From positions 1-59,304 of IMG/VR virus record IMGVR_UViG_3300005805_000098: a stretch of DNA of 59,304 nt; one strand, written 5' to 3'. Shown here piece by piece: positions 1 through 59,304 of the stretch. Numbering within the stretch: position 1 is the first letter of the stretch; each line of letters begins with the position of its first letter. A model generated the notes under the pieces. The model saw only the letters and a program-made list of their open reading frames with translations. It was not told where the DNA came from and did no database searches. The DNA comes from a virus. Its lineage: Duplodnaviria > Caudoviricetes. The position numbers were made by a program, and so were the translations under genes.

Positions 1-1
1 T

Positions 2-469
2 ATCCGTTCGAACCCAGAGTTCATCGAGGTAACAAAGTACGCTGCTCCAGGAAACTTCATGCTCGGTGAAATTGGACGTCTATACGACGTAGTATTCATT
101 GAGACCACACAGGTTAAGAAGTTGGCTGTTAACGCTTCTTACACAACCTCTACAAGCGTAGGAGTTCCTGCGTCTCAGATTGAGGTACCTGTTAAGGCCA
201 ACACTCGCCCAGGTTCAGGCGGTAACCCAGAGTCTGCAGATTTCACTGCTGAAAAAGGTTACTTAACAACAGCAACTGGTAACGGTGCTGAAGTTTACGA
301 ATCTATCATGATTGGTGACAACGCATTTGGTCACGCAATCTCCCTCCCAGTTGAACTCCGCGATGGTGGCGTTCTCGACTTTGGTCGTGAGCACGCTCTT
401 GCTTGGTATGCAATCTGGGGTCTTGGTGTTATTACAGACCAGGCTATCGTCAAGGTCTACACCAACTAG
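2..469 (+). CDS. Major capsid protein, N4-gp56-like, C-terminal part (5' end outside window)
   Basis: Frame is open from base 2 (IRSNPEFIEVTKYAAPGNFMLGEIGRLYDVVFIETT...). The GEIG...FIET and DFGREHALAWYAIWG motifs are typical of N4-gp56-family capsid C-termini. Confidence 0.8.
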   Translation: MRSNPEFIEVTKYAAPGNFMLGEIGRLYDVVFIETTQVKKLAVNASYTTSTSVGVPASQIEVPVKANTRPGSGGNPESADFTAEKGYLTTATGNGAEVYESIMIGDNAFGHAISLPVELRDGGVLDFGREHALAWYAIWGLGVITDQAIVKVYTN

Positions 470-476
470 TTTTACC

Positions 477-519
477 TTGTGTCTGGGAGCCATACTCCTT
501 CTTTGGCTCCCAGACATAA
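477..519 (+). promoter_or_regulatory. Stem-loop after capsid gene with anti-SD-like loop
   Basis: Perfect 12-bp stem TGTCTGGGAGCC (480-491) / GGCTCCCAGACA (505-516), loop ATACTCCTTCTTT, no U-tract. Confidence 0.6.
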
Positions 520-549
520 ATAACTACACAACTTAGGAGAACAAATACC

Positions 550-933
550 GTGGCAAATAAAGCAACAAGTCCATTGGATGCAACAGGAGTTGCAGCCGAA
601 AGAGCAGCAAAGAAGAATGCTGCAGAATTAAAGAAGCGACAAGAAGAACTTTCTGTTGCTAATCAGTTAGAGGCAGAATCTCTTGAAAAAGATGTCTTTG
701 ACCCAAAGAAACCAGACGCTCCACTTGTATTAGATGAGATTGAGGACGTCGGAGTATCAGTGTCGAATGAGTACGTAGTCATTCGAACAATTACAGACAT
801 TGATGACATGACTTTTGGTGTCGTAAATGGAACTCCGCAAAGTTATTCTTTTAAATCGGGTGTTAAGTACCGTGTTCCACGGCACATCGCTGATTATTTA
901 GAGCAACTTGGGTACATTTGGCGGCCCAACTAA
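550..933 (+). CDS. Hypothetical head-associated protein
   Basis: 127-aa ORF with AGGAG SD, directly downstream of the capsid gene. Confidence 0.6.
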   Translation: MANKATSPLDATGVAAERAAKKNAAELKKRQEELSVANQLEAESLEKDVFDPKKPDAPLVLDEIEDVGVSVSNEYVVIRTITDIDDMTFGVVNGTPQSYSFKSGVKYRVPRHIADYLEQLGYIWRPN

Positions 934-946
934 GCCGTCGCAAGTA

Positions 947-1001
947 GTTCGTCCCTCAACTGGTTCCCGCCCTCCTCCCAGTTGGGGGTCGGACCTTTTT
1001 T
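947..1001 (+). terminator. Intrinsic terminator with CCTCCTC loop
   Basis: Stem CCCTCAACTGG / CCAGTTGGGGG, 14-nt loop TTCCCGCCCTCCTC, followed by TTTTTT. Confidence 0.7.
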
Positions 1002-1058
1002 GCGCTGTGAAATTGGCAATTACAAGAGAGAATTGTCACAACTAGTTTTGGAGGTTCC

Positions 1059-2123
1059 GTGGCTACACTCTCAGTCCTGGCTGACAGGCTGCGCTATGAA
1101 ATTGGCGATATTCCCAAATCATTTGTGTATTCATTTACAGCAGACGGAACTACTAATAGATTTTTAATTCCTTATTCGCCTTTAGATGGCGCAAACTTAG
1201 TAATTACTCAAGACAATGTAAACGTATCTGATGATGTTGAAGTTGAAGAAGCCACAGGCTACATAGTTTTTGATACAACTCCTTCAGATGGAGACGTAGT
1301 TATTGTTGCTGGTAATTACTTTAAATATTTCACATCTAGAGAAGTAGAGCATTACATATCAACTGCTTTTACTGAACACTCTTTAAACCACACTGACTCT
1401 TATGGTCGTACAATGACGATGGCTAATCTGCCTGGAGTTGAAGAATACCCAGTGGTTGTATACGCTTCTGTTCTTGCACTATATGCATTGGCAAACGATG
1501 CTGCTTTTGACATTAACGTATTTGCACCAGATGGTGTAACTATTCCTCGTTCTGAGCGTTATCAACAGTTGATGCAGATGGCTCAGGCTCGTCAAGCCCA
1601 GTACCGTGAACTTTGCTCACAACTTGGTATTGGTATGTACAAGATTGACGTCTTTAGCGTTAGAAGAATCTCTAAAACAACTAATCGTTATGTACCAATC
1701 TATCAACCTATGGAAGTTGATGATAGGTCCACACCGATTCGTGTGTTTGTTCCAATACCAACGTATGGCGGAACACAGCCAGAGGTTACTGCAATCGTTC
1801 AGGACCTCTATGTATACGAAGGCGACGACTATGTCTTTAACGTAGTCTTTGATTTTGAGTTAGACACCTTTACGCCTACTGCCGAAATTCGGCAGATGCC
1901 AGGAAGTTCGGCACTTATAACTTCCTTTACAATTACAAAACCAGATGTTGGTACAGGTGATGGAGCAGGGCTTCGTACTCTACAGTTAGCCCTTACTGAA
2001 GCACAGACCCGCAGTCTTCCTGCAACGTCGTACTACGACATTCAAATGGTTGATGCAGATGGCGTTACAAAGACGTATGTCACGGGTAAAATCTTCAAGA
2101 CTAAAGAGGTGACTACTGAATGA
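1059..2123 (+). CDS. Head-tail adaptor/neck protein with C-terminal Ig-like domain
   Basis: LRYEIGD N-terminus and SERYQQL helix resemble adaptor proteins. C-terminal YYDIQM...TYVTGKI resembles BppU-like domains. GGAGGT SD present. Confidence 0.55.
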   Translation: MATLSVLADRLRYEIGDIPKSFVYSFTADGTTNRFLIPYSPLDGANLVITQDNVNVSDDVEVEEATGYIVFDTTPSDGDVVIVAGNYFKYFTSREVEHYISTAFTEHSLNHTDSYGRTMTMANLPGVEEYPVVVYASVLALYALANDAAFDINVFAPDGVTIPRSERYQQLMQMAQARQAQYRELCSQLGIGMYKIDVFSVRRISKTTNRYVPIYQPMEVDDRSTPIRVFVPIPTYGGTQPEVTAIVQDLYVYEGDDYVFNVVFDFELDTFTPTAEIRQMPGSSALITSFTITKPDVGTGDGAGLRTLQLALTEAQTRSLPATSYYDIQMVDADGVTKTYVTGKIFKTKEVTTE

Positions 2124-2440
2124 GCCAATACGTAAGGCCAGGGGCTAACTCAACGACGTATGTAAATGACGTCATTAGCATAACCACGCCTTCAGGAACC
2201 GTATCTTATGGAACCGCTGGTACCTCAACAGAAGTGGTTATCCCAGACCTCGCCTACGCACATACGCAGGCGACCTCCAGTTCTACCTGGACGATAAACC
2301 ATAATCTTGACTTCTATCCTAACGTTACAGTTCAAGATTCAGCAGGTACAATCGTTGAGGGCGAAATTTCTTACACCACTCGGAATCAAGTCGTACTCAC
2401 ATTCGCTGCAGCATTTAGTGGCAAAGCCTACCTATCGTAA
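2120..2440 (+). CDS. Small fibre-associated virion protein
   Basis: WTINHNL...PNVTVQDSAG motif also recurs at the C-terminus of the next fibre (FTITHNLG). Confidence 0.55.
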   Translation: MSQYVRPGANSTTYVNDVISITTPSGTVSYGTAGTSTEVVIPDLAYAHTQATSSSTWTINHNLDFYPNVTVQDSAGTIVEGEISYTTRNQVVLTFAAAFSGKAYLS

Positions 2441-2451
2441 GGAGACCTTGA

Positions 2452-4902
2452 GTGGCACGTAAATATTTAACCCCAATTGATTTAACTAAGTTAGAACTTC
2501 AGAATGCTCGAATTCAAAACTTAGCAACAGCACCAGGAAGCCCAGTAGTTGGTCAAGTCTACTTTGACACTGCTCTTGGATTTTTACGTGTATGGAATGG
2601 TACTGCTTGGGTAAACACTAGCGAAGGTGCGCAAGGCACACAGGGAACTCAAGGCTCTGTTGGTGCAACTGGTGCGCAGGGAACACAAGGAACTGCTGGT
2701 GCGCAAGGTCTTGATGGTGCTAACGGTTCTCAAGGAACTCAGGGAACTCAGGGCACTCAAGGTACTGAAGGTACACAGGGAACTCAAGGTACGCAGGGAA
2801 CTGCTGGTGCTCAAGGTTTAGATGGTGCTAATGGTGCACAGGGCACTCAAGGTACTCAAGGAACTCAAGGCACCGAAGGTGCACAGGGTGTACAAGGAAC
2901 TCAAGGAACGCAAGGCGTTCAGGGCACAGAAGGTCAACAGGGCGTTCAAGGAACTGAAGGTACACAAGGTACACAAGGAACTCTTGGTGCACAAGGAACT
3001 CAAGGAACTGTAGGTTCTCAAGGTACTCAAGGCACTGAAGGTGCGCAAGGTACAACTGGTGCTCAAGGCACTGAAGGTGCACAAGGCACACAGGGAACAA
3101 CGGGTACACAAGGTGTACAAGGTAAAGAGGGTTCGTTCGGTGGTATCTCGTTTGAGTACAACTACGATGCCGTTTATACAATGGCAGACCCAGGCAGTAC
3201 TTATATTCGCCTAAATAATTCTTCAAATTCTTCAGCAACAGCACTTGCAATTGATGACGTAAATGCTGCTTCAGTAGATATTCATCCATATCTACAAACA
3301 ATTGATGACTCTACTTCAACAATCAAAGGTCACGTAAAGATTTCTCTAAAGTCAGATAGCAATACGTTTGCTCTCTACACAATTAGCAACGTAACAGATA
3401 ACGCAACATGGTTTGAAGTATCAATTGCATATGTATCTGGTAACGGTTCGTTTACAGATGAAGATGATGTAATTTTAACCTTCGCTCGCACTGGTGACGT
3501 TGGTGCTCAGGGTACGCAAGGCGTACAGGGTACGACTGGTGCACAGGGAGCAGAAGGAGCGCAAGGCACACAGGGCACCGAAGGTGCACAGGGTGCTGAA
3601 GGAACGCAAGGCGTTCAAGGAACTGAAGGTGCTCAAGGAACTCAAGGAACCGAAGGTGCGCAAGGAACCCAAGGAACCCAGGGCACTCAAGGAGTCGAAG
3701 GACAACAGGGAGTACAAGGAACTCAGGGTACGCAAGGCGTTCAGGGTACAGAAGGTACACAAGGCGCTCAGGGTACTGAAGGTATTCAAGGTCTTGACGG
3801 TGCGCAAGGTGCGCAGGGAACTCAGGGTACGCAAGGTACAGAGGGTTCACAGGGTACGGAAGGTCAGCAGGGAACCCAAGGTACACAGGGAGTACAGGGA
3901 ACTGTAGGTGCGCAAGGCACACAGGGAACTCAAGGTACTGATGGAACTCAGGGTGCTGAAGGTGCTCAAGGTTCTCAAGGAACTGTTGGTGCACAGGGAG
4001 TCCAAGGAACCACTGGTACACAGGGTGTACAGGGTTCAACTGGTACTCAAGGTACTGCTGGTTCTGATGCCACTGTTACAGAAGGTTTTGGTATCCAAGT
4101 TGTTGCAGGTCAAGTATCTGTTGATACAACAGAGATTGCGACTCGTGACTATGTAGATGCAACCGCCCAAGGATTAGATGTAAAAATATCAGTACGTGCT
4201 GCTTCTTCTACCGCACTTGCTGCATACACCTTCTCAAATACAGGTGGTGGAACTCTTACAGCAGATGCTAATGGAGCCCTATCTATAGGTGGAGTAAGCC
4301 CTGCGCAAGGACAGCGTGTACTTGTCAAGGATGAGGCTGGTGCTAATCAGAAGTACAACGGTATTTATATCGTCGCAACTGCTGGTGATGGAAGCACTCC
4401 ATGGGAATTGATGCGTGCAGATGACGCGAACTCTTCAGCAGATGTAACTGCAGGTATGTTTACCTTCGTAGAAGAAGGAACTTACGCAGATACTGGCTGG
4501 GTCCTTTCAACCAACCAGACAATCACTCTCAATACAACTGCCCTAACATTCACACAGTTCTCAGGCGCAGGCGCGTACACATGGGGCGATGGTCTATCTA
4601 ATACTGGTACGACAATCAATGTTGGCGCTGGTACAGGTATTACCGTTGACTCAAGCAACGTAAACGTTGACACAACAGTGGTTGCTCGTAAATTCACAAC
4701 AACAATTGGTGATGGAAGCGCAACTTCATTTACAATTACACACAATCTTGGAACACGTGGAGTGATGGTCTCTGTATACAACGCAGCCTCTGCCTATGAA
4801 GAGGTTGTTGTTGATGTAGAAAAGACAACCACAAACACAGTAACAGTCAAGTTTGCTGAAGCCCCTGCTAATAATGCTTACGTAGTGGCGGTAGTTGGCT
4901 AA
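2452..4902 (+). CDS. Collagen-like fibre protein (816 aa) with two (Gly-X-Gln)n tracts
   Basis: Long GTQ/GAQ/GVQ/GTE triplet tracts. C-terminal fibre domain (GLDVKISVRAA...RVLVKDE...NGIY...RADDA) is seen in phage fibre/decoration proteins. Confidence 0.8.
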   Translation: MARKYLTPIDLTKLELQNARIQNLATAPGSPVVGQVYFDTALGFLRVWNGTAWVNTSEGAQGTQGTQGSVGATGAQGTQGTAGAQGLDGANGSQGTQGTQGTQGTEGTQGTQGTQGTAGAQGLDGANGAQGTQGTQGTQGTEGAQGVQGTQGTQGVQGTEGQQGVQGTEGTQGTQGTLGAQGTQGTVGSQGTQGTEGAQGTTGAQGTEGAQGTQGTTGTQGVQGKEGSFGGISFEYNYDAVYTMADPGSTYIRLNNSSNSSATALAIDDVNAASVDIHPYLQTIDDSTSTIKGHVKISLKSDSNTFALYTISNVTDNATWFEVSIAYVSGNGSFTDEDDVILTFARTGDVGAQGTQGVQGTTGAQGAEGAQGTQGTEGAQGAEGTQGVQGTEGAQGTQGTEGAQGTQGTQGTQGVEGQQGVQGTQGTQGVQGTEGTQGAQGTEGIQGLDGAQGAQGTQGTQGTEGSQGTEGQQGTQGTQGVQGTVGAQGTQGTQGTDGTQGAEGAQGSQGTVGAQGVQGTTGTQGVQGSTGTQGTAGSDATVTEGFGIQVVAGQVSVDTTEIATRDYVDATAQGLDVKISVRAASSTALAAYTFSNTGGGTLTADANGALSIGGVSPAQGQRVLVKDEAGANQKYNGIYIVATAGDGSTPWELMRADDANSSADVTAGMFTFVEEGTYADTGWVLSTNQTITLNTTALTFTQFSGAGAYTWGDGLSNTGTTINVGAGTGITVDSSNVNVDTTVVARKFTTTIGDGSATSFTITHNLGTRGVMVSVYNAASAYEEVVVDVEKTTTNTVTVKFAEAPANNAYVVAVVG
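2626..3141 (+). repeat. 9-bp degenerate tandem repeat (Gly-X-Gln tract 1)
   Basis: CAAGGAACT/CAGGGAACT-type units; boundaries approximate. Confidence 0.9.
3493..4063 (+). repeat. 9-bp degenerate tandem repeat (Gly-X-Gln tract 2)
   Basis: Same unit as tract 1; boundaries approximate. Confidence 0.9.
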
Positions 4903-5186
4903 TGAGCAGAAAAGCCCTTGTTCCAGTAAATGTTTTTGCAACTGAAAACATTCCTCTTGGTCGCTTTCCAGGTGACCTTTACTGGAACACAGATGAACGT
5001 CGTTTGTTTGCTTTTGACGGCGTTTCTTGGCTTCAACTAGTGCCGCTTGCAGATGCAGACATTATTGAAGGCGGAAATGAAGCCGCTGGCTCTGACACCT
5101 ATACTTCTACTGGTGATGGCGGAGATGAAAACGCTGGAAGCGATGCTTACACAAGTTCCTACGATGGTGGAGGAGTGACAGTATAA
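4902..5186 (+). CDS. Small virion/fibre-associated protein
   Basis: GDLYWNT..RLF.FDG.SW fibre motif; internal repeat GGNEAAGSDTYTS / GGDENAGSDAYTS; TAATG coupling. Confidence 0.6.
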   Translation: MSRKALVPVNVFATENIPLGRFPGDLYWNTDERRLFAFDGVSWLQLVPLADADIIEGGNEAAGSDTYTSTGDGGDENAGSDAYTSSYDGGGVTV

Positions 5187-5187
5187 A

Positions 5188-6471
5188 ATGGCAGTCCGTA
5201 TACAACTTAGACGCGGTACCGCAGCAGAATGGTCTGCAAATAACCCAACTCTTGCTGCTGGTGAAGTTGGCGTTGAAACAGACACGCTCAAAATAAAGAT
5301 TGGTAATGGCTCCACTGCTTGGAACTCACTCGGTTATGGTGGACTACAGGGTCTTCAAGGAACCACAGGCGCACAGGGAGTACAGGGAACTCAGGGAGTT
5401 CAGGGAGTACAAGGTGTACAGGGAAGTCTTGGTGAGACTGGAGCGCAAGGCACTCAGGGAACCCAAGGCACTCAGGGAACCCAAGGCACACAGGGAACTC
5501 AGGGAACTCAGGGTCTTGATGGTCAAACTGGTGCCCAAGGTACACAGGGCGTACAGGGAGAGATTGGTTCTCAAGGTACTCAAGGCGTGCAGGGAACTTT
5601 TGGTACCCAAGGCACTCAGGGAACTCAAGGAGTACAAGGAGAAATTGGTTCTCAGGGAGTTCAAGGAGTTCAAGGTACTCAGGGAACTCAAGGAACCCAG
5701 GGAACTCAAGGAGTCGAAGGTCAGCAAGGAACCCAGGGAACTCAAGGTACCCAAGGTACACAGGGCACCCAAGGAACTCAAGGAACTCAAGGTACTCTTG
5801 GAACTCAAGGTGCTACTGGTACATTCGGTGGAGAAACCCACGAATATAACTTCCTAACTGATACAGGTAATACTGACCCAGGAAACGGAAACTTCAAGTT
5901 CAACAATGCAACAATTTCAAGTGCTACTGTTTTGTACATTGACAATGTTGACTTTAATACAAACGATATTACACAGTTACTTCAAACAATTGATGACTCT
6001 ACTTCTGGAATTAAGGGAACTATCAAGTTCACTGAAGTTGGAGATGCAAATAGTTTTGCCTTCTTCCAAATTACAGGCACACATACGCACGAGAGCGGTG
6101 GAGCATACTTCAGCGTTCCTATCGCACACGTAACTGGAACTCTTTCAGTTGTAAACAATGATAATGTTTACATTACCTTTGCTCGTGTCGGTGATAAGGG
6201 TGACACTGGAGCCCAAGGAACTCAAGGAACCCAAGGAACTCAGGGAGTACAAGGCGTACAGGGTGTGCAAGGAGTTCAAGGAGTTCAAGGCGAAACAGGA
6301 ACTCAAGGAGCCCAAGGTACTCAAGGAACGCTCGGTACTCAAGGAGTTCAAGGCACACAGGGAATCCAAGGTACTGAAGGTATTGGAACTCAGGGTACTC
6401 AGGGAACCGCTGGAACATCCCCTTCAGGAACAGCAGCCGTTGCTGATGTACTGATGCTAGGCGGTATGTAA
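5188..6471 (+). CDS. Collagen-like fibre with N-terminal Mtd/hyaluronidase-N-like anchor
   Basis: IQLRRGTAAEW..NPTLAAGEVGVETDT.KIKIGNG.TAWNSL N-terminal motif, plus two Gly-X-Gln tracts. Confidence 0.8.
   Translation: MAVRIQLRRGTAAEWSANNPTLAAGEVGVETDTLKIKIGNGSTAWNSLGYGGLQGLQGTTGAQGVQGTQGVQGVQGVQGSLGETGAQGTQGTQGTQGTQGTQGTQGTQGLDGQTGAQGTQGVQGEIGSQGTQGVQGTFGTQGTQGTQGVQGEIGSQGVQGVQGTQGTQGTQGTQGVEGQQGTQGTQGTQGTQGTQGTQGTQGTLGTQGATGTFGGETHEYNFLTDTGNTDPGNGNFKFNNATISSATVLYIDNVDFNTNDITQLLQTIDDSTSGIKGTIKFTEVGDANSFAFFQITGTHTHESGGAYFSVPIAHVTGTLSVVNNDNVYITFARVGDKGDTGAQGTQGTQGTQGVQGVQGVQGVQGVQGETGTQGAQGTQGTLGTQGVQGTQGIQGTEGIGTQGTQGTAGTSPSGTAAVADVLMLGGM
5341..5832 (+). repeat. 9-bp degenerate tandem repeat (Gly-X-Gln tract 3)
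   Basis: GTQ/GVQ codon repeats; a shorter tract lies at about 6190-6432. Confidence 0.9.
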
Positions 6472-7191
6472 CAACTCTGTACTGCCCCAGTGAATTTGGC
6501 TCTTACGGGCTGCCTCTAAATCAAACTTCACTGGTTTATATACAGTTGGTTTCAAAGTGTATGTAGCAAATCTCATTTGGTCTTGCTCTGCCTTCATACG
6601 AAAATTGAACACGTACCAATCTACAGGTGCTGTAATTCCACGTGTAGCAACGTCTTTCAACGCTTTTTCTGCGCCTCTTCTGCTGACAACGTAGGCTGCA
6701 CAAGACCACTGTTGGTATGACCTACAGATATGCTCTTCGTAGATATCGTGCTGCTGTTCATCATACGCAAATAAAGAATCCTCTGGAACAAATAGTGAAA
6801 AGAAGTCCCAAGTAGGAAGCAACTCTTTCATATAAGAGTGAGCAATTACTTCAAAGTTTTTGCTTAATACAACATCATCTTCAAATATAAACATTACATC
6901 GTGACTGCTATTCAAAAAGTTTTTGTAAGCCAACCAGTTACTTGCCCATACCCCAACCACTCCAGAACTAGGAGGAAAAGTCTCTCCAGGCTGTGCATAG
7001 TCCTGCACGGTGTTCACTATAAAGTCTGGATTTTCATCCATAAACTTTTGGGCTTTTTCTGCTGTATTCAGGTACATTGTTGGCGAACCAAGTCTAGGCA
7101 AAAATGACATGGTCTTTAAAATGCCCTCATAAGAACGATTTCTTACTTCATTTCCAGTATCAGTATGAAAGACTTCAAAGCAGGCACTCAT
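6457..7191 (-). CDS. Glycosyltransferase family 25-like
   Basis: FIFEDDV, AAYVVSRRGAEKAL and PVDW motifs are characteristic of GT25. Confidence 0.75.
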   Translation of the reverse strand: MSACFEVFHTDTGNEVRNRSYEGILKTMSFLPRLGSPTMYLNTAEKAQKFMDENPDFIVNTVQDYAQPGETFPPSSGVVGVWASNWLAYKNFLNSSHDVMFIFEDDVVLSKNFEVIAHSYMKELLPTWDFFSLFVPEDSLFAYDEQQHDIYEEHICRSYQQWSCAAYVVSRRGAEKALKDVATRGITAPVDWYVFNFRMKAEQDQMRFATYTLKPTVYKPVKFDLEAARKSQIHWGSTELLHTA

Positions 7192-7718
7192 AGTTTCTGT
7201 ATCCAGACTTGATATCCCACCTCAAGTAGCCTATAACGGTCTTTACAGACTGTTAGAAAGGCATCCACGCCTCTTTTAGGCTCCAGATACTTATCACCGT
7301 TGTAGTTCCACTCATAATCATCAAAGGCCATAACTCCACCTGGTTCTAAGACCTTAAATGCATTGAGACCATCTAGAGCAGTCTGTAAGGCTGTATGGTC
7401 ACCATCGATATAAATGAAGTTAAAAGTCTTGTCATTGATATTGAAGAACTCATCACTTGTCATTTTGCACTTTACTACTCGTAAATCTGCAGTTCGTGAG
7501 TCGTAATACTCTTCAACTGATTTAAAGTCTAGAGATTCGTGTGCCTTCTCTTCACTTCCTGCCCACGTATCGACATCGTGCAGACGTTCTATCTCTCGAT
7601 TGTTTAATAACCAGATAGTGGCATCTCCCGTGTACGCGCCCACCTGTAGGGCACGTAGCCGTTCTTTAGAAACGTGGCGAAAGTATTTTTCTACATCTTT
7701 AAACCAGTTTGGAAACAC
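7188..7718 (-). CDS. Class I SAM-dependent methyltransferase (Methyltransf_24-like)
   Basis: LQVGAYTG motif I, VDTW, FIYIDGDH, PGGVMAFDDY. Confidence 0.8.
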   Translation of the reverse strand: MFPNWFKDVEKYFRHVSKERLRALQVGAYTGDATIWLLNNREIERLHDVDTWAGSEEKAHESLDFKSVEEYYDSRTADLRVVKCKMTSDEFFNINDKTFNFIYIDGDHTALQTALDGLNAFKVLEPGGVMAFDDYEWNYNGDKYLEPKRGVDAFLTVCKDRYRLLEVGYQVWIQKL

Positions 7719-8278
7719 TAAAACAACCTCATGTTATTTAGACATCCGTTTACATACTCTGGAGCCATCTTGTGGTCATCAAGAAGATGTTGGAACAGAG
7801 CCTTGCTCTCTTCTTTGCGACCAATCCACCAACTAGAAACAGCCTTTTCAAACAGCAAACAATAAGAGCCGTAGTATTCAACCCAACCTGGTAGTGGATT
7901 ATTTAAGGTTAATGGTGCGTACTGCAGACCGATTTCTGCAAATGTGTAAGTCTTTATCCAATCTTTGCGATACTCGTAGTAGCGAGCCAATAAAAAGTAG
8001 GCCTCTGGTCTGCTGGGCATAAATGCAATTGCATGATGCAGCGTGTTTAGAACTGTAGCGCTACGGTCTTGTTGACGTGACCAGCAGAGAGCCATCTTTA
8101 ACAGTGATGTATAGGTCAATAACGGGTCGTTTTTATACCCTAAATCTGCAGCCCTAAGAAAGAACCCAGCAGCAGATGAATGCTGCTTTAATCGTTCATA
8201 TTCTTCTGCTAATGTAAAGTTTTTATTAGCATCCTTTGTGTTTGCAGCAAGGTCAATAACTAGGTCTTTAAGCGCCAT
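7718..8278 (-). CDS. TPR-repeat protein
   Basis: Helical repeats with P.RPEAYFLLARYY, as seen in TPR regions attached to glycosyltransferases. Confidence 0.65.
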   Translation of the reverse strand: MALKDLVIDLAANTKDANKNFTLAEEYERLKQHSSAAGFFLRAADLGYKNDPLLTYTSLLKMALCWSRQQDRSATVLNTLHHAIAFMPSRPEAYFLLARYYEYRKDWIKTYTFAEIGLQYAPLTLNNPLPGWVEYYGSYCLLFEKAVSSWWIGRKEESKALFQHLLDDHKMAPEYVNGCLNNMRLF

Positions 8279-9269
8279 AAGCCAGTGCCTCCGTAATCAT
8301 CTCGTTGACCACATGAGTAGGAACTTCAAGTAAAAATGCGCAATTATCTTGTACTCCGAAACTCAACAATAAGTTTCCGTCTTTTACTGCGGCTCCTGTA
8401 CAGAACTCAATAGCCGTTTCAAGGAACGAGAACTCTTTGCTCAAGCCCTTAAAGTTAAACTCTTTGTCCCAAACTACAAGGCGATGTCTATACACTGAAT
8501 CTTTTTGGTTTAAATAGTTACGCCACAACTTTACCTCGTGAGTAAAACAGAGGTAATAATCTCCCCAAGAAATGACGTGTGAACCACCACGCTGGTCAAT
8601 TGGAGACGGTGGTGTTTCTTTTACAATTGCTTGCTTACACTCTGGTTCATTTGGATTAGCCCATACAACCTCTGTTGGCATAGTCCACTTAACAAAATGA
8701 TAAGGCTTATCAAGAACAGGCATCCAGTTCTTTTCGCAATATGAGGTTGCCTCGTTCACGGGCGCGGGAACGCGTACGCGTGAGACTTCCTTTACTGTCC
8801 AATTATCTTTGTCTATAGTTAATTTACTATATTCCATACGACCCTGGCCGTTAGGAGTAGTGTCTCGCCTAACACCTATGGCGTAGTAGTCGCCGTCCCA
8901 TTGGACTATTCGAGCATCTTCTAATCCAATAAATTCCCATATGGGTTTATGTAGTTCTAACATCTCTATCTGCGCCGAATTAACGATGTTTAAGTCATTG
9001 TCAAGACGGCACAAGTAGTTTACGGTTCTAAGGTGTTGGTCTTTCTCAGGGTGCAGATAGGTAAGGGGCCCCCAAGGACTGTAAAACCTCTGGTCAGCCT
9101 CTGAGATATAGAGAGTGTAGTTAACTATCCTGAGATTTACAAGGATATCGCCATCCTTGTCTACATAAACGCTGGGGTTCATTATCCCAGTGTTGTCTGG
9201 AAGGCTGTGGTTTATAATCAGGGGGGCTAATTTTCCGCCCTGAGAAACCGATTTATGCACCAAATTCAT
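8268..9269 (-). CDS. Beta-propeller glycoside hydrolase/phosphorylase-like protein (GH130/GH43-like)
   Basis: NPSV, LEDARIV, EKNWMP, RGGS, IEFCTG and SFGVQD blade motifs; leaderless start. Confidence 0.6.
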   Translation of the reverse strand: MNLVHKSVSQGGKLAPLIINHSLPDNTGIMNPSVYVDKDGDILVNLRIVNYTLYISEADQRFYSPWGPLTYLHPEKDQHLRTVNYLCRLDNDLNIVNSAQIEMLELHKPIWEFIGLEDARIVQWDGDYYAIGVRRDTTPNGQGRMEYSKLTIDKDNWTVKEVSRVRVPAPVNEATSYCEKNWMPVLDKPYHFVKWTMPTEVVWANPNEPECKQAIVKETPPSPIDQRGGSHVISWGDYYLCFTHEVKLWRNYLNQKDSVYRHRLVVWDKEFNFKGLSKEFSFLETAIEFCTGAAVKDGNLLLSFGVQDNCAFLLEVPTHVVNEMITEALAYGA

Positions 9270-9281
9270 ACTGCCACTTTA
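9270..9281 (-). promoter_or_regulatory. -10 element of leaderless promoter
   Basis: TAAAGT-GGCAGT-ATG on the minus strand, no SD. Confidence 0.55.
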
Positions 9282-9380
9282 GCCCACCAGAACAAAAAAT
9301 ACGAACTAACCTATGCATGTTTAGTCGTACAGGTAGGGCTTTTATCTGTACCTTACTGATACTGCTATTTAAGGAGTCTC

Positions 9381-9710
9381 ATGCCAACAATTTATAAGGT
9401 TCTGGGCCAGTCAGCCCCAGCAGCAACCACTTTAACAACGCTTTACACAGTGCCAGCATCTACAGATACTGTGGTCTCTACAATTGCAATTTGCAACCGT
9501 GCAGGAACATCGGGCACATACCGTATTGCGGTTCGTCCAGCAGGTGCATCCGTTGCTAACCAACACTACATTGTCTACGGTGCAACTGTAGCAGCCTCTG
9601 ACTCAGTGCTTTTAACTTTAGGTATTACACTGGACGCAACTGACGTAATTAGTGTGTATGCCTCTTCTGCTGACATGTCATTCACAGCGTTCGGAAGCGA
9701 GATTTCGTAA
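9381..9710 (+). CDS. Small virion protein (fibre-associated)
   Basis: MPTIYKVLGQSAP..TTLYTVP...FGSEIS beta-rich protein of a type found ahead of fibre genes; AAGGAG SD. Confidence 0.6.
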   Translation: MPTIYKVLGQSAPAATTLTTLYTVPASTDTVVSTIAICNRAGTSGTYRIAVRPAGASVANQHYIVYGATVAASDSVLLTLGITLDATDVISVYASSADMSFTAFGSEIS

Positions 9711-9711
9711 T

Positions 9712-11121
9712 ATGGCAACAAGGAAGGCTAGTGATTCAAATTTAACTGGCAAAAAGTATAACGATGCCTCTGCTGGTACTTCAAAAATAGTAGACGTTCC
9801 TGATACTCCTACTGCAATAAGTGCTTCATATGTTACAGGAACTCAAGCAACAGTTACTTTAACTGCTGCAACTACTGGAGGAATCCCCTCTACCTATACG
9901 GTAACTTCTACTCCAGGTTCTCTCACTGCAACTAGCGCTTCACCAGTTACTGTTACTGGTCTTAGTGCTGGTACAACATACACTTTTACAGCCAAAGCAA
10001 ACAATGCTACAGGCTCATCCCCATCAACTGCTGCAAGTAATTCAATTACCACAGGAAGCGTGCCTGGTGCACCTACTAGCGTTAGTGCGACAGCCTATAA
10101 CACACAGGCTTTGGTTTCTTGGACAGCCCCAGCAAATGTTGGTGGAGGAGCGTTAATTGACTACACAATAACTTCAAGTCCAGGAAGTATTACAAAAACC
10201 ACTACAGGAACAAACACCTCTGCAACTGTAACAGGTTTAACAAACGGGACTTCATATACATTTACAGTTACAGCCCGAAATGCAATCGGCTCTTCTGTAG
10301 CATCGTCTGCTTCTTCAGCAGTAACTCCTGTTGCTGCCACATTGCGTCACACAGGAAACACATCTGGAACGTTCAATCTTCCATCAGGATTTGGAAATAC
10401 TGATACACCATTGCTTGCATCTGTTTATACCTTCGGTGGCGGCGGTGGCGGCGGAGGCGGTGCTGGCGGTCAGTATTACTCATCTGAACAATCAGGTGGC
10501 GGTGGCGGTGGTTCTGGAAGAATTGCGGAAGGAACTCTTACATTGAACACTGCAGTCTCGTACACAGTTGGAGGTGGTGGCTCTTTTGGTAACGCAGGTG
10601 GTGCTTACGCAAACGGCAATAACGGTGCTGACGGTGGTGCGACAACCTTCTCTAATTTAACTGCAAATGGTGGACAGGGCGGTAAAGGTGGAGTATTCAA
10701 CGATAGCGTTGCTGCTGATGGAGGCGATGGTGGAAGCGGTGGCGGTGGTGGTTCTCGTTACGGCTCCATAGAGGCAGGAGGTGCTGGCGGTAGTGCTGGT
10801 AATGCAGGACAGGCACGTGGCAATCAACTCGGAGGTAATGGTCAAGGGAACTCCAGTGCTGCGGGTGGTGGCGGAGGTGGCGGAAACCGCAACAACAACG
10901 TAGGTGGTCAATCAGGCGGAACTGGAGGTGCCGCTGTTTCTGGATTTGGTGGACGAGGTGGAAATGGTGTAGCGGGTCAAGGAGACCCAGCCAGTACAAC
11001 TGCGGCTACAACTCCAGGCGGTGGAGGCGGAGGCGGTGGCGGTGGCGGTCCATATGGTTTAGCCAATCAAGCAACGAGAGGAACCTCTGGCGTTGGTGGT
11101 GGAGTCCTTGTCTACTACTAA
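9712..11121 (+). CDS. Fibronectin type III + glycine-rich fibre/receptor-binding protein
   Basis: Two FN3 domains (VTGL.AGTTYTFTA.A.N; VSWTAP...VTGLTNGTSYTFTVTARNAIG) and a Gly-rich C-terminal domain. Start placed at ATG 9712. Confidence 0.75.
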   Translation: MATRKASDSNLTGKKYNDASAGTSKIVDVPDTPTAISASYVTGTQATVTLTAATTGGIPSTYTVTSTPGSLTATSASPVTVTGLSAGTTYTFTAKANNATGSSPSTAASNSITTGSVPGAPTSVSATAYNTQALVSWTAPANVGGGALIDYTITSSPGSITKTTTGTNTSATVTGLTNGTSYTFTVTARNAIGSSVASSASSAVTPVAATLRHTGNTSGTFNLPSGFGNTDTPLLASVYTFGGGGGGGGGAGGQYYSSEQSGGGGGGSGRIAEGTLTLNTAVSYTVGGGGSFGNAGGAYANGNNGADGGATTFSNLTANGGQGGKGGVFNDSVAADGGDGGSGGGGGSRYGSIEAGGAGGSAGNAGQARGNQLGGNGQGNSSAAGGGGGGGNRNNNVGGQSGGTGGAAVSGFGGRGGNGVAGQGDPASTTAATTPGGGGGGGGGGGPYGLANQATRGTSGVGGGVLVYY

Positions 11122-11133
11122 GAGGAGCGTGAA

Positions 11134-11511
11134 ATGACTGTAATCTATTATGCGTTTTTAAACGCCAACAATGTATGCACAGACTACACTTCTTTCGACT
11201 CTAACCATACTCCAGAATTTTTGGAATGGGTAAAGACATCTGTTGTTAAAGCAGAGAAAGCCATAAAATGGGAACCAGAATTTGGTGGCTGTGGACCTGG
11301 GTTTACTTGGAATGAGGAACACCAATATTTTGTTCCTCCAAACAGCACTGAAAACTTTATTTGGGATTGGGAAAAGAAGTCCTACGTTCCCTCAATACCC
11401 AAACCAGAGTCGCCAAATACTGCAGAAGGTTGGGATTGGGGTTGGGACCACTCGTCTGTGTCTTGGATTCAAGTTCCTAGGTCACTTTCAGAGGAAACCC
11501 CAGAAGTATAG
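11134..11511 (+). CDS. Trp/Pro-rich fibre-associated protein
   Basis: GPGFTW...FVPP...W.W...P.PKP...W.WD pattern usually follows Gly-rich fibres; GAGGAG SD. Confidence 0.55.
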   Translation: MTVIYYAFLNANNVCTDYTSFDSNHTPEFLEWVKTSVVKAEKAIKWEPEFGGCGPGFTWNEEHQYFVPPNSTENFIWDWEKKSYVPSIPKPESPNTAEGWDWGWDHSSVSWIQVPRSLSEETPEV

Positions 11512-11555
11512 CCTCTCTAACTTTTATGATGTAGACTCGTTTTTAAAGGAGCGCT

Positions 11556-12293
11556 ATGTCTACAAAAGAATCAGTAAACGTTTATTGGTCTAGTTTTTTT
11601 GTCGAACCTGGACAACATTGGAACATGCTATATCAAACCCCTACAACATTATTTGAAGAATTAAAGCAAAACAGAAACGCAGAGGTTAGCGCTTCAGCAT
11701 CGTTCTTAATGTGTCCAGCAGTGTCGGAAAAATTTAAAAAAACCTATGTTTTTAGAAATACACTTACATCTAAATTTATCTTTAAAGAAGATAATATCTT
11801 CTCTGTTTTACCAGAAAGTCAACCTTTTATTGGAATAAGGTCTATAAGAAAACCTACAATAAAAAACACAAATATTTTTCAATACAATATGTATTGGATT
11901 TTCTTTTCAGAGGAACCTTTAATTGCCGATTTTACGTCTCCATACTTTCATAAACCAATGTATACCCAATACGGAACTTTAATTTCTGGAAAATTTGATA
12001 TTGGCTCGTGGTTTCGACCAGTCAATGCTGAAATAATGACCTGGGAATCAGAAGGTAAATTAGAGTTTCAAGAGGGAGAGCCTTTAATGTATGCGCATTT
12101 TAACACTGAAAAAAAAGTAAATTTAGTGCAATTTAGAGTTAATCAACAACTAATTAACTACTCTCAAGAGTGTGTTGCATCTCCAAAACAATACGGGTCT
12201 TTTTTATCATTAAAAAACAGATATACTAGGTTTAAACAAACAAACATGCAATCTTTGGTTTTAAAAGAAATAAAGAAAACATTAGGAGAATAA
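11556..12293 (+). CDS. Hypothetical protein, DUF6065/dUTPase-like fold (paralogue 1)
   Basis: FLMCPA, GKFDIGSWFRP, EGEPLMY; distantly similar to the 12293 and 16281 ORFs; AT-rich. Confidence 0.45.
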   Translation: MSTKESVNVYWSSFFVEPGQHWNMLYQTPTTLFEELKQNRNAEVSASASFLMCPAVSEKFKKTYVFRNTLTSKFIFKEDNIFSVLPESQPFIGIRSIRKPTIKNTNIFQYNMYWIFFSEEPLIADFTSPYFHKPMYTQYGTLISGKFDIGSWFRPVNAEIMTWESEGKLEFQEGEPLMYAHFNTEKKVNLVQFRVNQQLINYSQECVASPKQYGSFLSLKNRYTRFKQTNMQSLVLKEIKKTLGE

Positions 12294-13012
12294 TGTTACG
12301 TAAAAATAAAATAACATTTACCAATGTTTTTAAAAATTATGATTTTTCTTTTGCAACTCCAAAACCTGCATCAAAAGTTCTCCCACAATGGTATAAAGAA
12401 ATGCCTTCTTACAGCACAGAAGACGGTAAAAAAACACCACCAAAGGGTCCTGGAACAACTGCTACTATTAAAAAGTGTGTTCCAGTTTTTGATGCATTAA
12501 CTAGTGGCTATATCTTGACAACTGTTACAGACGTCTACGTCAGAGACTCTGATAATGGAATATTTCCTTATTTTCAATGGATTGACTTCAATGCTATAGA
12601 GTTCCACCCCGTAGTTCAAGCAGAAAAGTATCCTGGAGTAAACGAAACCAGTCCACCATTTCCCAAATGGATGAGTCCCTGGTCAATTAAAACTCCTAAA
12701 GGATACTCGTGTCTGTTTATTGCCCCTATGCACCAAAACAATGAATACTTTAAAATATTGCCTGGAATAGTTGACACTGATAAATATGCAAGCCCTGTTA
12801 ATTTTCCATTCATTTTAAAACCAGGGTTTAGAGGACTAATACCAGTAGGAACTCCCATGGCTCAAGTAATACCTTTTAAAAGAGAGTCTTGGAAGATGAA
12901 CCTTGGAGGAGAAGATGAACAGCAAAAAGTTCATAAAGAATTAAACATAATAAAATCTCGTTTTTTTGACGCATATAGAAGCATAATGTGGACTAAAAAA
13001 GAGTTTACCTAA
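12293..13012 (+). CDS. Hypothetical protein, DUF6065/dUTPase-like fold (paralogue 2)
   Basis: TIKKCVP.FDA.TSGY, WSIKTPKGYSCLF..P, GIVDTD, GTPMAQVIPFKRESWK. Confidence 0.55.
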   Translation: MLRKNKITFTNVFKNYDFSFATPKPASKVLPQWYKEMPSYSTEDGKKTPPKGPGTTATIKKCVPVFDALTSGYILTTVTDVYVRDSDNGIFPYFQWIDFNAIEFHPVVQAEKYPGVNETSPPFPKWMSPWSIKTPKGYSCLFIAPMHQNNEYFKILPGIVDTDKYASPVNFPFILKPGFRGLIPVGTPMAQVIPFKRESWKMNLGGEDEQQKVHKELNIIKSRFFDAYRSIMWTKKEFT

Positions 13013-13013
13013 A

Positions 13014-13934
13014 ATGATTGTTTATTGGGCAAAACTAGATTCTAATTATACAATTACAGAGATACTTGTTTTTGATGGTAAAATTTCGGACCAAACAATA
13101 CAAAAATATTTAAACTCTAATTTTGAAGGACACTGGATTAAAGCATCTTATAAACTCGATGAGACCTCACCTGATATTCCGATAAAAGGTAATCTTCCAG
13201 GAATTGGTCACAAATATGATGCTTCTTCTAATTTCATAATGCCTACAAAACCTCATTCTTCTTGGATAATAGACACAAAAACAGCACAATGGAAACCTCC
13301 AATTGAAAAACCAGACGGTGGATTTTGGAAATGGAAAGAAGAATTAGGAGACTGGATTGAAGAAGAGACGGAAAATCTTCCACACGATGTAACTACCATT
13401 TATTTTACAGACCTAATTTCGTGTGGGTTTCCAAGAAGTGGAAACACGTATTTATGTTCGGCTTTAGGAGACTTGTTTGGAAATAACCGCCCAGTTAAAG
13501 TAAATCATAACGTAAGTATTTTTGACACAAAAAATACGGTCATAGTTCCAATACGAGACCCACTAAACTCGTTAGTTTCGTTACATTTTATGAACTTTGA
13601 ACCAGCAAAAAATAACATAAAATACTTTATTAGATTTTACAACGCCCTTTTAAAAAATAAAGACAAACTAATAGTATTAAACTTCAATAATTTTACAACA
13701 GACCTTTTTTATATAAAACATAAAATTCAACAATTTTATGGTTTAAAAGCCGACAATAAGGTTACTTTGGAGTCTATAAAAGTTAATATGCAGAAAGACA
13801 GTAGGGGAGTAAATTTGCCTCAAAGAGACCCTCATCGCCTATCAAAAGAAGATGAAGTAAAGTCTGCTTTAGTAAGTGATGCGTCGTTTTTGGAATGTGT
13901 GAACTTGTACAACCAAATTAACCAACTGTCCTAA
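13014..13934 (+). CDS. Fibre-associated N-terminal domain fused to sulfotransferase-like domain
   Basis: N-terminus resembles the 11134 ORF. C-terminus has GFPRSGNTYL (5'-PSB loop) and IRDP..S..S (3'-PB). Confidence 0.6.
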   Translation: MIVYWAKLDSNYTITEILVFDGKISDQTIQKYLNSNFEGHWIKASYKLDETSPDIPIKGNLPGIGHKYDASSNFIMPTKPHSSWIIDTKTAQWKPPIEKPDGGFWKWKEELGDWIEEETENLPHDVTTIYFTDLISCGFPRSGNTYLCSALGDLFGNNRPVKVNHNVSIFDTKNTVIVPIRDPLNSLVSLHFMNFEPAKNNIKYFIRFYNALLKNKDKLIVLNFNNFTTDLFYIKHKIQQFYGLKADNKVTLESIKVNMQKDSRGVNLPQRDPHRLSKEDEVKSALVSDASFLECVNLYNQINQLS

Positions 13935-13980
13935 TACTTTATAGGACCTACAACAGGCTTCTTTAGGAGACAATGAACCT

Positions 13981-14514
13981 ATGCGTGGCAATCGGGTAGA
14001 AGGCCGTTTCAAAATAGACTATGAAACCTCATCTATGGATGAGGGCATGGTCGATGAGTTGCGTCTACCTGTAGGTACAACGGTTGATTGGTGGACTTGG
14101 AACCCTGCTGCGTTTGTCGCAGACTATGAAGAGTACATAGACCCAATCTATGACACCTCTAATCAAACCGATGGTCTTGGTCGTCGTTGGGATGAGCCTT
14201 TTGATATGCCAGTAATTTTGGCGCAACAGATTCGTGGCCAGAATGTCATGAACGAACGAGGCTTCTATACAATAGATACTTTGCGCCTTGTAATAGCGGT
14301 AGATGACATAAACCGTCTTCTACCAGACATCATTACCAACCCTACTGACCACATCAAAGACAGGGTAATTTTTCAAAACTCTGTATTCACGCCTACGAGG
14401 GTAAATCCACGAGGCAGATACAAAGAAAGGTATTCCGTAGTTACAATTGACTTGAACCAGGTCAATGCTGAAGAATTGGTCAACGACCCTCAGTTTCAGG
14501 CGTACGCAGAATAG
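13981..14514 (+). CDS. Putative head closure/neck protein
   Basis: 177-aa ORF ahead of tail-completion genes; beta-rich C-terminus. Confidence 0.45.
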   Translation: MRGNRVEGRFKIDYETSSMDEGMVDELRLPVGTTVDWWTWNPAAFVADYEEYIDPIYDTSNQTDGLGRRWDEPFDMPVILAQQIRGQNVMNERGFYTIDTLRLVIAVDDINRLLPDIITNPTDHIKDRVIFQNSVFTPTRVNPRGRYKERYSVVTIDLNQVNAEELVNDPQFQAYAE

Positions 14515-14521
14515 GAGAGAC

Positions 14522-14659
14522 ATGGACTTCGAGCCAGAACTTGACCCCGATTTATTTGATGAAGATTTATTGAACGAAATTGACAAAGAATTTGACCTTG
14601 CAGAAGACTATGATGACCATTACGCAGATGAAGAAGAACTAGAAGAAGAGGACATCTAA
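14522..14659 (+). CDS. Highly acidic 45-aa protein
   Basis: MDFEPELDPDLFDEDLL...EEELEEEDI; AGGAGAG SD; stop overlaps next ATG. Confidence 0.6.
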   Translation: MDFEPELDPDLFDEDLLNEIDKEFDLAEDYDDHYADEEELEEEDI

Positions 14660-14838
14660 TGGCTAAGAGAGCAACTGCAAAGCAAAAAGGCAAAGTAGAA
14701 AAAGTAATGCGTGAATACAAGGCTGGAACTTTAAAGTCTGGCAAGAAAGGTCCAGGAAAAGGACCAAAAGTTAAGTCACGTAAACAGGCCGTTGCTATCG
14801 CTATGAGCGAAGCAGGAATGTCCAAAAAGAAAAAATGA
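14659..14838 (+). CDS. Basic 59-aa protein, DUF6496-like (missing from ORF track)
   Basis: MAKRATAKQKGKVEKVMREYKAGTLKSGKKGPGKGPKVKSRKQAVAIAMSEAGMSKKKK. Confidence 0.75.
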   Translation: MAKRATAKQKGKVEKVMREYKAGTLKSGKKGPGKGPKVKSRKQAVAIAMSEAGMSKKKK

Positions 14839-15023
14839 TAAAGCGACGTAAAAGAACGCCTGGTGCTCGCGCAGGAAAAGCCCCCTCTAAACAAGTAAGG
14901 ACAACTTTAACTGAAGCAAAGTATTCTTCAGGTGGCGCCAAATTAAAACGTAAAAAGGGTGGCTTTGTAAGAAAGCCAAAGCCTCCTATTCGCTACAAAA
15001 AGAAAGCGATTAAATTCGACTAA
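14835..15023 (+). CDS. Lys/Arg-rich small protein
   Basis: 62 aa, ATGA/TAATG coupling on both sides. Confidence 0.55.
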   Translation: MIKRRKRTPGARAGKAPSKQVRTTLTEAKYSSGGAKLKRKKGGFVRKPKPPIRYKKKAIKFD

Positions 15024-15253
15024 TGGCTAAAACAGTCAAGGTTCAAGGGATTAAACACACCGTAAAGAAGAACAAGAAGGGCGATGTCGTTGTTGACCAT
15101 GAGGCCAAGGCTAAGGCTGGTAAATGGGACAAGATTAACTTGACCAAAAAAGGCGGTTCTAAAACCGTTGACGAGGGCGTTAAGGCTGTAAGAGATTGGC
15201 ATAAGAAAAATCCTCATAAGAAGGTGAAACGTGGCAGCAAAAAAGACAAGTAA
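15023..15253 (+). CDS. Lys-rich small protein
   Basis: 76 aa, coupled start. Confidence 0.6.
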   Translation: MAKTVKVQGIKHTVKKNKKGDVVVDHEAKAKAGKWDKINLTKKGGSKTVDEGVKAVRDWHKKNPHKKVKRGSKKDK

Positions 15254-15422
15254 GTCAAAAGTAAACCAAGCAGGTAACTACACCAAGCCTGGTATGCGAA
15301 AAGCGCTTTTCAATAAAATTAAGGCTGGCTCCAAGGGTGGAGACCCTGGAGAATGGTCAGCCCGTAAAGCCCAACTTCTTGCTTCCGAGTATAAGAAGAA
15401 GGGCGGAGGGTACAAGAACTAG
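15231..15422 (+). CDS. DUF5872-like protein, N-terminal half
   Basis: NYTKP..R...IKAGSKGGDPGEWSARKAQLLASEYKKKGGGY. Confidence 0.65.
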   Translation: MAAKKTSKSKVNQAGNYTKPGMRKALFNKIKAGSKGGDPGEWSARKAQLLASEYKKKGGGYKN

Positions 15423-15423
15423 A

Positions 15424-15660
15424 ATGGCCCTTGCTAAATCACAGCAGTCACTCAAAAAGTGGACACAACAAAAGTGGCGCACTTCAGATGGCTCTCCTTC
15501 TAAAGGTAAAAAGAGATACTTGCCAGATAAGGCATGGGATTCTCTTTCTCCTTCAGAAAAGGCTGCTACCAATCGCGCAAAAGCGAAAGGTAACAAGGCT
15601 GGTAAGCAGTTCGTAAGACAACCAAAGAAGATTGCCGCAAAGACGGCAAGACACCGATAG
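15424..15660 (+). CDS. DUF5872-like protein, C-terminal half
   Basis: SQQSLKKWTQQKWRT...RYLPDKAWDSLS..EKAATNRAK...GKQFV; start at ATG 15424. Confidence 0.65.
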   Translation: MALAKSQQSLKKWTQQKWRTSDGSPSKGKKRYLPDKAWDSLSPSEKAATNRAKAKGNKAGKQFVRQPKKIAAKTARHR

Positions 15661-15669
15661 GAGATACCC

Positions 15670-15789
15670 ATGTGCTCAACCTGTGGCTGCATGAAGCCAA
15701 AAGACAAGCACGGTGAGAAGACTCTCGCTGCTGCCAATAAAAAGTATGCCAAAAAGAAGGATGACAAAAAGAAGAAGGAGAAGAAGTAA
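15670..15789 (+). CDS. 39-aa Cys/Lys-rich micro-protein (missing from ORF track)
   Basis: MCSTCGCMKPKDKHGEKTLAAANKKYAKKKDDKKKKEKK; AGGAG SD. Confidence 0.6.
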   Translation: MCSTCGCMKPKDKHGEKTLAAANKKYAKKKDDKKKKEKK

Positions 15790-15854
15790 TGGCTCTCTCC
15801 TGCAAAGCAAAAACTTGTAAATGCCCCTGCAAAGTTTGCAAAGGAAAGAAATAA
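15789..15854 (+). CDS. 21-aa Cys/Lys micro-peptide (missing from ORF track)
   Basis: MALSCKAKTCKCPCKVCKGKK; TAATG overlaps at both ends. Confidence 0.5.
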   Translation: MALSCKAKTCKCPCKVCKGKK

Positions 15855-16000
15855 TGGCGCTAAAAGGTAAGCAGACCAAACTAGACCTCAATAAGAACGG
15901 CAAACTAGATAAGCAAGACTTCTCAATGCTACGTGGCAAGAAAGGCGCTGCTAAGGCAAAGGGCAAGACACAGGCTATGCCTAGAAAGAAGGGCATGTAA
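15854..16000 (+). CDS. 48-aa basic protein with EF-hand-like loop (missing from ORF track)
   Basis: MALKGKQTKLDLNKNGKLDKQDFSMLRGKK...; TAATG overlaps at both ends. Confidence 0.6.
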   Translation: MALKGKQTKLDLNKNGKLDKQDFSMLRGKKGAAKAKGKTQAMPRKKGM

Positions 16001-16260
16001 TGGCCAAGTACACTAAAGAAGCCGATGAAAAAAAAGACAAAGGCCTTTTAAAAAAGGCTGGCTTTGAAAAAGAGCAAAAAGAAGAGTTTGAAAAGAAGGA
16101 CAAGGCTCACGGTAAAAAGAAGAAGCCAAAGACTCTCGAAGAAGACAAAAAGATTGATAAGAAGATTATCAAGGGCATAAAGAAGAAAGAAAAGGCTCAC
16201 GAAAAGAAGGAAGGCAAAAAGGGCGAAAAGGCCGAAGAAAAGCGGGAAAAGAAAAAGTAA
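16000..16260 (+). CDS. Lys/Glu-rich low-complexity protein
   Basis: 86 aa, coupled start. Confidence 0.6.
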   Translation: MAKYTKEADEKKDKGLLKKAGFEKEQKEEFEKKDKAHGKKKKPKTLEEDKKIDKKIIKGIKKKEKAHEKKEGKKGEKAEEKREKKK

Positions 16261-16280
16261 ACAAAAATAGGAGGGCTAAA

Positions 16281-17012
16281 ATGAAACTGCAAAACAATGT
16301 TTTGCAATTTTATCCTGTAACAGAAGATACTCTTAGTTGGTCTGAACCCCCACAACCTGGAATTAGGTCAAACATACCTAATTGGTTAAGAAAAACTCCC
16401 AAGTACCGATATGGACAAACGAAGTTTGTTTTTGAGGGAGAATCAAACCTTTCTATACGTAATTGCATACCTTTTTTAGAGTCGTTTACGACTGGGTATG
16501 TGATGACACTGCCTTGCGATATCCAGGTACGTACACTTGAAGATGGAAGTCCTAGAATAACTTGGGGAGGGTCCAACTTTCCAAATGCTCCAGTAACTTC
16601 ACGACCTTTTGATGAGGTACAGTATCCGCAGGTTCCCTTAATGGAAGGGTTTGATAGGTTACAGTTTAACTGGATGCCGCAATGGTCAGTTAAAACTAAA
16701 AAAGGTTACAGTTGTCTATTTATTCACCCCATAAATAGAGTGGATTTGCCATTTTACACTTTAGGAGGGGTAGTTGATACTGACAGATGGGGAGAGGCAG
16801 GAAACCACCCCTTCTTATTAAAGAAAGGTTGGGAGGGGATAATAGAAAAGGGAACACCTGTTGTTCAGATAATCCCTTTTAAACGAGAATCCTGGAAATC
16901 CGAACTAAAACAGGCTTTATTTCCAGAATATCTAAAAAAGATACGGGAAAGAGATAGGACCTTAATAGGGTGGTATAAAAAGAACGCTTGGGCTACGAAA
17001 TCCTACAAATAA
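16281..17012 (+). CDS. Hypothetical protein, DUF6065/dUTPase-like fold (paralogue 3)
   Basis: Clear paralogue of the 12293 ORF (WSVKTKKGYSCLFIHP, GVVDTD, GTPVVQIIPFKRESWK); GGAGG SD. Confidence 0.55.
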   Translation: MKLQNNVLQFYPVTEDTLSWSEPPQPGIRSNIPNWLRKTPKYRYGQTKFVFEGESNLSIRNCIPFLESFTTGYVMTLPCDIQVRTLEDGSPRITWGGSNFPNAPVTSRPFDEVQYPQVPLMEGFDRLQFNWMPQWSVKTKKGYSCLFIHPINRVDLPFYTLGGVVDTDRWGEAGNHPFLLKKGWEGIIEKGTPVVQIIPFKRESWKSELKQALFPEYLKKIRERDRTLIGWYKKNAWATKSYK

Positions 17013-17119
17013 ACGATTTAGTTGACCTGAAAAAGGGGTTAATAGAACGTATTCTTGTCTCATCGGAAATCCGTGCGGACTCCGTGTAGTGCCCACTACT
17101 TGCGACAAAGGGGATTGTT

Positions 17120-17305
17120 ATGGCTTGGAAGCCTTGGTATGAGCGTGCAGTCGATATGCACGGTAAAGAAGAAGTCGAAGAGTTCATGCGTGGCGTGTTT
17201 GGATACCGCCCTAAATACCGTGAACCAATAATCGCTGGCCTTGTCGCAGGGTATGTTGGTGGAAAAGTTGCCTCCTCCTCTGCGAAACGAGCCAAGAAGA
17301 AGTGA
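17120..17305 (+). CDS. Small hypothetical protein
   Basis: 61 aa with a hydrophobic GxxxG segment. Confidence 0.5.
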   Translation: MAWKPWYERAVDMHGKEEVEEFMRGVFGYRPKYREPIIAGLVAGYVGGKVASSSAKRAKKK

Positions 17306-17616
17306 CCTTATCTAAATTCAATTCTGCTTTAAAGTCCGCTAGTCACGAGACTACGAGGCTTATGTCTGCACGTCTTCGTTCCGAAGCACAAGCAAGCGGT
17401 TGGCCTTCAGATGTATCTCGTACTCTTCGTGTTACTCACGGCAAGGATGGCTTTGAAGCCCACGTAGCCAAAAATAAGTATGAAAAGGCTATGGACCTTG
17501 AATACGGTACCCCCAGCACTCAACCAACTGCTGCTGTACGCCGTTTCAAGAATAGACAAGAAGAAGCAGAGCATTTTTTTCTTGGGCGCTTAGAGAAACA
17601 CTTTGGTGACCTATGA
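17302..17616 (+). CDS. Putative tail-completion protein (HK97 gp10-like)
   Basis: LEYGT...P motif; position before terminator and sheath genes. Confidence 0.5.
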   Translation: MTLSKFNSALKSASHETTRLMSARLRSEAQASGWPSDVSRTLRVTHGKDGFEAHVAKNKYEKAMDLEYGTPSTQPTAAVRRFKNRQEEAEHFFLGRLEKHFGDL

Positions 17617-18287
17617 GTTTTCTATTAGCCGAAGACGAAGCCCTTCGTAACCTACTTCTTGGCATGACTGTTACAGACCAAAAGTCAGTCAATGAAGAGG
17701 GTCCTCAACGAACCGTAGGTGTTTGGTTCGGTCAACCTGACCAAGAATTACGCGACCAGAGATATCCTTACATAACCATAGACATGGTAGATATCGCAGA
17801 AGATTTTTCACGCTCAATGCGTGGCAGAGTAAAGCCTAAGTATCTTGCTGACCCAGAAACAATGGGAACTTCTGAAGATGACTGGGATAATGATTTGCAT
17901 GGATGGGAAGTTGATTTTCCTATTCCAGTAAATATTGACTATCAAATCACTACTTACGCTCGTCAACCACGTCATGACCGCCAAATATTGGCGCAATTAC
18001 TATACACAAAGATTCCACTTCGATTTGCCATTTTAGAAACGGGACCAAATACCGTTGCTGGAACAAATCGTCGCTTGGATGTTCTGGATATTGCTAAACG
18101 CGATGTGTCAGAAAACGGAAAGCGTTTATTTGTAAACGCAATCACGGTGCGTGTCTCTAGCGAGATAGCACCAGCCACATACAAGAAACTCTACAAGGTA
18201 CAAAACCTCGAAATCACAGGAACAGACGACAACCCTCAATTGGGTCGTGGCGAGTTCACTGCAATAGACACGATTACCATACCTTAA
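17613..18287 (+). CDS. Putative tail terminator protein
   Basis: YPYITID, P.PVNIDYQIT motifs; immediately precedes the sheath gene. Confidence 0.55.
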   Translation: MSFLLAEDEALRNLLLGMTVTDQKSVNEEGPQRTVGVWFGQPDQELRDQRYPYITIDMVDIAEDFSRSMRGRVKPKYLADPETMGTSEDDWDNDLHGWEVDFPIPVNIDYQITTYARQPRHDRQILAQLLYTKIPLRFAILETGPNTVAGTNRRLDVLDIAKRDVSENGKRLFVNAITVRVSSEIAPATYKKLYKVQNLEITGTDDNPQLGRGEFTAIDTITIP

Positions 18288-18324
18288 CGACACGGAACCC
18301 TTACCCAACTAGTTAGGAGAAACC

Positions 18325-19833
18325 ATGGCATATAGCCGCCCAGGCGTATACATCACGGAACGCCTTCTACCAGCAACAATCCCTGCTGGTGTAAGCGCAG
18401 ATGCTGCTGGTGCTGTTGTTGCAGCGTTTGCACAAGGCCCAGAAACAGTAACTCGCGTTATTTCGTGGTACGAGTTCACCAAGTACTTTGGTGGATACAA
18501 CGCATCATATCCAGCGACTTTCCAAGTAGGCGCGTTCTTCCAGAATGGTGGACGTGAACTCTATGTAAAGCGCATTCTTGCTTCCAACGCTGTAAATGCT
18601 GACACCGATTTGGTGGACAGCGGCAGCGCTGCACAGGTAAATGTTCAAGCAAAGAACGCAGGAACAGACGGAAACAACCTACGAGTTGTTCTCTCTGCTG
18701 GCCAGGTATCAGGAACCTACACCCTTACTCTTTACAAAGAGTCTGGTGTATCAGGCATTTCTGATGACGTTCTTCTTGAGCGCTATGAAAACATCATTTT
18801 TGATGATGACACCTCAAGTGATTATGCAGAAACAGTAATCAATATTGTTTCTCCAAACATCACCGTATCTGTTGATTCTGGCTATGCAGGACAGTCACTC
18901 ACTGCTGCAACCTATCCACTTACAGGCGGTTCAAATGGAACAGCCGTAGCATCTACAGACTACACAGCGTACAAAGGTGGAAGTTCTTCAGTATTTGAAG
19001 ACCTCTCATCATTTGAACGCCCATTTGTTTTATTTTTACCTGATGTCAATGCTCTTGCATCTGGTGCAACAGGCGTATTTGATGCCGCAACTTCTTGGGC
19101 TGAAGATAACAACGGATTCGTTGTTCTAGACACAGACCCAGATTTGACAGTTGCAAACGCAATCAGCGCTGCTGGTGCTCTTGCAGACACAAGTTTTGCA
19201 GCAGTCTATTACCCACACTACTTTATCGCTGACCCACTAGGTCGCGGGTCAGGTGCTCTTCGTAAGATTGGTCCAGCAGGTGCAGTCGCTGGTCTTTATC
19301 TAACAACAGATGCAACTCGTGGAGTATTTAAGTCTCCTGCAGGTATCACTGCATCTCTTCTTGGCGCAGTTGCAATGGAGAGAACCTTCACATCAACTGA
19401 ACTTGATTCAATGAACGCAAGCACTTCACCAGTTAACCCAATTCGTAACGTTCCTGGTGCAGGTCTTGTAGTTATGGGTGCTAGAACACTCAAGCAGGAT
19501 GGAACAGCAAACAAGTATGTAAACATGCGTCGTTCGCTTATCTACATCCGCAAGGAACTAAAGAATCTAACAGAGTTCGCTATCTTCGAAAACAACGACG
19601 AGCGTCTCTGGGCACGGATTCGTACAACTATTTCTGTATTCCTTGGTGAGTACAGGAACCAGGGCGGTCTACGTGGTGGAACAGATGCACAGGCCTTCTT
19701 TGTGAAGTGCGATGCTGAAAACAACACAGCCGCTCAAATTGCAAACGGAGAAGTTCACATCCAAGTTGGTGTGGCTCTTCAATACCCAGCAGAGTTCGTA
19801 GTCATTGACCTAAGTCAAAAGACTTTGAACTAA
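18325..19833 (+). CDS. Contractile tail sheath protein
   Basis: RPGVYITE, FFQNGG, RGVFKSPAG, VMGARTL, YVNMRR, FENNDE.LW, FFVKCD.ENN, PAEFVVI. Confidence 0.95.
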   Translation: MAYSRPGVYITERLLPATIPAGVSADAAGAVVAAFAQGPETVTRVISWYEFTKYFGGYNASYPATFQVGAFFQNGGRELYVKRILASNAVNADTDLVDSGSAAQVNVQAKNAGTDGNNLRVVLSAGQVSGTYTLTLYKESGVSGISDDVLLERYENIIFDDDTSSDYAETVINIVSPNITVSVDSGYAGQSLTAATYPLTGGSNGTAVASTDYTAYKGGSSSVFEDLSSFERPFVLFLPDVNALASGATGVFDAATSWAEDNNGFVVLDTDPDLTVANAISAAGALADTSFAAVYYPHYFIADPLGRGSGALRKIGPAGAVAGLYLTTDATRGVFKSPAGITASLLGAVAMERTFTSTELDSMNASTSPVNPIRNVPGAGLVVMGARTLKQDGTANKYVNMRRSLIYIRKELKNLTEFAIFENNDERLWARIRTTISVFLGEYRNQGGLRGGTDAQAFFVKCDAENNTAAQIANGEVHIQVGVALQYPAEFVVIDLSQKTLN

Positions 19834-19853
19834 TCCGAAGGAGAAACAACTAA

Positions 19854-20471
19854 ATGCCTACATTAATATCCAACAGGTCAAACTTAATCACTGACCCGTT
19901 ACGTAACTTTAGGTTCTTGGTTTCGTTTATCCCACAGGACACCACAAACACAGCCCTTTCAGGCTTAGTGGGTGCAAAGGCAACAACCTTTGGATTCACA
20001 TCTGTTTCTGGTCTCTCTGTGTCAACCGATACCATCCCTTACCGTGAAGGTGGATACAACACCGTTGCACACCAGATTCCTGGTCAGACAACGTTTACAC
20101 CAATCACACTGCAGCGTGGCGTAATCCTAAGTACGAATCAGAACTGGGAGTGGATGCGTAATCTATTCGCAACCGTTGCTTCTGGTGGCACAACTCGTCA
20201 GTTAGGACAAAACTTCCGTTGCGACCTTGAGATTTCAGTTCTATCTCACCCAATTCCTGCGTCAGGAGAAGACGATGGTGCGCCATCAGATTCCGACCAC
20301 GTAGCGTTACGCGCCCGCGTGTACAACGCATGGCCAACTTCGATAGCATACTCAGACCTAAATGCTGGTGACAACGCACTTCTTGTTGAGCAAATGACGC
20401 TCGTACATGAAGGTTTTGATATCAAGTGGGCTACAGCCTTAACTAAAGATGGACAAGCAGGAACCTACTAA
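19854..20471 (+). CDS. Tail tube protein (T4 gp19-like)
   Basis: DPLRNFRF, GFTSVSGL, YREGG, ITLQRG, NAWP, DLNA, LVHEG. Confidence 0.92.
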   Translation: MPTLISNRSNLITDPLRNFRFLVSFIPQDTTNTALSGLVGAKATTFGFTSVSGLSVSTDTIPYREGGYNTVAHQIPGQTTFTPITLQRGVILSTNQNWEWMRNLFATVASGGTTRQLGQNFRCDLEISVLSHPIPASGEDDGAPSDSDHVALRARVYNAWPTSIAYSDLNAGDNALLVEQMTLVHEGFDIKWATALTKDGQAGTY

Positions 20472-20485
20472 TATAAAGGAATAAA

Positions 20486-21292
20486 ATGTCGAAAACAATT
20501 AGTGCAGCGGCTAACCCCGCATTGGCAAACGATTTGATAAAGAAGGCTGTGGAAGAAACGCCAAAGCCAGAACAAGAAGTAAAATTAACACCCCCTTCGG
20601 ATAACGTAGTGACTCTCCCTGGTGGATATTTAACAGACACTGGGGAGGTCATTACCGAGGCCGAAGTACGGGAGTTAAACGGCGCTGATGAAGAAGCCAT
20701 TGCAAAGGCTGCAAACGTTGGTAGAGCGTTGCTCACCATTTTGCAGAGAGGCACCGTACGTGTAGGAGATATTAAGGCAGACGAAAGACTGCTTGACAAC
20801 CTTCTATCTGGTGACCGCGACACTTTGTTGTTGGCTATCTTTAAAGCAACGTTTGGAAGAACTGCTGAAATTCAAGTTAATTTTGGTGGCGAGTTCAAGC
20901 CTGTAGAGGTTGATTTAGACGCAGATATTAAGGTAAAGACTTTGAGTGACCCACTGGGTGACCGTGTTTTTGAAGTTCAAGGAAAAAAGGACACCTTTGT
21001 AGTTCAACTACCTACAGGAAAAGCACAAAAAGAAATTATTGCTAACACAGATAAGTCTGCGGCTGAGTTAACAACCATTATGTTGGAGAACACTATTATG
21101 CAAATCAATGGCTCTCCACTACTTAGCAAGCAACAGGTAAGAAACCTAGGTCTTGTAGATAGAAGAAAGATTGTAGACGAGATAAATAAACGCATCCCTG
21201 GACCACAATTCGACAATATAACCGTAACTGACCCCGAAACAGGAAGTGAGGTACTTGTGCCGATTAATTTCGGTACCTTGTTTCGATTCTAA
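20486..21292 (+). CDS. Tail assembly chaperone / baseplate-hub assembly protein
   Basis: VRELNG.DEE, L.GDRD.LL.I...TFG, DRR.I...PGP; lies between tube and tape measure. Confidence 0.7.
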   Translation: MSKTISAAANPALANDLIKKAVEETPKPEQEVKLTPPSDNVVTLPGGYLTDTGEVITEAEVRELNGADEEAIAKAANVGRALLTILQRGTVRVGDIKADERLLDNLLSGDRDTLLLAIFKATFGRTAEIQVNFGGEFKPVEVDLDADIKVKTLSDPLGDRVFEVQGKKDTFVVQLPTGKAQKEIIANTDKSAAELTTIMLENTIMQINGSPLLSKQQVRNLGLVDRRKIVDEINKRIPGPQFDNITVTDPETGSEVLVPINFGTLFRF

Positions 21293-21440
21293 GGTCACGC
21301 CCTTTGGCATTCTTATGGCTGATTGGGCAGCGTTGGCAAACTCTTTTGAGGGTTGGACGCTAACGGAAATAAAGGCGCTCTCACCAAGAGAGCGTAAGAA
21401 CTGGCTAGAGATAGCCAAATACATTCGTAGAAAGGACTGA
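21282..21440 (+). CDS. Tail chaperone C-terminal extension (+1 frame, probably reached by frameshift)
   Basis: FDSKVTPFGILMADW...GWTLTEIKALSPRERKNWL; no SD before ATG 21315; TTT_CGA at 21281-21286. Confidence 0.6.
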   Translation, partial: FDSKVTPFGILMADWAALANSFEGWTLTEIKALSPRERKNWLEIAKYIRRKD

Positions 21441-21443
21441 TGC

Positions 21444-23936
21444 ATGGCTAATAAAATGTTGTCTAATATTCAGTCCTTAACTAATGGTGTCTCCACACTC
21501 ACGCAAAAAGTAAATGAACTCTACGCTGCTGTTGATAAAGTAGCGGGAGTTGCTGAAGGTGCTGTTTCAGGAGTTCAAGGAACTCTAAGAAATATGGGCG
21601 GAACCATGCATCTTGGTTCTGCTACCTCACGCCCTGGAACGGGAGCAGACGGCGCAAGGTTTGCAACACCTAGCAACGACATGCCTTCTTATCGTCAAAT
21701 GGACGAGAGCATGGGCAAGTTTACTTATCAGCAATCTTCATTTGGTGGAGGTTTTAGCGGTAACTTTAGACAGCAAAGTTACATGGAATACGATGACGGT
21801 GGCGCCACCATGATGGCCACTGGTATGCAGAATATGGGCGTTGGCGCTCTTAAGATGGCTATCGCTCCTCTCGCGGGCGCGTACGCAGCAATGCCAGACC
21901 TTGCTTTAACAATGCAGAGAGACATTGGGTACTACCAAGCCGCTCTTCGTGCACCAGGAGTAAACAGAGCGCAGTTCCAATCGCAATTCATGGCAAGCAT
22001 GAAAGGCGGAATGTCAAGTGTCGGTTCTGACGCATTAACTGCAGCAATTCTTGCAGGTAGAGGCTACATGCCAGGAACTGCAAACTTTACGCAAGCAGGA
22101 CAAGAAATTGCTGGTGCATATCGTTATTTAGGTATTGAAAACGCTGCTGCTGCATCTGCAATTGCTGGTTTCCAATCTGGTCCTATGGGAGCAAATCTTT
22201 ACCAATATGGAATCAGCACATATGACCCACAAACAGGTAAAAACCGAAGTGTTGGAGCAATTGCAAAAGATTTAATGGACCTTATGGCTCCTGGAGGAGT
22301 TAGTGGAGCGGCAGCAGTAAATGCATCTTTCCAGCGTGGAGCGCTCGGTGCAAACCTTAGAACTATGGGCTTTGACACTGCACAGCAAGAAATGCTCCGT
22401 CAAGCAATGGTTGACCTTTCAGAAGGAAGAAACCCAGACTTAGCAACAGCGTTACCAGCCGCTGGAAATCCAAACACTGTTCTTGAAACTGCAGCAAGAT
22501 TGAACGTGTCTCAAACAGAACTTATGAACGAAGCAGCCAAAGGAATGATAGAGGGCTTTGAAAATGCTGCTGATGTTGTTGAAGAATTTAACAGAAGATT
22601 AAAGCCAGTTGCTGAAGAACTTGGTTATTTAAGAGGATTGATTGGTGGAGTTGGCGGAACCAATGTAGGTCAAGGTATTGCTACTTTTGCAACAGTGTTT
22701 AGTGATGGTGTAAAGCAATTCGTTTCTGGAGTAAAACAGTTTATCGATGGAGTGCCTAACCTTCCGTTTTTACCAGACTTAGGTGGTGGCTCATCTGGTT
22801 TTGGAGCAGCCTTTAATGCAAACAGACTTGGAGCAAAGGGTGGTTCAGCCCCTGTTTCTGGCGCAGTAAGTGCTGGCTATGGGGCCCAAGATAACTCAGG
22901 AATTTGGGCTGGAACAAACGGAAAACACACAGGTGTTGACTACTCCGTTCCAAAAGGAACACCAGTAGTTGCTCAACTACCAGGCGTTGTTTCCAGCGTA
23001 AATCCAGGCCCAGATTACGGAACTGCAATTGTTATTGACCACGATAATGGTTACCAAACTGTTTATGGGCACTTAAGTTCTCGTGACGTAAAAGTTGGCG
23101 ATGAAATAAAGCCTGGACAAAGAATTGGTAAGTCTGGTGATTCAGGAAATGTCACTGGTCCTCATCTTCACTATGAAGTTCGTAGAGGTAAGAACAACCC
23201 TGTAGACCCTAATAGCCTTGAAGGTTCTGCGGGCAACTTCTCTGTTGCAATGGCTGCTTACAGCGAAGACTTTGCTTCTGCCTTAGCAATAAAGCCAGGT
23301 TCTAAAGGCTCATCTAGTCCTAACAGCAGTTCAAGCGCAAATTATGTTTCAGTAAAGGGAACTGGAAGCGAAATAGATTGGGCTAAAAAATTCTTAACAA
23401 AAGTTAATGCGCCATTGAGTGAAGGGAACATCAGCGCATTAACTACTTGGATGAGATTTGAGGGCGGTCACTGGCAAAACAGCGCTTCATATAACCCGTT
23501 AAACACTACCTTGAATGTAAAAGGTTCATTAGGAAGTATGAATCCTGTAGGAGTCAAAAGATACGACTCTTGGGACACAGGACTAACGGCAACAGTACAA
23601 ACTCTTCTTGGAAACAGGTCTGTTGAAAGAGGTTATGCAGATATTGTTGCTGCGTTACAAAGCGATGCGGGAACCTCGGCTGTTTTAAGTGCTGTAAATA
23701 AGTCTGCGTGGGTACACGGAGAAGGTAAATCCAGTAACTACAACTTCCCTAAAGGCGGCGCCACATCTGGCTATGGAGCCTCAATAACACAGACTAGAAA
23801 TGAGCCAGGAACCAACAATGTTTATATTACTGTGAAGTTTGAACAGCCCGATGACCAGTCTGCTAGAAGGTTCGCTCAAATGGTTGAGTCTTACTTAAAG
23901 CGCAAAGACAATAACTCAGCGATAGGAAACGTCTAA
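21444..23936 (+). CDS. Tape measure protein with M23 peptidase and lysozyme/transglycosylase-like domains
   Basis: Ala/Gly helical N-half; M23 motifs HTGVD, YGHLS, TGPHLHYEV; then W.RFEGG...YNPLNT...Y.SWDTG lysozyme-like region. Confidence 0.85.
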   Translation: MANKMLSNIQSLTNGVSTLTQKVNELYAAVDKVAGVAEGAVSGVQGTLRNMGGTMHLGSATSRPGTGADGARFATPSNDMPSYRQMDESMGKFTYQQSSFGGGFSGNFRQQSYMEYDDGGATMMATGMQNMGVGALKMAIAPLAGAYAAMPDLALTMQRDIGYYQAALRAPGVNRAQFQSQFMASMKGGMSSVGSDALTAAILAGRGYMPGTANFTQAGQEIAGAYRYLGIENAAAASAIAGFQSGPMGANLYQYGISTYDPQTGKNRSVGAIAKDLMDLMAPGGVSGAAAVNASFQRGALGANLRTMGFDTAQQEMLRQAMVDLSEGRNPDLATALPAAGNPNTVLETAARLNVSQTELMNEAAKGMIEGFENAADVVEEFNRRLKPVAEELGYLRGLIGGVGGTNVGQGIATFATVFSDGVKQFVSGVKQFIDGVPNLPFLPDLGGGSSGFGAAFNANRLGAKGGSAPVSGAVSAGYGAQDNSGIWAGTNGKHTGVDYSVPKGTPVVAQLPGVVSSVNPGPDYGTAIVIDHDNGYQTVYGHLSSRDVKVGDEIKPGQRIGKSGDSGNVTGPHLHYEVRRGKNNPVDPNSLEGSAGNFSVAMAAYSEDFASALAIKPGSKGSSSPNSSSSANYVSVKGTGSEIDWAKKFLTKVNAPLSEGNISALTTWMRFEGGHWQNSASYNPLNTTLNVKGSLGSMNPVGVKRYDSWDTGLTATVQTLLGNRSVERGYADIVAALQSDAGTSAVLSAVNKSAWVHGEGKSSNYNFPKGGATSGYGASITQTRNEPGTNNVYITVKFEQPDDQSARRFAQMVESYLKRKDNNSAIGNV

Positions 23937-25336
23937 TGTCCAAGCAAGTAACCTACGAAGAGGCATCAAGAACCACCCTTGAGGCAAAACGACGCGCTGA
24001 AAATGAACGAACGACTGCAAAGAAGAAAGATGAAGAAAAGAAAAAACTTGCTTCTTTAAAGGCTGAAATTAATAGTATTGATAATCAATTAAAGTCTTTA
24101 AAAGTTCTCCTAGACAATGAAGAGTTTGTATTAAACAAAGCAAAAAAAGATTATGCTGATTACTTTAAGTTGGCTGCGCCAAATGGACTTCAAAGCGAGT
24201 TAACGTCGGGTGAAATAGCGCAGTTAGCCTTTTTACAAAGTCCAATAACAGCCTCTCAAAACAGATTAACTGGTTATAAAAGCCGTAGGTCTAATCTTAC
24301 GACGTCTCGTGCCACAAAAGTAAAGCAGATAAACGACATAGTAAATGCGGGAAATAAATCTAAAATAGAAAAAGATAAGAGTGGAAAGAACACTAGCGGT
24401 GGCCCTAATAAACCCCCTGCAACTGGTAGCGGCAACAACACTAACAACAAGGGCGGAGCCGTAGACCCTAAAGGTCCCTACAAATACAACCCCCCAATGG
24501 TTAGGTCAGCCTATTTCAGGAGTGGTATAGCCGCCGATACTCTTGGGCAAAAGGTAATTACTTCACCAGCCTACACAGATGCTAAGAATGCTTGGGGAAC
24601 AGGTAACCAAAGCCGTGGTGCAATTCAAATGGATAAGAGGTTTGTTACAAAGGTCCTAAAAAAGAAGGACCCTAAAGGAACCTCGTTTACAAACTTTGAC
24701 GACCAACTGTATGGGTTTAGGTTCTCCTACAACCCAACTACAGTAAGCATGGGATGGCAGATTATGACTGCTATGAACCCAGAGTTTGTTGCTAGTGGGG
24801 ATGATGAGTTCGTTCCTATATCTGCAGGCTTGTTATCAAGCGTTGTTGACTTTACACTGTGGTTAAACCGCATAGAGGACATGAAACTTCTATCAAACAA
24901 TGGACTTATAAATAAAGACCCGTATCCTTACCCACGCAAGATAAACTCAAAAGATGAAAAAGAGTTATGGAAAAAAGGAACTATGTATGACCTTGAATAC
25001 TTGTTTAAAGTATTAAATGGTCCACATGCAACTTTTAAATCTGAGATGCTTCAAGGAGAAACAGCAGACAGAGGATGGTTACGCCCCGCCATTGTTGAAT
25101 TGCACCTTGGTGCTCAAATGAGATACAAAGTCCGTATTCAAGACTTTTCAGTAAACCACATAATGTTCAACAGCAGAATGGTTCCAATTCTTTCAACAGT
25201 TAAATTAACTTGTTTGAGGTTCAACGATTCTCCAGAAAGAAAAGGCGGTGCTCCAGTTGGACCTACCGATAAAACGGGAGCAACTTGGACAGGGTCTCCC
25301 TCTCCTTCAGACTTACAAGCGGGTGGTTACAGATGA
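23936..25336 (+). CDS. Baseplate/tube-initiator-like protein with N-terminal coiled coil
   Basis: F.YNPT.V and H.MFN.RMVP..S.V.L motifs typical of CIS tube initiators; position after the tape measure gene. Confidence 0.55.
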   Translation: MSKQVTYEEASRTTLEAKRRAENERTTAKKKDEEKKKLASLKAEINSIDNQLKSLKVLLDNEEFVLNKAKKDYADYFKLAAPNGLQSELTSGEIAQLAFLQSPITASQNRLTGYKSRRSNLTTSRATKVKQINDIVNAGNKSKIEKDKSGKNTSGGPNKPPATGSGNNTNNKGGAVDPKGPYKYNPPMVRSAYFRSGIAADTLGQKVITSPAYTDAKNAWGTGNQSRGAIQMDKRFVTKVLKKKDPKGTSFTNFDDQLYGFRFSYNPTTVSMGWQIMTAMNPEFVASGDDEFVPISAGLLSSVVDFTLWLNRIEDMKLLSNNGLINKDPYPYPRKINSKDEKELWKKGTMYDLEYLFKVLNGPHATFKSEMLQGETADRGWLRPAIVELHLGAQMRYKVRIQDFSVNHIMFNSRMVPILSTVKLTCLRFNDSPERKGGAPVGPTDKTGATWTGSPSPSDLQAGGYR

Positions 25337-25608
25337 TATTCCTGGATAGTCGTTATTCAGATGGTGGGTTGTACAAGGCTTATGATTCAAGAACAGGTAA
25401 GTATCAGTTATCGGTGTCAAGAAGATGGCCAGATTACTTGTCTACTTTCTTTTGGCACTATTGGGTAGAGACAGACCGTTTGGACAACCTGGCTTTGCGT
25501 TATTTGGGAAAGTCAAACTTATGGTGGCAAATTATGGATATAAATCCAGAAATAGTTGACCCATTTTCAATTGAACCTGGAACCCCAATAAGGATTCCAA
25601 ATGAATAG
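25333..25608 (+). CDS. LysM-like baseplate protein (P2 gpX-like)
   Basis: DRLDNLALRYLG...WWQIMDINP...PGT.IRIP; start at ATG 25333. Confidence 0.75.
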   Translation: MIFLDSRYSDGGLYKAYDSRTGKYQLSVSRRWPDYLSTFFWHYWVETDRLDNLALRYLGKSNLWWQIMDINPEIVDPFSIEPGTPIRIPNE

Positions 25609-26848
25609 GTCCTATCAATATAGGAATGCAACCAGTTTCTCAATTGAGTTTCCTGACTTTTCTTCTTTCAAAACTATTCCCCATAACTTTAGGCTAATCC
25701 AAAAAGCGGGAAAGCAGGACATAGTTGAAATAACTTATCCTAATTTTACTCCTTTCTATCAACAGGCACTGAAGACAGGCGTAACCCTCTCTATAAAGTG
25801 GAGTAATGGATTAAATACAAACACTTGGTATGGGTATGTCTACGACGTAAGTCCAACCCATCAACAGAGTTTAAAGAAACCAGTAATGGTTAGGGCTATT
25901 GGCTCTTCTTTTGGGTTAAAAGATATGGGCAATAAAATTTGGGTTAACAGAACCGCTACTGAAATAGTTACTGAGATTGCAACCAAATTTAAGTTAAAGC
26001 CAAAAGTTACTCCTAGCAAGGTCAGGTTCTCGCAACAGTCTATGGTTAACCACACCTATTGGGAAAAGATAAAAGAACTAGCCCACAGAATAGGGTATGT
26101 AGTTCACGTAGATAAAACAGAGTTACATTTTCACCCACTAGATGTGATGATAGACAAGTTTGCAACAGTTATACCTGTTCTCTATCATGATTGGGAAGAG
26201 AATCAAGTAGTCTCTATTCTTTCTCCCACCTTAGATAAGTTCATTCCAAGAGTAGGTGATACGACTGAAGGCGTTTACAGTAAGCGTGATAAACAAATCT
26301 CTGGAGTAAACCCTCTTACAGGAAAACCATTTTCAGTATCTCACTCTCCAAGTGATTTTAAAAAGACTTTAAGAAATAACGTTACAAGCACGCTATTTAC
26401 AGAAAGCCTTTCTTCCACGATAACTGCCAGCCCAGATATGGCAAGAGAAATAGCAAAAGCACAAGCCGTACTATCGCACTACTCAGTACACGCAGAAGGA
26501 AGTGGTCAGGGCGACCCTTTGATGGCTCCATATAGAACCATTGAAATTAATGGAACAGGAGACTTTACGGATGGTTTTTGGGTCCTTGAGGACGTAGAGC
26601 ATTTTGTAACTCATGACGGACGGTACTACGTGGAGTTCACCTGCATGACAGACGGTACTGGCACCAATAAGGCGGGCATATTTAGACCCACCTCTGCTGG
26701 AACAGTTCCTGTAAGAAACCTTGCTTTTGAAGCGTCTACAGAGGGATTGAGTAAGCCTACTTCGACTAGAATGAGCGCTACAACAACAATTGTAAATAAA
26801 AGCGCCGTTGGATACAAGGTTGCTCCTAGAAGATGGGTAGGTAAGTAA
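25601..26848 (+). CDS. Baseplate hub protein (gpD/T4 gp27-like)
   Basis: WYGYV, W.NRTATEIV.EIA, GDP, G.W...VEH; synteny. Confidence 0.7.
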   Translation: MNRSYQYRNATSFSIEFPDFSSFKTIPHNFRLIQKAGKQDIVEITYPNFTPFYQQALKTGVTLSIKWSNGLNTNTWYGYVYDVSPTHQQSLKKPVMVRAIGSSFGLKDMGNKIWVNRTATEIVTEIATKFKLKPKVTPSKVRFSQQSMVNHTYWEKIKELAHRIGYVVHVDKTELHFHPLDVMIDKFATVIPVLYHDWEENQVVSILSPTLDKFIPRVGDTTEGVYSKRDKQISGVNPLTGKPFSVSHSPSDFKKTLRNNVTSTLFTESLSSTITASPDMAREIAKAQAVLSHYSVHAEGSGQGDPLMAPYRTIEINGTGDFTDGFWVLEDVEHFVTHDGRYYVEFTCMTDGTGTNKAGIFRPTSAGTVPVRNLAFEASTEGLSKPTSTRMSATTTIVNKSAVGYKVAPRRWVGK

Positions 26849-27249
26849 TGGCTGAAAAAGCAATTGCCCTGCCCTTTTCAATAAATTCTTTTGGAAAAGT
26901 TGCTGATACAACAGAACTTTCAAAAATTTGGGCTGACCGAGTTAGGTCTGTAATAGGAACAGCACTTAGAGAAAGAGTAATGCTCCCAGACTTTGGCACA
27001 GATATACCTTCTTCAGTATTTGAAACAACCGAGGATGCCGACTCTCAGATACAGACAGAGGTGATACGTGCTTTTAACGAACAACTATCTGCACTTACTC
27101 TAGATGAAGTTACGTCTACTTTTGATGAGTTTACAGGCGTTATGAATGTAGACATAACGTATGCCTTACCTAATGATGAAGTTACTAGTACTTCTATAGG
27201 ACTAGTTTCAATAGCAGGAACAGCCCCAATTTATGAGGAGTTACAATGA
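26848..27249 (+). CDS. Baseplate wedge protein (gpW/T4 gp25-like)
   Basis: LPF, T..RERVMLPDFG motif. Confidence 0.85.
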   Translation: MAEKAIALPFSINSFGKVADTTELSKIWADRVRSVIGTALRERVMLPDFGTDIPSSVFETTEDADSQIQTEVIRAFNEQLSALTLDEVTSTFDEFTGVMNVDITYALPNDEVTSTSIGLVSIAGTAPIYEELQ

Positions 27250-28805
27250 GCATCACGCCTCCATCAAATATCCCACTTTCAATTGACTACACCAGTAAAG
27301 ATTTCTACTCCATAAGAGCAGAGTTGATAGCAAGAATTCAAGACAGAATTCCAGAGTGGACAGCCTCAGACCCAGCCGACTTTGGCGTTGCTTTAGTAGA
27401 GGCATTCTCTTATTTAGGAGATATGGTCTCTTACTATATTGACCGAAATGCAAACGAAGGCTTTATCTCTACAGCAACGCAGAGAAGCAGCGTATTAAGT
27501 ATTGCTCAGACATACGGGTACAACCCAGCAGGTTATAGGGCAGCCTTTGTTACAGCCACATTCAACAACACTGCTGGAACAGCCGTAGTTCTTCCTGCAG
27601 GAACAGTTATATCTGGAGAGGTAATTGAAGGCGACACAGTACAGCCAATTTACTTCTCTACAAACATAGAAGTTGAAATTCCTGCGCAAGTAGGTTCAGT
27701 GGTAGGAACAGACGACATAACTGTTTATCATGGTCGTTCAATTACTCTTATTGCTGAAAACGCAAATGAATATGGAGAATTGATTGGAGAATCCACTGGA
27801 AGGCCAGGGATGAGATTTGAACTGAGCGAAACTCCCGTAGTGGAAGATTCTATAGAAGTTTATGTACAAGATGGAGACATTTACACTAAGTGGACTCAAG
27901 TACAGCATTTAATTGATTACGACTCAACTGACCAAGTATTCTCAACAATCACTGATGATGAAGGTAACGTCTCAGTTATTTTTGGAGACGGTGTGTCTGG
28001 AACTATTCCAACTCTGTACTCAGAGATTAGAGCACGGTATACCGTTGGTGGCGGTTCTTTTGGAAATATTACAGACGGAATACTAGACACTATTGACTAT
28101 GTTCCTGGGTTATCAGAGGTTCAAGTAACCGCTCTTCAAAGCACATTAACTGTAACAAACGCTTCTTCTGCAGTAGGTGGCTCTGACCCAGAAGACACAA
28201 ACCAAATTAGACTTGCGGCTCCTCAATCTTTAAGAGCAAACACAAGAGCAGTCACGCTACAAGATTTTGCAGACTTAGCACTGGCAGTTACTGGAGTTGG
28301 AAAGGCAAATGCAACTGCATCTGTTTGGACTTCAGTTACGGTGTATATCGCACCAACAAGAACAGCAACCGACGCAGACCCAGCCCCTGGTCTTGACGAC
28401 TTAGGTAATCCAACCCTTGAGTTTGACTCATTGCAAGAAGACGTTGAAGTCTATCTATCCGATAAGACCTTGATTGGAACAACTGTAACGGTCTCTCCTC
28501 CTGTTTACGTAGATGCAGTTGCAAGTATCCAATACACAAAATTAGACCAATATACAAACGCTGAAGTTGAACTTGGTATAAAGAATAAGGTATTAACAGA
28601 CTTTGGATACACAGGCGTATTTTTTGAAGACACCATATATCCACAAGACATCGAGTTTGCTCTGCAGCAAGTTCCTGGTATTAAAGTGGCTAAGGTGACT
28701 CAACTCTACAGAGATGGAGATAGCCCAGCCTCAACAACCTTAGTTGGTGACCCAGATGAACTCTTCAGATTTACTGAAGCGAATCTAAACATCACAGAAA
28801 TCTAA
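27246..28805 (+). CDS. Baseplate J-like wedge protein
   Basis: IDYTSKDF, PEWT...DFGVALVE, FGDG..G, GGSDPE, RAVTLQDF. Confidence 0.9.
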   Translation: MSITPPSNIPLSIDYTSKDFYSIRAELIARIQDRIPEWTASDPADFGVALVEAFSYLGDMVSYYIDRNANEGFISTATQRSSVLSIAQTYGYNPAGYRAAFVTATFNNTAGTAVVLPAGTVISGEVIEGDTVQPIYFSTNIEVEIPAQVGSVVGTDDITVYHGRSITLIAENANEYGELIGESTGRPGMRFELSETPVVEDSIEVYVQDGDIYTKWTQVQHLIDYDSTDQVFSTITDDEGNVSVIFGDGVSGTIPTLYSEIRARYTVGGGSFGNITDGILDTIDYVPGLSEVQVTALQSTLTVTNASSAVGGSDPEDTNQIRLAAPQSLRANTRAVTLQDFADLALAVTGVGKANATASVWTSVTVYIAPTRTATDADPAPGLDDLGNPTLEFDSLQEDVEVYLSDKTLIGTTVTVSPPVYVDAVASIQYTKLDQYTNAEVELGIKNKVLTDFGYTGVFFEDTIYPQDIEFALQQVPGIKVAKVTQLYRDGDSPASTTLVGDPDELFRFTEANLNITEI

Positions 28806-29518
28806 TGGACGGACATATCAAGAGACTCTACGGTGTATTTAGGGCTGTAGTTGACGACAACAACGACCCACAACATCTTCGTAGATTAAAGGTAAAGGTA
28901 CAGTCAACTTCGTTTAATAGAGACGCGACAACAAACTGGATATGGCCTGTAATATCGACTAAACGTCCACCAGCCATTGGCTCTGGAGTTTACGTTATGT
29001 ATTTAGGTGGTGACCCAGACTATCCAGTATGGATAGGCGAATATGGAGATGAGCCCCAAGGTGTCTTTGCATACGGTTCTTGGTTCAGCACTGCAGACCA
29101 AACTGCTGCCGCTGCTAACACTGCCTATAACTTTACTGTAAATAATACTGATTATGAAGAAGGAATCTCTGTTATAGACAACTCAAAATTTACGGTAGAA
29201 GAAAGTGGAACCTACAACTTTCAGTTTTCTTCACAAATTCATCATAGAACTGGAGGTGGCGGTGGTCCTGGAGAAAGTATATGGATTTGGTTAAAGAAGA
29301 ATGGAACTAATATCGATAATTCAGCCACTAGATTAAACTTAAACTCTGGCAAGTATTCAGTGGCTGCTTGGAACTTTGTAATTGGTTTAGAGCACGATGA
29401 CTATGTGCAATTAGCATGGTCGACAGATACCGTAAATATGGCAATAGAGTACGAAACAGCCGCTAGTCCAAAGCCTGCGGTTCCCTCTCTGATAGTGACT
29501 ATGAACCAGATAGCCTGA
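28805..29518 (+). CDS. Baseplate spike protein (gpV/gp5 OB-fold) with C-terminal jelly-roll domain
   Basis: G.FRAVVDDN.DP..L.RLKVKV, P.IG.GV.VMY.GGDPDYPVWIG; C1q-like C-terminus. Confidence 0.8.
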   Translation: MDGHIKRLYGVFRAVVDDNNDPQHLRRLKVKVQSTSFNRDATTNWIWPVISTKRPPAIGSGVYVMYLGGDPDYPVWIGEYGDEPQGVFAYGSWFSTADQTAAAANTAYNFTVNNTDYEEGISVIDNSKFTVEESGTYNFQFSSQIHHRTGGGGGPGESIWIWLKKNGTNIDNSATRLNLNSGKYSVAAWNFVIGLEHDDYVQLAWSTDTVNMAIEYETAASPKPAVPSLIVTMNQIA

Positions 29519-29582
29519 GTTCAGCAGGTAAATGGGAGGCACTTAGACGAAAATAGACCTTTAGGTCGGAAGGAAGAGGAAA

Positions 29583-30293
29583 GTGACAGCGTCTTATCCA
29601 TCATCGGTGAAGTCGTTTACCACCAAGGTAGACTTCACGGACACAGTCCTTGCCGAACACGTAAATAGCCTTCAGTTAGAAGTTGTGGCTCTTCAGGAAA
29701 ACCTTGGAACAGCCATAAAGACAGGCTCTGGCTGGGTCGGAGTGTTTGACCTAGCAACAACAAACTGGAACACCTTGAAAGACCGTCTTGCTAATATGGA
29801 GTACGGAATCAAGGAAATTTATGACCGCTATGTGTCTGATGTTGGTGGTTCAACAATCATTCCTTCAGGCTCTTCAATTGTTGGTTTAAATATAAAGGCT
29901 GCTTCTGGACAAACTGCAAATTTATTAGAGGCTAGAAACTCCAGCAATACAGTTGTATTTAGTGTAGATAGTTCAGGCATTCCTAAATATTCATCTAACA
30001 CATTAGCCACAGTAACAGGTACAGAGACTTTTCAAAATAAAACAATTTCTGGCTCTAACAATACTTTTTCTGATATTCCACCAACTGCTGTTATCGTAAC
30101 TGGAACAACAGATATAAAAGAATACACAGATGCAAGACCTACCGTTGTGTATTCTGCAACACAGCCTGATGCAGTAACACTAGGTTATCCAGCAGGAACT
30201 ATTTGGGTAGACTCTTCATCCGATGTTGATGAAACTCAAGTATCAGTATCTAGTGGTTCGTTAAACGATACATTGATGTTGATGGGAGGCTGA
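29583..30293 (+). CDS. Minor tail/fibre protein
   Basis: A.YPSS.KSF..K.D..D.V.AEHVNSLQ.E N-terminus; ends DTLMLMGG. Confidence 0.6.
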   Translation: MTASYPSSVKSFTTKVDFTDTVLAEHVNSLQLEVVALQENLGTAIKTGSGWVGVFDLATTNWNTLKDRLANMEYGIKEIYDRYVSDVGGSTIIPSGSSIVGLNIKAASGQTANLLEARNSSNTVVFSVDSSGIPKYSSNTLATVTGTETFQNKTISGSNNTFSDIPPTAVIVTGTTDIKEYTDARPTVVYSATQPDAVTLGYPAGTIWVDSSSDVDETQVSVSSGSLNDTLMLMGG

Positions 30294-30294
30294 G

Positions 30295-30681
30295 ATGGCA
30301 AAACCCTCTTATGTTTGGACTGGTACGGAATGGTTACCTGTTGCTTCAGCATTTCCAACTGCGCATCAAAGAATAGTCTCTTATGAAGCAGGAACATCAC
30401 TAACACTAGATGTAAACGATACGGGTAAGGCTCTAGTGTTCAGTAGCAGCGACCCTGTAACAGTAACTATTCCAGATGACTCTACATACGAGTTTGTTGT
30501 TGGTCAGACATTTCTTTTGGTACAGAACGGTTCAGGAACAGTGTCTGTTACTACTGAAAGTTCTGCAACAATCTCTTCAACAGCGGGAACAGGAACAGTA
30601 GATTTAAACGGACAGTATGCTGTAGCCACATTGGTAAAAATTGACAGCGATGAATGGATTATCTACGGAGACATTGCTTAA
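30295..30681 (+). CDS. Minor tail/fibre protein
   Basis: D.GK...VT.P...F..GQ...Q...G.V...QY..ATL.K..D.W..YGD pattern of fibre domains. Confidence 0.55.
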   Translation: MAKPSYVWTGTEWLPVASAFPTAHQRIVSYEAGTSLTLDVNDTGKALVFSSSDPVTVTIPDDSTYEFVVGQTFLLVQNGSGTVSVTTESSATISSTAGTGTVDLNGQYAVATLVKIDSDEWIIYGDIA

Positions 30682-30694
30682 GAGGAGCGCATAA

Positions 30695-32656
30695 GTGGCA
30701 CGTTACGGCACGTTTACCTATGGAGCAGCAAAGTATGGTCTACAACCAAAACTTGCTTACTCTGTTGAACCTATGTCTTTGGTTGTTTTAGACTTTAATA
30801 AAACTAAAATTGAATGGCAGTCTCCTACAGGCGATTTTACAAAAATACGACTTGTAAGAAGTCAAGTAGGCTATCCAGAAACTGCCGAAGATGGAGAAAT
30901 TGTTTGGGAAGAAGCGGCAACAGAAGGTAACGTTTCTCGCCTTTCTTTTGTAGATTCTGAAGACGGAACTGGATTAACAGACATACTTCCTGGTAGACAG
31001 ATTTACTATCGAGTATTCCTGTTTATTGATTTAGGGTACTGGTTAGTTGCAGGAGAGATAACAGACACCGTTCCATCTGACCACAGTGCTCAACGCCGAA
31101 TAATGGACATTATTCCCAAGGTCTACACAAGCGCTGTTCAAAGTCCTTTAGGAGTAACTGATGAAACATCAGCGCTCTACTCATTTATAGAGGGCATGTC
31201 ATTTACATACGAACAGTTACTGACTCAAATAGACCTGCTTAAACCCAACAGTTCTAACGCCGAAGAAACGGCTTTTAATCTCTTGCCTCTAGAGACTTTG
31301 AATTTTGGATTAAATCCAGAGCCTAGTCTTCCAGTAAAAAGTCAAAAGAGACTTATACGAGAAGCAATCTACATGTACAAAAACAAGGGGCTTCAAACTG
31401 GGCTAGAGACATATGCAGAGTGTTTAACTGGATATGAGCCAGACATAACGGTGTCTCCTAACCTGATGCTGACTGCTCAAGATTCTACCTTTTATGGAGG
31501 AACAGGAAACTGGGTAACTAACACTTGTGCGTTGACCTCAAGTGACGAACAAGTTGCTGTATCAACAGACTATGTGATTGATGAGGTTTATTCTGGAAAA
31601 GTAGTGGCCACAGGTGCTGCATACATACAATTAGGTGCTGACGACCCAATTCGTAAAGGCGTACCAGTAAAAACAGAAGTCGACTTTACTTTCGGGTATA
31701 AATACAAGTCTCCTGCAAGCGCGGGAACAGTAACGCTGACAGTAAAGTTCTACGACAAAGACGGTACAGATTTGGCGTCTGATTTTGTTGGAACATCTAA
31801 CTCTGCTAATAACACTTGGCAAACATCTTGGCAAACTGCAGAAACTCCAGCAGACGCTGTCTACGCTTCTTTAAAATTAAGTTTCAGTGCTGCTGGGACC
31901 TACTATGTTGACCAAATATATGTTGAGAACGGTGAAAACACAGATAACACTTCTTACAAAGAAGCAAGAGCAATAGATATATTTTTAAATTCAAACAAAG
32001 CAAACTATGTTTTAAATCCATCTTTTGAAGTAGACACGGCTACGTGGACAATAACTGCTGATGACGATTCTTTAGACTCTGATGTACCTGCAGACTCTCC
32101 AGGTGGAACACAGTCTCTGCTCTTAGACATAGCCTCTGGAGCAACGTTAGAGACTACGACTGCCGCTGCGCCAAGGCTAGATAGTTATTACACACTTTCG
32201 TTTTATGCCAAAGCATCTGAAGAGGTTTCCTTAGACATTGAGTTAACTCCCCAGGACGACGGAACGCCTCTCAATGGAGTAATGACAGGCACTACCTTAA
32301 CCACAGATTGGCAGAGATTTTCAACTACTGTTTACGTTAGCGCTGAAGACATAGAGACCTTCTTAGAATTTGCAATAAACGTTGAGGTAGGCAGTGCCTC
32401 TGGTGGCAGTGCGTGGTTCGAAGGCTTCCAATTGGAAGCGGGTCCTGAGATGACCGATTACTTTGACGGTGCTCTAGCCACACAGTACGGCGCGGTTTGG
32501 GAGGGGACACCTCATAACTCGGTCTCGCATCTGTACTACAGCAAAGACTTTAAGGTTCCAAGACTCTACCGAACAATCATCGATTGGGTTCCAGCAAACA
32601 GCCTGTGGATTGTGCGCTCTCACGAAGGTGTGGAGGCTAATACAACTACGGTATAG
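30695..32656 (+). CDS. Baseplate wedge/tail protein (P2 gpI-like) with carbohydrate-binding-like domains
   Basis: R.LIREA..MYKNKG...GL central motif; NPSFE, YTLSFYAK, QLE.G...YFDG. Confidence 0.65.
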   Translation: MARYGTFTYGAAKYGLQPKLAYSVEPMSLVVLDFNKTKIEWQSPTGDFTKIRLVRSQVGYPETAEDGEIVWEEAATEGNVSRLSFVDSEDGTGLTDILPGRQIYYRVFLFIDLGYWLVAGEITDTVPSDHSAQRRIMDIIPKVYTSAVQSPLGVTDETSALYSFIEGMSFTYEQLLTQIDLLKPNSSNAEETAFNLLPLETLNFGLNPEPSLPVKSQKRLIREAIYMYKNKGLQTGLETYAECLTGYEPDITVSPNLMLTAQDSTFYGGTGNWVTNTCALTSSDEQVAVSTDYVIDEVYSGKVVATGAAYIQLGADDPIRKGVPVKTEVDFTFGYKYKSPASAGTVTLTVKFYDKDGTDLASDFVGTSNSANNTWQTSWQTAETPADAVYASLKLSFSAAGTYYVDQIYVENGENTDNTSYKEARAIDIFLNSNKANYVLNPSFEVDTATWTITADDDSLDSDVPADSPGGTQSLLLDIASGATLETTTAAAPRLDSYYTLSFYAKASEEVSLDIELTPQDDGTPLNGVMTGTTLTTDWQRFSTTVYVSAEDIETFLEFAINVEVGSASGGSAWFEGFQLEAGPEMTDYFDGALATQYGAVWEGTPHNSVSHLYYSKDFKVPRLYRTIIDWVPANSLWIVRSHEGVEANTTTV

Positions 32657-32665
32657 GATGTCCTT
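32654..32665 (+). promoter_or_regulatory. -10 element of leaderless promoter
   Basis: TAGGAT-GTCCTT-ATG; the TAG doubles as the upstream stop codon. Confidence 0.5.
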
Positions 32666-32938
32666 ATGACAGACCTACTACTATCAGTTTTACTTTCTGG
32701 ACTAGCCGTAACTTATATCCTAGAACTACTTGATTTAACTCTTCTAGGTGCTTGGATAGGTAAATCTAATATAAACATTTTCTTTGCGCTTCCGTTAAGT
32801 TTTGGCGCTCTGTATGTTTTGAATGGTATTGACCTCAATTTGGCAGTTACCGTTCCAGCCACTACCTTCGTATCCTTGGTATTGGCCAAGTTTTTGAACA
32901 GACCAACGGTAGTGCAGTCTCGTCTGCCACGTTTATAA
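32666..32938 (+). CDS. Small membrane protein (holin candidate)
   Basis: 90 aa, about three hydrophobic segments, basic C-terminus. Confidence 0.45.
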   Translation: MTDLLLSVLLSGLAVTYILELLDLTLLGAWIGKSNINIFFALPLSFGALYVLNGIDLNLAVTVPATTFVSLVLAKFLNRPTVVQSRLPRL

Positions 32939-32947
32939 GGAGGGGTT

Positions 32948-33526
32948 ATGAAAAGAATTCTTGTTCTGCCATTTAAAGACGGTAACGTTGAAGAAGGATT
33001 ACGGCGCTTAATACAACTAAATAAAGACGCAACAGTAGTTCTGCCAATAATTGCTGATTATCAAGACTTTATACTTTCTTCAGCAAAGGCTCTTCAAGAC
33101 ACTAAAGCAAAGTATCACTTGTTCTTTAGTGATGGAGACAATGTGGATGTGCTTGCTCTTGGTGCTCATGACTTAACGCTCTGCTCGAATCCTCTAAAAG
33201 AGATACTCAGAGAAGTAACTTCTGAAGATGTTATGGCATTGGTTTGGGAAGACAGCATTGAGGCTCATCTTGCATTACACGCCGTTGAAGATTTTGCAAT
33301 AGAGACTTGGAACATAGAGAATGGTCTAGAGGTCGTCGAGGTCGAGATAGACGAAGACGACGAGTCAGACCTGCTTTACGAAGAGATGCAGGAAGCACTC
33401 TCTAACTTCATTGAGGCATTCGCTATCTACATCCAGGACGGAGTCCTAAACACAATCAGCAAGGCCGTAGAAGAGCGCCTTCGTGAGGACATCGACAAGA
33501 AAGACTTCAGACCCTTCGATAAGTAG
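32948..33526 (+). CDS. Hypothetical acidic protein
   Basis: 192-aa ORF with GGAGG SD. Confidence 0.55.
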   Translation: MKRILVLPFKDGNVEEGLRRLIQLNKDATVVLPIIADYQDFILSSAKALQDTKAKYHLFFSDGDNVDVLALGAHDLTLCSNPLKEILREVTSEDVMALVWEDSIEAHLALHAVEDFAIETWNIENGLEVVEVEIDEDDESDLLYEEMQEALSNFIEAFAIYIQDGVLNTISKAVEERLREDIDKKDFRPFDK

Positions 33527-33535
33527 GATGCGCCC
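33524..33535 (+). promoter_or_regulatory. -10 element of leaderless promoter
   Basis: TAGGAT-GCGCCC-GTG. Confidence 0.5.
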
Positions 33536-34504
33536 GTGAAAATGCCACACAGGGCTTTTTCGGCCCCTATAACCGATTACCAGTTCAGGCTTCTGGCTTT
33601 GCTATGCCATAAATCGGGCTCTGAAGGCTCTGTAGACCTTGACGTTGAACAGATGAGGTCAGGCACTGGCAACGTATCTGAAAAGACCGTCAGAAGGGCT
33701 CTGAAGGCTTTAGAAGGGCACGGCTTCCTGACCCGTAAGAGAACCAAAAGGGCTAACGGCTATAGAGGCAAAGACGAGTATCGGCTAACCTACTGGACAG
33801 AAATGTCCACTAGTCTAGGGGACGCAAATGTCCACACCTCACATGACTATAGGTCACGTAGTAAAAAGACTATTAAGCCATTAGTACCTAATAGCCAAGA
33901 TAGTAATCAATTAAAAGATTTTAGAAACACCGAAGGTGTTTCTCTGAAAGAGGTGAAGGTTCCTATGAGAAACTATGACGATGGAGATGACTTGGCAGGC
34001 TTTGGACTTGTTGAACCAAAAGATTCGCCACAGAAAAAACTTTCCAAGCGCGACCCCAAGACCCGTGGAAAGAGGCCAGAGCATGAGTGGACCCCAATGG
34101 ATGTCGCTGCAGAGTTTTCTTTTCGCGTTGGGCGTAAGTACCCCCTTCTTCCAGGAACAGTCAATGTCAGAGCACTTTCAGGAGCCCTCTCAAAGTTTAG
34201 AAAGCAGTACGGAACAACTGCATTAATTGAACTTGAACTGCTCCGTATATTTATGGCAGATGAAAGTAACTTTAAAAGCATTGGTGATGAAGCGCCTAAT
34301 CTTTATAAACTTTATCTCGCTTCGTTTGGCAAGAAAATGAACCAAGCACGAGAGAATTTAGGTCTTGGAAGAATTTCCGAAAAGAAACTTCCTACAGATA
34401 AGATGGCTGTTCTCATAGCAAGTGATGGTCGTGAATTCCAGAACTCAATGTCTGGAAGAGCGCAATTAGAGCGTTACGAAAAGAAGATACAGGGGGCCAA
34501 ATAG
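33536..34504 (+). CDS. Replication initiator-like protein with N-terminal winged HTH
   Basis: SEKTVRRALKALEGHGFL.R HTH; precedes a DnaC-like loader; contains internal DNA repeats. Confidence 0.7.
   Translation: MKMPHRAFSAPITDYQFRLLALLCHKSGSEGSVDLDVEQMRSGTGNVSEKTVRRALKALEGHGFLTRKRTKRANGYRGKDEYRLTYWTEMSTSLGDANVHTSHDYRSRSKKTIKPLVPNSQDSNQLKDFRNTEGVSLKEVKVPMRNYDDGDDLAGFGLVEPKDSPQKKLSKRDPKTRGKRPEHEWTPMDVAAEFSFRVGRKYPLLPGTVNVRALSGALSKFRKQYGTTALIELELLRIFMADESNFKSIGDEAPNLYKLYLASFGKKMNQARENLGLGRISEKKLPTDKMAVLIASDGREFQNSMSGRAQLERYEKKIQGAK
33795..33910. repeat. Candidate origin iterons within the initiator gene
   Basis: GGACAGAAATGTCCAC (33795-33810) and GGACGCAAATGTCCAC (33820-33835), then TGACTATAGGTCA and an AT-rich tract. 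Confidence 0.5.
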
Positions 34505-35226
34505 TGTACGACGTAAACCAGTTATCGTCTATTAAAAAGCATTGGCTTTTGCGCACTTCAAATATTCCACGTCGTTTTCTAGGTCTTGAGATAAAGGATT
34601 TAGTTGAGCGTTCAGGAGAAGTTCCACTGCAGTATGAACAGTGGATTGATGATGTTGTTAACGGTCTTGTTATAAAGCAGGTTGGCAACATTGGAACTAA
34701 CGGCGTCGGTATGCTCTTTGATGGAGGGCCTGGAATCGGCAAAACAACTCACGCAGTTGTTGCGGCTATGGAGGTGGTCCGACGTCTCCCAGAGGATGAC
34801 GAAGAGGCTCGTAAGATTTTGGGAATGAATGCGAGCGATTATGGCCTCAATGCTCGCCCTATCTACTACATGACTTATCCTGAGTTTTTATCGAAGAAAA
34901 AGTCGACCTTCGATGCAGACCCAGAGGACAAGAAGCAGATGGTTTATGAAATTGATGGGCTTCATGGTCGCTCTAAAATCGATTTTTTGAACGTCAGATT
35001 ATTGGTCATTGATGACCTCGGAAAAGAATATGGTTCAAAGTACGATGACACATCCTTTGATGAGATACTTCGTTCTAGGTATGACAAGGCGCTACCTACG
35101 ATAGTTACCACCAATGTCATGCTGGAGAATTGGCAGGACAAGTATGGCGATGCAATGGGAAGTTTTGCCCAAGAGGCGTTTGTACGAGTTCCAATATTCG
35201 GTTCCGATTTGAGGGGAGCATTATGA
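34504..35226 (+). CDS. DnaC/IstB-like AAA+ helicase loader
   Basis: GGPGIGKT Walker A, LLVIDDLGKE Walker B, R.R...LPTIVTTN. Confidence 0.85.
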   Translation: MYDVNQLSSIKKHWLLRTSNIPRRFLGLEIKDLVERSGEVPLQYEQWIDDVVNGLVIKQVGNIGTNGVGMLFDGGPGIGKTTHAVVAAMEVVRRLPEDDEEARKILGMNASDYGLNARPIYYMTYPEFLSKKKSTFDADPEDKKQMVYEIDGLHGRSKIDFLNVRLLVIDDLGKEYGSKYDDTSFDEILRSRYDKALPTIVTTNVMLENWQDKYGDAMGSFAQEAFVRVPIFGSDLRGAL

Positions 35227-35531
35227 AAGGCGGAAGTGTGCAGACTTCGTGGAGAACAATACAGTTGTTCATCTCTGCGCAGGCTGCTGGCATTTTTGAA
35301 GTTGAAGTCGATACTGAGACAAAGAGACTTCGTTGTAGTTGTCCAAAATGGAAAAAGCAATTTGATTGCAAACATGTCCGTTTTGTCCATGAGCGTATGC
35401 AGTTAAACGGCGGACAATACTCGGTATTGATACCAGAAGAAGTTCCTGAAGAGTTAGCGCTTGAGGCAAACTATAACGCTGAAAAGTTTCGAGAGTTTGT
35501 AGTCAAGTACGCTAAAATAGAAGTCATATGA
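35223..35531 (+). CDS. SWIM zinc-finger protein
   Basis: CSCP......CKH; start at ATG 35223. Confidence 0.7.
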   Translation: MKGGSVQTSWRTIQLFISAQAAGIFEVEVDTETKRLRCSCPKWKKQFDCKHVRFVHERMQLNGGQYSVLIPEEVPEELALEANYNAEKFREFVVKYAKIEVI

Positions 35532-35944
35532 AAGACGGAGACATATCAAATGTCTCCTCTCCACAACTTATAGCCACTACTGATGTAGTGATAAAGTTAG
35601 TTGAAGAAGAGACTCGTAGACTTTTAGGTAAGAAAACTTCCTATAAAGTGGGAGACATAGAACTTCTTGCTGCAAACAAACTTTGGCTTTTGTCTAACAA
35701 CTATGGGCTATCCTTGGAACTTGCTGGTTTTGAGTCAGAAGGTTGGTCTGAAGAGTTACTTGATAAAGCATTTGAAAAATTGGAAAGGCGTGTAGTAAAT
35801 CCTTTCAATTATTGGCAGTTGTATGAGAACGTTGATGAGTTGGTAGGATTGATTCCGTATCGACCCAACTTGAAGGGCATTATCGATAAGCCTGACCGAG
35901 TTGCGAGATATGGTTCGGCAGGTATAGAACTAGCCAATCTTTAA
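35528..35944 (+). CDS. Hypothetical protein
   Basis: 138 aa, coupled start. Confidence 0.55.
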   Translation: MKDGDISNVSSPQLIATTDVVIKLVEEETRRLLGKKTSYKVGDIELLAANKLWLLSNNYGLSLELAGFESEGWSEELLDKAFEKLERRVVNPFNYWQLYENVDELVGLIPYRPNLKGIIDKPDRVARYGSAGIELANL

Positions 35945-35961
35945 CCCTGGAGGGAGGGCGC

Positions 35962-37209
35962 ATGGCAGCGGACAATGAACACCGCTTAGTTAGTAAGGTC
36001 ATTCGTGACCGCGACATTATTCCTGCGCTGTCTCGTGGTGTACAGGATGCGTGGTTTTTAGATGAAGATAATCGTAAAGTTTGGAACTTTGTTCGAAAGC
36101 ATTACAGCGAATACCGTGAAGTTCCTACAGCAACCACTGTAAAAGACCACTATCCAAACTATAAAGTTTTAGATGTACAAGACACTGTTGAGTATCTTCT
36201 TGACACGATGGTTGATTTCCGTCGTCGTCTTCTTACTCGTCAAGGCTTAGAGACTGCAGTCGAACTTCTTCAGGACAATAATCATGATGCTGCTCTGCTT
36301 GCTATGGAGCAGGTAATTGCCAAAGTAAATGAGCAGGGCGTTCTTGGAACGCATGAAGTCGACTTATCAAAGAACACTGAGCAGAGATATGAAGACTACA
36401 AAGCGTTACAGAGCAAGACATTTCTAGGAATACCTACAGGATTTGAAAAGATTGATGAGGCAACTGCAGGTTTGCAGGGCGGTCAGTTAATCACCATCAT
36501 CGCTCCACCAAAGACGGGTAAATCGCAGATTGCATTGCAGATGGCTATCAATGTTCATAAGTTGGGCAAAGTACCAATGTTCCAATCGTTTGAGATGAAC
36601 AATCACGAGCAACAGCAGCGTCACGATGCAATGCGTGCTCAGATATCCCATGGTCGTCTTCGTCGTGGAAAGTTATTGCCAGCAGAAGAATCTCGTTACA
36701 TAGACATGCTCAATGACATGGAGAAGTTGCACCCATTCCATTTAGTTGACGCCGTAAACGGAATCACAGTATCAGCGTTGTCAGCAAAGATTGAGCAGTG
36801 CAATCCCGACATTATATTTGTAGACGGTGTCTATTTGATGATGGACGAAATTACTGGAGAGATGAACACCCCTCAAGCAATTACCAATATCACCCGTGCA
36901 TTGAAGCGCCTTGCTCAAAAGATTAATAAGCCAATAGTTATTACTACTCAGACTCTTCTTTGGAAGATGCGTGCTGGTAAAGTCACCGCAGATTCAATCG
37001 GTTATTCATCTTCGTTCTTCCAAGACTCAGATGTAATTATTGGTCTTGAGCCAGTTGAAGAAGACGAAGAGATTCGCCTATTAAAGATTGTGCAATCACG
37101 TAACTGCCCACCAAGTGAGACTGCTATTACATGGCGTTGGGAGACTGGCTGCTTCCACGATGAGTCCTTCATGACCAAGTGCACGTACTGCATGAACTGG
37201 GGCAGATGA
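35962..37209 (+). CDS. dnaB: DnaB-like replicative helicase
   Basis: GIPTGF..ID..T.GLQ.GQL, APPKTGKS, SFEM, FVDGVYLM, QDSDVI. Confidence 0.92.
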   Translation: MAADNEHRLVSKVIRDRDIIPALSRGVQDAWFLDEDNRKVWNFVRKHYSEYREVPTATTVKDHYPNYKVLDVQDTVEYLLDTMVDFRRRLLTRQGLETAVELLQDNNHDAALLAMEQVIAKVNEQGVLGTHEVDLSKNTEQRYEDYKALQSKTFLGIPTGFEKIDEATAGLQGGQLITIIAPPKTGKSQIALQMAINVHKLGKVPMFQSFEMNNHEQQQRHDAMRAQISHGRLRRGKLLPAEESRYIDMLNDMEKLHPFHLVDAVNGITVSALSAKIEQCNPDIIFVDGVYLMMDEITGEMNTPQAITNITRALKRLAQKINKPIVITTQTLLWKMRAGKVTADSIGYSSSFFQDSDVIIGLEPVEEDEEIRLLKIVQSRNCPPSETAITWRWETGCFHDESFMTKCTYCMNWGR

Positions 37210-38144
37210 TGGATGTAGAAAAGACACTACTAGCACTTGACTTGCCACTGGCAGCACAACGTGGCGATGAAGTTAATGGTCTTTGTCCTATGCACAAGAA
37301 GCGCACAGGAAAAGAAGACCATCATCCATCTTGGTGGATAAACATAGTTACTGGTGCACACATTTGTTTTTCTTGCGGTTACAAGGGAAACCTGTACACA
37401 TTAGTTCGTGATTTGCGTGGCATTGATTACCACGAAGCAAAAGAATACATTGACGGTCAAACAGAACTGCCAATCGATTCGTTGCTTCGTCGCATTAAGG
37501 ATTTACCACAATATGTACAGCCTGAAGCAGAGCCAATAGGTATGTCAGAGGCTCGCTTGGCTGTGTACTCAGAGCCTCCTGCATTTGAGTTAAAAAAGCG
37601 ATTCCTAACTGCAGAAGCAGCAAAGCACCACGGCGTACTTTGGGATGTAAGTCATTCAGCATGGATTCTTCCTATCCGCCATCCCGATACGTTTGAGTTA
37701 ATGGGATGGCAAGAAAAGGGTGCTTCAGGTCGCTTTTTTCGCAATCAACCGCAGGGCGTAAAGAAGTCAAAGACTGTGTTCGGTGTTGAAGTGATGGCTA
37801 CCGACATCCTTGTTGTTGTCGAATCCCCGTTAGATGTTGTTCGACTTAGATGCGCAGGAGTAGAAGGAGCAATCTCTACATTCGGTGCAATTGTCAGTGA
37901 AGACCAAGCAAAGATTATGCGCAGAGCAGAGAAGGTAATTGCAGCGTTCGATAAAGATGAAGCAGGATTAAAAGCAGCAGAGTCGATGCGCCCACATGCT
38001 CGCAAGTATGGTTTGAACTTGTTCTTCTTTGACTATAAGAGCATAGATGTAAAAGACCCAGGCGATATGACTGTAGATGAGATTCATCGCGGTATAGAGA
38101 ACGCCAAGTCTTATGTCCTAGGCAAGGAGGCATTCCTTGTTTAG
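37206..38144 (+). CDS. DNA primase (Zn finger + TOPRIM)
   Basis: CPMH...CFSCG, VVESPLD, AFDKDEAG, KDPGD. Confidence 0.9.
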   Translation: MMDVEKTLLALDLPLAAQRGDEVNGLCPMHKKRTGKEDHHPSWWINIVTGAHICFSCGYKGNLYTLVRDLRGIDYHEAKEYIDGQTELPIDSLLRRIKDLPQYVQPEAEPIGMSEARLAVYSEPPAFELKKRFLTAEAAKHHGVLWDVSHSAWILPIRHPDTFELMGWQEKGASGRFFRNQPQGVKKSKTVFGVEVMATDILVVVESPLDVVRLRCAGVEGAISTFGAIVSEDQAKIMRRAEKVIAAFDKDEAGLKAAESMRPHARKYGLNLFFFDYKSIDVKDPGDMTVDEIHRGIENAKSYVLGKEAFLV

Positions 38145-39705
38145 CGGAACTCTGAAACCTTACCAAGTTGAGGCTGTAAGTCGTATGGTTGGCGAAAAGA
38201 AAATGTTAGTTGCATACGAAATGGGTCTTGGGAAAACTTGTATGACTATTGCGGCTTTAGAAAAACTAAACGATACAGGGCAGATTCAAAAGGGCCCTAT
38301 TCTTGTAATAGCCCTATCCAGTCTTAAATACCAATGGCAGAAAGAGATATCAAAGTTCACCAAAGACGTCGTATCTGTTGTGGTAGACGGAAACAAACAG
38401 CAACGTGCTAAACAATATGAAGAGGGTCAGAAGGCTGATTATGTAATAACTAACTACGAATCCATAGTCAATGACTGGGATGCAGTAAAACGTTACTTCT
38501 GGGGCGCCATCATCTGTGATGAAGCCACTGCAATAAAAGGTTTTCGTTCCAAAAGGTCCAAAAAAGTAAAAGAACTTTCTCGAAATGTTCCTGTTAGATT
38601 CGCTCTTACGGGAACTCCCATTGAAAATGGGAAGCCCGAAGAAGTTTACAGCATTATGCAGTTTGTTAATCCAAATTTATTGGGACGGTTTGATTTGTTT
38701 GACCAAACCTTTATAGTTCGCAACCATTTTGGTGGGGTACAGCGTTATCGCAATCTTCCTATCTTTCACGAAAAGATGAAGGGCTCTTCTGTTCGTAAAG
38801 TGCAGACTGACCCTGACGTGGCTCCGTATCTTCCTAGTGTTATCTATCGTGAACCTCTGTTGATAAAGTTTGATTCGGCAAGTAAAAAACTTTATACATT
38901 TATTGCTGAAGAACTTCGTAATGAATTAATTGAAGCACAACAACTTCTTGGTGCTAGTTTTTCTATCGCTGCTCATTACGGAGAAGGACATAAGCCTGGA
39001 AGTCCTGCAGACATGATGCGTGGTTCCATAATGTCTAAGATAACCGCGTTGCGAATGGTCTGTGATTCAGCAGTCATTCTTGCGGCTAGCGGGGCTAATT
39101 ACGATGGCAAAGTTGGCAGCGCCTATGCAAACTACCTGTTTAACAATGGGCACTTAAAAGTGACCAACATAAAAAGCCCAAAACTAGAAGCATTGAAGCA
39201 ATACGTAACTGAACACTTAGACACTGACCCTGATGCAAAGGTTGTTGTATTCACGTCTTATCTTGGAGCCGTTGATTTAATACACAGTGAACTTGGTGGC
39301 ACTATCTACACAGGAGAGATGAATTCTAAAGAAAAAGAAAAAAGCAAAGAAAAGTTTTTAAATGACCCAGAGTGCCGAGTGTTTATCTCTTCAGATGCTG
39401 GTGGGTATGGGGTAGACCTCCCTAATGCAAACCTTTTGATTAACTATGATTTGCCCTGGAATGCTGGACTAGCAGTGCAGAGAAACGGGCGAATCAAAAG
39501 GGCGTCTAGTCGTTGGCCTACAATAACTATCCAGGACTTGCTCATGGAGGGCTCTATTGAGGAGCGCCAACACGAGATGCTACAGCAGAAGAATGCGGTG
39601 GCTGATGCGGTCATGGACGGTCAGGGAATCAACTCTCGTGGTGGTATAGACTTGACCGTAGGAAGTCTTTTGGACTTCATTTCTCAGACCAAAGTAGGAG
39701 GGTAA
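38137..39705 (+). CDS. SNF2-family (SF2) helicase
   Basis: EMGLGKT, DEAT, LTGTP.EN, D.PWN, QR.GRI.R. Confidence 0.92.
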   Translation: MFSGTLKPYQVEAVSRMVGEKKMLVAYEMGLGKTCMTIAALEKLNDTGQIQKGPILVIALSSLKYQWQKEISKFTKDVVSVVVDGNKQQRAKQYEEGQKADYVITNYESIVNDWDAVKRYFWGAIICDEATAIKGFRSKRSKKVKELSRNVPVRFALTGTPIENGKPEEVYSIMQFVNPNLLGRFDLFDQTFIVRNHFGGVQRYRNLPIFHEKMKGSSVRKVQTDPDVAPYLPSVIYREPLLIKFDSASKKLYTFIAEELRNELIEAQQLLGASFSIAAHYGEGHKPGSPADMMRGSIMSKITALRMVCDSAVILAASGANYDGKVGSAYANYLFNNGHLKVTNIKSPKLEALKQYVTEHLDTDPDAKVVVFTSYLGAVDLIHSELGGTIYTGEMNSKEKEKSKEKFLNDPECRVFISSDAGGYGVDLPNANLLINYDLPWNAGLAVQRNGRIKRASSRWPTITIQDLLMEGSIEERQHEMLQQKNAVADAVMDGQGINSRGGIDLTVGSLLDFISQTKVGG

Positions 39706-39707
39706 TC

Positions 39708-40148
39708 ATGGCTCGCGTTGCTAAACAAGAAGATAGAACTGTTGATAAGGACGATGTCTTATCACAAGCACAGCAGTATGCATTCTTTAAAAAACAGGTC
39801 GAGTATTTCCAAGACCAAATGAAGTCTCTTCGTGAAGATTTGTTTTCACACATTGAAGAAAATGGCGAAGTTGACAGTAAAGGAAATGTGATTTTTGAAC
39901 TGCCTCAAGAAATTGAAGGATTTGGCTCTATTACAAAACAACGTAGAGTAACTAGAAAGATTGATGAAGACATTGCATTTGACATTATTGATGAAAAAGG
40001 ACTTCGTGATAAGTTAATCAAAACCGTAGAAATAATTGATGAAGACGCTCTTATGGCTGCGCTTTACAGTGATGAGTTAACTGAAGAAGAGATTGATGAA
40101 ATGTATCCTCAGACTGTTGTCTGGGCATTGGTGATGAACAAGAGATAA
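39708..40148 (+). CDS. Hypothetical protein
   Basis: 146 aa, AGGAGG SD, coiled-coil N-terminus. Confidence 0.6.
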   Translation: MARVAKQEDRTVDKDDVLSQAQQYAFFKKQVEYFQDQMKSLREDLFSHIEENGEVDSKGNVIFELPQEIEGFGSITKQRRVTRKIDEDIAFDIIDEKGLRDKLIKTVEIIDEDALMAALYSDELTEEEIDEMYPQTVVWALVMNKR

Positions 40149-40150
40149 CT

Positions 40151-40633
40151 ATGCCAGGACTAAGAGGTGAGGACGAAATAATTGAGGCCTTTAAAGACCT
40201 CGAATATATTCCTGGTTCAAAGAAAAAAAGAAGAGAACCAGATTCAAAGGTTTCTCGTCGTAAAAACGGCGAGACAAATGGTTGGGATGAAAATCCAATC
40301 ATCAAAACATTAGGTGGAAAAGAAACTGAGGTCTATACAATCGGTGCTCTTGCACAGGCTTTGGAAAAGACCATAGTTACTGTTCGCCTATGGGAACGAA
40401 AAGGTTACATACCTCGTGCTCCCTATCGGTTACGGTCTAAGACTTTAAAGGGTCAAAAGACTGGAGGAAATAGGGTGTATACTCGTTCATTAATAGAGGC
40501 TGCAATTGACGAGTTCGCCAAACGCAATCTCTTAGGTTCTGCTCGTGTAGAGTGGAATCAACACGAAGACCTGACAGAGGCTTTATTAAAGCGCTGGAAG
40601 GAACTCACATCCATCGAGAGCCAGAAGCAATAA
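40151..40633 (+). CDS. MerR-like HTH DNA-binding protein
   Basis: YTIGALAQAL....TVRLWERKGYIP...R.Y. Confidence 0.75.
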   Translation: MPGLRGEDEIIEAFKDLEYIPGSKKKRREPDSKVSRRKNGETNGWDENPIIKTLGGKETEVYTIGALAQALEKTIVTVRLWERKGYIPRAPYRLRSKTLKGQKTGGNRVYTRSLIEAAIDEFAKRNLLGSARVEWNQHEDLTEALLKRWKELTSIESQKQ

Positions 40634-40684
40634 CCCGTACAGAGATACGAATTGCTCAGTGCCTCACTACCAAAAAGGAAATAA

Positions 40685-41332
40685 ATGCCAATTACAAAAC
40701 CTGCAGTAAATGCAGATGACTATCTTGATGAAGATAGTGAAACAGCCCAACCGAAGGTTGGAACTACTGTGCAGCAAGGCTGGGACGCCGTAGATGCACT
40801 TCTTAAGTCAGACAACTCGGAATTTCCGACTGACTTCCGTTTCTCCGAAGAACCTCAACTAGTGAAGTTCCTCGAAGATTCCCCATTTGCAACTTATGAG
40901 CAGCACTGGATTGAACGCCCAAAGGGCAAGAAGTCTTTTGTCTGCATGGGAGATGGGTGCCCACTCTGCGAGATTCTTGGAGACAAGCCTCGTGGAAAGT
41001 TTGCATTTAATGTACTCGTACTATCTGGTGAATCGCAGGGCGTACAGATTCTTACTGCACCACCATCACTGGCTCGTCAAATTAAGAAAGCGCATGATGA
41101 CGAGCGCAAAGGACCTCTTTCAAAAGAGTTCTGGGAGATTTCTCGATTAGGCACTGGCCCAACGACGCAGTACACCCTCAACTTCGTCCGTGGCCGTGAC
41201 CTTGCCGAGGAGTGGAAACTTAACCAAGAACAGGTTAATGAACTTGTAGCAGCCGCTGAACCTTATACAGCAGAAGTAATTCGAGAGACCCCTCGCTCTG
41301 AACTACTAGACGTTGCTCGTTCTGTAGCCTAG
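40685..41332 (+). CDS. Single-stranded DNA-binding protein (T4 gp32-like, Zn)
   Basis: VKFL...HW...C...CPLC, NV, R.GTG.TT.Y; position before PolA. Confidence 0.65.
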   Translation: MPITKPAVNADDYLDEDSETAQPKVGTTVQQGWDAVDALLKSDNSEFPTDFRFSEEPQLVKFLEDSPFATYEQHWIERPKGKKSFVCMGDGCPLCEILGDKPRGKFAFNVLVLSGESQGVQILTAPPSLARQIKKAHDDERKGPLSKEFWEISRLGTGPTTQYTLNFVRGRDLAEEWKLNQEQVNELVAAAEPYTAEVIRETPRSELLDVARSVA

Positions 41333-41345
41333 TTAGTTTCCACAC

Positions 41346-41383
41346 GTGGGAGAGCCTGTTACCTCCATTTCAGGCTCTCTCAC
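41346..41383 (+). promoter_or_regulatory. Stem-loop with ACCTCC loop before the DNA polymerase RBS
   Basis: GTGGGAGAGCCTG / CAGGCTCTCTCAC 13-bp stem (one G-U), loop TTACCTCCATTT. Confidence 0.6.
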
Positions 41384-41402
41384 TTTAAAAGAGAGGGTTG
41401 TT

Positions 41403-43409
41403 ATGAATATCATTACAACAAAAGAACAGTTAGAAGACTTAGTTGCTTATTACCAAGAAGTAGATGCATTTGCATTTGATATTGAATCTGTTGGAGAAAA
41501 TCGCATTCAGCCTGTCGTAAACGATGTACTGTGGATTTCGTTAGCAACAGAAGAACGTACAGACGTCATCCCTATGGGTCATCCAAATGGTGAGTTTTTA
41601 CATTGGGACAAAGAACTGTTGCTTAGTGGTCAGCGAAAGTTAGCAGCAGGAAAAGAAGTGAAAGAAACTGACTATTCAAAGAACCAAGCAAAGTGGAAAC
41701 CAGTATTTGGTCCTGCTCCTGAGCAATTACTGCCTGGAGATGTTTTCAAGGCTTTGAAGCCACTGTTCTTTAGTGATAAGTTAAAAATAGGTCACAATGT
41801 AAAGTTTGATTTAAAATCAATTGCAAAGTATTACCGTGGCGTTGTTCCTTATAAGCCATTCTTTGACACGATGATGGCTGGGTTTATCATCGACAACAGA
41901 CTTAGGGGATATCTTGGGTTAGCAGATTGTGCTAAACGAGAATTGGGCATAGTAGTTGAAAAAGGTGTTGGAGCACAAGTAGAGATTCATTCGTTCAGTG
42001 ATGTAGCAAAGTATTCTGGTTTAGATGCTGAGGCTACTTACGCCTTGTACAAGGTTTATAAACCTAAATTAGAGGGTGATTTGAGTCGTGTGTGGGGTCT
42101 TGAGATGGATGTCCTTGCAGCCTTATGCGATATGGAATTAACAGGCGCTAATATAGATGTGGTTGAACTTACCAAGTTGAAGAAACGCTTAGATAAAGAC
42201 ATTGACGATGCCAAAGCCAGAGCCTGGAAGTTAGTTGGCAGACCTTTTGCAATGAACTCTGTACAGGAGAAGCAGAAGTTGTTGTTCTCTCCAAAAGAAG
42301 AGGGCGGTAGAGGAATCAAGCCAAATCTTCGCATTAAGATTGCGCTTACTACTAAGGGTCAAGAGGTGGCTATGACTGCCCCAATGAAGTTAGGTATACA
42401 GCATTACTCAGTGTCTTCAGACGCTTTAGAGTTTTACCGAAGCAAAGATGAACTAGTAGACGCCATTCTTGAATACCAAGATTTAAATAAATTAATGACA
42501 ACTTATGTAATGCCCTATTTAGGTGGAGAGGTCACTCACACAGTTATGGGCAAAACAAAAGTTACTGAAAAGAAATCGCTTTTAATAAATGGCAAAGTAC
42601 ACACAAACTTCAAACCACACGGAGCAGAGACTGGTCGTTTCTCTAGTAGCGACCCAAATCTACAGAACATTCCAAGTGGTGGGGATTACGGCACTCTTAT
42701 CCGCAACATGTTTATAGCACCACCTGGATACAAGTTAGTAGTGGCTGATTACAGTCAGATTGAGCCTCGCATTATTGCTTCCTTCTCAGGTGACCCGATT
42801 ATGATGAATAACTATTTAGAGGGTGGCGATATTTACACCACTATCGGTGACACGATGGGCGTTGAGAGGAAGGCTGGTAAAGTCTTAGTATTGGCTATGT
42901 CTTACGGAGTAGGGCCCGAAAAGATTGCTCAGAGCATCGGTTGTACAGTAAAGGATGCAAAGGATTTATTAGACCGCTTTAGCAAACAGTTCAACGATAT
43001 AGCAAAATATCGAGCACGAGTGATTCGTATGGCTGCTGCACAGGCACCTACGCCATTTGTGTCCACCTTGTTTGGTCGTCGTCGTTATATTCCTGATTTA
43101 AAATCTAGAGACCAAGGATTGAAGTCCAGGGCAGAACGTCAGGCTTTTAACACAGTAATTCAGGGTTCTGCAGCAGACGTTATGAAATTAGCCATTATAC
43201 GGGCTCATTCTTGCTTTTTAGATGAGCCAGGGGCTAATGTCATATTGACCGTGCACGATGAATTGGTTACCGTTGCCCGTGAAGATTTAGCGGAAGATGT
43301 AGCAGAAGCAATCCGCGAGTCAATGGAAGGCATCAAACTTCCAGAGATTACAGTTCCGCTTATTGCTGAAGCAAAAATAGTAGACAGATGGGGAGAGGCA
43401 AAGGACTAA
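41403..43409 (+). CDS. polA: Family A DNA polymerase (3'-5' exonuclease + polymerase, no 5' nuclease)
   Basis: FDIES, GHNVKFD, YSGLDA; TGRFSSSDPNLQNIP, ADYSQIEPR, RKAGKVLVLAMSYG, TVHDE. Start placed at ATG 41403 after GAGAGGG. Confidence 0.95.
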   Translation: MNIITTKEQLEDLVAYYQEVDAFAFDIESVGENRIQPVVNDVLWISLATEERTDVIPMGHPNGEFLHWDKELLLSGQRKLAAGKEVKETDYSKNQAKWKPVFGPAPEQLLPGDVFKALKPLFFSDKLKIGHNVKFDLKSIAKYYRGVVPYKPFFDTMMAGFIIDNRLRGYLGLADCAKRELGIVVEKGVGAQVEIHSFSDVAKYSGLDAEATYALYKVYKPKLEGDLSRVWGLEMDVLAALCDMELTGANIDVVELTKLKKRLDKDIDDAKARAWKLVGRPFAMNSVQEKQKLLFSPKEEGGRGIKPNLRIKIALTTKGQEVAMTAPMKLGIQHYSVSSDALEFYRSKDELVDAILEYQDLNKLMTTYVMPYLGGEVTHTVMGKTKVTEKKSLLINGKVHTNFKPHGAETGRFSSSDPNLQNIPSGGDYGTLIRNMFIAPPGYKLVVADYSQIEPRIIASFSGDPIMMNNYLEGGDIYTTIGDTMGVERKAGKVLVLAMSYGVGPEKIAQSIGCTVKDAKDLLDRFSKQFNDIAKYRARVIRMAAAQAPTPFVSTLFGRRRYIPDLKSRDQGLKSRAERQAFNTVIQGSAADVMKLAIIRAHSCFLDEPGANVILTVHDELVTVAREDLAEDVAEAIRESMEGIKLPEITVPLIAEAKIVDRWGEAKD

Positions 43410-43795
43410 TGAGTAACGCAAATTGGTGGGCCAATAAACTTGCAGGACAACCTGCACCACAGCCAGTACAGCCACGACAACCCAACATGCCTATGCCGCC
43501 ATCACAACAACCTATGACTCCTTATGTGCAACCACAGTCCACACAACCACCTTTATCTAAAGCACAGAGCGCATCACAAACACAGAATTGTCCAAACTGT
43601 TCGTCGAGTAACTACATGAGTGTTTCTGGAGCAAAACTGCGTTGCTATGACTGCGGCTATCCATTAGAACAATCAGGCAGTAGGTATGGCTCTCTTACGG
43701 GCGCAAAAGTTGAAGGCGCTACAAAATCCGCCAGAGGAAACGACGCAACAAATAACTTTAACCCACAACAAATAGTCGGAAGGATTGACGGATGA
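43409..43795 (+). CDS. Pro/Gln-rich protein with zinc ribbon
   Basis: CPNCSS...CYDCGYP; TAATG start at 43409. Confidence 0.65.
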   Translation: MSNANWWANKLAGQPAPQPVQPRQPNMPMPPSQQPMTPYVQPQSTQPPLSKAQSASQTQNCPNCSSSNYMSVSGAKLRCYDCGYPLEQSGSRYGSLTGAKVEGATKSARGNDATNNFNPQQIVGRIDG

Positions 43796-44838
43796 TTACT
43801 GATGAGGCAAAAAAGATTGTTGCTCAACTTAATAAAAAGTTTGGAGATGGCGTCGTTGTATTCGCCAGTGACATCCGTTCTGATTTAGTTCCTAGGTTTA
43901 CAAGTGGTTCCACAACTCTTGATTACGTTCTTGGTGGTGGGTTTCCTGGAAATCAATGGAACGAACTTATTGGTGAACCATCTCACGGTAAGACTGCTGT
44001 AGCACTCAAAGCAATTGCTGCTAATCAAGCAAAAGACCCAAACTTTACAACTGTATGGGTTGCAGCAGAAGCGTGGGTTCCTGCTTATGCGCAAATGTGT
44101 GGTGTAGATACCAGCAGAGTAATTGTGGTTGAAACAAGCGTAATGGAAGAAGCCTACGACGCAGTGATTGCGTTTGCGGAATCTAAGTCAGTAGATGCAC
44201 TAGTTATCGACTCTCTTCCAGCCCTTTCACCTTCTCCTGAGTTAGAAAAGAATATGGATGAAGCAACCGTAGGTAAGGGCGCACTACTAACGAATAAGTT
44301 TTTCCGTGTTGTAGGAACCGCTATGAAACGTAGCCTTGTAGAGGCTGAACGTCCTGTATTAGGAATCGTTATCAATCAATACCGAATGAAGATTGGTGTA
44401 ATGCATGGTGACCCTCGTACCACTCCTGGTGGTGAAGGAAAGAACTATGCGTTCTTTACTCGTTGTGAAGTACGAAGAGATGAGTGGATTGAACTAGGTT
44501 CTGGCAATAACAAAGTTCGTATCGGGCAGAGAATCAAAGTTAGAACATTAAAGAACAAAACTGCGCCCCCTCAAAGAGTTGCATACTTTGATTTTTACTT
44601 TGCAGATGGCGGTGCTTGTCTACCAGGAGAGTATGACTTTGCCAAAGAGATTGCTTCTCTTGCAGTGGTAAAAGGACTGATAGAGCGAAAGGGCGGGTGG
44701 TACTACTATGGCGAAAGAAAGTGGCAGGGAATTGAACCCGTTATTGATAGCCTCCGTAGCGAGATTGACCTCAAGGAAGAACTTGAAAAGGCTGTCCTCG
44801 AATCGCATGATGCCATTGTGGTGGGTGATGATGAGTAA
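43792..44838 (+). CDS. recA: RecA-like recombinase
   Basis: SGS..LD..LGGG.P, GEPSHGKT, VIDSLPAL, INQ.R.KIGVM.GDP.TTPGG, KNK.APP. Confidence 0.93.
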   Translation: MITDEAKKIVAQLNKKFGDGVVVFASDIRSDLVPRFTSGSTTLDYVLGGGFPGNQWNELIGEPSHGKTAVALKAIAANQAKDPNFTTVWVAAEAWVPAYAQMCGVDTSRVIVVETSVMEEAYDAVIAFAESKSVDALVIDSLPALSPSPELEKNMDEATVGKGALLTNKFFRVVGTAMKRSLVEAERPVLGIVINQYRMKIGVMHGDPRTTPGGEGKNYAFFTRCEVRRDEWIELGSGNNKVRIGQRIKVRTLKNKTAPPQRVAYFDFYFADGGACLPGEYDFAKEIASLAVVKGLIERKGGWYYYGERKWQGIEPVIDSLRSEIDLKEELEKAVLESHDAIVVGDDE

Positions 44839-45073
44839 CGGATTTGAAGTAATTGACCAAGAATGGGCTGAAGAACTAGAGCGTGGTGTAGAAGCCTACA
44901 CTGACATGTTGTTTGAAGCCATATACGAAGGCACAGAAGAAGAACTAACAGAGACGCTATCTGGCGAACCTTTTTGTGGTTGCAATCGCTGTTTCTGGAG
45001 AGAGACGCTTTTCTATGTAGTCCCTAAATTGCTAAAAGGCTACGAGGAAGGCAAAATAGAACTTGAGGAGTAA
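44828..45073 (+). CDS. Hypothetical acidic protein with CGC..C
   Basis: Likely start at ATG 44828 or 44831. Confidence 0.5.
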   Translation: MMSNGFEVIDQEWAEELERGVEAYTDMLFEAIYEGTEEELTETLSGEPFCGCNRCFWRETLFYVVPKLLKGYEEGKIELEE

Positions 45074-45380
45074 AGGGCAAAAGGAGTCTCAGAAACACGA
45101 GAAGCGATTAGCCAAAAAGATTGGTGGAAGTCGTAACGCTGCATCTGGGGCTCTTTGGGCAAGAAAGGGTGATGTTCGGTCAACTGACCTATTGATTGAA
45201 CATAAGTGGACTGGTAAAAAACAGTTCACCTTAAAGTCCGAAGCAGTAAAGAAAAATGTTAGAGAGGCAATCCTTGAAGGACGAATGCCAGTATTTGGTA
45301 TTCATCTTGATGGAGAGAACTACGTCATTCTTACCGAGGATGACTTTATCGAGATGAGGGAGAAACTAAAGGATGCCTAA
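45063..45380 (+). CDS. PD-(D/E)XK Holliday junction resolvase-like nuclease
   Basis: E.RLAK, SGA, GDV, IEHK. Confidence 0.7.
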   Translation: MRSKGQKESQKHEKRLAKKIGGSRNAASGALWARKGDVRSTDLLIEHKWTGKKQFTLKSEAVKKNVREAILEGRMPVFGIHLDGENYVILTEDDFIEMREKLKDA

Positions 45381-45383
45381 TAC

Positions 45384-45701
45384 ATGGATGAACCAGAGTA
45401 CGCTTGGCGATATCAAGCCAAATGTTCAGGTGCAGATACCGACCTATTCTATCCACCAAGAGATAAAAACCAATACAAAATTATTGCTGAACAAGCAAAA
45501 GCATTCTGTTTTGGTGAAACTGGAAAGGTACACTGTCCAGTCAGAAAAGATTGTCTTTGGGACGCAATCTCAAGAGACGAACCACACGGAATCTGGGGAG
45601 GTCTTTCTCATCGTGAAAGAAATGCGCTCTTAAGAAAGTGGCAAAAGAAATACAAAAAGAAAATGACCCTCAAAGAATTTATCTTCAGTAAGGAAGTGTG
45701 A
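45384..45701 (+). CDS. whiB: WhiB-family Fe-S transcription regulator
   Basis: W...AKC...D.DLFY, AK.FC...CPVRKDCL, GIWGGLS..ER. Confidence 0.93.
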   Translation: MDEPEYAWRYQAKCSGADTDLFYPPRDKNQYKIIAEQAKAFCFGETGKVHCPVRKDCLWDAISRDEPHGIWGGLSHRERNALLRKWQKKYKKKMTLKEFIFSKEV

Positions 45702-46543
45702 TGCCAGTTCAAGCGTCTAAAGACTTAAAGCGATTTCTTGATGCCAAGAAGACGGAGACACGATTACTTGGAGATGTAGAGCGGTTTTTAATGCTCAAGC
45801 CACCAAGTGACCGTAGAACAGACGTCTTACACCCATCTGAAATAATAAAGGCTGATTGGTGTCATAGATACGCTTTTTATTTACTAAAAGGTGGACAGGC
45901 AAAGAAAGAAAAACCTGGTCTTAGACTTCAAAACATCTTTGATGAAGGTCACGCTATTCATGCTAAATGGCAGGACCGCTTTAATGAAATGGGAGTTTTA
46001 TACGGATATTGGTACTGCGATACTGATGAAAGAGGAGAGTGGGGAGTCAGTTCTGAGATAAACGCAGGGCCTTCTGTATTTGAGTATAGAGAAGTGCCGT
46101 TAAAAGACGAGTCTCTTCGTATTCACGGGCATGCCGATGGATGGATAAAGGGTCTTGGAGAAGATTGCCTTATAGAAATAAAGTCTATTGGTGCAGGAAC
46201 TCTTAGATTTGAGGCCCCTGACCTTTTGGCTGATGCGGGGTATGACGTCACAAAGGCTTGGAGCAATATTCGCAGGCCTTTCCGTAGTCACCTACTTCAG
46301 GGACAGATGTACCTTGAATTAGCACGTCGTATGTTTGGTGAAGATGCGCCCAAAGAAATCGTTTTTCTTTATGAACTAAAAGCAGACCAGAGTTACAAAG
46401 AGTTCACGGTAAAAGCAAACTTTGATATTGTAGAAAGAGTCTTTAATGCAGCCCAAAAGGTGGTTGATGCTGTAGAGGCTGATAAGATGCCTAAGTGCAA
46501 TGTTTCAGAGGATGGGTGTAAACAATGCGACTTGATTCCGTAG
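45701..46543 (+). CDS. Cas4/RecB-like PD-(D/E)XK exonuclease
   Basis: HPSE...C, G.AIH, GHADG, EIKS, Q.Q.Y, C-terminal C......C..C. Confidence 0.8.
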   Translation: MPVQASKDLKRFLDAKKTETRLLGDVERFLMLKPPSDRRTDVLHPSEIIKADWCHRYAFYLLKGGQAKKEKPGLRLQNIFDEGHAIHAKWQDRFNEMGVLYGYWYCDTDERGEWGVSSEINAGPSVFEYREVPLKDESLRIHGHADGWIKGLGEDCLIEIKSIGAGTLRFEAPDLLADAGYDVTKAWSNIRRPFRSHLLQGQMYLELARRMFGEDAPKEIVFLYELKADQSYKEFTVKANFDIVERVFNAAQKVVDAVEADKMPKCNVSEDGCKQCDLIP

Positions 46544-46971
46544 ACCCAGCAGCGTTAGTTCCAAAACCAAAATATGAACTAACACCGCTTCCTCCTGACA
46601 TCACTTCATTAAGCAGCGAACAGTTGGCTGAGTTGTTTACTATTCTAACTGGCTGGGCTGATTACACCGCTTCACAACTTGCTGAGGCTCAGATAATTGA
46701 GAGAGCAGCACAAAGAGCATTAGACTTAAAAACAAATCGTCTTATGGTTGAGAAGATGGGAACTGCCACCAAGGGTGACAAGGTAACTCTTATCCGTGCT
46801 CAGATAGCCACAGATGAAGACGTTTTAAAGTTAGAGGATGTTTTTGAAGAGAAGTATGCTCGTCGTAAGATTTTAGAGATGATGCTTAACAATCAAGAAC
46901 GCGACATCACTCTTGTATCAAGAGAGATAACTCGTCGTACTGCTGGTGGACCAAGAAGGGAATACGTATGA
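46525..46971 (+). CDS. Helical hypothetical protein (possible recombination mediator)
   Basis: Coiled-coil protein ending SREITRR, within the recombination cluster. Confidence 0.45.
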   Translation: MRLDSVDPAALVPKPKYELTPLPPDITSLSSEQLAELFTILTGWADYTASQLAEAQIIERAAQRALDLKTNRLMVEKMGTATKGDKVTLIRAQIATDEDVLKLEDVFEEKYARRKILEMMLNNQERDITLVSREITRRTAGGPRREYV

Positions 46972-47252
46972 CAGAACCAATTCTTTCAGAAGCACATCGA
47001 TTAATAAATAATGATAGAAACGAGTCGTATGACCATCCTCTCGACAACTTTAATAGGATAAAAAAGGGTTGGGAAGTAATTTTTGGTATTGAAATTACCG
47101 AAGAACAAGTGGGTCTGGCTATGACTTGGGTTAAGATTGCACGAGAAGCCTACAAACATAAGAGGGATAATTTAGTAGACGGCGCTGGTTATCTTGGAAC
47201 TGTAGACATGGTTATTACTGAAAGAGAACGCCGTGCCAACAAAATCATTTGA
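46968..47252 (+). CDS. DUF6378-like helical protein
   Basis: DR..Y..P.DNF.RI..W...V.LAM..VKIAR....RDNLVD.AGY. Confidence 0.75.
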   Translation: MTEPILSEAHRLINNDRNESYDHPLDNFNRIKKGWEVIFGIEITEEQVGLAMTWVKIAREAYKHKRDNLVDGAGYLGTVDMVITERERRANKII

Positions 47253-47814
47253 TGGTGGGTTAGAAGATGGCGAACTCATCTCTATAGGCATTGACCAGTC
47301 TTTAACTGGATTTGCTTTAACTGCCTTAGCGCATAGCAACCCAATGCAATATCACACTTGGGTTTACAAATCTCCGTACTTTGGTGTTGAGCGTCTTGTA
47401 GATATAAGGCAGTTTTTATTTGACCATTTAGATTACCTATCTCAAAATGGTCGCGCTATTCAAAACATTGCAATGGAAGGTACTGTGTTGGCTAGTCACT
47501 CAGCCCTTGTGTTAGGTGAACTATCGGCCTTAGTAAAACTTACTATGTACGACTATTTTGATGATGACACACGGTTTCCAATACAGGTGCCTCCTATGAC
47601 TTTAAAAAAGTATGCAGCAGGCAAAGGAAATGCCAAAAAACAGGAGATGCTCCTCCAGATGTACAAAAGATGGGGCGTAGAGTTCAATGACGATAATGCA
47701 GCCGATTCCTATGCTTTAGCAAGGTTGGCAGCGGGTATCTACAAAGATAAGGTAGAGCAGTCTGTAGTAGAGCAAATGTGGGACCCCAAATACCGAGACC
47801 AGTCCAGAGAATAG
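47233..47814 (+). CDS. RuvC-like Holliday junction resolvase
   Basis: IGIDQSLTG, AMEG, P.TLKKYAAGKGNAKK, DN.ADSY.LA. Confidence 0.85.
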   Translation: MPTKSFDGGLEDGELISIGIDQSLTGFALTALAHSNPMQYHTWVYKSPYFGVERLVDIRQFLFDHLDYLSQNGRAIQNIAMEGTVLASHSALVLGELSALVKLTMYDYFDDDTRFPIQVPPMTLKKYAAGKGNAKKQEMLLQMYKRWGVEFNDDNAADSYALARLAAGIYKDKVEQSVVEQMWDPKYRDQSRE

Positions 47815-47869
47815 TTCTACCATTTAGTCCTAGGAGTGGCACTACATCGAAACCAAAGGACTAACAATC

Positions 47870-48169
47870 GTGTCGACACAAGAACCAACAGTTGTACCTT
47901 CTACAGAAGAACCCTTCCTTCGAGTCAGCGCTGGCTCTAATCCTCAATCAGTTGCATCAGCAATCGCCCATGCAATTTATGAAAAGCATGAAGTAAAATT
48001 ACGTGCTGTAGGGGCTGGAGCAGTAAATCAAGCCGTTAAAGCAATCGCTATCTCTCGAGGTTATGTTGCCCCTCGTGGCATGGACCTTCTCTGTAAACCA
48101 GGATTCACCACTATAGAAAGCCGTGATGGCGAGATAAGCGCCATTGTATTCGTCATTACAGCAAGTTAA
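47870..48169 (+). CDS. spoVS: SpoVS-family (Alba-like) protein
   Basis: LRVSAGSNPQSVASAIA, AVGAGAVNQAVKAIAISRGYVAP.G.DL.C.PGF. Confidence 0.9.
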   Translation: MSTQEPTVVPSTEEPFLRVSAGSNPQSVASAIAHAIYEKHEVKLRAVGAGAVNQAVKAIAISRGYVAPRGMDLLCKPGFTTIESRDGEISAIVFVITAS

Positions 48170-48205
48170 AACAGGCTTATCCTTGGGGTAAGCAAGGGAG
48201 TTATT

Positions 48206-48655
48206 ATGGCAACTTGGTCAGGACTAGGACATGCAATGCGTCGTCGCATGGGCCTTGCATCAGCACACTCAGAATCGGCAGGTACTATGAAAAACAGAAG
48301 TATTGATACCCCAGAAGAAGTTTTAGCCTCTGCAGCACATATGGCAAGTCCACGTCGTTACGTTGGCGCAGATTACTCTGGCGTAACAAACGTAAGTGCA
48401 AAGCCTTTAAAAGGCAAACTAATGCCTAAGAAGAACGTACAGGCTGGCGACCCAACTGCTAACGGAAAAGCAAATCGCAAGAATGTTCCTGCAGGAAATG
48501 CAGCACAGTCTGAGCGCATGGGTGCTCGTTATGTTGTTGGCGCAAAGTTTCCAGCAGTTCATTCAATTGAAGCATCTGCAACTCTTGCAAATGCAAAGAT
48601 GGTTCCTTCCAAGGCTGGCGGCGACTTCAAGTACGGTACAACAAGCGGTTACTAA
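48206..48655 (+). CDS. Hypothetical basic protein
   Basis: 149-aa ORF, GGAG SD. Confidence 0.55.
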   Translation: MATWSGLGHAMRRRMGLASAHSESAGTMKNRSIDTPEEVLASAAHMASPRRYVGADYSGVTNVSAKPLKGKLMPKKNVQAGDPTANGKANRKNVPAGNAAQSERMGARYVVGAKFPAVHSIEASATLANAKMVPSKAGGDFKYGTTSGY

Positions 48656-48924
48656 TGCCATCACAACCTCGTTCGCTTTCGCAGTTCGGGGATGACGATG
48701 ACTATAACCCAAGCCCGTACAAGGCACAAAAAGTAGACGTCGAATCACCCGTATCTTACGGCTCTGAAACTCGTGGTACTTATGAGTCACGCACTGCGTG
48801 GAAGACACGAGACATGAGTGGAGGACGTCCTTTGCCATACTCAAAAAGAAGTGCAGGTTCTATCTATAAATTTGGTGACGACAACTCAGGGCCGTCAATT
48901 CCACGCGCTGATAAACCGTCTTAA
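48655..48924 (+). CDS. Hypothetical protein
   Basis: 89 aa, TAATG coupling. Confidence 0.55.
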   Translation: MPSQPRSLSQFGDDDDYNPSPYKAQKVDVESPVSYGSETRGTYESRTAWKTRDMSGGRPLPYSKRSAGSIYKFGDDNSGPSIPRADKPS

Positions 48925-48925
48925 A

Positions 48926-49096
48926 TTAATTGAGACCGTGCGCTTTTTTGTGTTCGGTCTCAAATAGTTCTAGAAGAGAGTCGCTATCTGTAGGAGTTCC
49001 AAACTCTTCATTACAAAGTTCACAATGAATAACCCAAAGAAGAGGGTCAGTACTAACAGCCACTTCATAGATGGGTTCAGACACAGGCTCAGACAT
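48926..49096 (-). CDS. 56-aa antisense protein with CxxC...HxxxH (missing from ORF track)
   Basis: MSEPVSEPIYEVAVSTDPLLWVIHCELCNEEFGTPTDSDSLLELFETEHKKAHGLN; AAGGAGG SD on the minus strand. Confidence 0.65.
   Translation of the reverse strand: MSEPVSEPIYEVAVSTDPLLWVIHCELCNEEFGTPTDSDSLLELFETEHKKAHGLN
48930..48963. terminator. Hairpin at the junction of convergent genes
   Basis: TTGAGACCG / CGGTCTCAA 9-bp stem with further G-U pairing inside. Confidence 0.45.
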
Positions 49097-49145
49097 AAGC
49101 CTCCTTTATCCTGACATTACTGGTGAGTAAGGGGAAAATACTAAC

Positions 49146-49694
49146 ATGGATTGGATTAAGAACTCTAAGGGTAGCGACCTCACCAAAGACGAGCATCGCC
49201 TTGTGGTAGAAAACCCTGCATCAGCCCAAGGGTTCATTGACAGCACCCGCGACAATGGTGGTGCTTCCATATTCTTAAAAGACGCTCGACTTCCAAAAGT
49301 TGGCGAAGAGAACATGTTTGTGGTTGGACGAGAGCCTTCTCAAAGAACTGGCAAGACTGTAGATACTCAGTACGAAAACCCAGGAACTGAAAATAGAAAC
49401 TTAAGCGTTAAACAGTTTGCTTCTCATTTCTTGCGATTAAAGGGAGAGGCAACCAGACCTTCTGGACAAGTAAAGCCACAGGCAATGATGGGTAGTTGGA
49501 TTGACTCAGACAATCCTAAAAAAGGAATACAGATGGACCTTTCTGTTGGATTGAAGAGTCGTGGCAGAACCGAACGCAAGATGATTGACCGCAATGAAGA
49601 CGCAATTTTTGATGTAAAGAATATAGCAGACATTAGACACGAAGACGTTCGTCACAAGTATACGGATACTCCTAGACCACCAAAGGAATCTTAA
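49146..49694 (+). CDS. Hypothetical protein
   Basis: 182 aa; GGAS...GSW.D......DLS...N..AIFD pattern. Confidence 0.55.
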   Translation: MDWIKNSKGSDLTKDEHRLVVENPASAQGFIDSTRDNGGASIFLKDARLPKVGEENMFVVGREPSQRTGKTVDTQYENPGTENRNLSVKQFASHFLRLKGEATRPSGQVKPQAMMGSWIDSDNPKKGIQMDLSVGLKSRGRTERKMIDRNEDAIFDVKNIADIRHEDVRHKYTDTPRPPKES

Positions 49695-50227
49695 TGCCTA
49701 CAGGCGCAAACAACATGTCTGCTAGTCAAAACTGGCAATCTTTAGGTGCTGGTGGCTTTTATGGCTATAACAATCAAGGTGGAGCAGGCACTCCTGTTGC
49801 GCACGACAACATGGACGCTCTGCGTATCGGTGTTGGGCGCGTCCCTTCTGCTGAATATCCAGATGGTTATCTTGGAACAATTCGTTCACGTCGTGATGAC
49901 AGGCTTCTAGACTCTGTAAAGAGCCGTGTAAATCAAAAGGCTTATCAACGTGGTGTACACAAGGGTGAGCGTATTGAGCCATCAATGTACTTTTGGCCAC
50001 AAGAGTTCACTCCTGATATGGGAATTATGCGTCAGATGCGTGCAGTACCTGATGCAAGCAAAGGCGCTGTTGTTTATCGTGCAGCACGCTTTGCTCCACA
50101 AACACAGTTAACTCCTGCACCGCATCTCGTCAACGATGGTAAATCAAATCTTGTATCTGATGCTCCTGGTCAAATTGATGTTCGTCGTCAGAATATGCTT
50201 GCCTATTTGAAACCTGCGTGGCGTTAA
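49694..50227 (+). CDS. Hypothetical (possible virion) protein
   Basis: 177 aa; PSAEYPDGYLGTIRSRRDDRL...YQRGVHKGE. Confidence 0.6.
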   Translation: MPTGANNMSASQNWQSLGAGGFYGYNNQGGAGTPVAHDNMDALRIGVGRVPSAEYPDGYLGTIRSRRDDRLLDSVKSRVNQKAYQRGVHKGERIEPSMYFWPQEFTPDMGIMRQMRAVPDASKGAVVYRAARFAPQTQLTPAPHLVNDGKSNLVSDAPGQIDVRRQNMLAYLKPAWR

Positions 50228-50880
50228 TGGCGTACTTTGGAGTTAACGAACATGGTCGTTTTGATAGGAACTTAGCAAAAGAACAATTCCAATCTCACGT
50301 AGATAATATTGTAAAGAAACATGCAGAGGCTACAGAAGCACTTCGTAAAGGTGGTTCTGAATGGTACGAAAAGGCACACGAAGAAGCCAAACGTGTTGGT
50401 GGTGGAGACATTACTAAAGGAGCGGGAATTATTGCTGCACTCTCTCCTCTTACCGATTGGAATAAAAATGTTGCCTATGCTCATCAGTTGGTAAAAACTG
50501 GAGATTCTCCAAGTTCTCTTATTAAGAAGAATGTAGAAAAAGCGCAAAGAATCCAGGCTGGCGAACATCCAAGAGACGTGTTGGGCGGTCACAAAGTTCG
50601 CAGTTTCTTTGAAAACATCCACGACCCAAGCAGTCCAGAGCACGTAACAATTGACCGTCATGCATATGATATCGCTGTAGGAAGACCGTTTGTTGGCACT
50701 GGAGGTTCTAGAGATTTAAATTGGACTCCAGGAAAAATGAGTGAAGATTTAGGACTTAGCGCTAAATCTAGATATGACCACTTTGTTGATGCTTATAAAT
50801 CAGCGTCACAAAAACTTGATATTGATGTTCCTAATAAAGCCCAAGCAATAACATGGGTTGCACATAGAGGTGCGGTATGA
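50227..50880 (+). CDS. Helical HhH-glycosylase-like protein (DUF7178-like)
   Basis: WY..AH, IAALSP..W..N, G.KV.SFF.NI, VTIDRHA, QAITW; start at ATG 50227. Confidence 0.6.
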   Translation: MAYFGVNEHGRFDRNLAKEQFQSHVDNIVKKHAEATEALRKGGSEWYEKAHEEAKRVGGGDITKGAGIIAALSPLTDWNKNVAYAHQLVKTGDSPSSLIKKNVEKAQRIQAGEHPRDVLGGHKVRSFFENIHDPSSPEHVTIDRHAYDIAVGRPFVGTGGSRDLNWTPGKMSEDLGLSAKSRYDHFVDAYKSASQKLDIDVPNKAQAITWVAHRGAV

Positions 50881-51236
50881 CCCAAAAATACGATGGAGTT
50901 TACGACTATACAAAACCATGGCGTGCACCTGTACAACCAGACCAGGTAGCAAAGCGTTGGCAATACAACGGCCCTTGGTCATCAAATATGGAACGACTAA
51001 CATCACAGGCTCTTATGGTTATGAGTATTCCTGGCTCTGAAATTTCACAGATGGTTCGACCACCTCTTCCACAAATTCGGTTATTTCCAGACCGTTACGG
51101 TTATGACCGTCGTGCTGTAGGCATTGACGATGTCATTACAGTAGATAGAAATTATGTAGAACCTCGCACTTCCTGGTACTCAGGAAGCCCAGCAGGCTAC
51201 ACTGGTGCATCTAGAAATACGTTAGGAAGTGAATAA
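50877..51236 (+). CDS. Hypothetical protein
   Basis: 119 aa, ATGA overlap. Confidence 0.55.
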   Translation: MTQKYDGVYDYTKPWRAPVQPDQVAKRWQYNGPWSSNMERLTSQALMVMSIPGSEISQMVRPPLPQIRLFPDRYGYDRRAVGIDDVITVDRNYVEPRTSWYSGSPAGYTGASRNTLGSE

Positions 51237-51544
51237 TGCCTATCATTGGTCCAGTTGTTGGCTCTGTAATAGGAGCGATAGCACGTAGCGCAGCAGGTCC
51301 AATTCTTGCACGTGGTGCAACAGGTATTGCAGGCCGTGCTGTTAGTGCGGCTCAGTTAGCAAAGGCTGCAAAAGTTGCACGTGGTGCAGCAAGAGCAACG
51401 GCAAGTACTAGCAGAATTGCATCTTTTGTTAAGAGCACTGGCGCAGCCGTTCCTATGGCTCTTGGACAATCGGTTGAGATGGAAGCCAATCCTTTACCCA
51501 CTCTTAAGTCACCCACTATGGCAGGAGAGGTAACAAATGGCTGA
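51236..51544 (+). CDS. Ala/Gly-rich hypothetical protein
   Basis: 102 aa, amphipathic N-terminus, TAATG coupling. Confidence 0.5.
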   Translation: MPIIGPVVGSVIGAIARSAAGPILARGATGIAGRAVSAAQLAKAAKVARGAARATASTSRIASFVKSTGAAVPMALGQSVEMEANPLPTLKSPTMAGEVTNG

Positions 51545-51728
51545 CGATGGCGATGGCATGTTGACTCTGGAACTCCAGGCTCAAGAATTGACAAAATACA
51601 ATGGTTCTTCTAACTGTCCGACCTGTGGGATGATAATCAACCCTGTAGAATTTCTAGCGAACCAAGGGCACTGCACTGGGTGTACTACAGCGAAGCGCCA
51701 AAAAAGAGCAAAGGAACTAATGCAATGA
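51537..51728 (+). CDS. Small Cys4 zinc-binding protein
   Basis: CPTCG...CTGC; GGAGAGG SD. Confidence 0.6.
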   Translation: MADDGDGMLTLELQAQELTKYNGSSNCPTCGMIINPVEFLANQGHCTGCTTAKRQKRAKELMQ

Positions 51729-52027
51729 TGTTCAATGACCGTAGAAAGTCTAGCCTTCCTAGTACTGATTCTTTAGCAAATAAATACGGCACTAATCTTC
51801 CTGGTGCTACAGGAAAGAAACGTACTGTAGCGGAGTGGGAATCACGAGCATCTGTGTTGGCTGCAGGTCGTTCAGGTGCTATTCAAGCCACACCAAAACC
51901 TAAAAAAGAACCTTCTGCACTAAGCAAAAAACTTGGCGGAATGATTATGGGCACTGGGTCTAGTAATAGAAAGACCGTAAAAGAAAATCGTGCTGCTATT
52001 GATGCAGAACTAAAGAAAGGCAAATAA
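51725..52027 (+). CDS. Basic hypothetical protein
   Basis: Likely start at ATG 51725 or 51728. Confidence 0.5.
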   Translation: MMFNDRRKSSLPSTDSLANKYGTNLPGATGKKRTVAEWESRASVLAAGRSGAIQATPKPKKEPSALSKKLGGMIMGTGSSNRKTVKENRAAIDAELKKGK

Positions 52028-52231
52028 ATGGCAGTCAACTCATCTCGTTCAATGAACAAGTCTCTTAATGATGGAGCGACAGACGGTAAATACCGTAAAG
52101 TTCGCCCAGATACAGAAGAGAACGCAATGAATACCTCAGCAACTGAGGCTAATCGTCAATCTCTACATCCATTCTATGGATATGGATTTACTACAACTGA
52201 ATATCCAAACAAGGTAAATCCAGGAAAGTAG
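52028..52231 (+). CDS. Hypothetical protein
   Basis: 67 aa, starts right after the previous stop. Confidence 0.55.
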   Translation: MAVNSSRSMNKSLNDGATDGKYRKVRPDTEENAMNTSATEANRQSLHPFYGYGFTTTEYPNKVNPGK

Positions 52232-52233
52232 TC

Positions 52234-52485
52234 ATGGGAAAGAGCGCAGCAGCAAATTGGGCAGGACGTTGGGCACGTGGAACTTCGTCATCTGTACCAG
52301 ACCGTGCTAGTGACGAACGTAGAAGGCCTAATAACGGTCCTGAATGTGAAGTTTGTTACGCAAAATTGCATGAGACACCTCTTTATCGTCATGGAGGAAG
52401 TGTTTACTGCGAACAAGACTTAGATAGGGCCATAAATGAAAAATGGCATCCTGGTTCTAAAAAAATTACAGAAATAAAAAGGTAA
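52234..52485 (+). CDS. Hypothetical protein with CEVC...YC
   Basis: 83 aa, tight spacing. Confidence 0.5.
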   Translation: MGKSAAANWAGRWARGTSSSVPDRASDERRRPNNGPECEVCYAKLHETPLYRHGGSVYCEQDLDRAINEKWHPGSKKITEIKR

Positions 52486-52489
52486 TACA

Positions 52490-52813
52490 ATGGCTAAAAA
52501 AGTTACTCATAAGAATCTTGGTGAAGCAGTTATTGCAAGAGAGTCTTTTGTAGGACCAAGTAGCCGTGGCGGTTCTATTGCAGAAGTTGGTACCGAAACA
52601 GGGATGTTGCCCTCTCATCTTGCCGAAGCAATGCGTTCACACAATCCAACTTATGTAGTTAAATCTTATAACACCCCTGTTGCATGGCATGGAGATAAGG
52701 GATGGGTAGTTCCTGATGTTAGTTACAGCAAAACTACATCTCGTTTACAAGGCGGAATTCGTCGTTCAATTAATGCGCACTTTGCTGATGCGCATAACAA
52801 CGCTAGGGGTTAA
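52490..52813 (+). CDS. Hypothetical phage protein
   Basis: YVV.SY.TPVAW...W......YS.TTS..Q motif. Confidence 0.6.
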   Translation: MAKKVTHKNLGEAVIARESFVGPSSRGGSIAEVGTETGMLPSHLAEAMRSHNPTYVVKSYNTPVAWHGDKGWVVPDVSYSKTTSRLQGGIRRSINAHFADAHNNARG

Positions 52814-52815
52814 CT

Positions 52816-53097
52816 ATGGGTAGCATGCACGCTGAAGAATACGCAGCACACGATAGACAATTTAAGAAGAACGGCAACGCTGGTCTTAGGGCCCACTTAG
52901 CAAGCAATCTTTATCCTCCAGTACCAGAGTCAATGGTAGGTCCAGCAAAACGTGCAATCAATGCCGTTAATAAAGGCAAACACGATACAAATATTAAACT
53001 TCCAGAAGGCATTACTTGGAGAGGTAAGAAGAGCGCCCCAGCACATGCTATTGTTGAGGGGCATCGTCTTGACTCCTGGATTAATCCAGTAGACTAG
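52816..53097 (+). CDS. Hypothetical phage protein
   Basis: HL.SN.YPPVP...I.LPEGITW.G...APA.AIVE.H.L..W. Confidence 0.6.
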   Translation: MGSMHAEEYAAHDRQFKKNGNAGLRAHLASNLYPPVPESMVGPAKRAINAVNKGKHDTNIKLPEGITWRGKKSAPAHAIVEGHRLDSWINPVD

Positions 53098-53279
53098 TGG
53101 CAAGAAAAGGCGGCAAAGGAGGAGGCGAACGGAATTCAAACCGTCGCAATAATAAGGCTATGAAAAAGAATCCAAAAGTTAATAAAAAGAAGGGAAAATC
53201 CTGTTGCGGGTATTCCCTTAAAAGAACTGATAGATTGGGACATGACCAAGGTCATCGCAAACTAACCGTCGCAGCATAA
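53097..53279 (+). CDS. Basic 60-aa protein
   Basis: Lys/Arg/Gly-rich, GTG start overlapping the previous stop. Confidence 0.45.
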   Translation: MARKGGKGGGERNSNRRNNKAMKKNPKVNKKKGKSCCGYSLKRTDRLGHDQGHRKLTVAA

Positions 53280-53287
53280 GGAGCACA

Positions 53288-53836
53288 ATGTCTAACGTAC
53301 CTATTCTTGGGTCTAAAAAAGTTGAAAAGAAAGAAACCTTTCGTCTTCTACATTGCTGGGTCTGTGATTCTTTAGAAGAACTTCCACCATTTGAAGGTCC
53401 TGCAGACCAAGACTATCTTCTTGCTGTTGCCTGTGAGCGACATGTGTTTGACTCTGGAGAACCGCACAAAGGCAATCTGTTTGTTGACATTCCTGTCAAG
53501 GCTTGGCAAGACTCAGAAACTCGCAGAGATGCTATCCGTCAAATACGACAGGGTGGTTCCAAAGGTCTTGCTGAAATTGATGACACCTTTTATGACACTC
53601 GCTCTACCTTTATGGAAGATGCAATGACGTGTTACAAAGCGCACAATAAACCAAATGATGGATGTAACGATTGGCATCACGCTGACAAGATGTTGATTCC
53701 AAATACAGTCAAAGAACGGCGCAAAGAAGGCCTTGAAAGTTATGAAAACGCTCCAGGAGTAAAGACTTACTTATGTGACTTTTGTCCTGTAGCGATAGGC
53801 GTAGCACAACGTAAACAGAAACTGATGGGACTATAA
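53288..53836 (+). CDS. Cys/His-rich hypothetical protein
   Basis: CWVC...H...H and C..H...C...CDFCP; AAGGAG SD. Confidence 0.6.
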   Translation: MSNVPILGSKKVEKKETFRLLHCWVCDSLEELPPFEGPADQDYLLAVACERHVFDSGEPHKGNLFVDIPVKAWQDSETRRDAIRQIRQGGSKGLAEIDDTFYDTRSTFMEDAMTCYKAHNKPNDGCNDWHHADKMLIPNTVKERRKEGLESYENAPGVKTYLCDFCPVAIGVAQRKQKLMGL

Positions 53837-54153
53837 TGGACGAAAAAGAAAAAGAAGAGTTCTGGGAAGATTTGGGTAGACCAGAAAAGTATCAGTTTGC
53901 CTTCACCATTATTGCGCATGAAGAAGGTGGAGTAACTACTGTAACTTCTACAGAAGGCGTAAATCGTAAGGCAACTACCTTTGACATATATCAAGCCTGC
54001 AAAGAGATAGTAAATGATATTGAGTCGTTGATGCTTGCAGACCGAGTAACTAAGTCGGTAGTGGCAGCCTTGACTCAAGGCCCAAACGAACAGGTAAAGG
54101 AAAAGTTACGTTCTGCCCTTTCAGAACGAGGCATAGACACCTCTAACGCTTAA
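53836..54153 (+). CDS. Hypothetical protein
   Basis: 105 aa, TAATG coupling. Confidence 0.55.
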   Translation: MDEKEKEEFWEDLGRPEKYQFAFTIIAHEEGGVTTVTSTEGVNRKATTFDIYQACKEIVNDIESLMLADRVTKSVVAALTQGPNEQVKEKLRSALSERGIDTSNA

Positions 54154-54160
54154 ATACACA

Positions 54161-54172
54161 TAGACTAGGTGT
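54161..54172 (+). promoter_or_regulatory. -10 element of leaderless promoter
   Basis: TAGACT-AGGTGT-ATG. Confidence 0.5.
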
Positions 54173-55102
54173 ATGGAAAGCCAGTTAGGTTTAGATGAGT
54201 CTGTCGAAATTAGACAAGGCTCTACTTCTTACTTTTCTAAACCAGAAGAAACTCTAGACCCGCAGTTATTCACTGGCACAGTTCTCAAAGGCTGGGTGCG
54301 TAACGGCATTCTTCAACTCTTATTTGGATTCTTGAATGAGAATTACCGACACCCAGACCTTTGGGCTCACACATGGATTGCTGGTTCTGCTGTTTCGTAC
54401 CAATGGGCAGCACATCGTGACCCAGGTGATTTAGACGTTCTTATTGGCGTTGATTACGTGCAGTTCCGTAGAGCACATCCTGAATTTGTAGGATTGTCTG
54501 ATACGGAAATTAGCAAGATGTTGAATGAAGACTTTAGAGAGTATCTGCAACCAGAGACTACAAATTGGCACGACTTTGAAGTCACTTTTTATGTAAATCC
54601 TGGAGCCACAGATATTCGCACTATTCATCCTTATGCTGCCTATGACTTAAAACATAATGAATGGACAGTGTTTCCACGTCGTATCTCTGCTCCTAACAAT
54701 CCTGCATGGGATAAGGCTGTACAACGTGACCGTACTATGGCTATGGATATCGTTGCTCGATACTCTAAAGCAATGACAGAAGTAAAGGCAGCGCCTAACG
54801 ATGCAGCACGTCGTAATGCTGAGTTTAAACTACAACAGGCTCTTGAACATGGAACGATGCTATTTGATGACATTCATCGTTCTCGAAAACTTGCATTTGG
54901 AGAGTTTGGAAAAGGTTATGATGACTTTTATAATTATCGCTGGCAAGCAGGTAAAAAGTATGGCACCGTACCTGCTTTAAGACAGATGCACGATTACTTA
55001 AAGGCACAGCAAGAAGAGCAGGCTGTAGAAACATACGGGGTTCAATTGCCTGACACACAGACGCTTATCAGGAGAGCGGCAACTTATAGAGTAAAGGATT
55101 AA
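54173..55102 (+). CDS. Pol-beta superfamily nucleotidyltransferase
   Basis: IAGS.VSYQW...GDLDVLI (GS-x-DxD), a third acidic residue in FEVTFY, YDL....W..P and a helical C-terminus. Confidence 0.75.
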   Translation: MESQLGLDESVEIRQGSTSYFSKPEETLDPQLFTGTVLKGWVRNGILQLLFGFLNENYRHPDLWAHTWIAGSAVSYQWAAHRDPGDLDVLIGVDYVQFRRAHPEFVGLSDTEISKMLNEDFREYLQPETTNWHDFEVTFYVNPGATDIRTIHPYAAYDLKHNEWTVFPRRISAPNNPAWDKAVQRDRTMAMDIVARYSKAMTEVKAAPNDAARRNAEFKLQQALEHGTMLFDDIHRSRKLAFGEFGKGYDDFYNYRWQAGKKYGTVPALRQMHDYLKAQQEEQAVETYGVQLPDTQTLIRRAATYRVKD

Positions 55103-55591
55103 ATGAACATACTTCTATCACTAAACGGGGTACTACGGGCGGAATCTGGAGAACCAAACAGAGCAGGAGTTATCCTGTACTACGCTCTCAATGCTGCACA
55201 CCGTGTTGCAATCATTACAAAAGATGATAAAGCCAATGCAAACCATTGGTTACAGTCTCACGGCATTATTGGATACGACGATTTATTAGATAACTCTGTT
55301 GAGTTAGCGGGCGAAGTACTAAAGAGAAGACAGTTCCTTCTTAGCAGAGCCAAGGCTCCCATAGAAATGTATGTTGACTCTGACCCTGAGATGTGTGCAT
55401 GGGTATTTGAGCATCAGAATGTTCCTACTCTCCTGGTCAGTCATCCAAGTTACTTGCCAGTAGAACATAGACCAGATGCTCCTCGTAAGGTTCGTGCTTG
55501 GAACGAGATAGAGGAAGCCATTACAAGAGTTAACATTGCCAAATCTAAGTATGCCTCGCAGCCAAAGGATATTGAACTGTGGCAAGACTAG
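55103..55591 (+). CDS. HAD-fold protein, catalytic Asp apparently lost
   Basis: ILLSLNGVL aligns to the DxDGVL motif I; IIT motif II; YVDSD motif IV. Confidence 0.55.
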   Translation: MNILLSLNGVLRAESGEPNRAGVILYYALNAAHRVAIITKDDKANANHWLQSHGIIGYDDLLDNSVELAGEVLKRRQFLLSRAKAPIEMYVDSDPEMCAWVFEHQNVPTLLVSHPSYLPVEHRPDAPRKVRAWNEIEEAITRVNIAKSKYASQPKDIELWQD

Positions 55592-57087
55592 TTTTTTCTG
55601 GTACAGAGGTCGGAAGTAATCGCACTCTTCTAGAAGGTATGAAAGTTGAGTCGATGGGGCTCAACTATTGGGGTCTACGCAAGAGGGGACTACCAAAAAC
55701 AAAGATTTGGCTTATATCTGAACATTTTGATGACTCTGCAAAAGTTTACATTGAGTCAGGAGCCTCACAAGCAGACAAGGCTGGTCTATCCAAAGCAGAA
55801 CTTATCGACTTGGCCGCCGACTATCAAGAGTTTCTGGTCAATAACGCAGATAGGGCCGCAGCCTTCCAGGAGTTTGACTCACAGGTTCTGGGCAAAGAAT
55901 GGGTCGCCCAACAACGTTCCTTTTTCAGTAATGACCCTAAACTATGGGTTATATGGCATTCAGAGTACGGAATACAGAACCTAAAAGAATTATCTGAGCA
56001 ATTCCAAAATGTTGCAATACCCAATGAAGAGATTGAATCAGTAACCAACTTGGCAGGTATTACGCGGGCTTATGAAAGACAGTACGGAATTAAGTACCAT
56101 GCCCTTGGATGTGCCAAGCCAGATAATCTGAGACAGATACCATTTGCCACAGCCAGCACATTGTCATGGTTATCGCCCATGAGAAGAGGCGAGACAATCA
56201 TCTGGGATGGAACCAAGTTAGTTAGATATCCAAAGAAGATGAAAGAACAAGCCAGACCTCGTTACAAAGCAATTGTAGAGAAAGCAGGACTGGACTATTT
56301 AGAGTTTGTAAACGATAGTACCCTTGAAGCCACTAGGGTTGCCGTGTGGTCATACCTACGATTGGAAGAGTCAATGGATAAGAAGAAACCCGATTTACAC
56401 ATAATCGAAGGTGGCAAAGAGTCCGAAGTATCTGATAACAGCGATACGCCCCTTATGTCTGGTTTGATGGAATTGATGGGGGTACCTTCTGATAACAGTG
56501 GAGCAGAAGGGAGGAAAGTGGAGCGAAGTGAAGTGGTGCAAAGAGCCCCTGAAGAAATGCAAAACTTACCTGTCTTCGGCTTCAATGTAAAGACTGTAGT
56601 AGAAACGGATGAGAATGGAAGAGATGTCCTCAAAGATGTACCCGTCGTTCAAACGCAGAGTAGTTCAATTCGTCAGTGCAACACTTGCTTTGTCGCTGCT
56701 AATTGCCCTGCTTTCAAGCCTAATAATCTTTGTGCCTTTAATCTTCCAGTAGAAGTAAAGACCAAGGAACAACTAAAAGCCCTGCTCACAGCCATAATTG
56801 AGATGCAAGGACAGCGTGTGGCGTTCATGCGTTTTGCTGAAGAAATGAACGGCGGATACGCAGACCCCAACGTTTCGCAGGAGATAGACCGCCTCTTCAA
56901 ATTGGTCAATCAGGTCAAAGAGATGGAATCCAACAAGGAGTTTATACAGATTACAGCCCAACGCCAAAGTGCTGGTGGAGTGCTCTCAGCCATATTTGGA
57001 GACCGCGCCCAAGCCCTAAAAGAGTTACCTGAATCTTTAAAAGAAGAGACAGTCACAAAAATTATTTCTGAGTCTATAGAAGATTAG
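55579..57087 (+). CDS. TGT/DpdA-like TIM-barrel protein (degenerate) fused to a Cys4 C-terminal domain
   Basis: YIESGA (cf. DSGA), VIWH, YHALG, PFATASTLSW (cf. PFDSVDSxSW); C-terminal CNTC.....C........C. Confidence 0.5.
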   Translation: MARLVFSGTEVGSNRTLLEGMKVESMGLNYWGLRKRGLPKTKIWLISEHFDDSAKVYIESGASQADKAGLSKAELIDLAADYQEFLVNNADRAAAFQEFDSQVLGKEWVAQQRSFFSNDPKLWVIWHSEYGIQNLKELSEQFQNVAIPNEEIESVTNLAGITRAYERQYGIKYHALGCAKPDNLRQIPFATASTLSWLSPMRRGETIIWDGTKLVRYPKKMKEQARPRYKAIVEKAGLDYLEFVNDSTLEATRVAVWSYLRLEESMDKKKPDLHIIEGGKESEVSDNSDTPLMSGLMELMGVPSDNSGAEGRKVERSEVVQRAPEEMQNLPVFGFNVKTVVETDENGRDVLKDVPVVQTQSSSIRQCNTCFVAANCPAFKPNNLCAFNLPVEVKTKEQLKALLTAIIEMQGQRVAFMRFAEEMNGGYADPNVSQEIDRLFKLVNQVKEMESNKEFIQITAQRQSAGGVLSAIFGDRAQALKELPESLKEETVTKIISESIED

Positions 57088-57110
57088 TATCTGATAACAG
57101 CAATTATCAG
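56427..57110. repeat. 16-bp direct repeat AGTATCTGATAACAGC
   Basis: Exact copies at 56427-56442 and 57086-57101; 11-bp partial copy at 56488-56498. The last copy extends into the inverted repeat CTGATAA-N6-TTATCAG. Confidence 0.7.
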
Positions 57111-57245
57111 GGCATGAAACGTAGTTGAACCTTACAGTTGACTGTTAGGTATTCGTTAAAGTTAACAAGTGCATGGTAGGTTTTGCTCCATCACAATAGG
57201 CATCCCTTTGAGGGGTATTTGACAAATCTATGAAATGGTAGGGGT

Positions 57246-59252
57246 ATGTTCTCATTTAAATTAGCAGAAGACTTCATTGCTCAGTACAAAGACAAGAAGG
57301 CTCCATTTGGTTATCGAGACGCTGGTGGAAACTCGGTAGGTGAAATCACCTTCCTTCGTACCTATTCGCGTTTGAAGGAAGATGGTCGCAAAGAAACGTG
57401 GGTTGATGTTTGCGAGCGAGTTATCAACGGCATGTACTCTCTACAGAAAGACCATGCCAAGAGCCAACGCCTACCTTGGTCAGATGCTAAAGCAGCAGCC
57501 TCCGCTAAGGAAGCGTTTGACCGCCTATTTAACCTGAAATGGACACCACCAGGACGTGGTTTATGGGTCATGGGCACACCATTAGTAAATGTCCAACGAA
57601 ACTCTGCAGCCCTACAGAACTGTGCTTTTGTATCAACTGGCTCAATGACAAAGACTGACCCAGCAAAGCCATTCGCCTTTCTTATGGAGGCCTCAATGTT
57701 GGGAGTTGGTGTTGGCTTTGATGACAAGGGCGCAGATAAAGACTTCACTATCTACACACCACAAGGAGAACAGCCCTATGACATCCCAGACACCAGAGAA
57801 GGTTGGGTTGAATCAACAGCAGCCCTCATCAATGCTTACCTACGACCAGATTCGAAGAATCCAGTATTCAATTATGAAGCAATCCGTCCAGCAGGCGAAC
57901 CAATCAAAACGTTTGGTGGAACAGCAGCAGGACCAGACCCGTTAATCAAATTGCACGACCTGATTCGTGGCATGTTTGCAAATCGTGCAGGACAGAAATT
58001 AACTCGCAGAGACATTGCAGACATCGGCAACATGATTGGTGTCTGTGTTGTTTCTGGAAATGTTCGTCGTTCTGCTGAATTGTTAATGGGCAGACTTGAT
58101 GATGAAGAGTTCTTGAATCTGAAGAATTACGAAAAGAATCCTGAGCGCATGGCTCATGGCTGGATGTCCAATAATTCTGTTGAGGTATCTGTTGGACAAG
58201 ACCTAGCGCCAATCGTTGAGGGCATCGCTCGCAACGGTGAGCCAGGTGTTATTTGGATGGATGTAACTCGCAAGTATGGCCGTTTAGCAGACCCTGAAAA
58301 TAACAAAGACTGGCGTGCTGTGGGCTACAACCCCTGCGCTGAACAGTCTCTTGAATCGTACGAGTGCTGCACACTGGTTGAGACTTACTTAAACCGCCAC
58401 GAGAATCTAGAGGACTTCTTGCGTACTCTAAAATTTGCATACCTCTATGCAAAGACTGTAACGCTTCTTCCTACTCACTGGGAAGAGACCAATGCCATAA
58501 TGCAAAGAAATCGTCGTATTGGAACTTCTATATCTGGCGTTGCAAACTTTGCAGATAACAAAGGCTTGCCAACTCTGCGTGAATGGATGGATAGAGGATA
58601 TAAAGTTATACAAGATTATGATAAGTCTTATTCGGAGTGGCTAGGTATTCGTGAGTCAATCAAGACTACAACTGTGAAGCCAAGTGGAACAGTCTCTATT
58701 CTTGCTGGTGAGTCTCCTGGAGTTCACTGGTCTGTTGGTGGTAAACACTTTATGCGTGCTATTCGTTTTGCAAACAATGACCCAATGTTGCCGTTATTTA
58801 AGATGGCAAACTACAGAGTAGAACCCGCCAATGAATCTCCTGATACGACTTCTGTTGTCTTCTTCCCTGTAAAGTCAGATGCTATACGTTCTGAGAAGGA
58901 TGTTTCTATTTATGAAAAAATGGCACTTGCTGCTACTGCACAGAGATATTGGTCAGATAACTCTGTAAGTGTGACTGTCTCATTTGACCCAGAGAAAGAG
59001 GGTTCTGCTATTGGAACTGTACTGCATATGTACGACGGTCAGTTAAAGACCGTATCATTTTTACCAAGTGGCAACCATGTCTACCCACAAATGCCTTACA
59101 CACAGATAGACGAAGAGTTCTACAACGATTCAACTATGGAAATCTTCCCAATTGATTTTAGTGGCGTCTATGCTGGAATGGCAGCGGATGCGATTGGTGA
59201 AGCGTATTGCACAACAGACGCTTGTGAGATAAAGTTAATCTCAAACACATAA
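57246..59252 (+). CDS. nrdJ: Class II adenosylcobalamin-dependent ribonucleotide reductase (monomeric RTPR type)
   Basis: RTYSR, PPGRGLW, NCAF, GNVRRSA, NPCAEQ, TTVKPSGT, C-terminal CTTDAC. Confidence 0.93.
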   Translation: MFSFKLAEDFIAQYKDKKAPFGYRDAGGNSVGEITFLRTYSRLKEDGRKETWVDVCERVINGMYSLQKDHAKSQRLPWSDAKAAASAKEAFDRLFNLKWTPPGRGLWVMGTPLVNVQRNSAALQNCAFVSTGSMTKTDPAKPFAFLMEASMLGVGVGFDDKGADKDFTIYTPQGEQPYDIPDTREGWVESTAALINAYLRPDSKNPVFNYEAIRPAGEPIKTFGGTAAGPDPLIKLHDLIRGMFANRAGQKLTRRDIADIGNMIGVCVVSGNVRRSAELLMGRLDDEEFLNLKNYEKNPERMAHGWMSNNSVEVSVGQDLAPIVEGIARNGEPGVIWMDVTRKYGRLADPENNKDWRAVGYNPCAEQSLESYECCTLVETYLNRHENLEDFLRTLKFAYLYAKTVTLLPTHWEETNAIMQRNRRIGTSISGVANFADNKGLPTLREWMDRGYKVIQDYDKSYSEWLGIRESIKTTTVKPSGTVSILAGESPGVHWSVGGKHFMRAIRFANNDPMLPLFKMANYRVEPANESPDTTSVVFFPVKSDAIRSEKDVSIYEKMALAATAQRYWSDNSVSVTVSFDPEKEGSAIGTVLHMYDGQLKTVSFLPSGNHVYPQMPYTQIDEEFYNDSTMEIFPIDFSGVYAGMAADAIGEAYCTTDACEIKLISNT

Positions 59253-59256
59253 GGAA

Positions 59257-59289
59257 AAAGCCCCTCGTAATTGAGGGGCTTTCTCTTTT
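59257..59289 (+). terminator. Intrinsic terminator after nrdJ
   Basis: AAAGCCCCTC-GTAATT-GAGGGGCTTT followed by a T-rich tract. Confidence 0.85.
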
Positions 59290-59304
59290 GGTATTGCTTT
59301 TGGT

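Follow-up and report, generated by a model that had tools for sequence, protein, structure and literature searches.

Terminator and stabiliser hairpins are well known, for example T-phi, which follows gene 10 of phage T7, and the hairpins of the puf and malEFG operons. Other described RNAs carry sequences that resemble the anti-Shine-Dalgarno (anti-SD, aSD) sequence. In the cuckoo RNA family of Alphaproteobacteria (RSs0680/CcsR, SmelC397 and others), the stems vary in a compensatory manner and the loops keep an anti-SD-like motif (PMC4615179). The 6C sRNA of Actinobacteria uses C-rich loops to bind G-rich ribosome-binding sites (RBSs) and represses translation without an RNA chaperone (PMC6486639). 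In Staphylococcus aureus, an anti-SD motif in the 3' untranslated region (UTR) of icaR pairs with the SD of its own mRNA (PMC3868564), and a 5'/3'-UTR interaction has been described for hbs of Bacillus subtilis (PMC5737220). Here we describe two hairpins with anti-SD-like loops in the capsid region of a tailed phage and compare them with these systems.

The stretch analysed (the window, 59,304 nt) is a 59.3-kb viral record with an estimated completeness of 61% and a G+C content of ~0.44. It begins inside the major capsid protein gene, whose 3' end occupies positions 2-469 on the + strand (stop codon TAG at 467-469) and matches the PHROG family phrog_1357, major head protein, with an E value of 2.2e-22. 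The only cultured kin in the phage collection were six Streptomyces phage records, which match the capsid gene only (79-81% identity, covering 5-12% of the 2200-nt query). The host may be actinobacterial. Among RNA libraries labelled as aquatic or freshwater metagenome, contigs 85-99% alike to the window were found in all four runs examined; 24 RNA runs were listed, each with a small share of the query words only.

The capsid gene is followed on the + strand by a hairpin at 477-519 (hairpin 1), in which arms at 477-492 and 504-519 form a 16-bp stem around an 11-nt loop, TACTCCTTCTT, at 493-503. The region 475-520 folds with -29.2 kcal/mol (z = -9.1), and none of 200 shuffles was equally stable. 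The preliminary description, which took the loop as 492-504 (ATACTCCTTCTTT), had pointed out CTCCT, which lies at 495-499, and, in a second hairpin, CCTCC, which lies at 971-975, each complementary to the SD of the following gene; the letters and positions that it gave for both loops and both RBSs are correct. The 3' flank of hairpin 1 is A/C-rich (ATAAATAAC) and has no U tract of the kind found at an intrinsic terminator. Anatomy and conservation support well the view that hairpin 1 is a non-terminating intercistronic element, which would act as a barrier. The linker from hairpin 1 to the next SD (520-534, + strand) is free of G and rich in A and C, and the same is nearly true of the relatives described below, where the linkers measure 12-28 nt, have a G content of 0.6% and contain no G at all in 76 of 83 distinct cases. 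Because the linker is almost G-free, the SD is the sole G-rich partner near the C/U loop of hairpin 1. A near-G-free linker suggests an unstructured leader, and this is as compatible with an SD masked by the loop as with an open, efficient RBS.

The SD in question is AGGAG at 535-539 (+ strand), and it serves a 384-nt gene, here called X, at 550-933 on the + strand, which starts with GTG and encodes 127 amino acids. X has no Pfam or PHROG family match. In its structural model (pLDDT 67), a long helix at the N terminus is joined by a small beta domain at the C terminus; the PDB fold matches, to GINS B-domains and to the C-terminal domain of lambda gpFI (the latter weak, E 0.14, TMt 0.60), all have E values of at least 0.08, and the best BFVD matches are uncharacterised proteins. 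The lambda gpFI gene likewise follows the capsid gene. A homologue of X also lies 3' of the capsid gene in the Streptomyces phages Alone3 and BRock. X shares its GTG start with the next gene (1059-2123), and the start is GTG in all 81 variants of X described below; 10 of 80 predicted genes use GTG according to crude gene calls. The GTG starts of these two genes may fit low-level translation, a match that is suggestive only.

Downstream of X, a second hairpin (hairpin 2, 947-994, + strand) is built from outer arms at 947-951 and 990-994 and inner arms at 953-963 and 978-988, which enclose a 14-nt loop, TTCCCGCCCTCCTC, at 964-977. Its region (945-1000) folds with -26.0 kcal/mol (z = -4.9), again with none of 200 shuffles equally stable. 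The loop contains CCTCC at 971-975, and CCTCCT at 971-976 is the aSD as it is written in PMC12274833. With 16 pairs in a G+C-rich stem followed directly by a T6 tract at 996-1001 (+ strand), whose T columns hardly vary across an alignment of 74 sequences, hairpin 2 has the anatomy of an intrinsic terminator except for loop length, the loop being longer than the 3-8 nt of the scan definition. A terminator scan passed over both hairpins, hairpin 2 because only loops of 3-8 nt were permitted. Hairpin 2 is well supported by anatomy and conservation as the intrinsic terminator of a late transcript on which the capsid gene and X would be joined. The next gene has its SD, GGAGG, at 1050-1054 (+ strand). 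A promoter-like repeat after hairpin 2 (TTACAAGAGAGAAT, 1020-1033) was considered and set aside, with 4 matches against 3.0 expected.

To follow the hairpins across relatives, viral contigs were searched with the X protein; this gave 114 relatives, and the 80 best were taken further. In these best 80 of 114, TACTCCTT was present in the loop of hairpin 1 in 33 of 33 distinct upstream regions, and hairpin 2 with GCCCTCCTC was present in all 36 usable distinct downstream regions (37 were fetched, one of them too short to use). For a pooled set, protein-fetched loci were freed of duplicates and kept if X was at least 60% identical to that of the window (actual range 65-100%). Among the 81 distinct variants of loop 1, the anti-SD-like core (CTCCTT at 495-500 in the window, + strand) lies within the motif NNCYCCTTYYT in every case, and reads CTCCTT in 75 and CCCCTT in 6. 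The 78 distinct protein-fetched variants of loop 2 without exception read TTYCYGCCCTCCTC, with all 14 nt and the closing CTGG/CCAG pairs conserved. At least 120 viral contigs carry a single copy of a 22-mer that spans this loop and the pairs that close it. A collection of 185,579 representative prokaryote species genomes has no match to the 22-mer, and a host element was rejected on this ground.

The stems behave differently from the loops. In 33 distinct 31-nt cores of hairpin 1, double changes were found at 8 of the 10 loop-proximal pairs, with standard pairs in 329 of 330 cells, and hairpin 2 shows compensatory changes at 9 of 13 consensus pairs. The alignment of hairpin 2 includes loci fetched by the exact 22-mer, for which loop invariance is given by construction; that fetching does not account for the covariation seen in the outer stem. 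Owing to G-U pairs, the + strand folds more stably than its complement in 54 of 68 forms of hairpin 1 and 31 of 39 of hairpin 2, and the structures are therefore RNA of the coding (+) strand. Mean pairwise identity over the same 74 distinct records was 0.914 for loop 1 and 0.982 for loop 2, against 0.74-0.86 for the stem arms, 0.866 for codon positions 1 and 2 of X and 0.611 for its position 3. In a deeper clade (L447-L457), the stems are wholly different (GGAAGAGTCCC and GGTTACTCCTCTAG), with loop 1 identical and loop 2 changed at two positions. The preliminary description had looked to conserved loops on covarying stems as the sign of function, and hairpins 1 and 2 both show this pattern. 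As the loops are conserved while the stems covary, a sequence-specific function of the loops is indicated: to judge from the alignments, they are under sequence-specific selection and very probably have some function.

Conservation of loop 1 has its exceptions. Among loci fetched through hairpin 2, its motif was kept in 49 of 54 distinct forms of hairpin 1 and absent from five (L198, L278, L261, L279 and L202), of which three have UUCG tetraloops and two have other, unrelated loops. All five lineages retain TAGGAGAA. Farther out stand the BK-like relatives, among them Streptomyces phages BRock and Alone3, in which the post-capsid hairpin has a U-rich tail and no second hairpin lies 3' of X. 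The loops of their post-capsid hairpins are C-rich (GGATTCCCCTCA, CCCCT, CCCCTTG and CTCCCCTC) and mismatch the local SDs (CAGGAGAA and TTGGAG; SD types AGGAG or TGGAG). A high-GC clade has a post-capsid loop without any C-rich motif. On these comparisons, the deeply shared feature is a C-rich pyrimidine pentamer (CCCCT, CTCCT) rather than complementarity to an SD. The two loops of the window themselves have only CTCCT, the aSD core, in common, at different positions within the loop.

We also asked how common such hairpins are in these genomes, in a scan of the window together with the complete genomes (95-100 kb) of four relatives. Hairpins 1 and 2 and a third one before polA were the only strong sense-strand intergenic hairpins with loops of 11-14 nt common to all five, and they occupy equivalent gene positions in the window and in each of the four. 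The few other large-loop hairpins occurred in single genomes, and the terminator-like hairpins with T runs have loops of 4-6 nt. Hairpin 3 (41346-41383, + strand) has 13-bp arms and the loop TTACCTCCATTT, and ends 19 nt before the start of the family A DNA polymerase gene (polA, 41403-43409, + strand; PF00476, E 8.1e-86). The preliminary description had counted it as a third case of the same arrangement. All 60 distinct relatives keep the hairpin itself; their 5' arms come in 33 versions, and the loop is at least 70% pyrimidine in 55 of the 60. The CCTCC-type motif is not kept: an anti-SD 5-mer was found in 13 of 60 loops, every one from a relative that is among the closest to the window, and the commonest alternative loop motif is TTCCGTTT. 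Hairpin 3 is real and conserved, yet gives no support for a general anti-SD rule.

Set beside the systems described above, hairpins 1 and 2 resemble the cuckoo RNAs in that they too conserve anti-SD-like loops on compensating stems. The exact 9-mer CCUCCUCCC, which defines the loops of cuckoo RNAs (PMC4615179), is found in hairpin 2 at 971-979 on the + strand (CCTCCTCCC), with its last two letters inside the top of the stem. Each cuckoo loop carries this 9-mer in the same source, whereas hairpin 1 of the phage has UACUCCUUCUU (its motif being UACUCCUUC) and hairpin 3 has UUACCUCCAUUU. Moreover, a cuckoo RNA is a stand-alone sRNA of 2-4 adjacent hairpins, whereas the phage hairpins stand 430 nt apart in an mRNA, with the 384-nt gene X between them, and one of them is a terminator. 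Membership of the cuckoo family was rejected on these grounds: non-adjacent hairpins, no stand-alone sRNA and the 9-mer in one hairpin only. The likeness to 6C lies in C/U-rich loops that are complementary, by their letters, to AGGAG or GGAGG, and in the nearest cultured kin of the phage, which infect Actinobacteria. 6C, however, is a host sRNA gene, and the phage loops are C/U-rich rather than runs of C. Membership of an Rfam family, 6C and cuckoo-type models included, was likewise rejected: no family matched anywhere in the window at the gathering threshold, and at E values up to 10 the best match in 300-1300 was an unrelated snoRNA (22.4 bits against a threshold of 45), with no match to 6C.

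As in icaR and hbs, the phage has in a 3' region a pyrimidine motif that could, from its sequence, pair with an SD. The SD region of the capsid gene itself reads AAAGGA in the four complete relatives and is complementary to UCCUU of loop 1. Nothing in the analysis supports an icaR-type 3'-5' contact between loop 1 and this SD, and here, in contrast to those systems, such a contact would repress the protein that the phage needs most. With the terminator and stabiliser hairpins, hairpin 2 shares a G+C-rich stem and U tract after a highly expressed gene, and hairpin 1 shares a stable fold placed between two cistrons that differ in demand. The phage hairpins differ from these in their loops of 11-14 nt, which are conserved in sequence.

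The preliminary description had further proposed that the loops could form pseudoknots with the downstream RBSs and so step down translation, or else belong to stable 3' mRNA fragments that sequester host RBSs in trans. The complementarity amounts to 5 bp in each case, with duplex energies of -6.9 kcal/mol for loop 1 and -9.3 kcal/mol for loop 2. When each loop was shuffled with its own letters, these energies were reached in 250 of 2000 (12.5%) and 277 of 2000 (13.9%) shuffles, respectively, and the motif arose in 6% of shuffles of loop 1 and 48% of those of loop 2. A random 13-14-nt loop of the composition of the window contained CTCCT or CCTCC in 0.8-0.9% of trials. The hairpins themselves, and the presence of CTCCT and CCTCC relative to the composition of the window, are therefore beyond chance; the motifs given the loops' own letters, and the loop-RBS duplex energies, are not. 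Any anti-SD-like sequence is by definition complementary to any SD. Loop and SD do not covary: all 81 variants have AGGAG, regardless of their loop, and the six that read CCCCTT in the loop place a C opposite an A without a compensating change in the SD. A pseudoknot that sequesters the SD would be recognised by loop/RBS covariation or by complementarity above chance, and neither was found. With chance-level pairing of 5 bp, an invariant SD, uncompensated changes in 6 of 81 variants and five lineages in which loop 1 has been swapped, the proposed loop-RBS pseudoknot is unsupported. In addition, hairpin 2 and its U tract imply that most transcripts should end ~50 nt before the RBS at 1050 that loop 2 would mask. 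A search of the window and the four complete relatives for a conserved phage partner of at least 8 nt for either loop, in which the G003 and G004 rows were left out for loop 1, found none beyond generic purine runs. Pairing of CCGCC in loop 2 with GGCGG at 920-924, near the 3' end of X, was also rejected, as the Arg codon concerned varies between CGG, CGT, CGA and CGC in 51 distinct tails.

The RNA-library contigs bear on transcription across the two hairpins. Hairpin 1 was spanned in all four runs, by contigs matching 377-1002 (run X1), 434-780 (X2), 1-869 (X3) and 1-1013 (X4). This is consistent with read-through, with the proviso that contigs cannot show single transcripts or their ends and that DNA carry-over is possible. 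One contig from run X1 (record 7) ends at 1002, just past the T tract, and that from X4 continues, again as contigs that cannot show 3' ends. The depth of contigs over the capsid gene relative to the downstream region is unreadable as expression, and the uncovered stretch at ~1260-1850 is uninformative.

The simplest reading of these observations, namely hairpins of the coding strand with covarying stems and conserved loops, one of which has terminator anatomy, is that the loops pair with RBSs. The core common to both loops, CUCCU, is part of the aSD CCUCCU (PMC12274833), and the cuckoo and 6C RNAs offer precedents. On this reading, the capsid gene and X would be co-transcribed on the + strand, probably late in infection, and hairpin 2 with its U tract would end the capsid-X transcript. 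As a stable barrier, hairpin 1 would guard the capsid message against decay from its 3' end and set it apart from X. On their variable stems, both hairpins display large single-stranded pyrimidine loops whose conserved cores, CUCCUU in loop 1 and CCUCCUC in loop 2, copy the anti-SD of 16S rRNA and could pair with G-rich RBSs. The pairing might act in cis, where the loop would lower translation of the next cistron on read-through transcripts, or in trans, where the loops would pair with other mRNAs once hairpin-ended 3' fragments accumulate. We regard a terminator at hairpin 2 and a barrier at hairpin 1, with loops whose pairing targets, in cis or in trans, are G-rich RBSs, as a plausible account that we hold tentatively, and we infer the pairing mechanism and the direction of its effect. 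Several observations count against it: the complementarity is no better than that of shuffled loops, the SD never covaries with the loop and leaves the CCCCTT variants uncompensated, the motif is absent from five forms of hairpin 1, the C-rich loops of the BK-like relatives mismatch their own SDs, and the high-GC clade has no C-rich loop. Pairing in cis at hairpin 2 also has to contend with the terminator upstream of the RBS, and an anti-SD RNA in trans would also strike the phage's own late genes. Lastly, the conservation of 14 nt in loop 2 together with CTGG/CCAG goes far beyond what a 5-bp pairing needs, an excess that suggests a protein or some more complex contact.

Loops that serve as binding sites for a phage- or host-encoded protein, for which pyrimidine single-strand binders of the KH, S1 or cold-shock type would be candidates, are a possibility that we consider somewhat doubtful. 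Such a protein would control how efficiently transcription terminates, how stable the mRNA is or how well the flanking cistrons are translated, and the likeness to the anti-SD would be incidental to a C/U-rich motif. It would account for the extent of conservation in both loops (8-11 nt in loop 1), for a feature shared with the BK-like relatives that consists of a C-rich pentamer and not of local SD complementarity, and for loop changes that the SD leaves uncompensated; the recurrent motif of hairpin 3 even looks like a further recognition site of a broadly similar type. Against it, no candidate protein has emerged, X having no match to an RNA-binding family and weak fold matches only; the loops share just five letters, at different positions, which would be odd for a single protein; and five lineages manage without the loop of hairpin 1. 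We consider it unlikely that the loops, as two mimics of the 3' tail of 16S rRNA on nuclease-resistant hairpins, are decoys that titrate either factors which bind or cleave the anti-SD (targets could be 30S maturation factors or the toxin-antitoxin RNases that act in abortive infection) or SDs globally, in which case late-infection translation could be reprogrammed throughout. Quite unlikely, too, is the form of this proposal in which the decoys sit on abundant late transcripts and soak up host factors that recognise or cut the anti-SD, such as the RNases of abortive-infection toxin-antitoxin systems, and so protect ribosomes late in infection. Loop 2 does contain CCUCCU, the aSD of PMC12274833, and loop 1 contains UCCUU, which corresponds to the MazF-mt3 motif U|CCUU given in the same source; Actinobacteria are known to have toxins that cleave the aSD region (PMC12274833; PMC12620021), and the mimic has the same sense as the rRNA, in a single-stranded loop on what would be the most abundant late mRNA. 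Motif likeness is nevertheless the sole basis of the proposal. No such toxin is known for the host, five-letter motifs are frequent in pyrimidine-rich loops, as the shuffles with own letters show, and the CCCCTT and UUCG variants do without the motif.

Two further explanations were considered. It is very unlikely that the stems alone matter, as terminator and decay barrier, and that common descent or biased mutation keeps loops that have no function of their own. Hairpins are often found behind capsid genes, a UUCG-type or unrelated hairpin replaces hairpin 1 in five lineages, and the loop of hairpin 3 drifts; but the loops of hairpins 1 and 2 are more alike than either their stems or the synonymous positions of X in the same 74 records, the deeper clade has the same loops on unrelated stems, and the terminator-like hairpins with T runs in these genomes make do with 4-6-nt loops. 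Inverted repeats with a conserved spacer could also act as DNA, as a protein-binding or single-stranded DNA structure for replication or packaging, and the conserved centres would suit this. We judge it most improbable, given that the arms vary by compensatory substitution and are not conserved, that G-T pairs favour one strand, the coding strand, that position and U tract fit transcription, and that each genome has one copy, at a gene boundary.

The open-access papers and preprints that we searched contained no description of anti-SD-like loops on hairpins of phage late operons. Stand-alone sRNAs of bacteria are known to display anti-SD motifs in their loops; the terminator and intercistronic hairpins of such operons are not known to do so. 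The element described here is small, sharply defined and more conserved than the neighbouring protein, and so offers uncultured phages as a setting in which a functional RNA motif can be tested. Should the loops prove to regulate translation, they would reveal how capsid protein is balanced in a phage against an assembly factor needed in few copies. Should they prove to be decoys, they would represent a new kind of RNA-based takeover or counter-defence, embedded in the 3' region of an mRNA.

The order of the capsid gene and gene X (550-933, encoding a 127-amino acid product) is always kept in the relatives of this virus, and a homologue of X also lies 3' of the capsid gene in the Streptomyces phages Alone3 (gp81) and BRock (gp146). 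The C-terminal domain of lambda gpFI was returned as a weak predicted fold match for the product of X (E 0.14). In the leader between hairpin 1, the large-loop hairpin that follows the capsid gene (477-519), and the Shine-Dalgarno sequence of X, A and C are abundant and G makes up 0.6% of the sequence (520-534 in the window and the equivalent stretch of 83 distinct relatives).

In five lineages (L198, L278, L261, L279, and L202), the hairpin preceding the X homologue is no longer large-loop hairpin 1, which has been exchanged for a G+C-rich hairpin capped by a UUCG tetraloop or another loop. Because hairpin 2, located 3' of X (947-994), is unchanged in all five, these lineages constitute a natural loss-of-loop experiment. 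The stretch TTACAAGAGAGAAT (1020-1033), located 3' of hairpin 2 and 5' of the following gene, is conserved among relatives, many of which carry it in the form TTACACGAGATGAT; as a repeated motif within the window it showed no excess over chance, with 4 matches versus 3.0 expected. Downstream of the head genes, collagen-like Gly-X-Y repeats (GTQGTQG...) make up most of two large ORFs (2452-4902 and 5188-6471), which probably encode tail fibre or decoration proteins.

Two further hairpins were noted. A palindromic G+C-rich hairpin at 59254-59285, AAAGCCCCTCG TAAT TGAGGGGCTTT, has a loop of 4-6 nt and is bordered by T-rich sequence on each strand. Its conservation extends to G001, G004, and G005, and it resembles a bidirectional terminator. 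In three complete relatives (G003 75815-75850, G004 65713-65745, and G005 90394-90429; loci L164-L183), a different conserved hairpin, whose loops vary, is located immediately upstream of a gene whose product starts MTTI(V/I)G.

In most relatives (loci L082-L161), the loop of the hairpin preceding the family A DNA polymerase gene polA (41346-41383) shows a recurring motif of its own, TTCCGTTT(C). In the window, the polA ribosome binding site GAGAGGGTT (41391-41399) is a potential alternative pairing partner of the 3' arm of this hairpin (41373-41381), and the region spanning both (41346-41399) may act on polA as a translational operator.

Follow-up and report, generated by a model that had tools for sequence, protein, structure and literature searches.

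A DpdA-related protein without the nucleophile aspartate is conserved with two partner genes in actinobacterial phages

Results

We identified a three-gene module (g1, g2 and g3) in a freshwater actinobacterial phage. Its third protein is homologous to the phage DNA-guanine transglycosylase DpdA and carries a serine at the position of the nucleophile Asp. The window, the stretch of DNA that was analysed, is a whole IMG/VR record of 59,304 nucleotides (IMGVR_UViG_3300005805_000098), estimated to be 61% complete. Because the nucleophile and the deazaguanine pathway have both been lost, and because g3 is accompanied by a disabled HAD-like protein and a nucleotidyltransferase (NTase)-like protein that is intact, the g3 system probably acts on nucleic acids in a new way. 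From sequence comparison we tentatively propose, at somewhat less than even confidence, that a large actinophage branch of DpdA has been repurposed for a function that does not depend on deazaguanine.

A three-gene unit upstream of a ribonucleotide reductase

The module consists of three co-directional ORFs located directly 5' of a class II ribonucleotide reductase (PF17975, 3.7e-30; PF21995, 7.4e-15; phrog_367, 7e-137), in agreement with the original prediction of a three-gene unit just upstream of nrdJ (Table 1). The start of the unit had been placed at 54161, which is 12 nt too early. A spacer of 19 nt precedes g1, AGGTG is found one base 5' of the g1 ATG, and no promoter signal rose above shuffled controls. 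That the unit lacks a leader, or makes up a separate operon, as had been suggested, is at most a conjecture. The ATG of g2 abuts the stop codon of g1, and the start of g3 overlaps g2 by 13 nt. A gene for a Cys-rich protein without a Pfam or PHROG match keeps its place upstream of g1/g2 in all relatives examined, Streptomyces phages included (tblastn, 29-95% identity). The freshwater relatives likewise have the reductase as the next gene downstream, whereas BRock-type phages do not. The window contains no tRNA genes, and the suggestion that tRNA is the target is not supported.

Table 1. Coordinates of the module and its neighbours in the window
Feature	Coordinates	Strand	Description and basis
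Cys-rich protein	53288-53836	+	182 aa, no assigned function; syntenic with the trio
g1	54173-55102	+	ORF, 309 aa, Pol-beta-type nucleotidyltransferase-like protein
g1 parts			alpha/beta core, N-terminal; helical bundle, C-terminal (residues 177-308)
g1 catalytic motif	54383-54436	+	G71-S72, x13, D86-L87-D88 (translation)
g2	55103-55591	+	ORF, 162 aa, small HAD-like protein without the motif I nucleophile Asp
g2 motif I position	55118-55126	+	S6-L7-N8 at the position of HAD D-x-D
g3	55579-57087	+	ORF, 502 aa, GTG start
g3 barrel	55579-56388	+	Residues 1-270, TGT/DpdA-type (beta/alpha)8 barrel (AF2, Foldseek, hhalign)
g3 Glu59	55753-55755	+	Position of DpdA/TGT general acid/base Asp, DSG motif (hhalign mapping)
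g3 Ser193	56155-56157	+	Position of DpdA/TGT nucleophile Asp (hhalign mapping)
g3 linker	56389-56658	+	Residues 271-360, poorly conserved, low confidence (pLDDT, column conservation)
g3 C-terminal part	56659-57087	+	Residues 361-502, Cys4 cluster followed by helical domain
nrdJ-like reductase	57246-59252	+	Class II (B12-type) ribonucleotide reductase (Pfam, PHROG matches)

g3 is a DpdA/TGT homologue with a Cys4 domain

The g3 barrel was modelled by AF2 with a pLDDT of 95-98 (residues 1-260) and 88 (residues 261-270). A Foldseek search of PDB returned TGT, QTRT1 or Cap10 structures for all of the top 50 matches, the best being bacterial TGT 7a4k (E 2.5e-6, probability 1.00) and Cap10 9ntn_B (E 8.8e-6). 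When the g3 family profile was compared by hhalign with a DpdA1 profile made from five preQ0-cluster DpdA1 proteins (phage 9g-type), 234 columns were aligned with a probability of 98.6% (E 1.3e-15), and the match to gp021 of phage BCD7 was stronger still (99.9%, E 2e-32). The BCD7 barrel in turn found the DpdA proteins of 9g, Seuratvirus and PaMx25 by tblastn (144 records). Comparison of the g3 profile with the single E. coli TGT sequence aligned the DSG motif alone (E 0.15). None of the 89 g3 family members matched Pfam TGT (PF01702) or DUF6610 (PF20314), one of the 89 matched the NCBIfam DpdA model NF041059 (E 0.21), and the PADLOC DpdA models gave no match to g3. The fold match and the DpdA1 match bear out the predicted TGT/DpdA-type barrel, and g3 is a true DpdA/TGT homologue, although the curated TGT/DpdA models miss it.

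Phage DpdA1 (9g, Seuratvirus, PaMx25, Vid5), phage-borne like g3, and bacterial DpdA have a homologous TIM barrel and share with g3 the motifs hhhDSGA, xLD, PxxH, HGxG and xSxSW-x6-G. Unlike these proteins, g3 has Ser for the nucleophile Asp, Glu for the general acid and an extension of about 230 amino acids with a Cys4 cluster, and it is encoded in a genome without preQ0 genes. The neighbours differ as well, being folE/queCDE or a ParB-like protein for DpdA and the HAD-like protein and NTase for g3.

The barrel is followed by a linker in which pLDDT falls below 50 at residues 282-313 and mean column conservation is 0.27, compared to 0.46 in the barrel. The extra Cys4 domain that had been noted in g3 is well founded: the four residues of C367-x2-C370-x5-C376-P-x7-C385 are invariant in 89 sequences. 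This motif (CxxCx5CPx7C) is located about 100 residues past the barrel and differs from the TGT-type structural Zn site. By tblastn, residues 367-500 matched BCD7 (E 2e-9) and phage BS162P1 (E 5e-8). Inteins are present in three g3 family members at the Cys cluster (approximately residues 370-376 and 385-402) and were also found next to the W197 loop. Such elements mostly reside in sites of catalysis or cofactor binding.

Loss of the nucleophile aspartate in g3

The translation of g3 contains the motifs VYIESGAS (with Glu59) and FATASTLSW (with Ser193), and hhalign pairs 'fLDSGAF' of 9g with 'VYIESGA' and 'ScDSSSW' of 9g with 'TASTLSW'. In the window the general acid/base Asp (Asp95 in bacterial DpdA) is thus replaced by Glu59 and the nucleophile Asp (Asp256 in bacterial DpdA, Asp215 in 9g) by Ser193, and the base-recognition Asp (Asp130 in bacterial DpdA, Asp114 in 9g) is kept as Asp100, which is Asp in 73 of the 89 g3 members. 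The available text of PMC10164549 describes the three active-site Asp residues as invariant in both families and reports that Ala for either catalytic Asp abolishes guanine exchange by bacterial DpdA.

Position 193 is occupied by Ser (39), Ala (14), Thr (13), Gly (12), Met (3) or Tyr (2), and by Asp in 0/89 members. Both Asp substitutions that had been noted are real, and the loss of the nucleophile is branch-wide. Position 59 is Asp in 59 of the 89 members, with Glu (9), Tyr (7), His (5), Asn (3) and Thr (1) in others; over 87 distinct loci the residues are Glu (58), Asp (21), His (5) and Ser (2).

Some observations on these positions do not fit easily with a working enzyme. Of the three canonical catalytic positions in g3, two have degenerated, and the presence of His, Tyr, Asn or Thr at position 59 in 16/89 members fits a dead enzyme equally well. 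Asp193 does occur in one of 151 g3 sequences (P0258), which is nested in the family tree.

Other residues of g3 are strongly conserved among the 89 members, including Trp197 (89), Glu/Asp205 (84), Glu10 (83), Glu98 (82) and His174 (76). Glu10, Glu98 and Glu205 are not compensations for the lost Asp, since BCD7 has them too, and position 190 is Asp in only 27/89 members. Identity was higher for g3 than for g1 and g2 in 55/55 loci (medians 77.8%, 68.2% and 64.2%, respectively), and in the block only the reductase is more conserved than g3. The suggestion that g2 and g3 are pseudo-enzymes, and not enzymes with altered chemistry, is not supported.

Deazaguanine-pathway genes accompany the lineage in two outgroup phages

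The window gave no match to QueC or FolE. As the record is 61% complete, the pathway check was repeated on complete relatives. QueC was found in none of eight related genomes (the five complete ones and three further actinophage genomes), and FolE, QueD, radical SAM and Pfam TGT were each absent from the five complete genomes, in which g3 is single-copy with no second TGT or DpdA. The positive controls, Bacillus phage BCD7 and Bacteroides phage BS162P1, matched QueC in the same check, and the absence of the pathway that had been noted for the window thus extends to its complete relatives.

BCD7 gp021, which follows queD-queE-queC-folE, and BS162P1 gp87/88, with a QueC match immediately upstream, belong to the phrog_887 lineage and have a barrel and a C-terminal Cys4/helical domain as in g3. 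The BCD7 protein is 757 aa long and that of BS162P1 is split in two ORFs. In contrast to g3, both keep Asp at positions 59 and 193, and adjoin queC or a full preQ0 cluster, and neither g1 nor g2 is found within 6 kb of them. In these two phages the protein most likely inserts 7-deazaguanine. BCD7 and BS162P1 were the only homologues with canonical Asp beside que genes, and since the Asp is retained where que genes are present, its disappearance goes along with that of the pathway. In the tree the g3 family is monophyletic relative to DpdA1 (0.995) with BCD7 and BS162P1 as sisters (0.907); support for placing these two outside the rest is weak (0.29 for the actinophage group of 90 tips).

g1 and g2 are conserved neighbours of g3

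In g1, the GS...DLD motif of Pol-beta-type enzymes is intact, as predicted, with G71, S72, D86 and D88 invariant in alignments of 25 and 32 homologues. The third carboxylate of the Pol-beta motif is E136, which is located on the next predicted strand and at least 90% conserved (n=32). The AF2 model (pLDDT 89.3) gave 11 Foldseek matches in BFVD at E<=1e-3, including a 'Polymerase, nucleotidyl transferase domain containing protein' (E 4.8e-9). No PDB match was obtained at E<=0.001; the best was ANT(6)-Ib (E 0.011), and the top of the list mixes ANT(6), CD-NTases, MNT and AadA with GSTs. Pfam NTase models (NTP_transf_2) did not match g1, and DUF6932 weakly matched 6/32 family members.

The g2 protein begins with MNILLSLNGVL, so that Ser6 and Asn8 are found where HAD motif I has DxD. 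Among 27 aligned members G9, W49 and W133 are invariant, and the nucleophile position is Asp in two and Glu in four. Over 87 loci this position is Ser (47), Ala (7), Thr (5), Asn (4), Phe (4), Glu (4), Val (3) or Asp (2), the remainder comprising three residues seen once each, two gaps and six loci without g2; the second motif I position in the distinct loci is Asp (60), Glu (12), Asn (6) or Ser (1). None of the 27 members matched Pfam, the best PDB profile match (HAD protein 3u26, E 0.51) was not significant, and the ESM Atlas look-alikes (NIF/HAD clusters, 0.88-0.89) serve as a lead only. The predicted replacement of DxDGV by SLNGV is thus seen in the translation, and the HAD layout is suggested by motifs and weak look-alikes. 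We conclude that g2 looks HAD-like, usually without the nucleophile Asp.

Of 79 distinct loci, 77 have g2 upstream of g3 at no more than 1.5 kb and 74 have g1, most of the 79 being close relatives (75-94% identity), and the genes are thus co-conserved as expected from the original prediction. The two loci without g2 are exactly those of BCD7 and BS162P1. Down to 20-30% identity, across Streptomyces and freshwater phages, g2 stays beside g3. In BRock-type phages (BRock, GiJojo) an extra gene is found between g2 and g3, with an endolysin gene upstream. Because the loci are mostly close relatives and the Cys-rich gene is also in the block, the synteny may partly be inheritance. The trio is not a chance arrangement, as homologues of every gene are numerous (1069 proteins for g1, 163 for g2 and 1648 for g3, the last with 857 cluster representatives at 50% identity). 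Four lineages (L084, L089, L101 and L154) lack g1 and retain g2-g3, indicating that NTase chemistry is not essential to the core; a place of g1 in the core is not supported. With the barrel, the Asp losses, the absence of the pathway and the co-conservation of the genes, the conclusion that this is not standard dpd modification stands.

Comparison with type IV CBASS

In type IV CBASS protein deazaguanylation, a TGT-fold protein (Cap10) is encoded beside a Pol-beta-fold nucleotidyltransferase (CD-NTase), as here. According to the available part of the preprint (bioRxiv 10.1101/2025.04.06.647259), Cap10 keeps the nucleophile Asp248 as well as Asp73 and needs the QueC-like Cap9, whereas g3 has Ser193 and no QueC accompanies it. 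The CD-NTase N-terminus reads M(G/S)G(G/S)GG, whereas g1 begins with MESQLG and gave no significant structural match to CD-NTases, and the window holds a phage module and not a defence operon. The suggested signalling role, when modelled on the Cap10/CD-NTase pair, thus lacks the features that define it.

Discussion

The proposed repurposing would have started from a phage DpdA of the phrog_887 lineage. The actinophage branch has lost the nucleophile Asp and every deazapurine-synthesis gene, with the general acid relaxed, and has gained g2 as a fixed upstream partner, usually together with g1. In this branch g3 would no longer perform Asp-mediated base exchange but may still be a working nucleic-acid enzyme or a targeting subunit, with DNA as the putative substrate bound by its C-terminal domain and a flipped purine held in the retained pocket by Asp100 and His174. 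Chemistry could then take place at the barrel, as non-covalent or hydrolytic base removal via Glu10, Glu98 and Glu/Asp205, whose conservation is specific to the family, or could consist of nucleotidyl transfer by g1 at a site exposed by g3. Under either option g2 might associate with the others as an accessory, non-phosphatase subunit. A more specific version is that g1-g2-g3 makes a new, deazaguanine-independent modification of phage DNA, directed by a DpdA-derived base-flipping protein, with the NTase, or a hydrolytic activity newly acquired by the barrel, catalysing the covalent step. We consider this version unlikely; if it were true, many actinobacterial phages would carry a DNA (or RNA) mark or a processing step of a new class.

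Alternatively, g3 could be catalytically dead, with the scaffold and base pocket kept for binding and g2 as a second pseudo-enzyme, and could mask sites or counter restriction, serve as a decoy or a regulator, or form a QTRT2-like non-catalytic subunit. The absence of the nucleophile from all 89 aligned members, the variable general acid, the missing g2 nucleophile in most members and the lack of a substrate-synthesis pathway all agree with such a role, but the rank of g3 as second only to the reductase in conservation, the more than 90% conservation of several acidic residues on the barrel face and the inteins in g3 make it rather unlikely. QTRT2, a eukaryotic TGT subunit, has the TGT fold without the catalytic Asp and is kept as partner of a catalytic paralogue; the phage has no such paralogue with which g3 could pair, as judged from the five complete relatives. 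TGT folds remodelled for binding are known, as the accessible text on Cap10 and QTRT2 describes (bioRxiv 10.1101/2025.04.06.647259).

That g3 is an ordinary DpdA which uses a 7-deazaguanine or other base made by the host or imported, with another carboxylate as nucleophile, appears decidedly improbable. The clear homology to DpdA and the retention of the recognition residues Asp100 and His174 are in line with it, and the available part of Hutinet et al. (2019; PMC6884629) proposes reliance on host preQ0 for 76 DpdA-only phages and reports traces of dADG in one of them, Salmonella phage 7-11. The loss of exchange upon Asp-to-Ala replacement of the nucleophile in bacterial DpdA (PMC10164549, as far as available) argues against it, as do the lack of a conserved replacement nearby, position 190 included, and the retention of the Asp in que-linked relatives. 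Mycobacterium phage Orion (cluster B1) resembles the window phage in being an actinobacterial phage with a DpdA-like gene and no preQ0 pathway (available parts of PMC6884629 and PMC9584339), and no 7-deazaguanine was detected in it by LC-MS, its host being without the pathway (PMC6884629, same part). Of the 68,427 bases of Orion, 61,928 were searched with profiles of g1, g2, g3 and DpdA1; none of the profiles matched, and the Orion gene is therefore assigned to another subfamily.

It is also quite improbable that the genes are unrelated neighbours held together by inherited gene order, with g1 and g2 (for example as a nucleotidyltransferase and a nucleotidase-like protein) serving nucleotide metabolism alongside nrdJ and g3 acting alone. 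The unrelated Cys-rich gene in the syntenic block of all relatives, the insertion between g2 and g3 and the upstream endolysin gene in BRock-type phages, the dispensability of g1 in four lineages and the position of the trio next to the reductase in freshwater phages would be explained in this way. It accounts less well for the persistence of g2 beside g3 in distant Streptomyces and freshwater phages, for its absence only where que genes and Asp193 are present and for the overlapping g2/g3 frames, and g2 is without the residue required by a nucleotidase.

DpdA has been proposed as a signature protein of 7-deazaguanine DNA (PMC10516641), and in the g3 branch a DpdA without nucleophile or substrate pathway has stayed highly conserved with new fixed partners. 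This branch, with 857 clusters at 50% identity, is frequent among freshwater and Streptomyces phages, and labels such as 'queuine tRNA-ribosyltransferase' and 'DpdA-like' (BRock, GiJojo) probably mispredict the DNA chemistry. It also bears on the puzzle of DpdA-only actinophages without deazaguanine in their DNA, as raised in the available text of PMC6884629. BRock, GiJojo, Alone3, LuckySocke and pSt2308 provide cultured models for a TGT fold after base exchange was abandoned.

Three genes upstream of a class II ribonucleotide reductase

The window represents the entire IMG/VR record of 59,304 bases, with an estimated completeness of 61%. Three ORFs at the right end of the window are referred to here as g1 (nucleotidyltransferase (NTase)-like), g2 (HAD-like) and g3 (DpdA/TGT relative); they sit within a long rightward gene array in which the upstream gene is just 19 nt away and the reductase gene follows g3 after 158 nt. 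No promoter- or terminator-like sites above shuffled controls were found for g1-g2-g3. No Rfam match was obtained anywhere in the window, and no cobalamin riboswitch was detected in 57088-57245, upstream of the B12-dependent reductase gene. The motifs on which the original prediction was based, in g1 (GS...DLD), g2 (SLNGV) and g3 (ESGA, ASTLSW and Cys4), were confirmed in translations and alignments.

Coordinates of the three genes, their neighbours and features of related loci
Sequence	Position	Strand	Feature	Details
Window	2452-4902 and 5188-6471		Two large tail-fibre proteins with collagen repeats	Many overlapping PHROG tail-fibre matches
Window	6457-9269	-	Four-gene cassette	Glycosyltransferase-like, phrog_16010 (8.4e-15); DNA-methyltransferase-like, phrog_2675 (7.7e-8); two ORFs without PHROG
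Window	12293-13012 and 16281-17012		Paralogous pair	phrog_7084, unknown function (3e-57, 1.1e-35)
Window	53288-53836		Cys-rich protein	182 aa, no family
Window	54173-55102	+	g1	309 aa
Window	55103-55591	+	g2	162 aa; ATG abuts g1 stop codon
Window	55579-57087	+	g3	502 aa; GTG start, 13-nt overlap with g2
Window	57246-59252		Class II ribonucleotide reductase	PF17975 (3.7e-30); PF21995 (7.4e-15); phrog_367 (7e-137)
L004	7199-7513		Extra sequence between g1 and g2	Close relative
L008	954-1734		Extra sequence between g1 and g2	Close relative
L010	13090-14364	-	Integrase-like recombinase	phrog_1 (2.9e-54)
L010	15866-16198	-	WhiB-like regulator	phrog_472 (2.7e-19)
L153 (BS162P1)	4851-5675		Barrel ORF of g3-type gene	
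L153 (BS162P1)	5728-6483		C-terminal ORF of g3-type gene	

The g3 protein is a homologue of DpdA and TGT

None of the three proteins has a Pfam match, and no significant match was found in PDB searches with the single sequences (best E 1.2, for g2) or with the family profiles. The one PHROG match among them is that of g3, which aligns over its full length with phrog_887 ('queuine tRNA-ribosyltransferase', E 2.5e-63). For g3, an AF2 model based on 89 diverse members of the family reaches pLDDT values of 95-98 for residues 1-260 and 88 for residues 261-270, and its best structural matches in the PDB are all TGT-family chains, with the bacterial TGT 7a4k at the top (E 2.5e-6). Curated family models do not recognize the relationship: none of the 89 members matches Pfam TGT or DUF6610, a single one matches NCBIfam DpdA (at E 0.21), and the PADLOC DpdA models gave no match. 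Cap10 of type IV CBASS is also among the structural matches (E 8.8e-6). The analogy with Cap10/CD-NTase was rejected, as type IV CBASS has a QueC-like gene, a catalytic Asp and a Gly-rich NTase N-terminus, whereas the trio in the window lacks all three.

The connection to DpdA runs through gp021 (757 aa) of Bacillus phage BCD7. The C-terminus of this bridging protein matches g3 residues 367-500 (tblastn, E 2e-9) and its N-terminus matches the g3 family profile (probability 99.9%, E 2e-32), while its barrel retrieved the DpdA proteins of 9g, Seuratvirus, PaMx25 and Vid5 in tblastn searches (144 records). A profile of the 9g type (DpdA1) was made from five DpdA proteins, each encoded next to genes for preQ0 synthesis, among them folE, queD, queC and queE; the g3 profile aligned with it over 234 columns (probability 98.6%, E 1.3e-15). 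The barrel fold proposed for the third gene product thus holds in both the structural and the profile comparison, and g3 is a DpdA/TGT homologue. Cys367, 370, 376 and 385 are invariant in the 89 sequences. Some other family members carry an N-terminally fused HNH endonuclease domain.

Loss of the nucleophile is a property of the entire branch and tracks loss of the pathway

The motifs of g3 that correspond to catalytic segments read VYIESGAS and FATASTLSW. Profile alignment placed Asp72 (DSG motif), Asp114, His141, His196 and Asp215 (xDSSSW) of the 9g DpdA at g3 positions 59, 100, 127, 174 and 193, which in the window are Glu, Asp, His, His and Ser, respectively. At the equivalents of positions 59 and 193 in bacterial DpdA, Asp95 is described as the general acid/base and Asp256 as the nucleophile (PMC10164549). 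The 9g-type DpdA has the nucleophile Asp215 and lies beside preQ0-synthesis genes, whereas g3 has Ser193 and neither QueC nor FolE has a match in the window.

The original prediction had asked whether the substitutions are conserved in homologues. Among 89 family representatives, each from a separate 50%-identity cluster, Asp is absent at position 193 (Ser 39, Ala 14, Thr 13, Gly 12, Met 3, Tyr 2); position 59 is Asp in 59, Glu in 9, Tyr in 7, His in 5, Asn in 3 and Thr in 1. Asp193 occurs in one of 151 sequences, P0258, which is nested within the Asp-less group in a FastTree of the barrel with low local support; a viral scan for its genomic context returned nothing closer than relatives of 33-37% identity. 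In 87 distinct genes from the fetched loci, position 193 is Ser in 79, Ala in three, Gly in two and Asp in one (BCD7), with two unaligned.

The canonical Asp residues are kept at both positions in BCD7 and in the Bacteroides phage BS162P1. BCD7 gp021 directly follows queD-queE-queC-folE. In BS162P1 separate ORFs encode the barrel and the C-terminal part of the g3-type protein, and a QueC match, annotated merely as hypothetical, lies immediately upstream. The whole g3 family is monophyletic with respect to DpdA1 (support 0.995), with BCD7 and BS162P1 as sisters (0.907); there is weak support for placing these two outside the remaining 90 tips (0.29 for all 90 as a group, 0.906 for a group of 88 of them). 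No QueC was found in four complete relatives, in one relative that is 87% complete, in the Streptomyces phage BRock or in two further complete genomes. FolE, QueD, radical SAM and Pfam TGT were each found in none of five complete genomes, in which g3 is present as a single copy. Loss of the nucleophile is therefore a property of the entire branch and tracks loss of the pathway. With Ser193, Glu59 and no QueC or FolE match in the window or in the complete relatives tested, the view that this is not a standard dpd modification stands.

Phage genomes with DpdA and no pathway have been reported. Hutinet et al. (2019; PMC6884629) count 76 phages with DpdA only and state that no 7-deazaguanine was found in Mycobacterium phage Orion, and cluster B1 mycobacteriophage announcements mention a DpdA-like gene without the pathway (PMC9584339). 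The g1, g2, g3 and DpdA1 profiles found no match to the Orion DpdA in 61,928 of 68,427 Orion bases, and the Orion gene therefore belongs to a different subfamily from g3. DpdA3 and DpdA4 are defined, and DpdA is taken as a signature of such modifications, in Hutinet et al. (2023; PMC10516641). No nucleophile-less DpdA branch with HAD-like and NTase partners is described in the literature searched; the phage-DpdA tables of Hutinet et al. (2019, 2023) may already include BCD7 or BRock.

Conservation of the gene order

All fetched loci were searched with the g1, g2 and g3 profiles, and duplicates were removed by the last 200 g3 residues. The count covers the 79 distinct g3 genes for which 3 kb or more of upstream sequence was available. 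Patterns for the locus scan came from a 13-sequence alignment; scans with the distant representatives P0298 and P0375 returned no viral contigs. The GenBank Streptomyces loci L001 and L002 were left out, so that BRock is counted via L087 and the Streptomyces phage GiJojo is not represented. A g2 gene lies within 1.5 kb upstream of g3 in 77 of the 79 loci and g1 within 4 kb in 74, in agreement with the proposed co-conservation. Three loci (L084, L089, L101) have g2 without g1, and BCD7 and BS162P1 have neither. Two later loci beyond the 79 contain g2 only (L154) and all three genes (L155). The g2-g3 adjacency is kept down to 20-30% g2 identity, also in Streptomyces phages, where the order is g1 (gp39), g2 (gp38), an extra gene (gp37) and g3 (gp36). 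Some close relatives (L008, L004 and similar loci) have 0.3-0.8 kb of extra sequence between g1 and g2.

The g1 and g2 proteins

The g1 motif G71-S72-x13-D86-L-D88 is invariant across 25 and across 32 aligned homologues, and E136 shows at least 90% conservation in the 32. In the AF2 model (pLDDT 89.3), a helical bundle follows an alpha/beta core. The model has no significant match in the PDB (the best is ANT(6)-Ib, E 0.011), and the hits mix NTases with GSTs. Eleven viral models in BFVD match at E ≤ 1e-3, one of them named as a nucleotidyltransferase-domain protein (E 4.8e-9). Another, A0A6J5M1C6_1 (E 5.1e-9), is an 812-aa uncultured-phage protein labelled amidoligase, and this similarity may point to a larger family of g1-type NTases in phages. 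BCD7 gp015, annotated as 'nucleotidyltransferase', was rejected as a g1 relative because the two are unrelated (hhalign, E 0.69).

The g2 protein begins with MNILLSLNGVL, and the family motif is h-h-h-x-h-[D/E/N]-G-V-L. At the HAD nucleophile position, Asp is found in two and Glu in four of 27 aligned members. In these 27 the second motif-I position holds Asp, Glu or Asn without exception, and over 87 loci it is Asp in 60, Glu in 12, Asn in six and Ser in one. No Pfam match was found in the 27 members, the top PDB match of the g2 profile is a HAD protein without significance (E 0.51), and the language-model look-alikes are NIF/HAD clusters (0.88-0.89). The motif pattern weakly suggests a HAD fold for g2.

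Possible roles of g3 and its partners

The best-supported reading is that the g3 branch is a DpdA lineage repurposed after loss of deazaguanine chemistry. The g3 protein would probably still address nucleic acid via the pocket that it has kept and through the Cys4/helical domain, with g2 as a putative fixed accessory and g1 as a frequent, putatively catalytically competent companion. A tRNA target is not supported; the window has no tRNA gene.

The conservation pattern of g3 bears on whether it is still an enzyme. In 55 of 55 loci its identity is higher than that of g1 and g2, and only the reductase ranks above it (medians: reductase 83.0%, g3 77.8%, g1 68.2%, g2 64.2%). Trp197 is found in all 89 representatives, Glu10 in 83, Glu98 in 82 and Glu/Asp205 in 84, and intein sites in the family fall at about residues 197-214, beside the former nucleophile loop, and at 370-376 and 385-402, in the Cys cluster. 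This ranking, these residues and these sites would speak for retained enzymatic activity. The decay of two of the three canonical catalytic positions would speak against it, and so would the occurrence of Glu10, Glu98 and Glu205 in BCD7 as well, since these residues then do not compensate for the lost Asp. A rival reading, in which g3 is a pseudo-enzyme that only binds its target, seems rather unlikely. Another, ordinary base exchange with a salvaged base, we regard as very improbable.

The three genes could also be functionally unrelated neighbours. Most of the 79 loci are close relatives and hence not independent events, and part of the gene order is simply inherited, because the unrelated Cys-rich gene is syntenic throughout. 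Against this stands the g2-g3 adjacency at low g2 identity, and a lack of functional relation appears improbable. Complex prediction for g3 and g2 from their family alignments gave 0.02 against a mark of 0.32, which counts neither for nor against association.

The inteins are of the LAGLIDADG type and occur in some family members at three different sites; the proteins noted for these inteins or for the HNH fusion are P0268, P0330, P0337, P0340, P0246 and P0254.

Source phage and neighbouring genes

The phage is a myovirus whose sheath, tail-tube and collagen-like fibre proteins are encoded in the window. Its host is probably an actinobacterium, because a WhiB-like regulator is encoded a few kb downstream in the complete relative L010, one g1 homologue is binned with an actinobacterial MAG, and the only cultured relatives are Streptomyces phages. 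An integrase-like recombinase gene in L010 lies, like the WhiB gene, just past the reductase gene on the opposite strand. The Cys-rich protein is encoded upstream of g1-g2-g3 in every relative examined, with 29-39% identity in Streptomyces phages. Elsewhere in the window, the four-gene minus-strand cassette is located between tail-fibre and tail genes.
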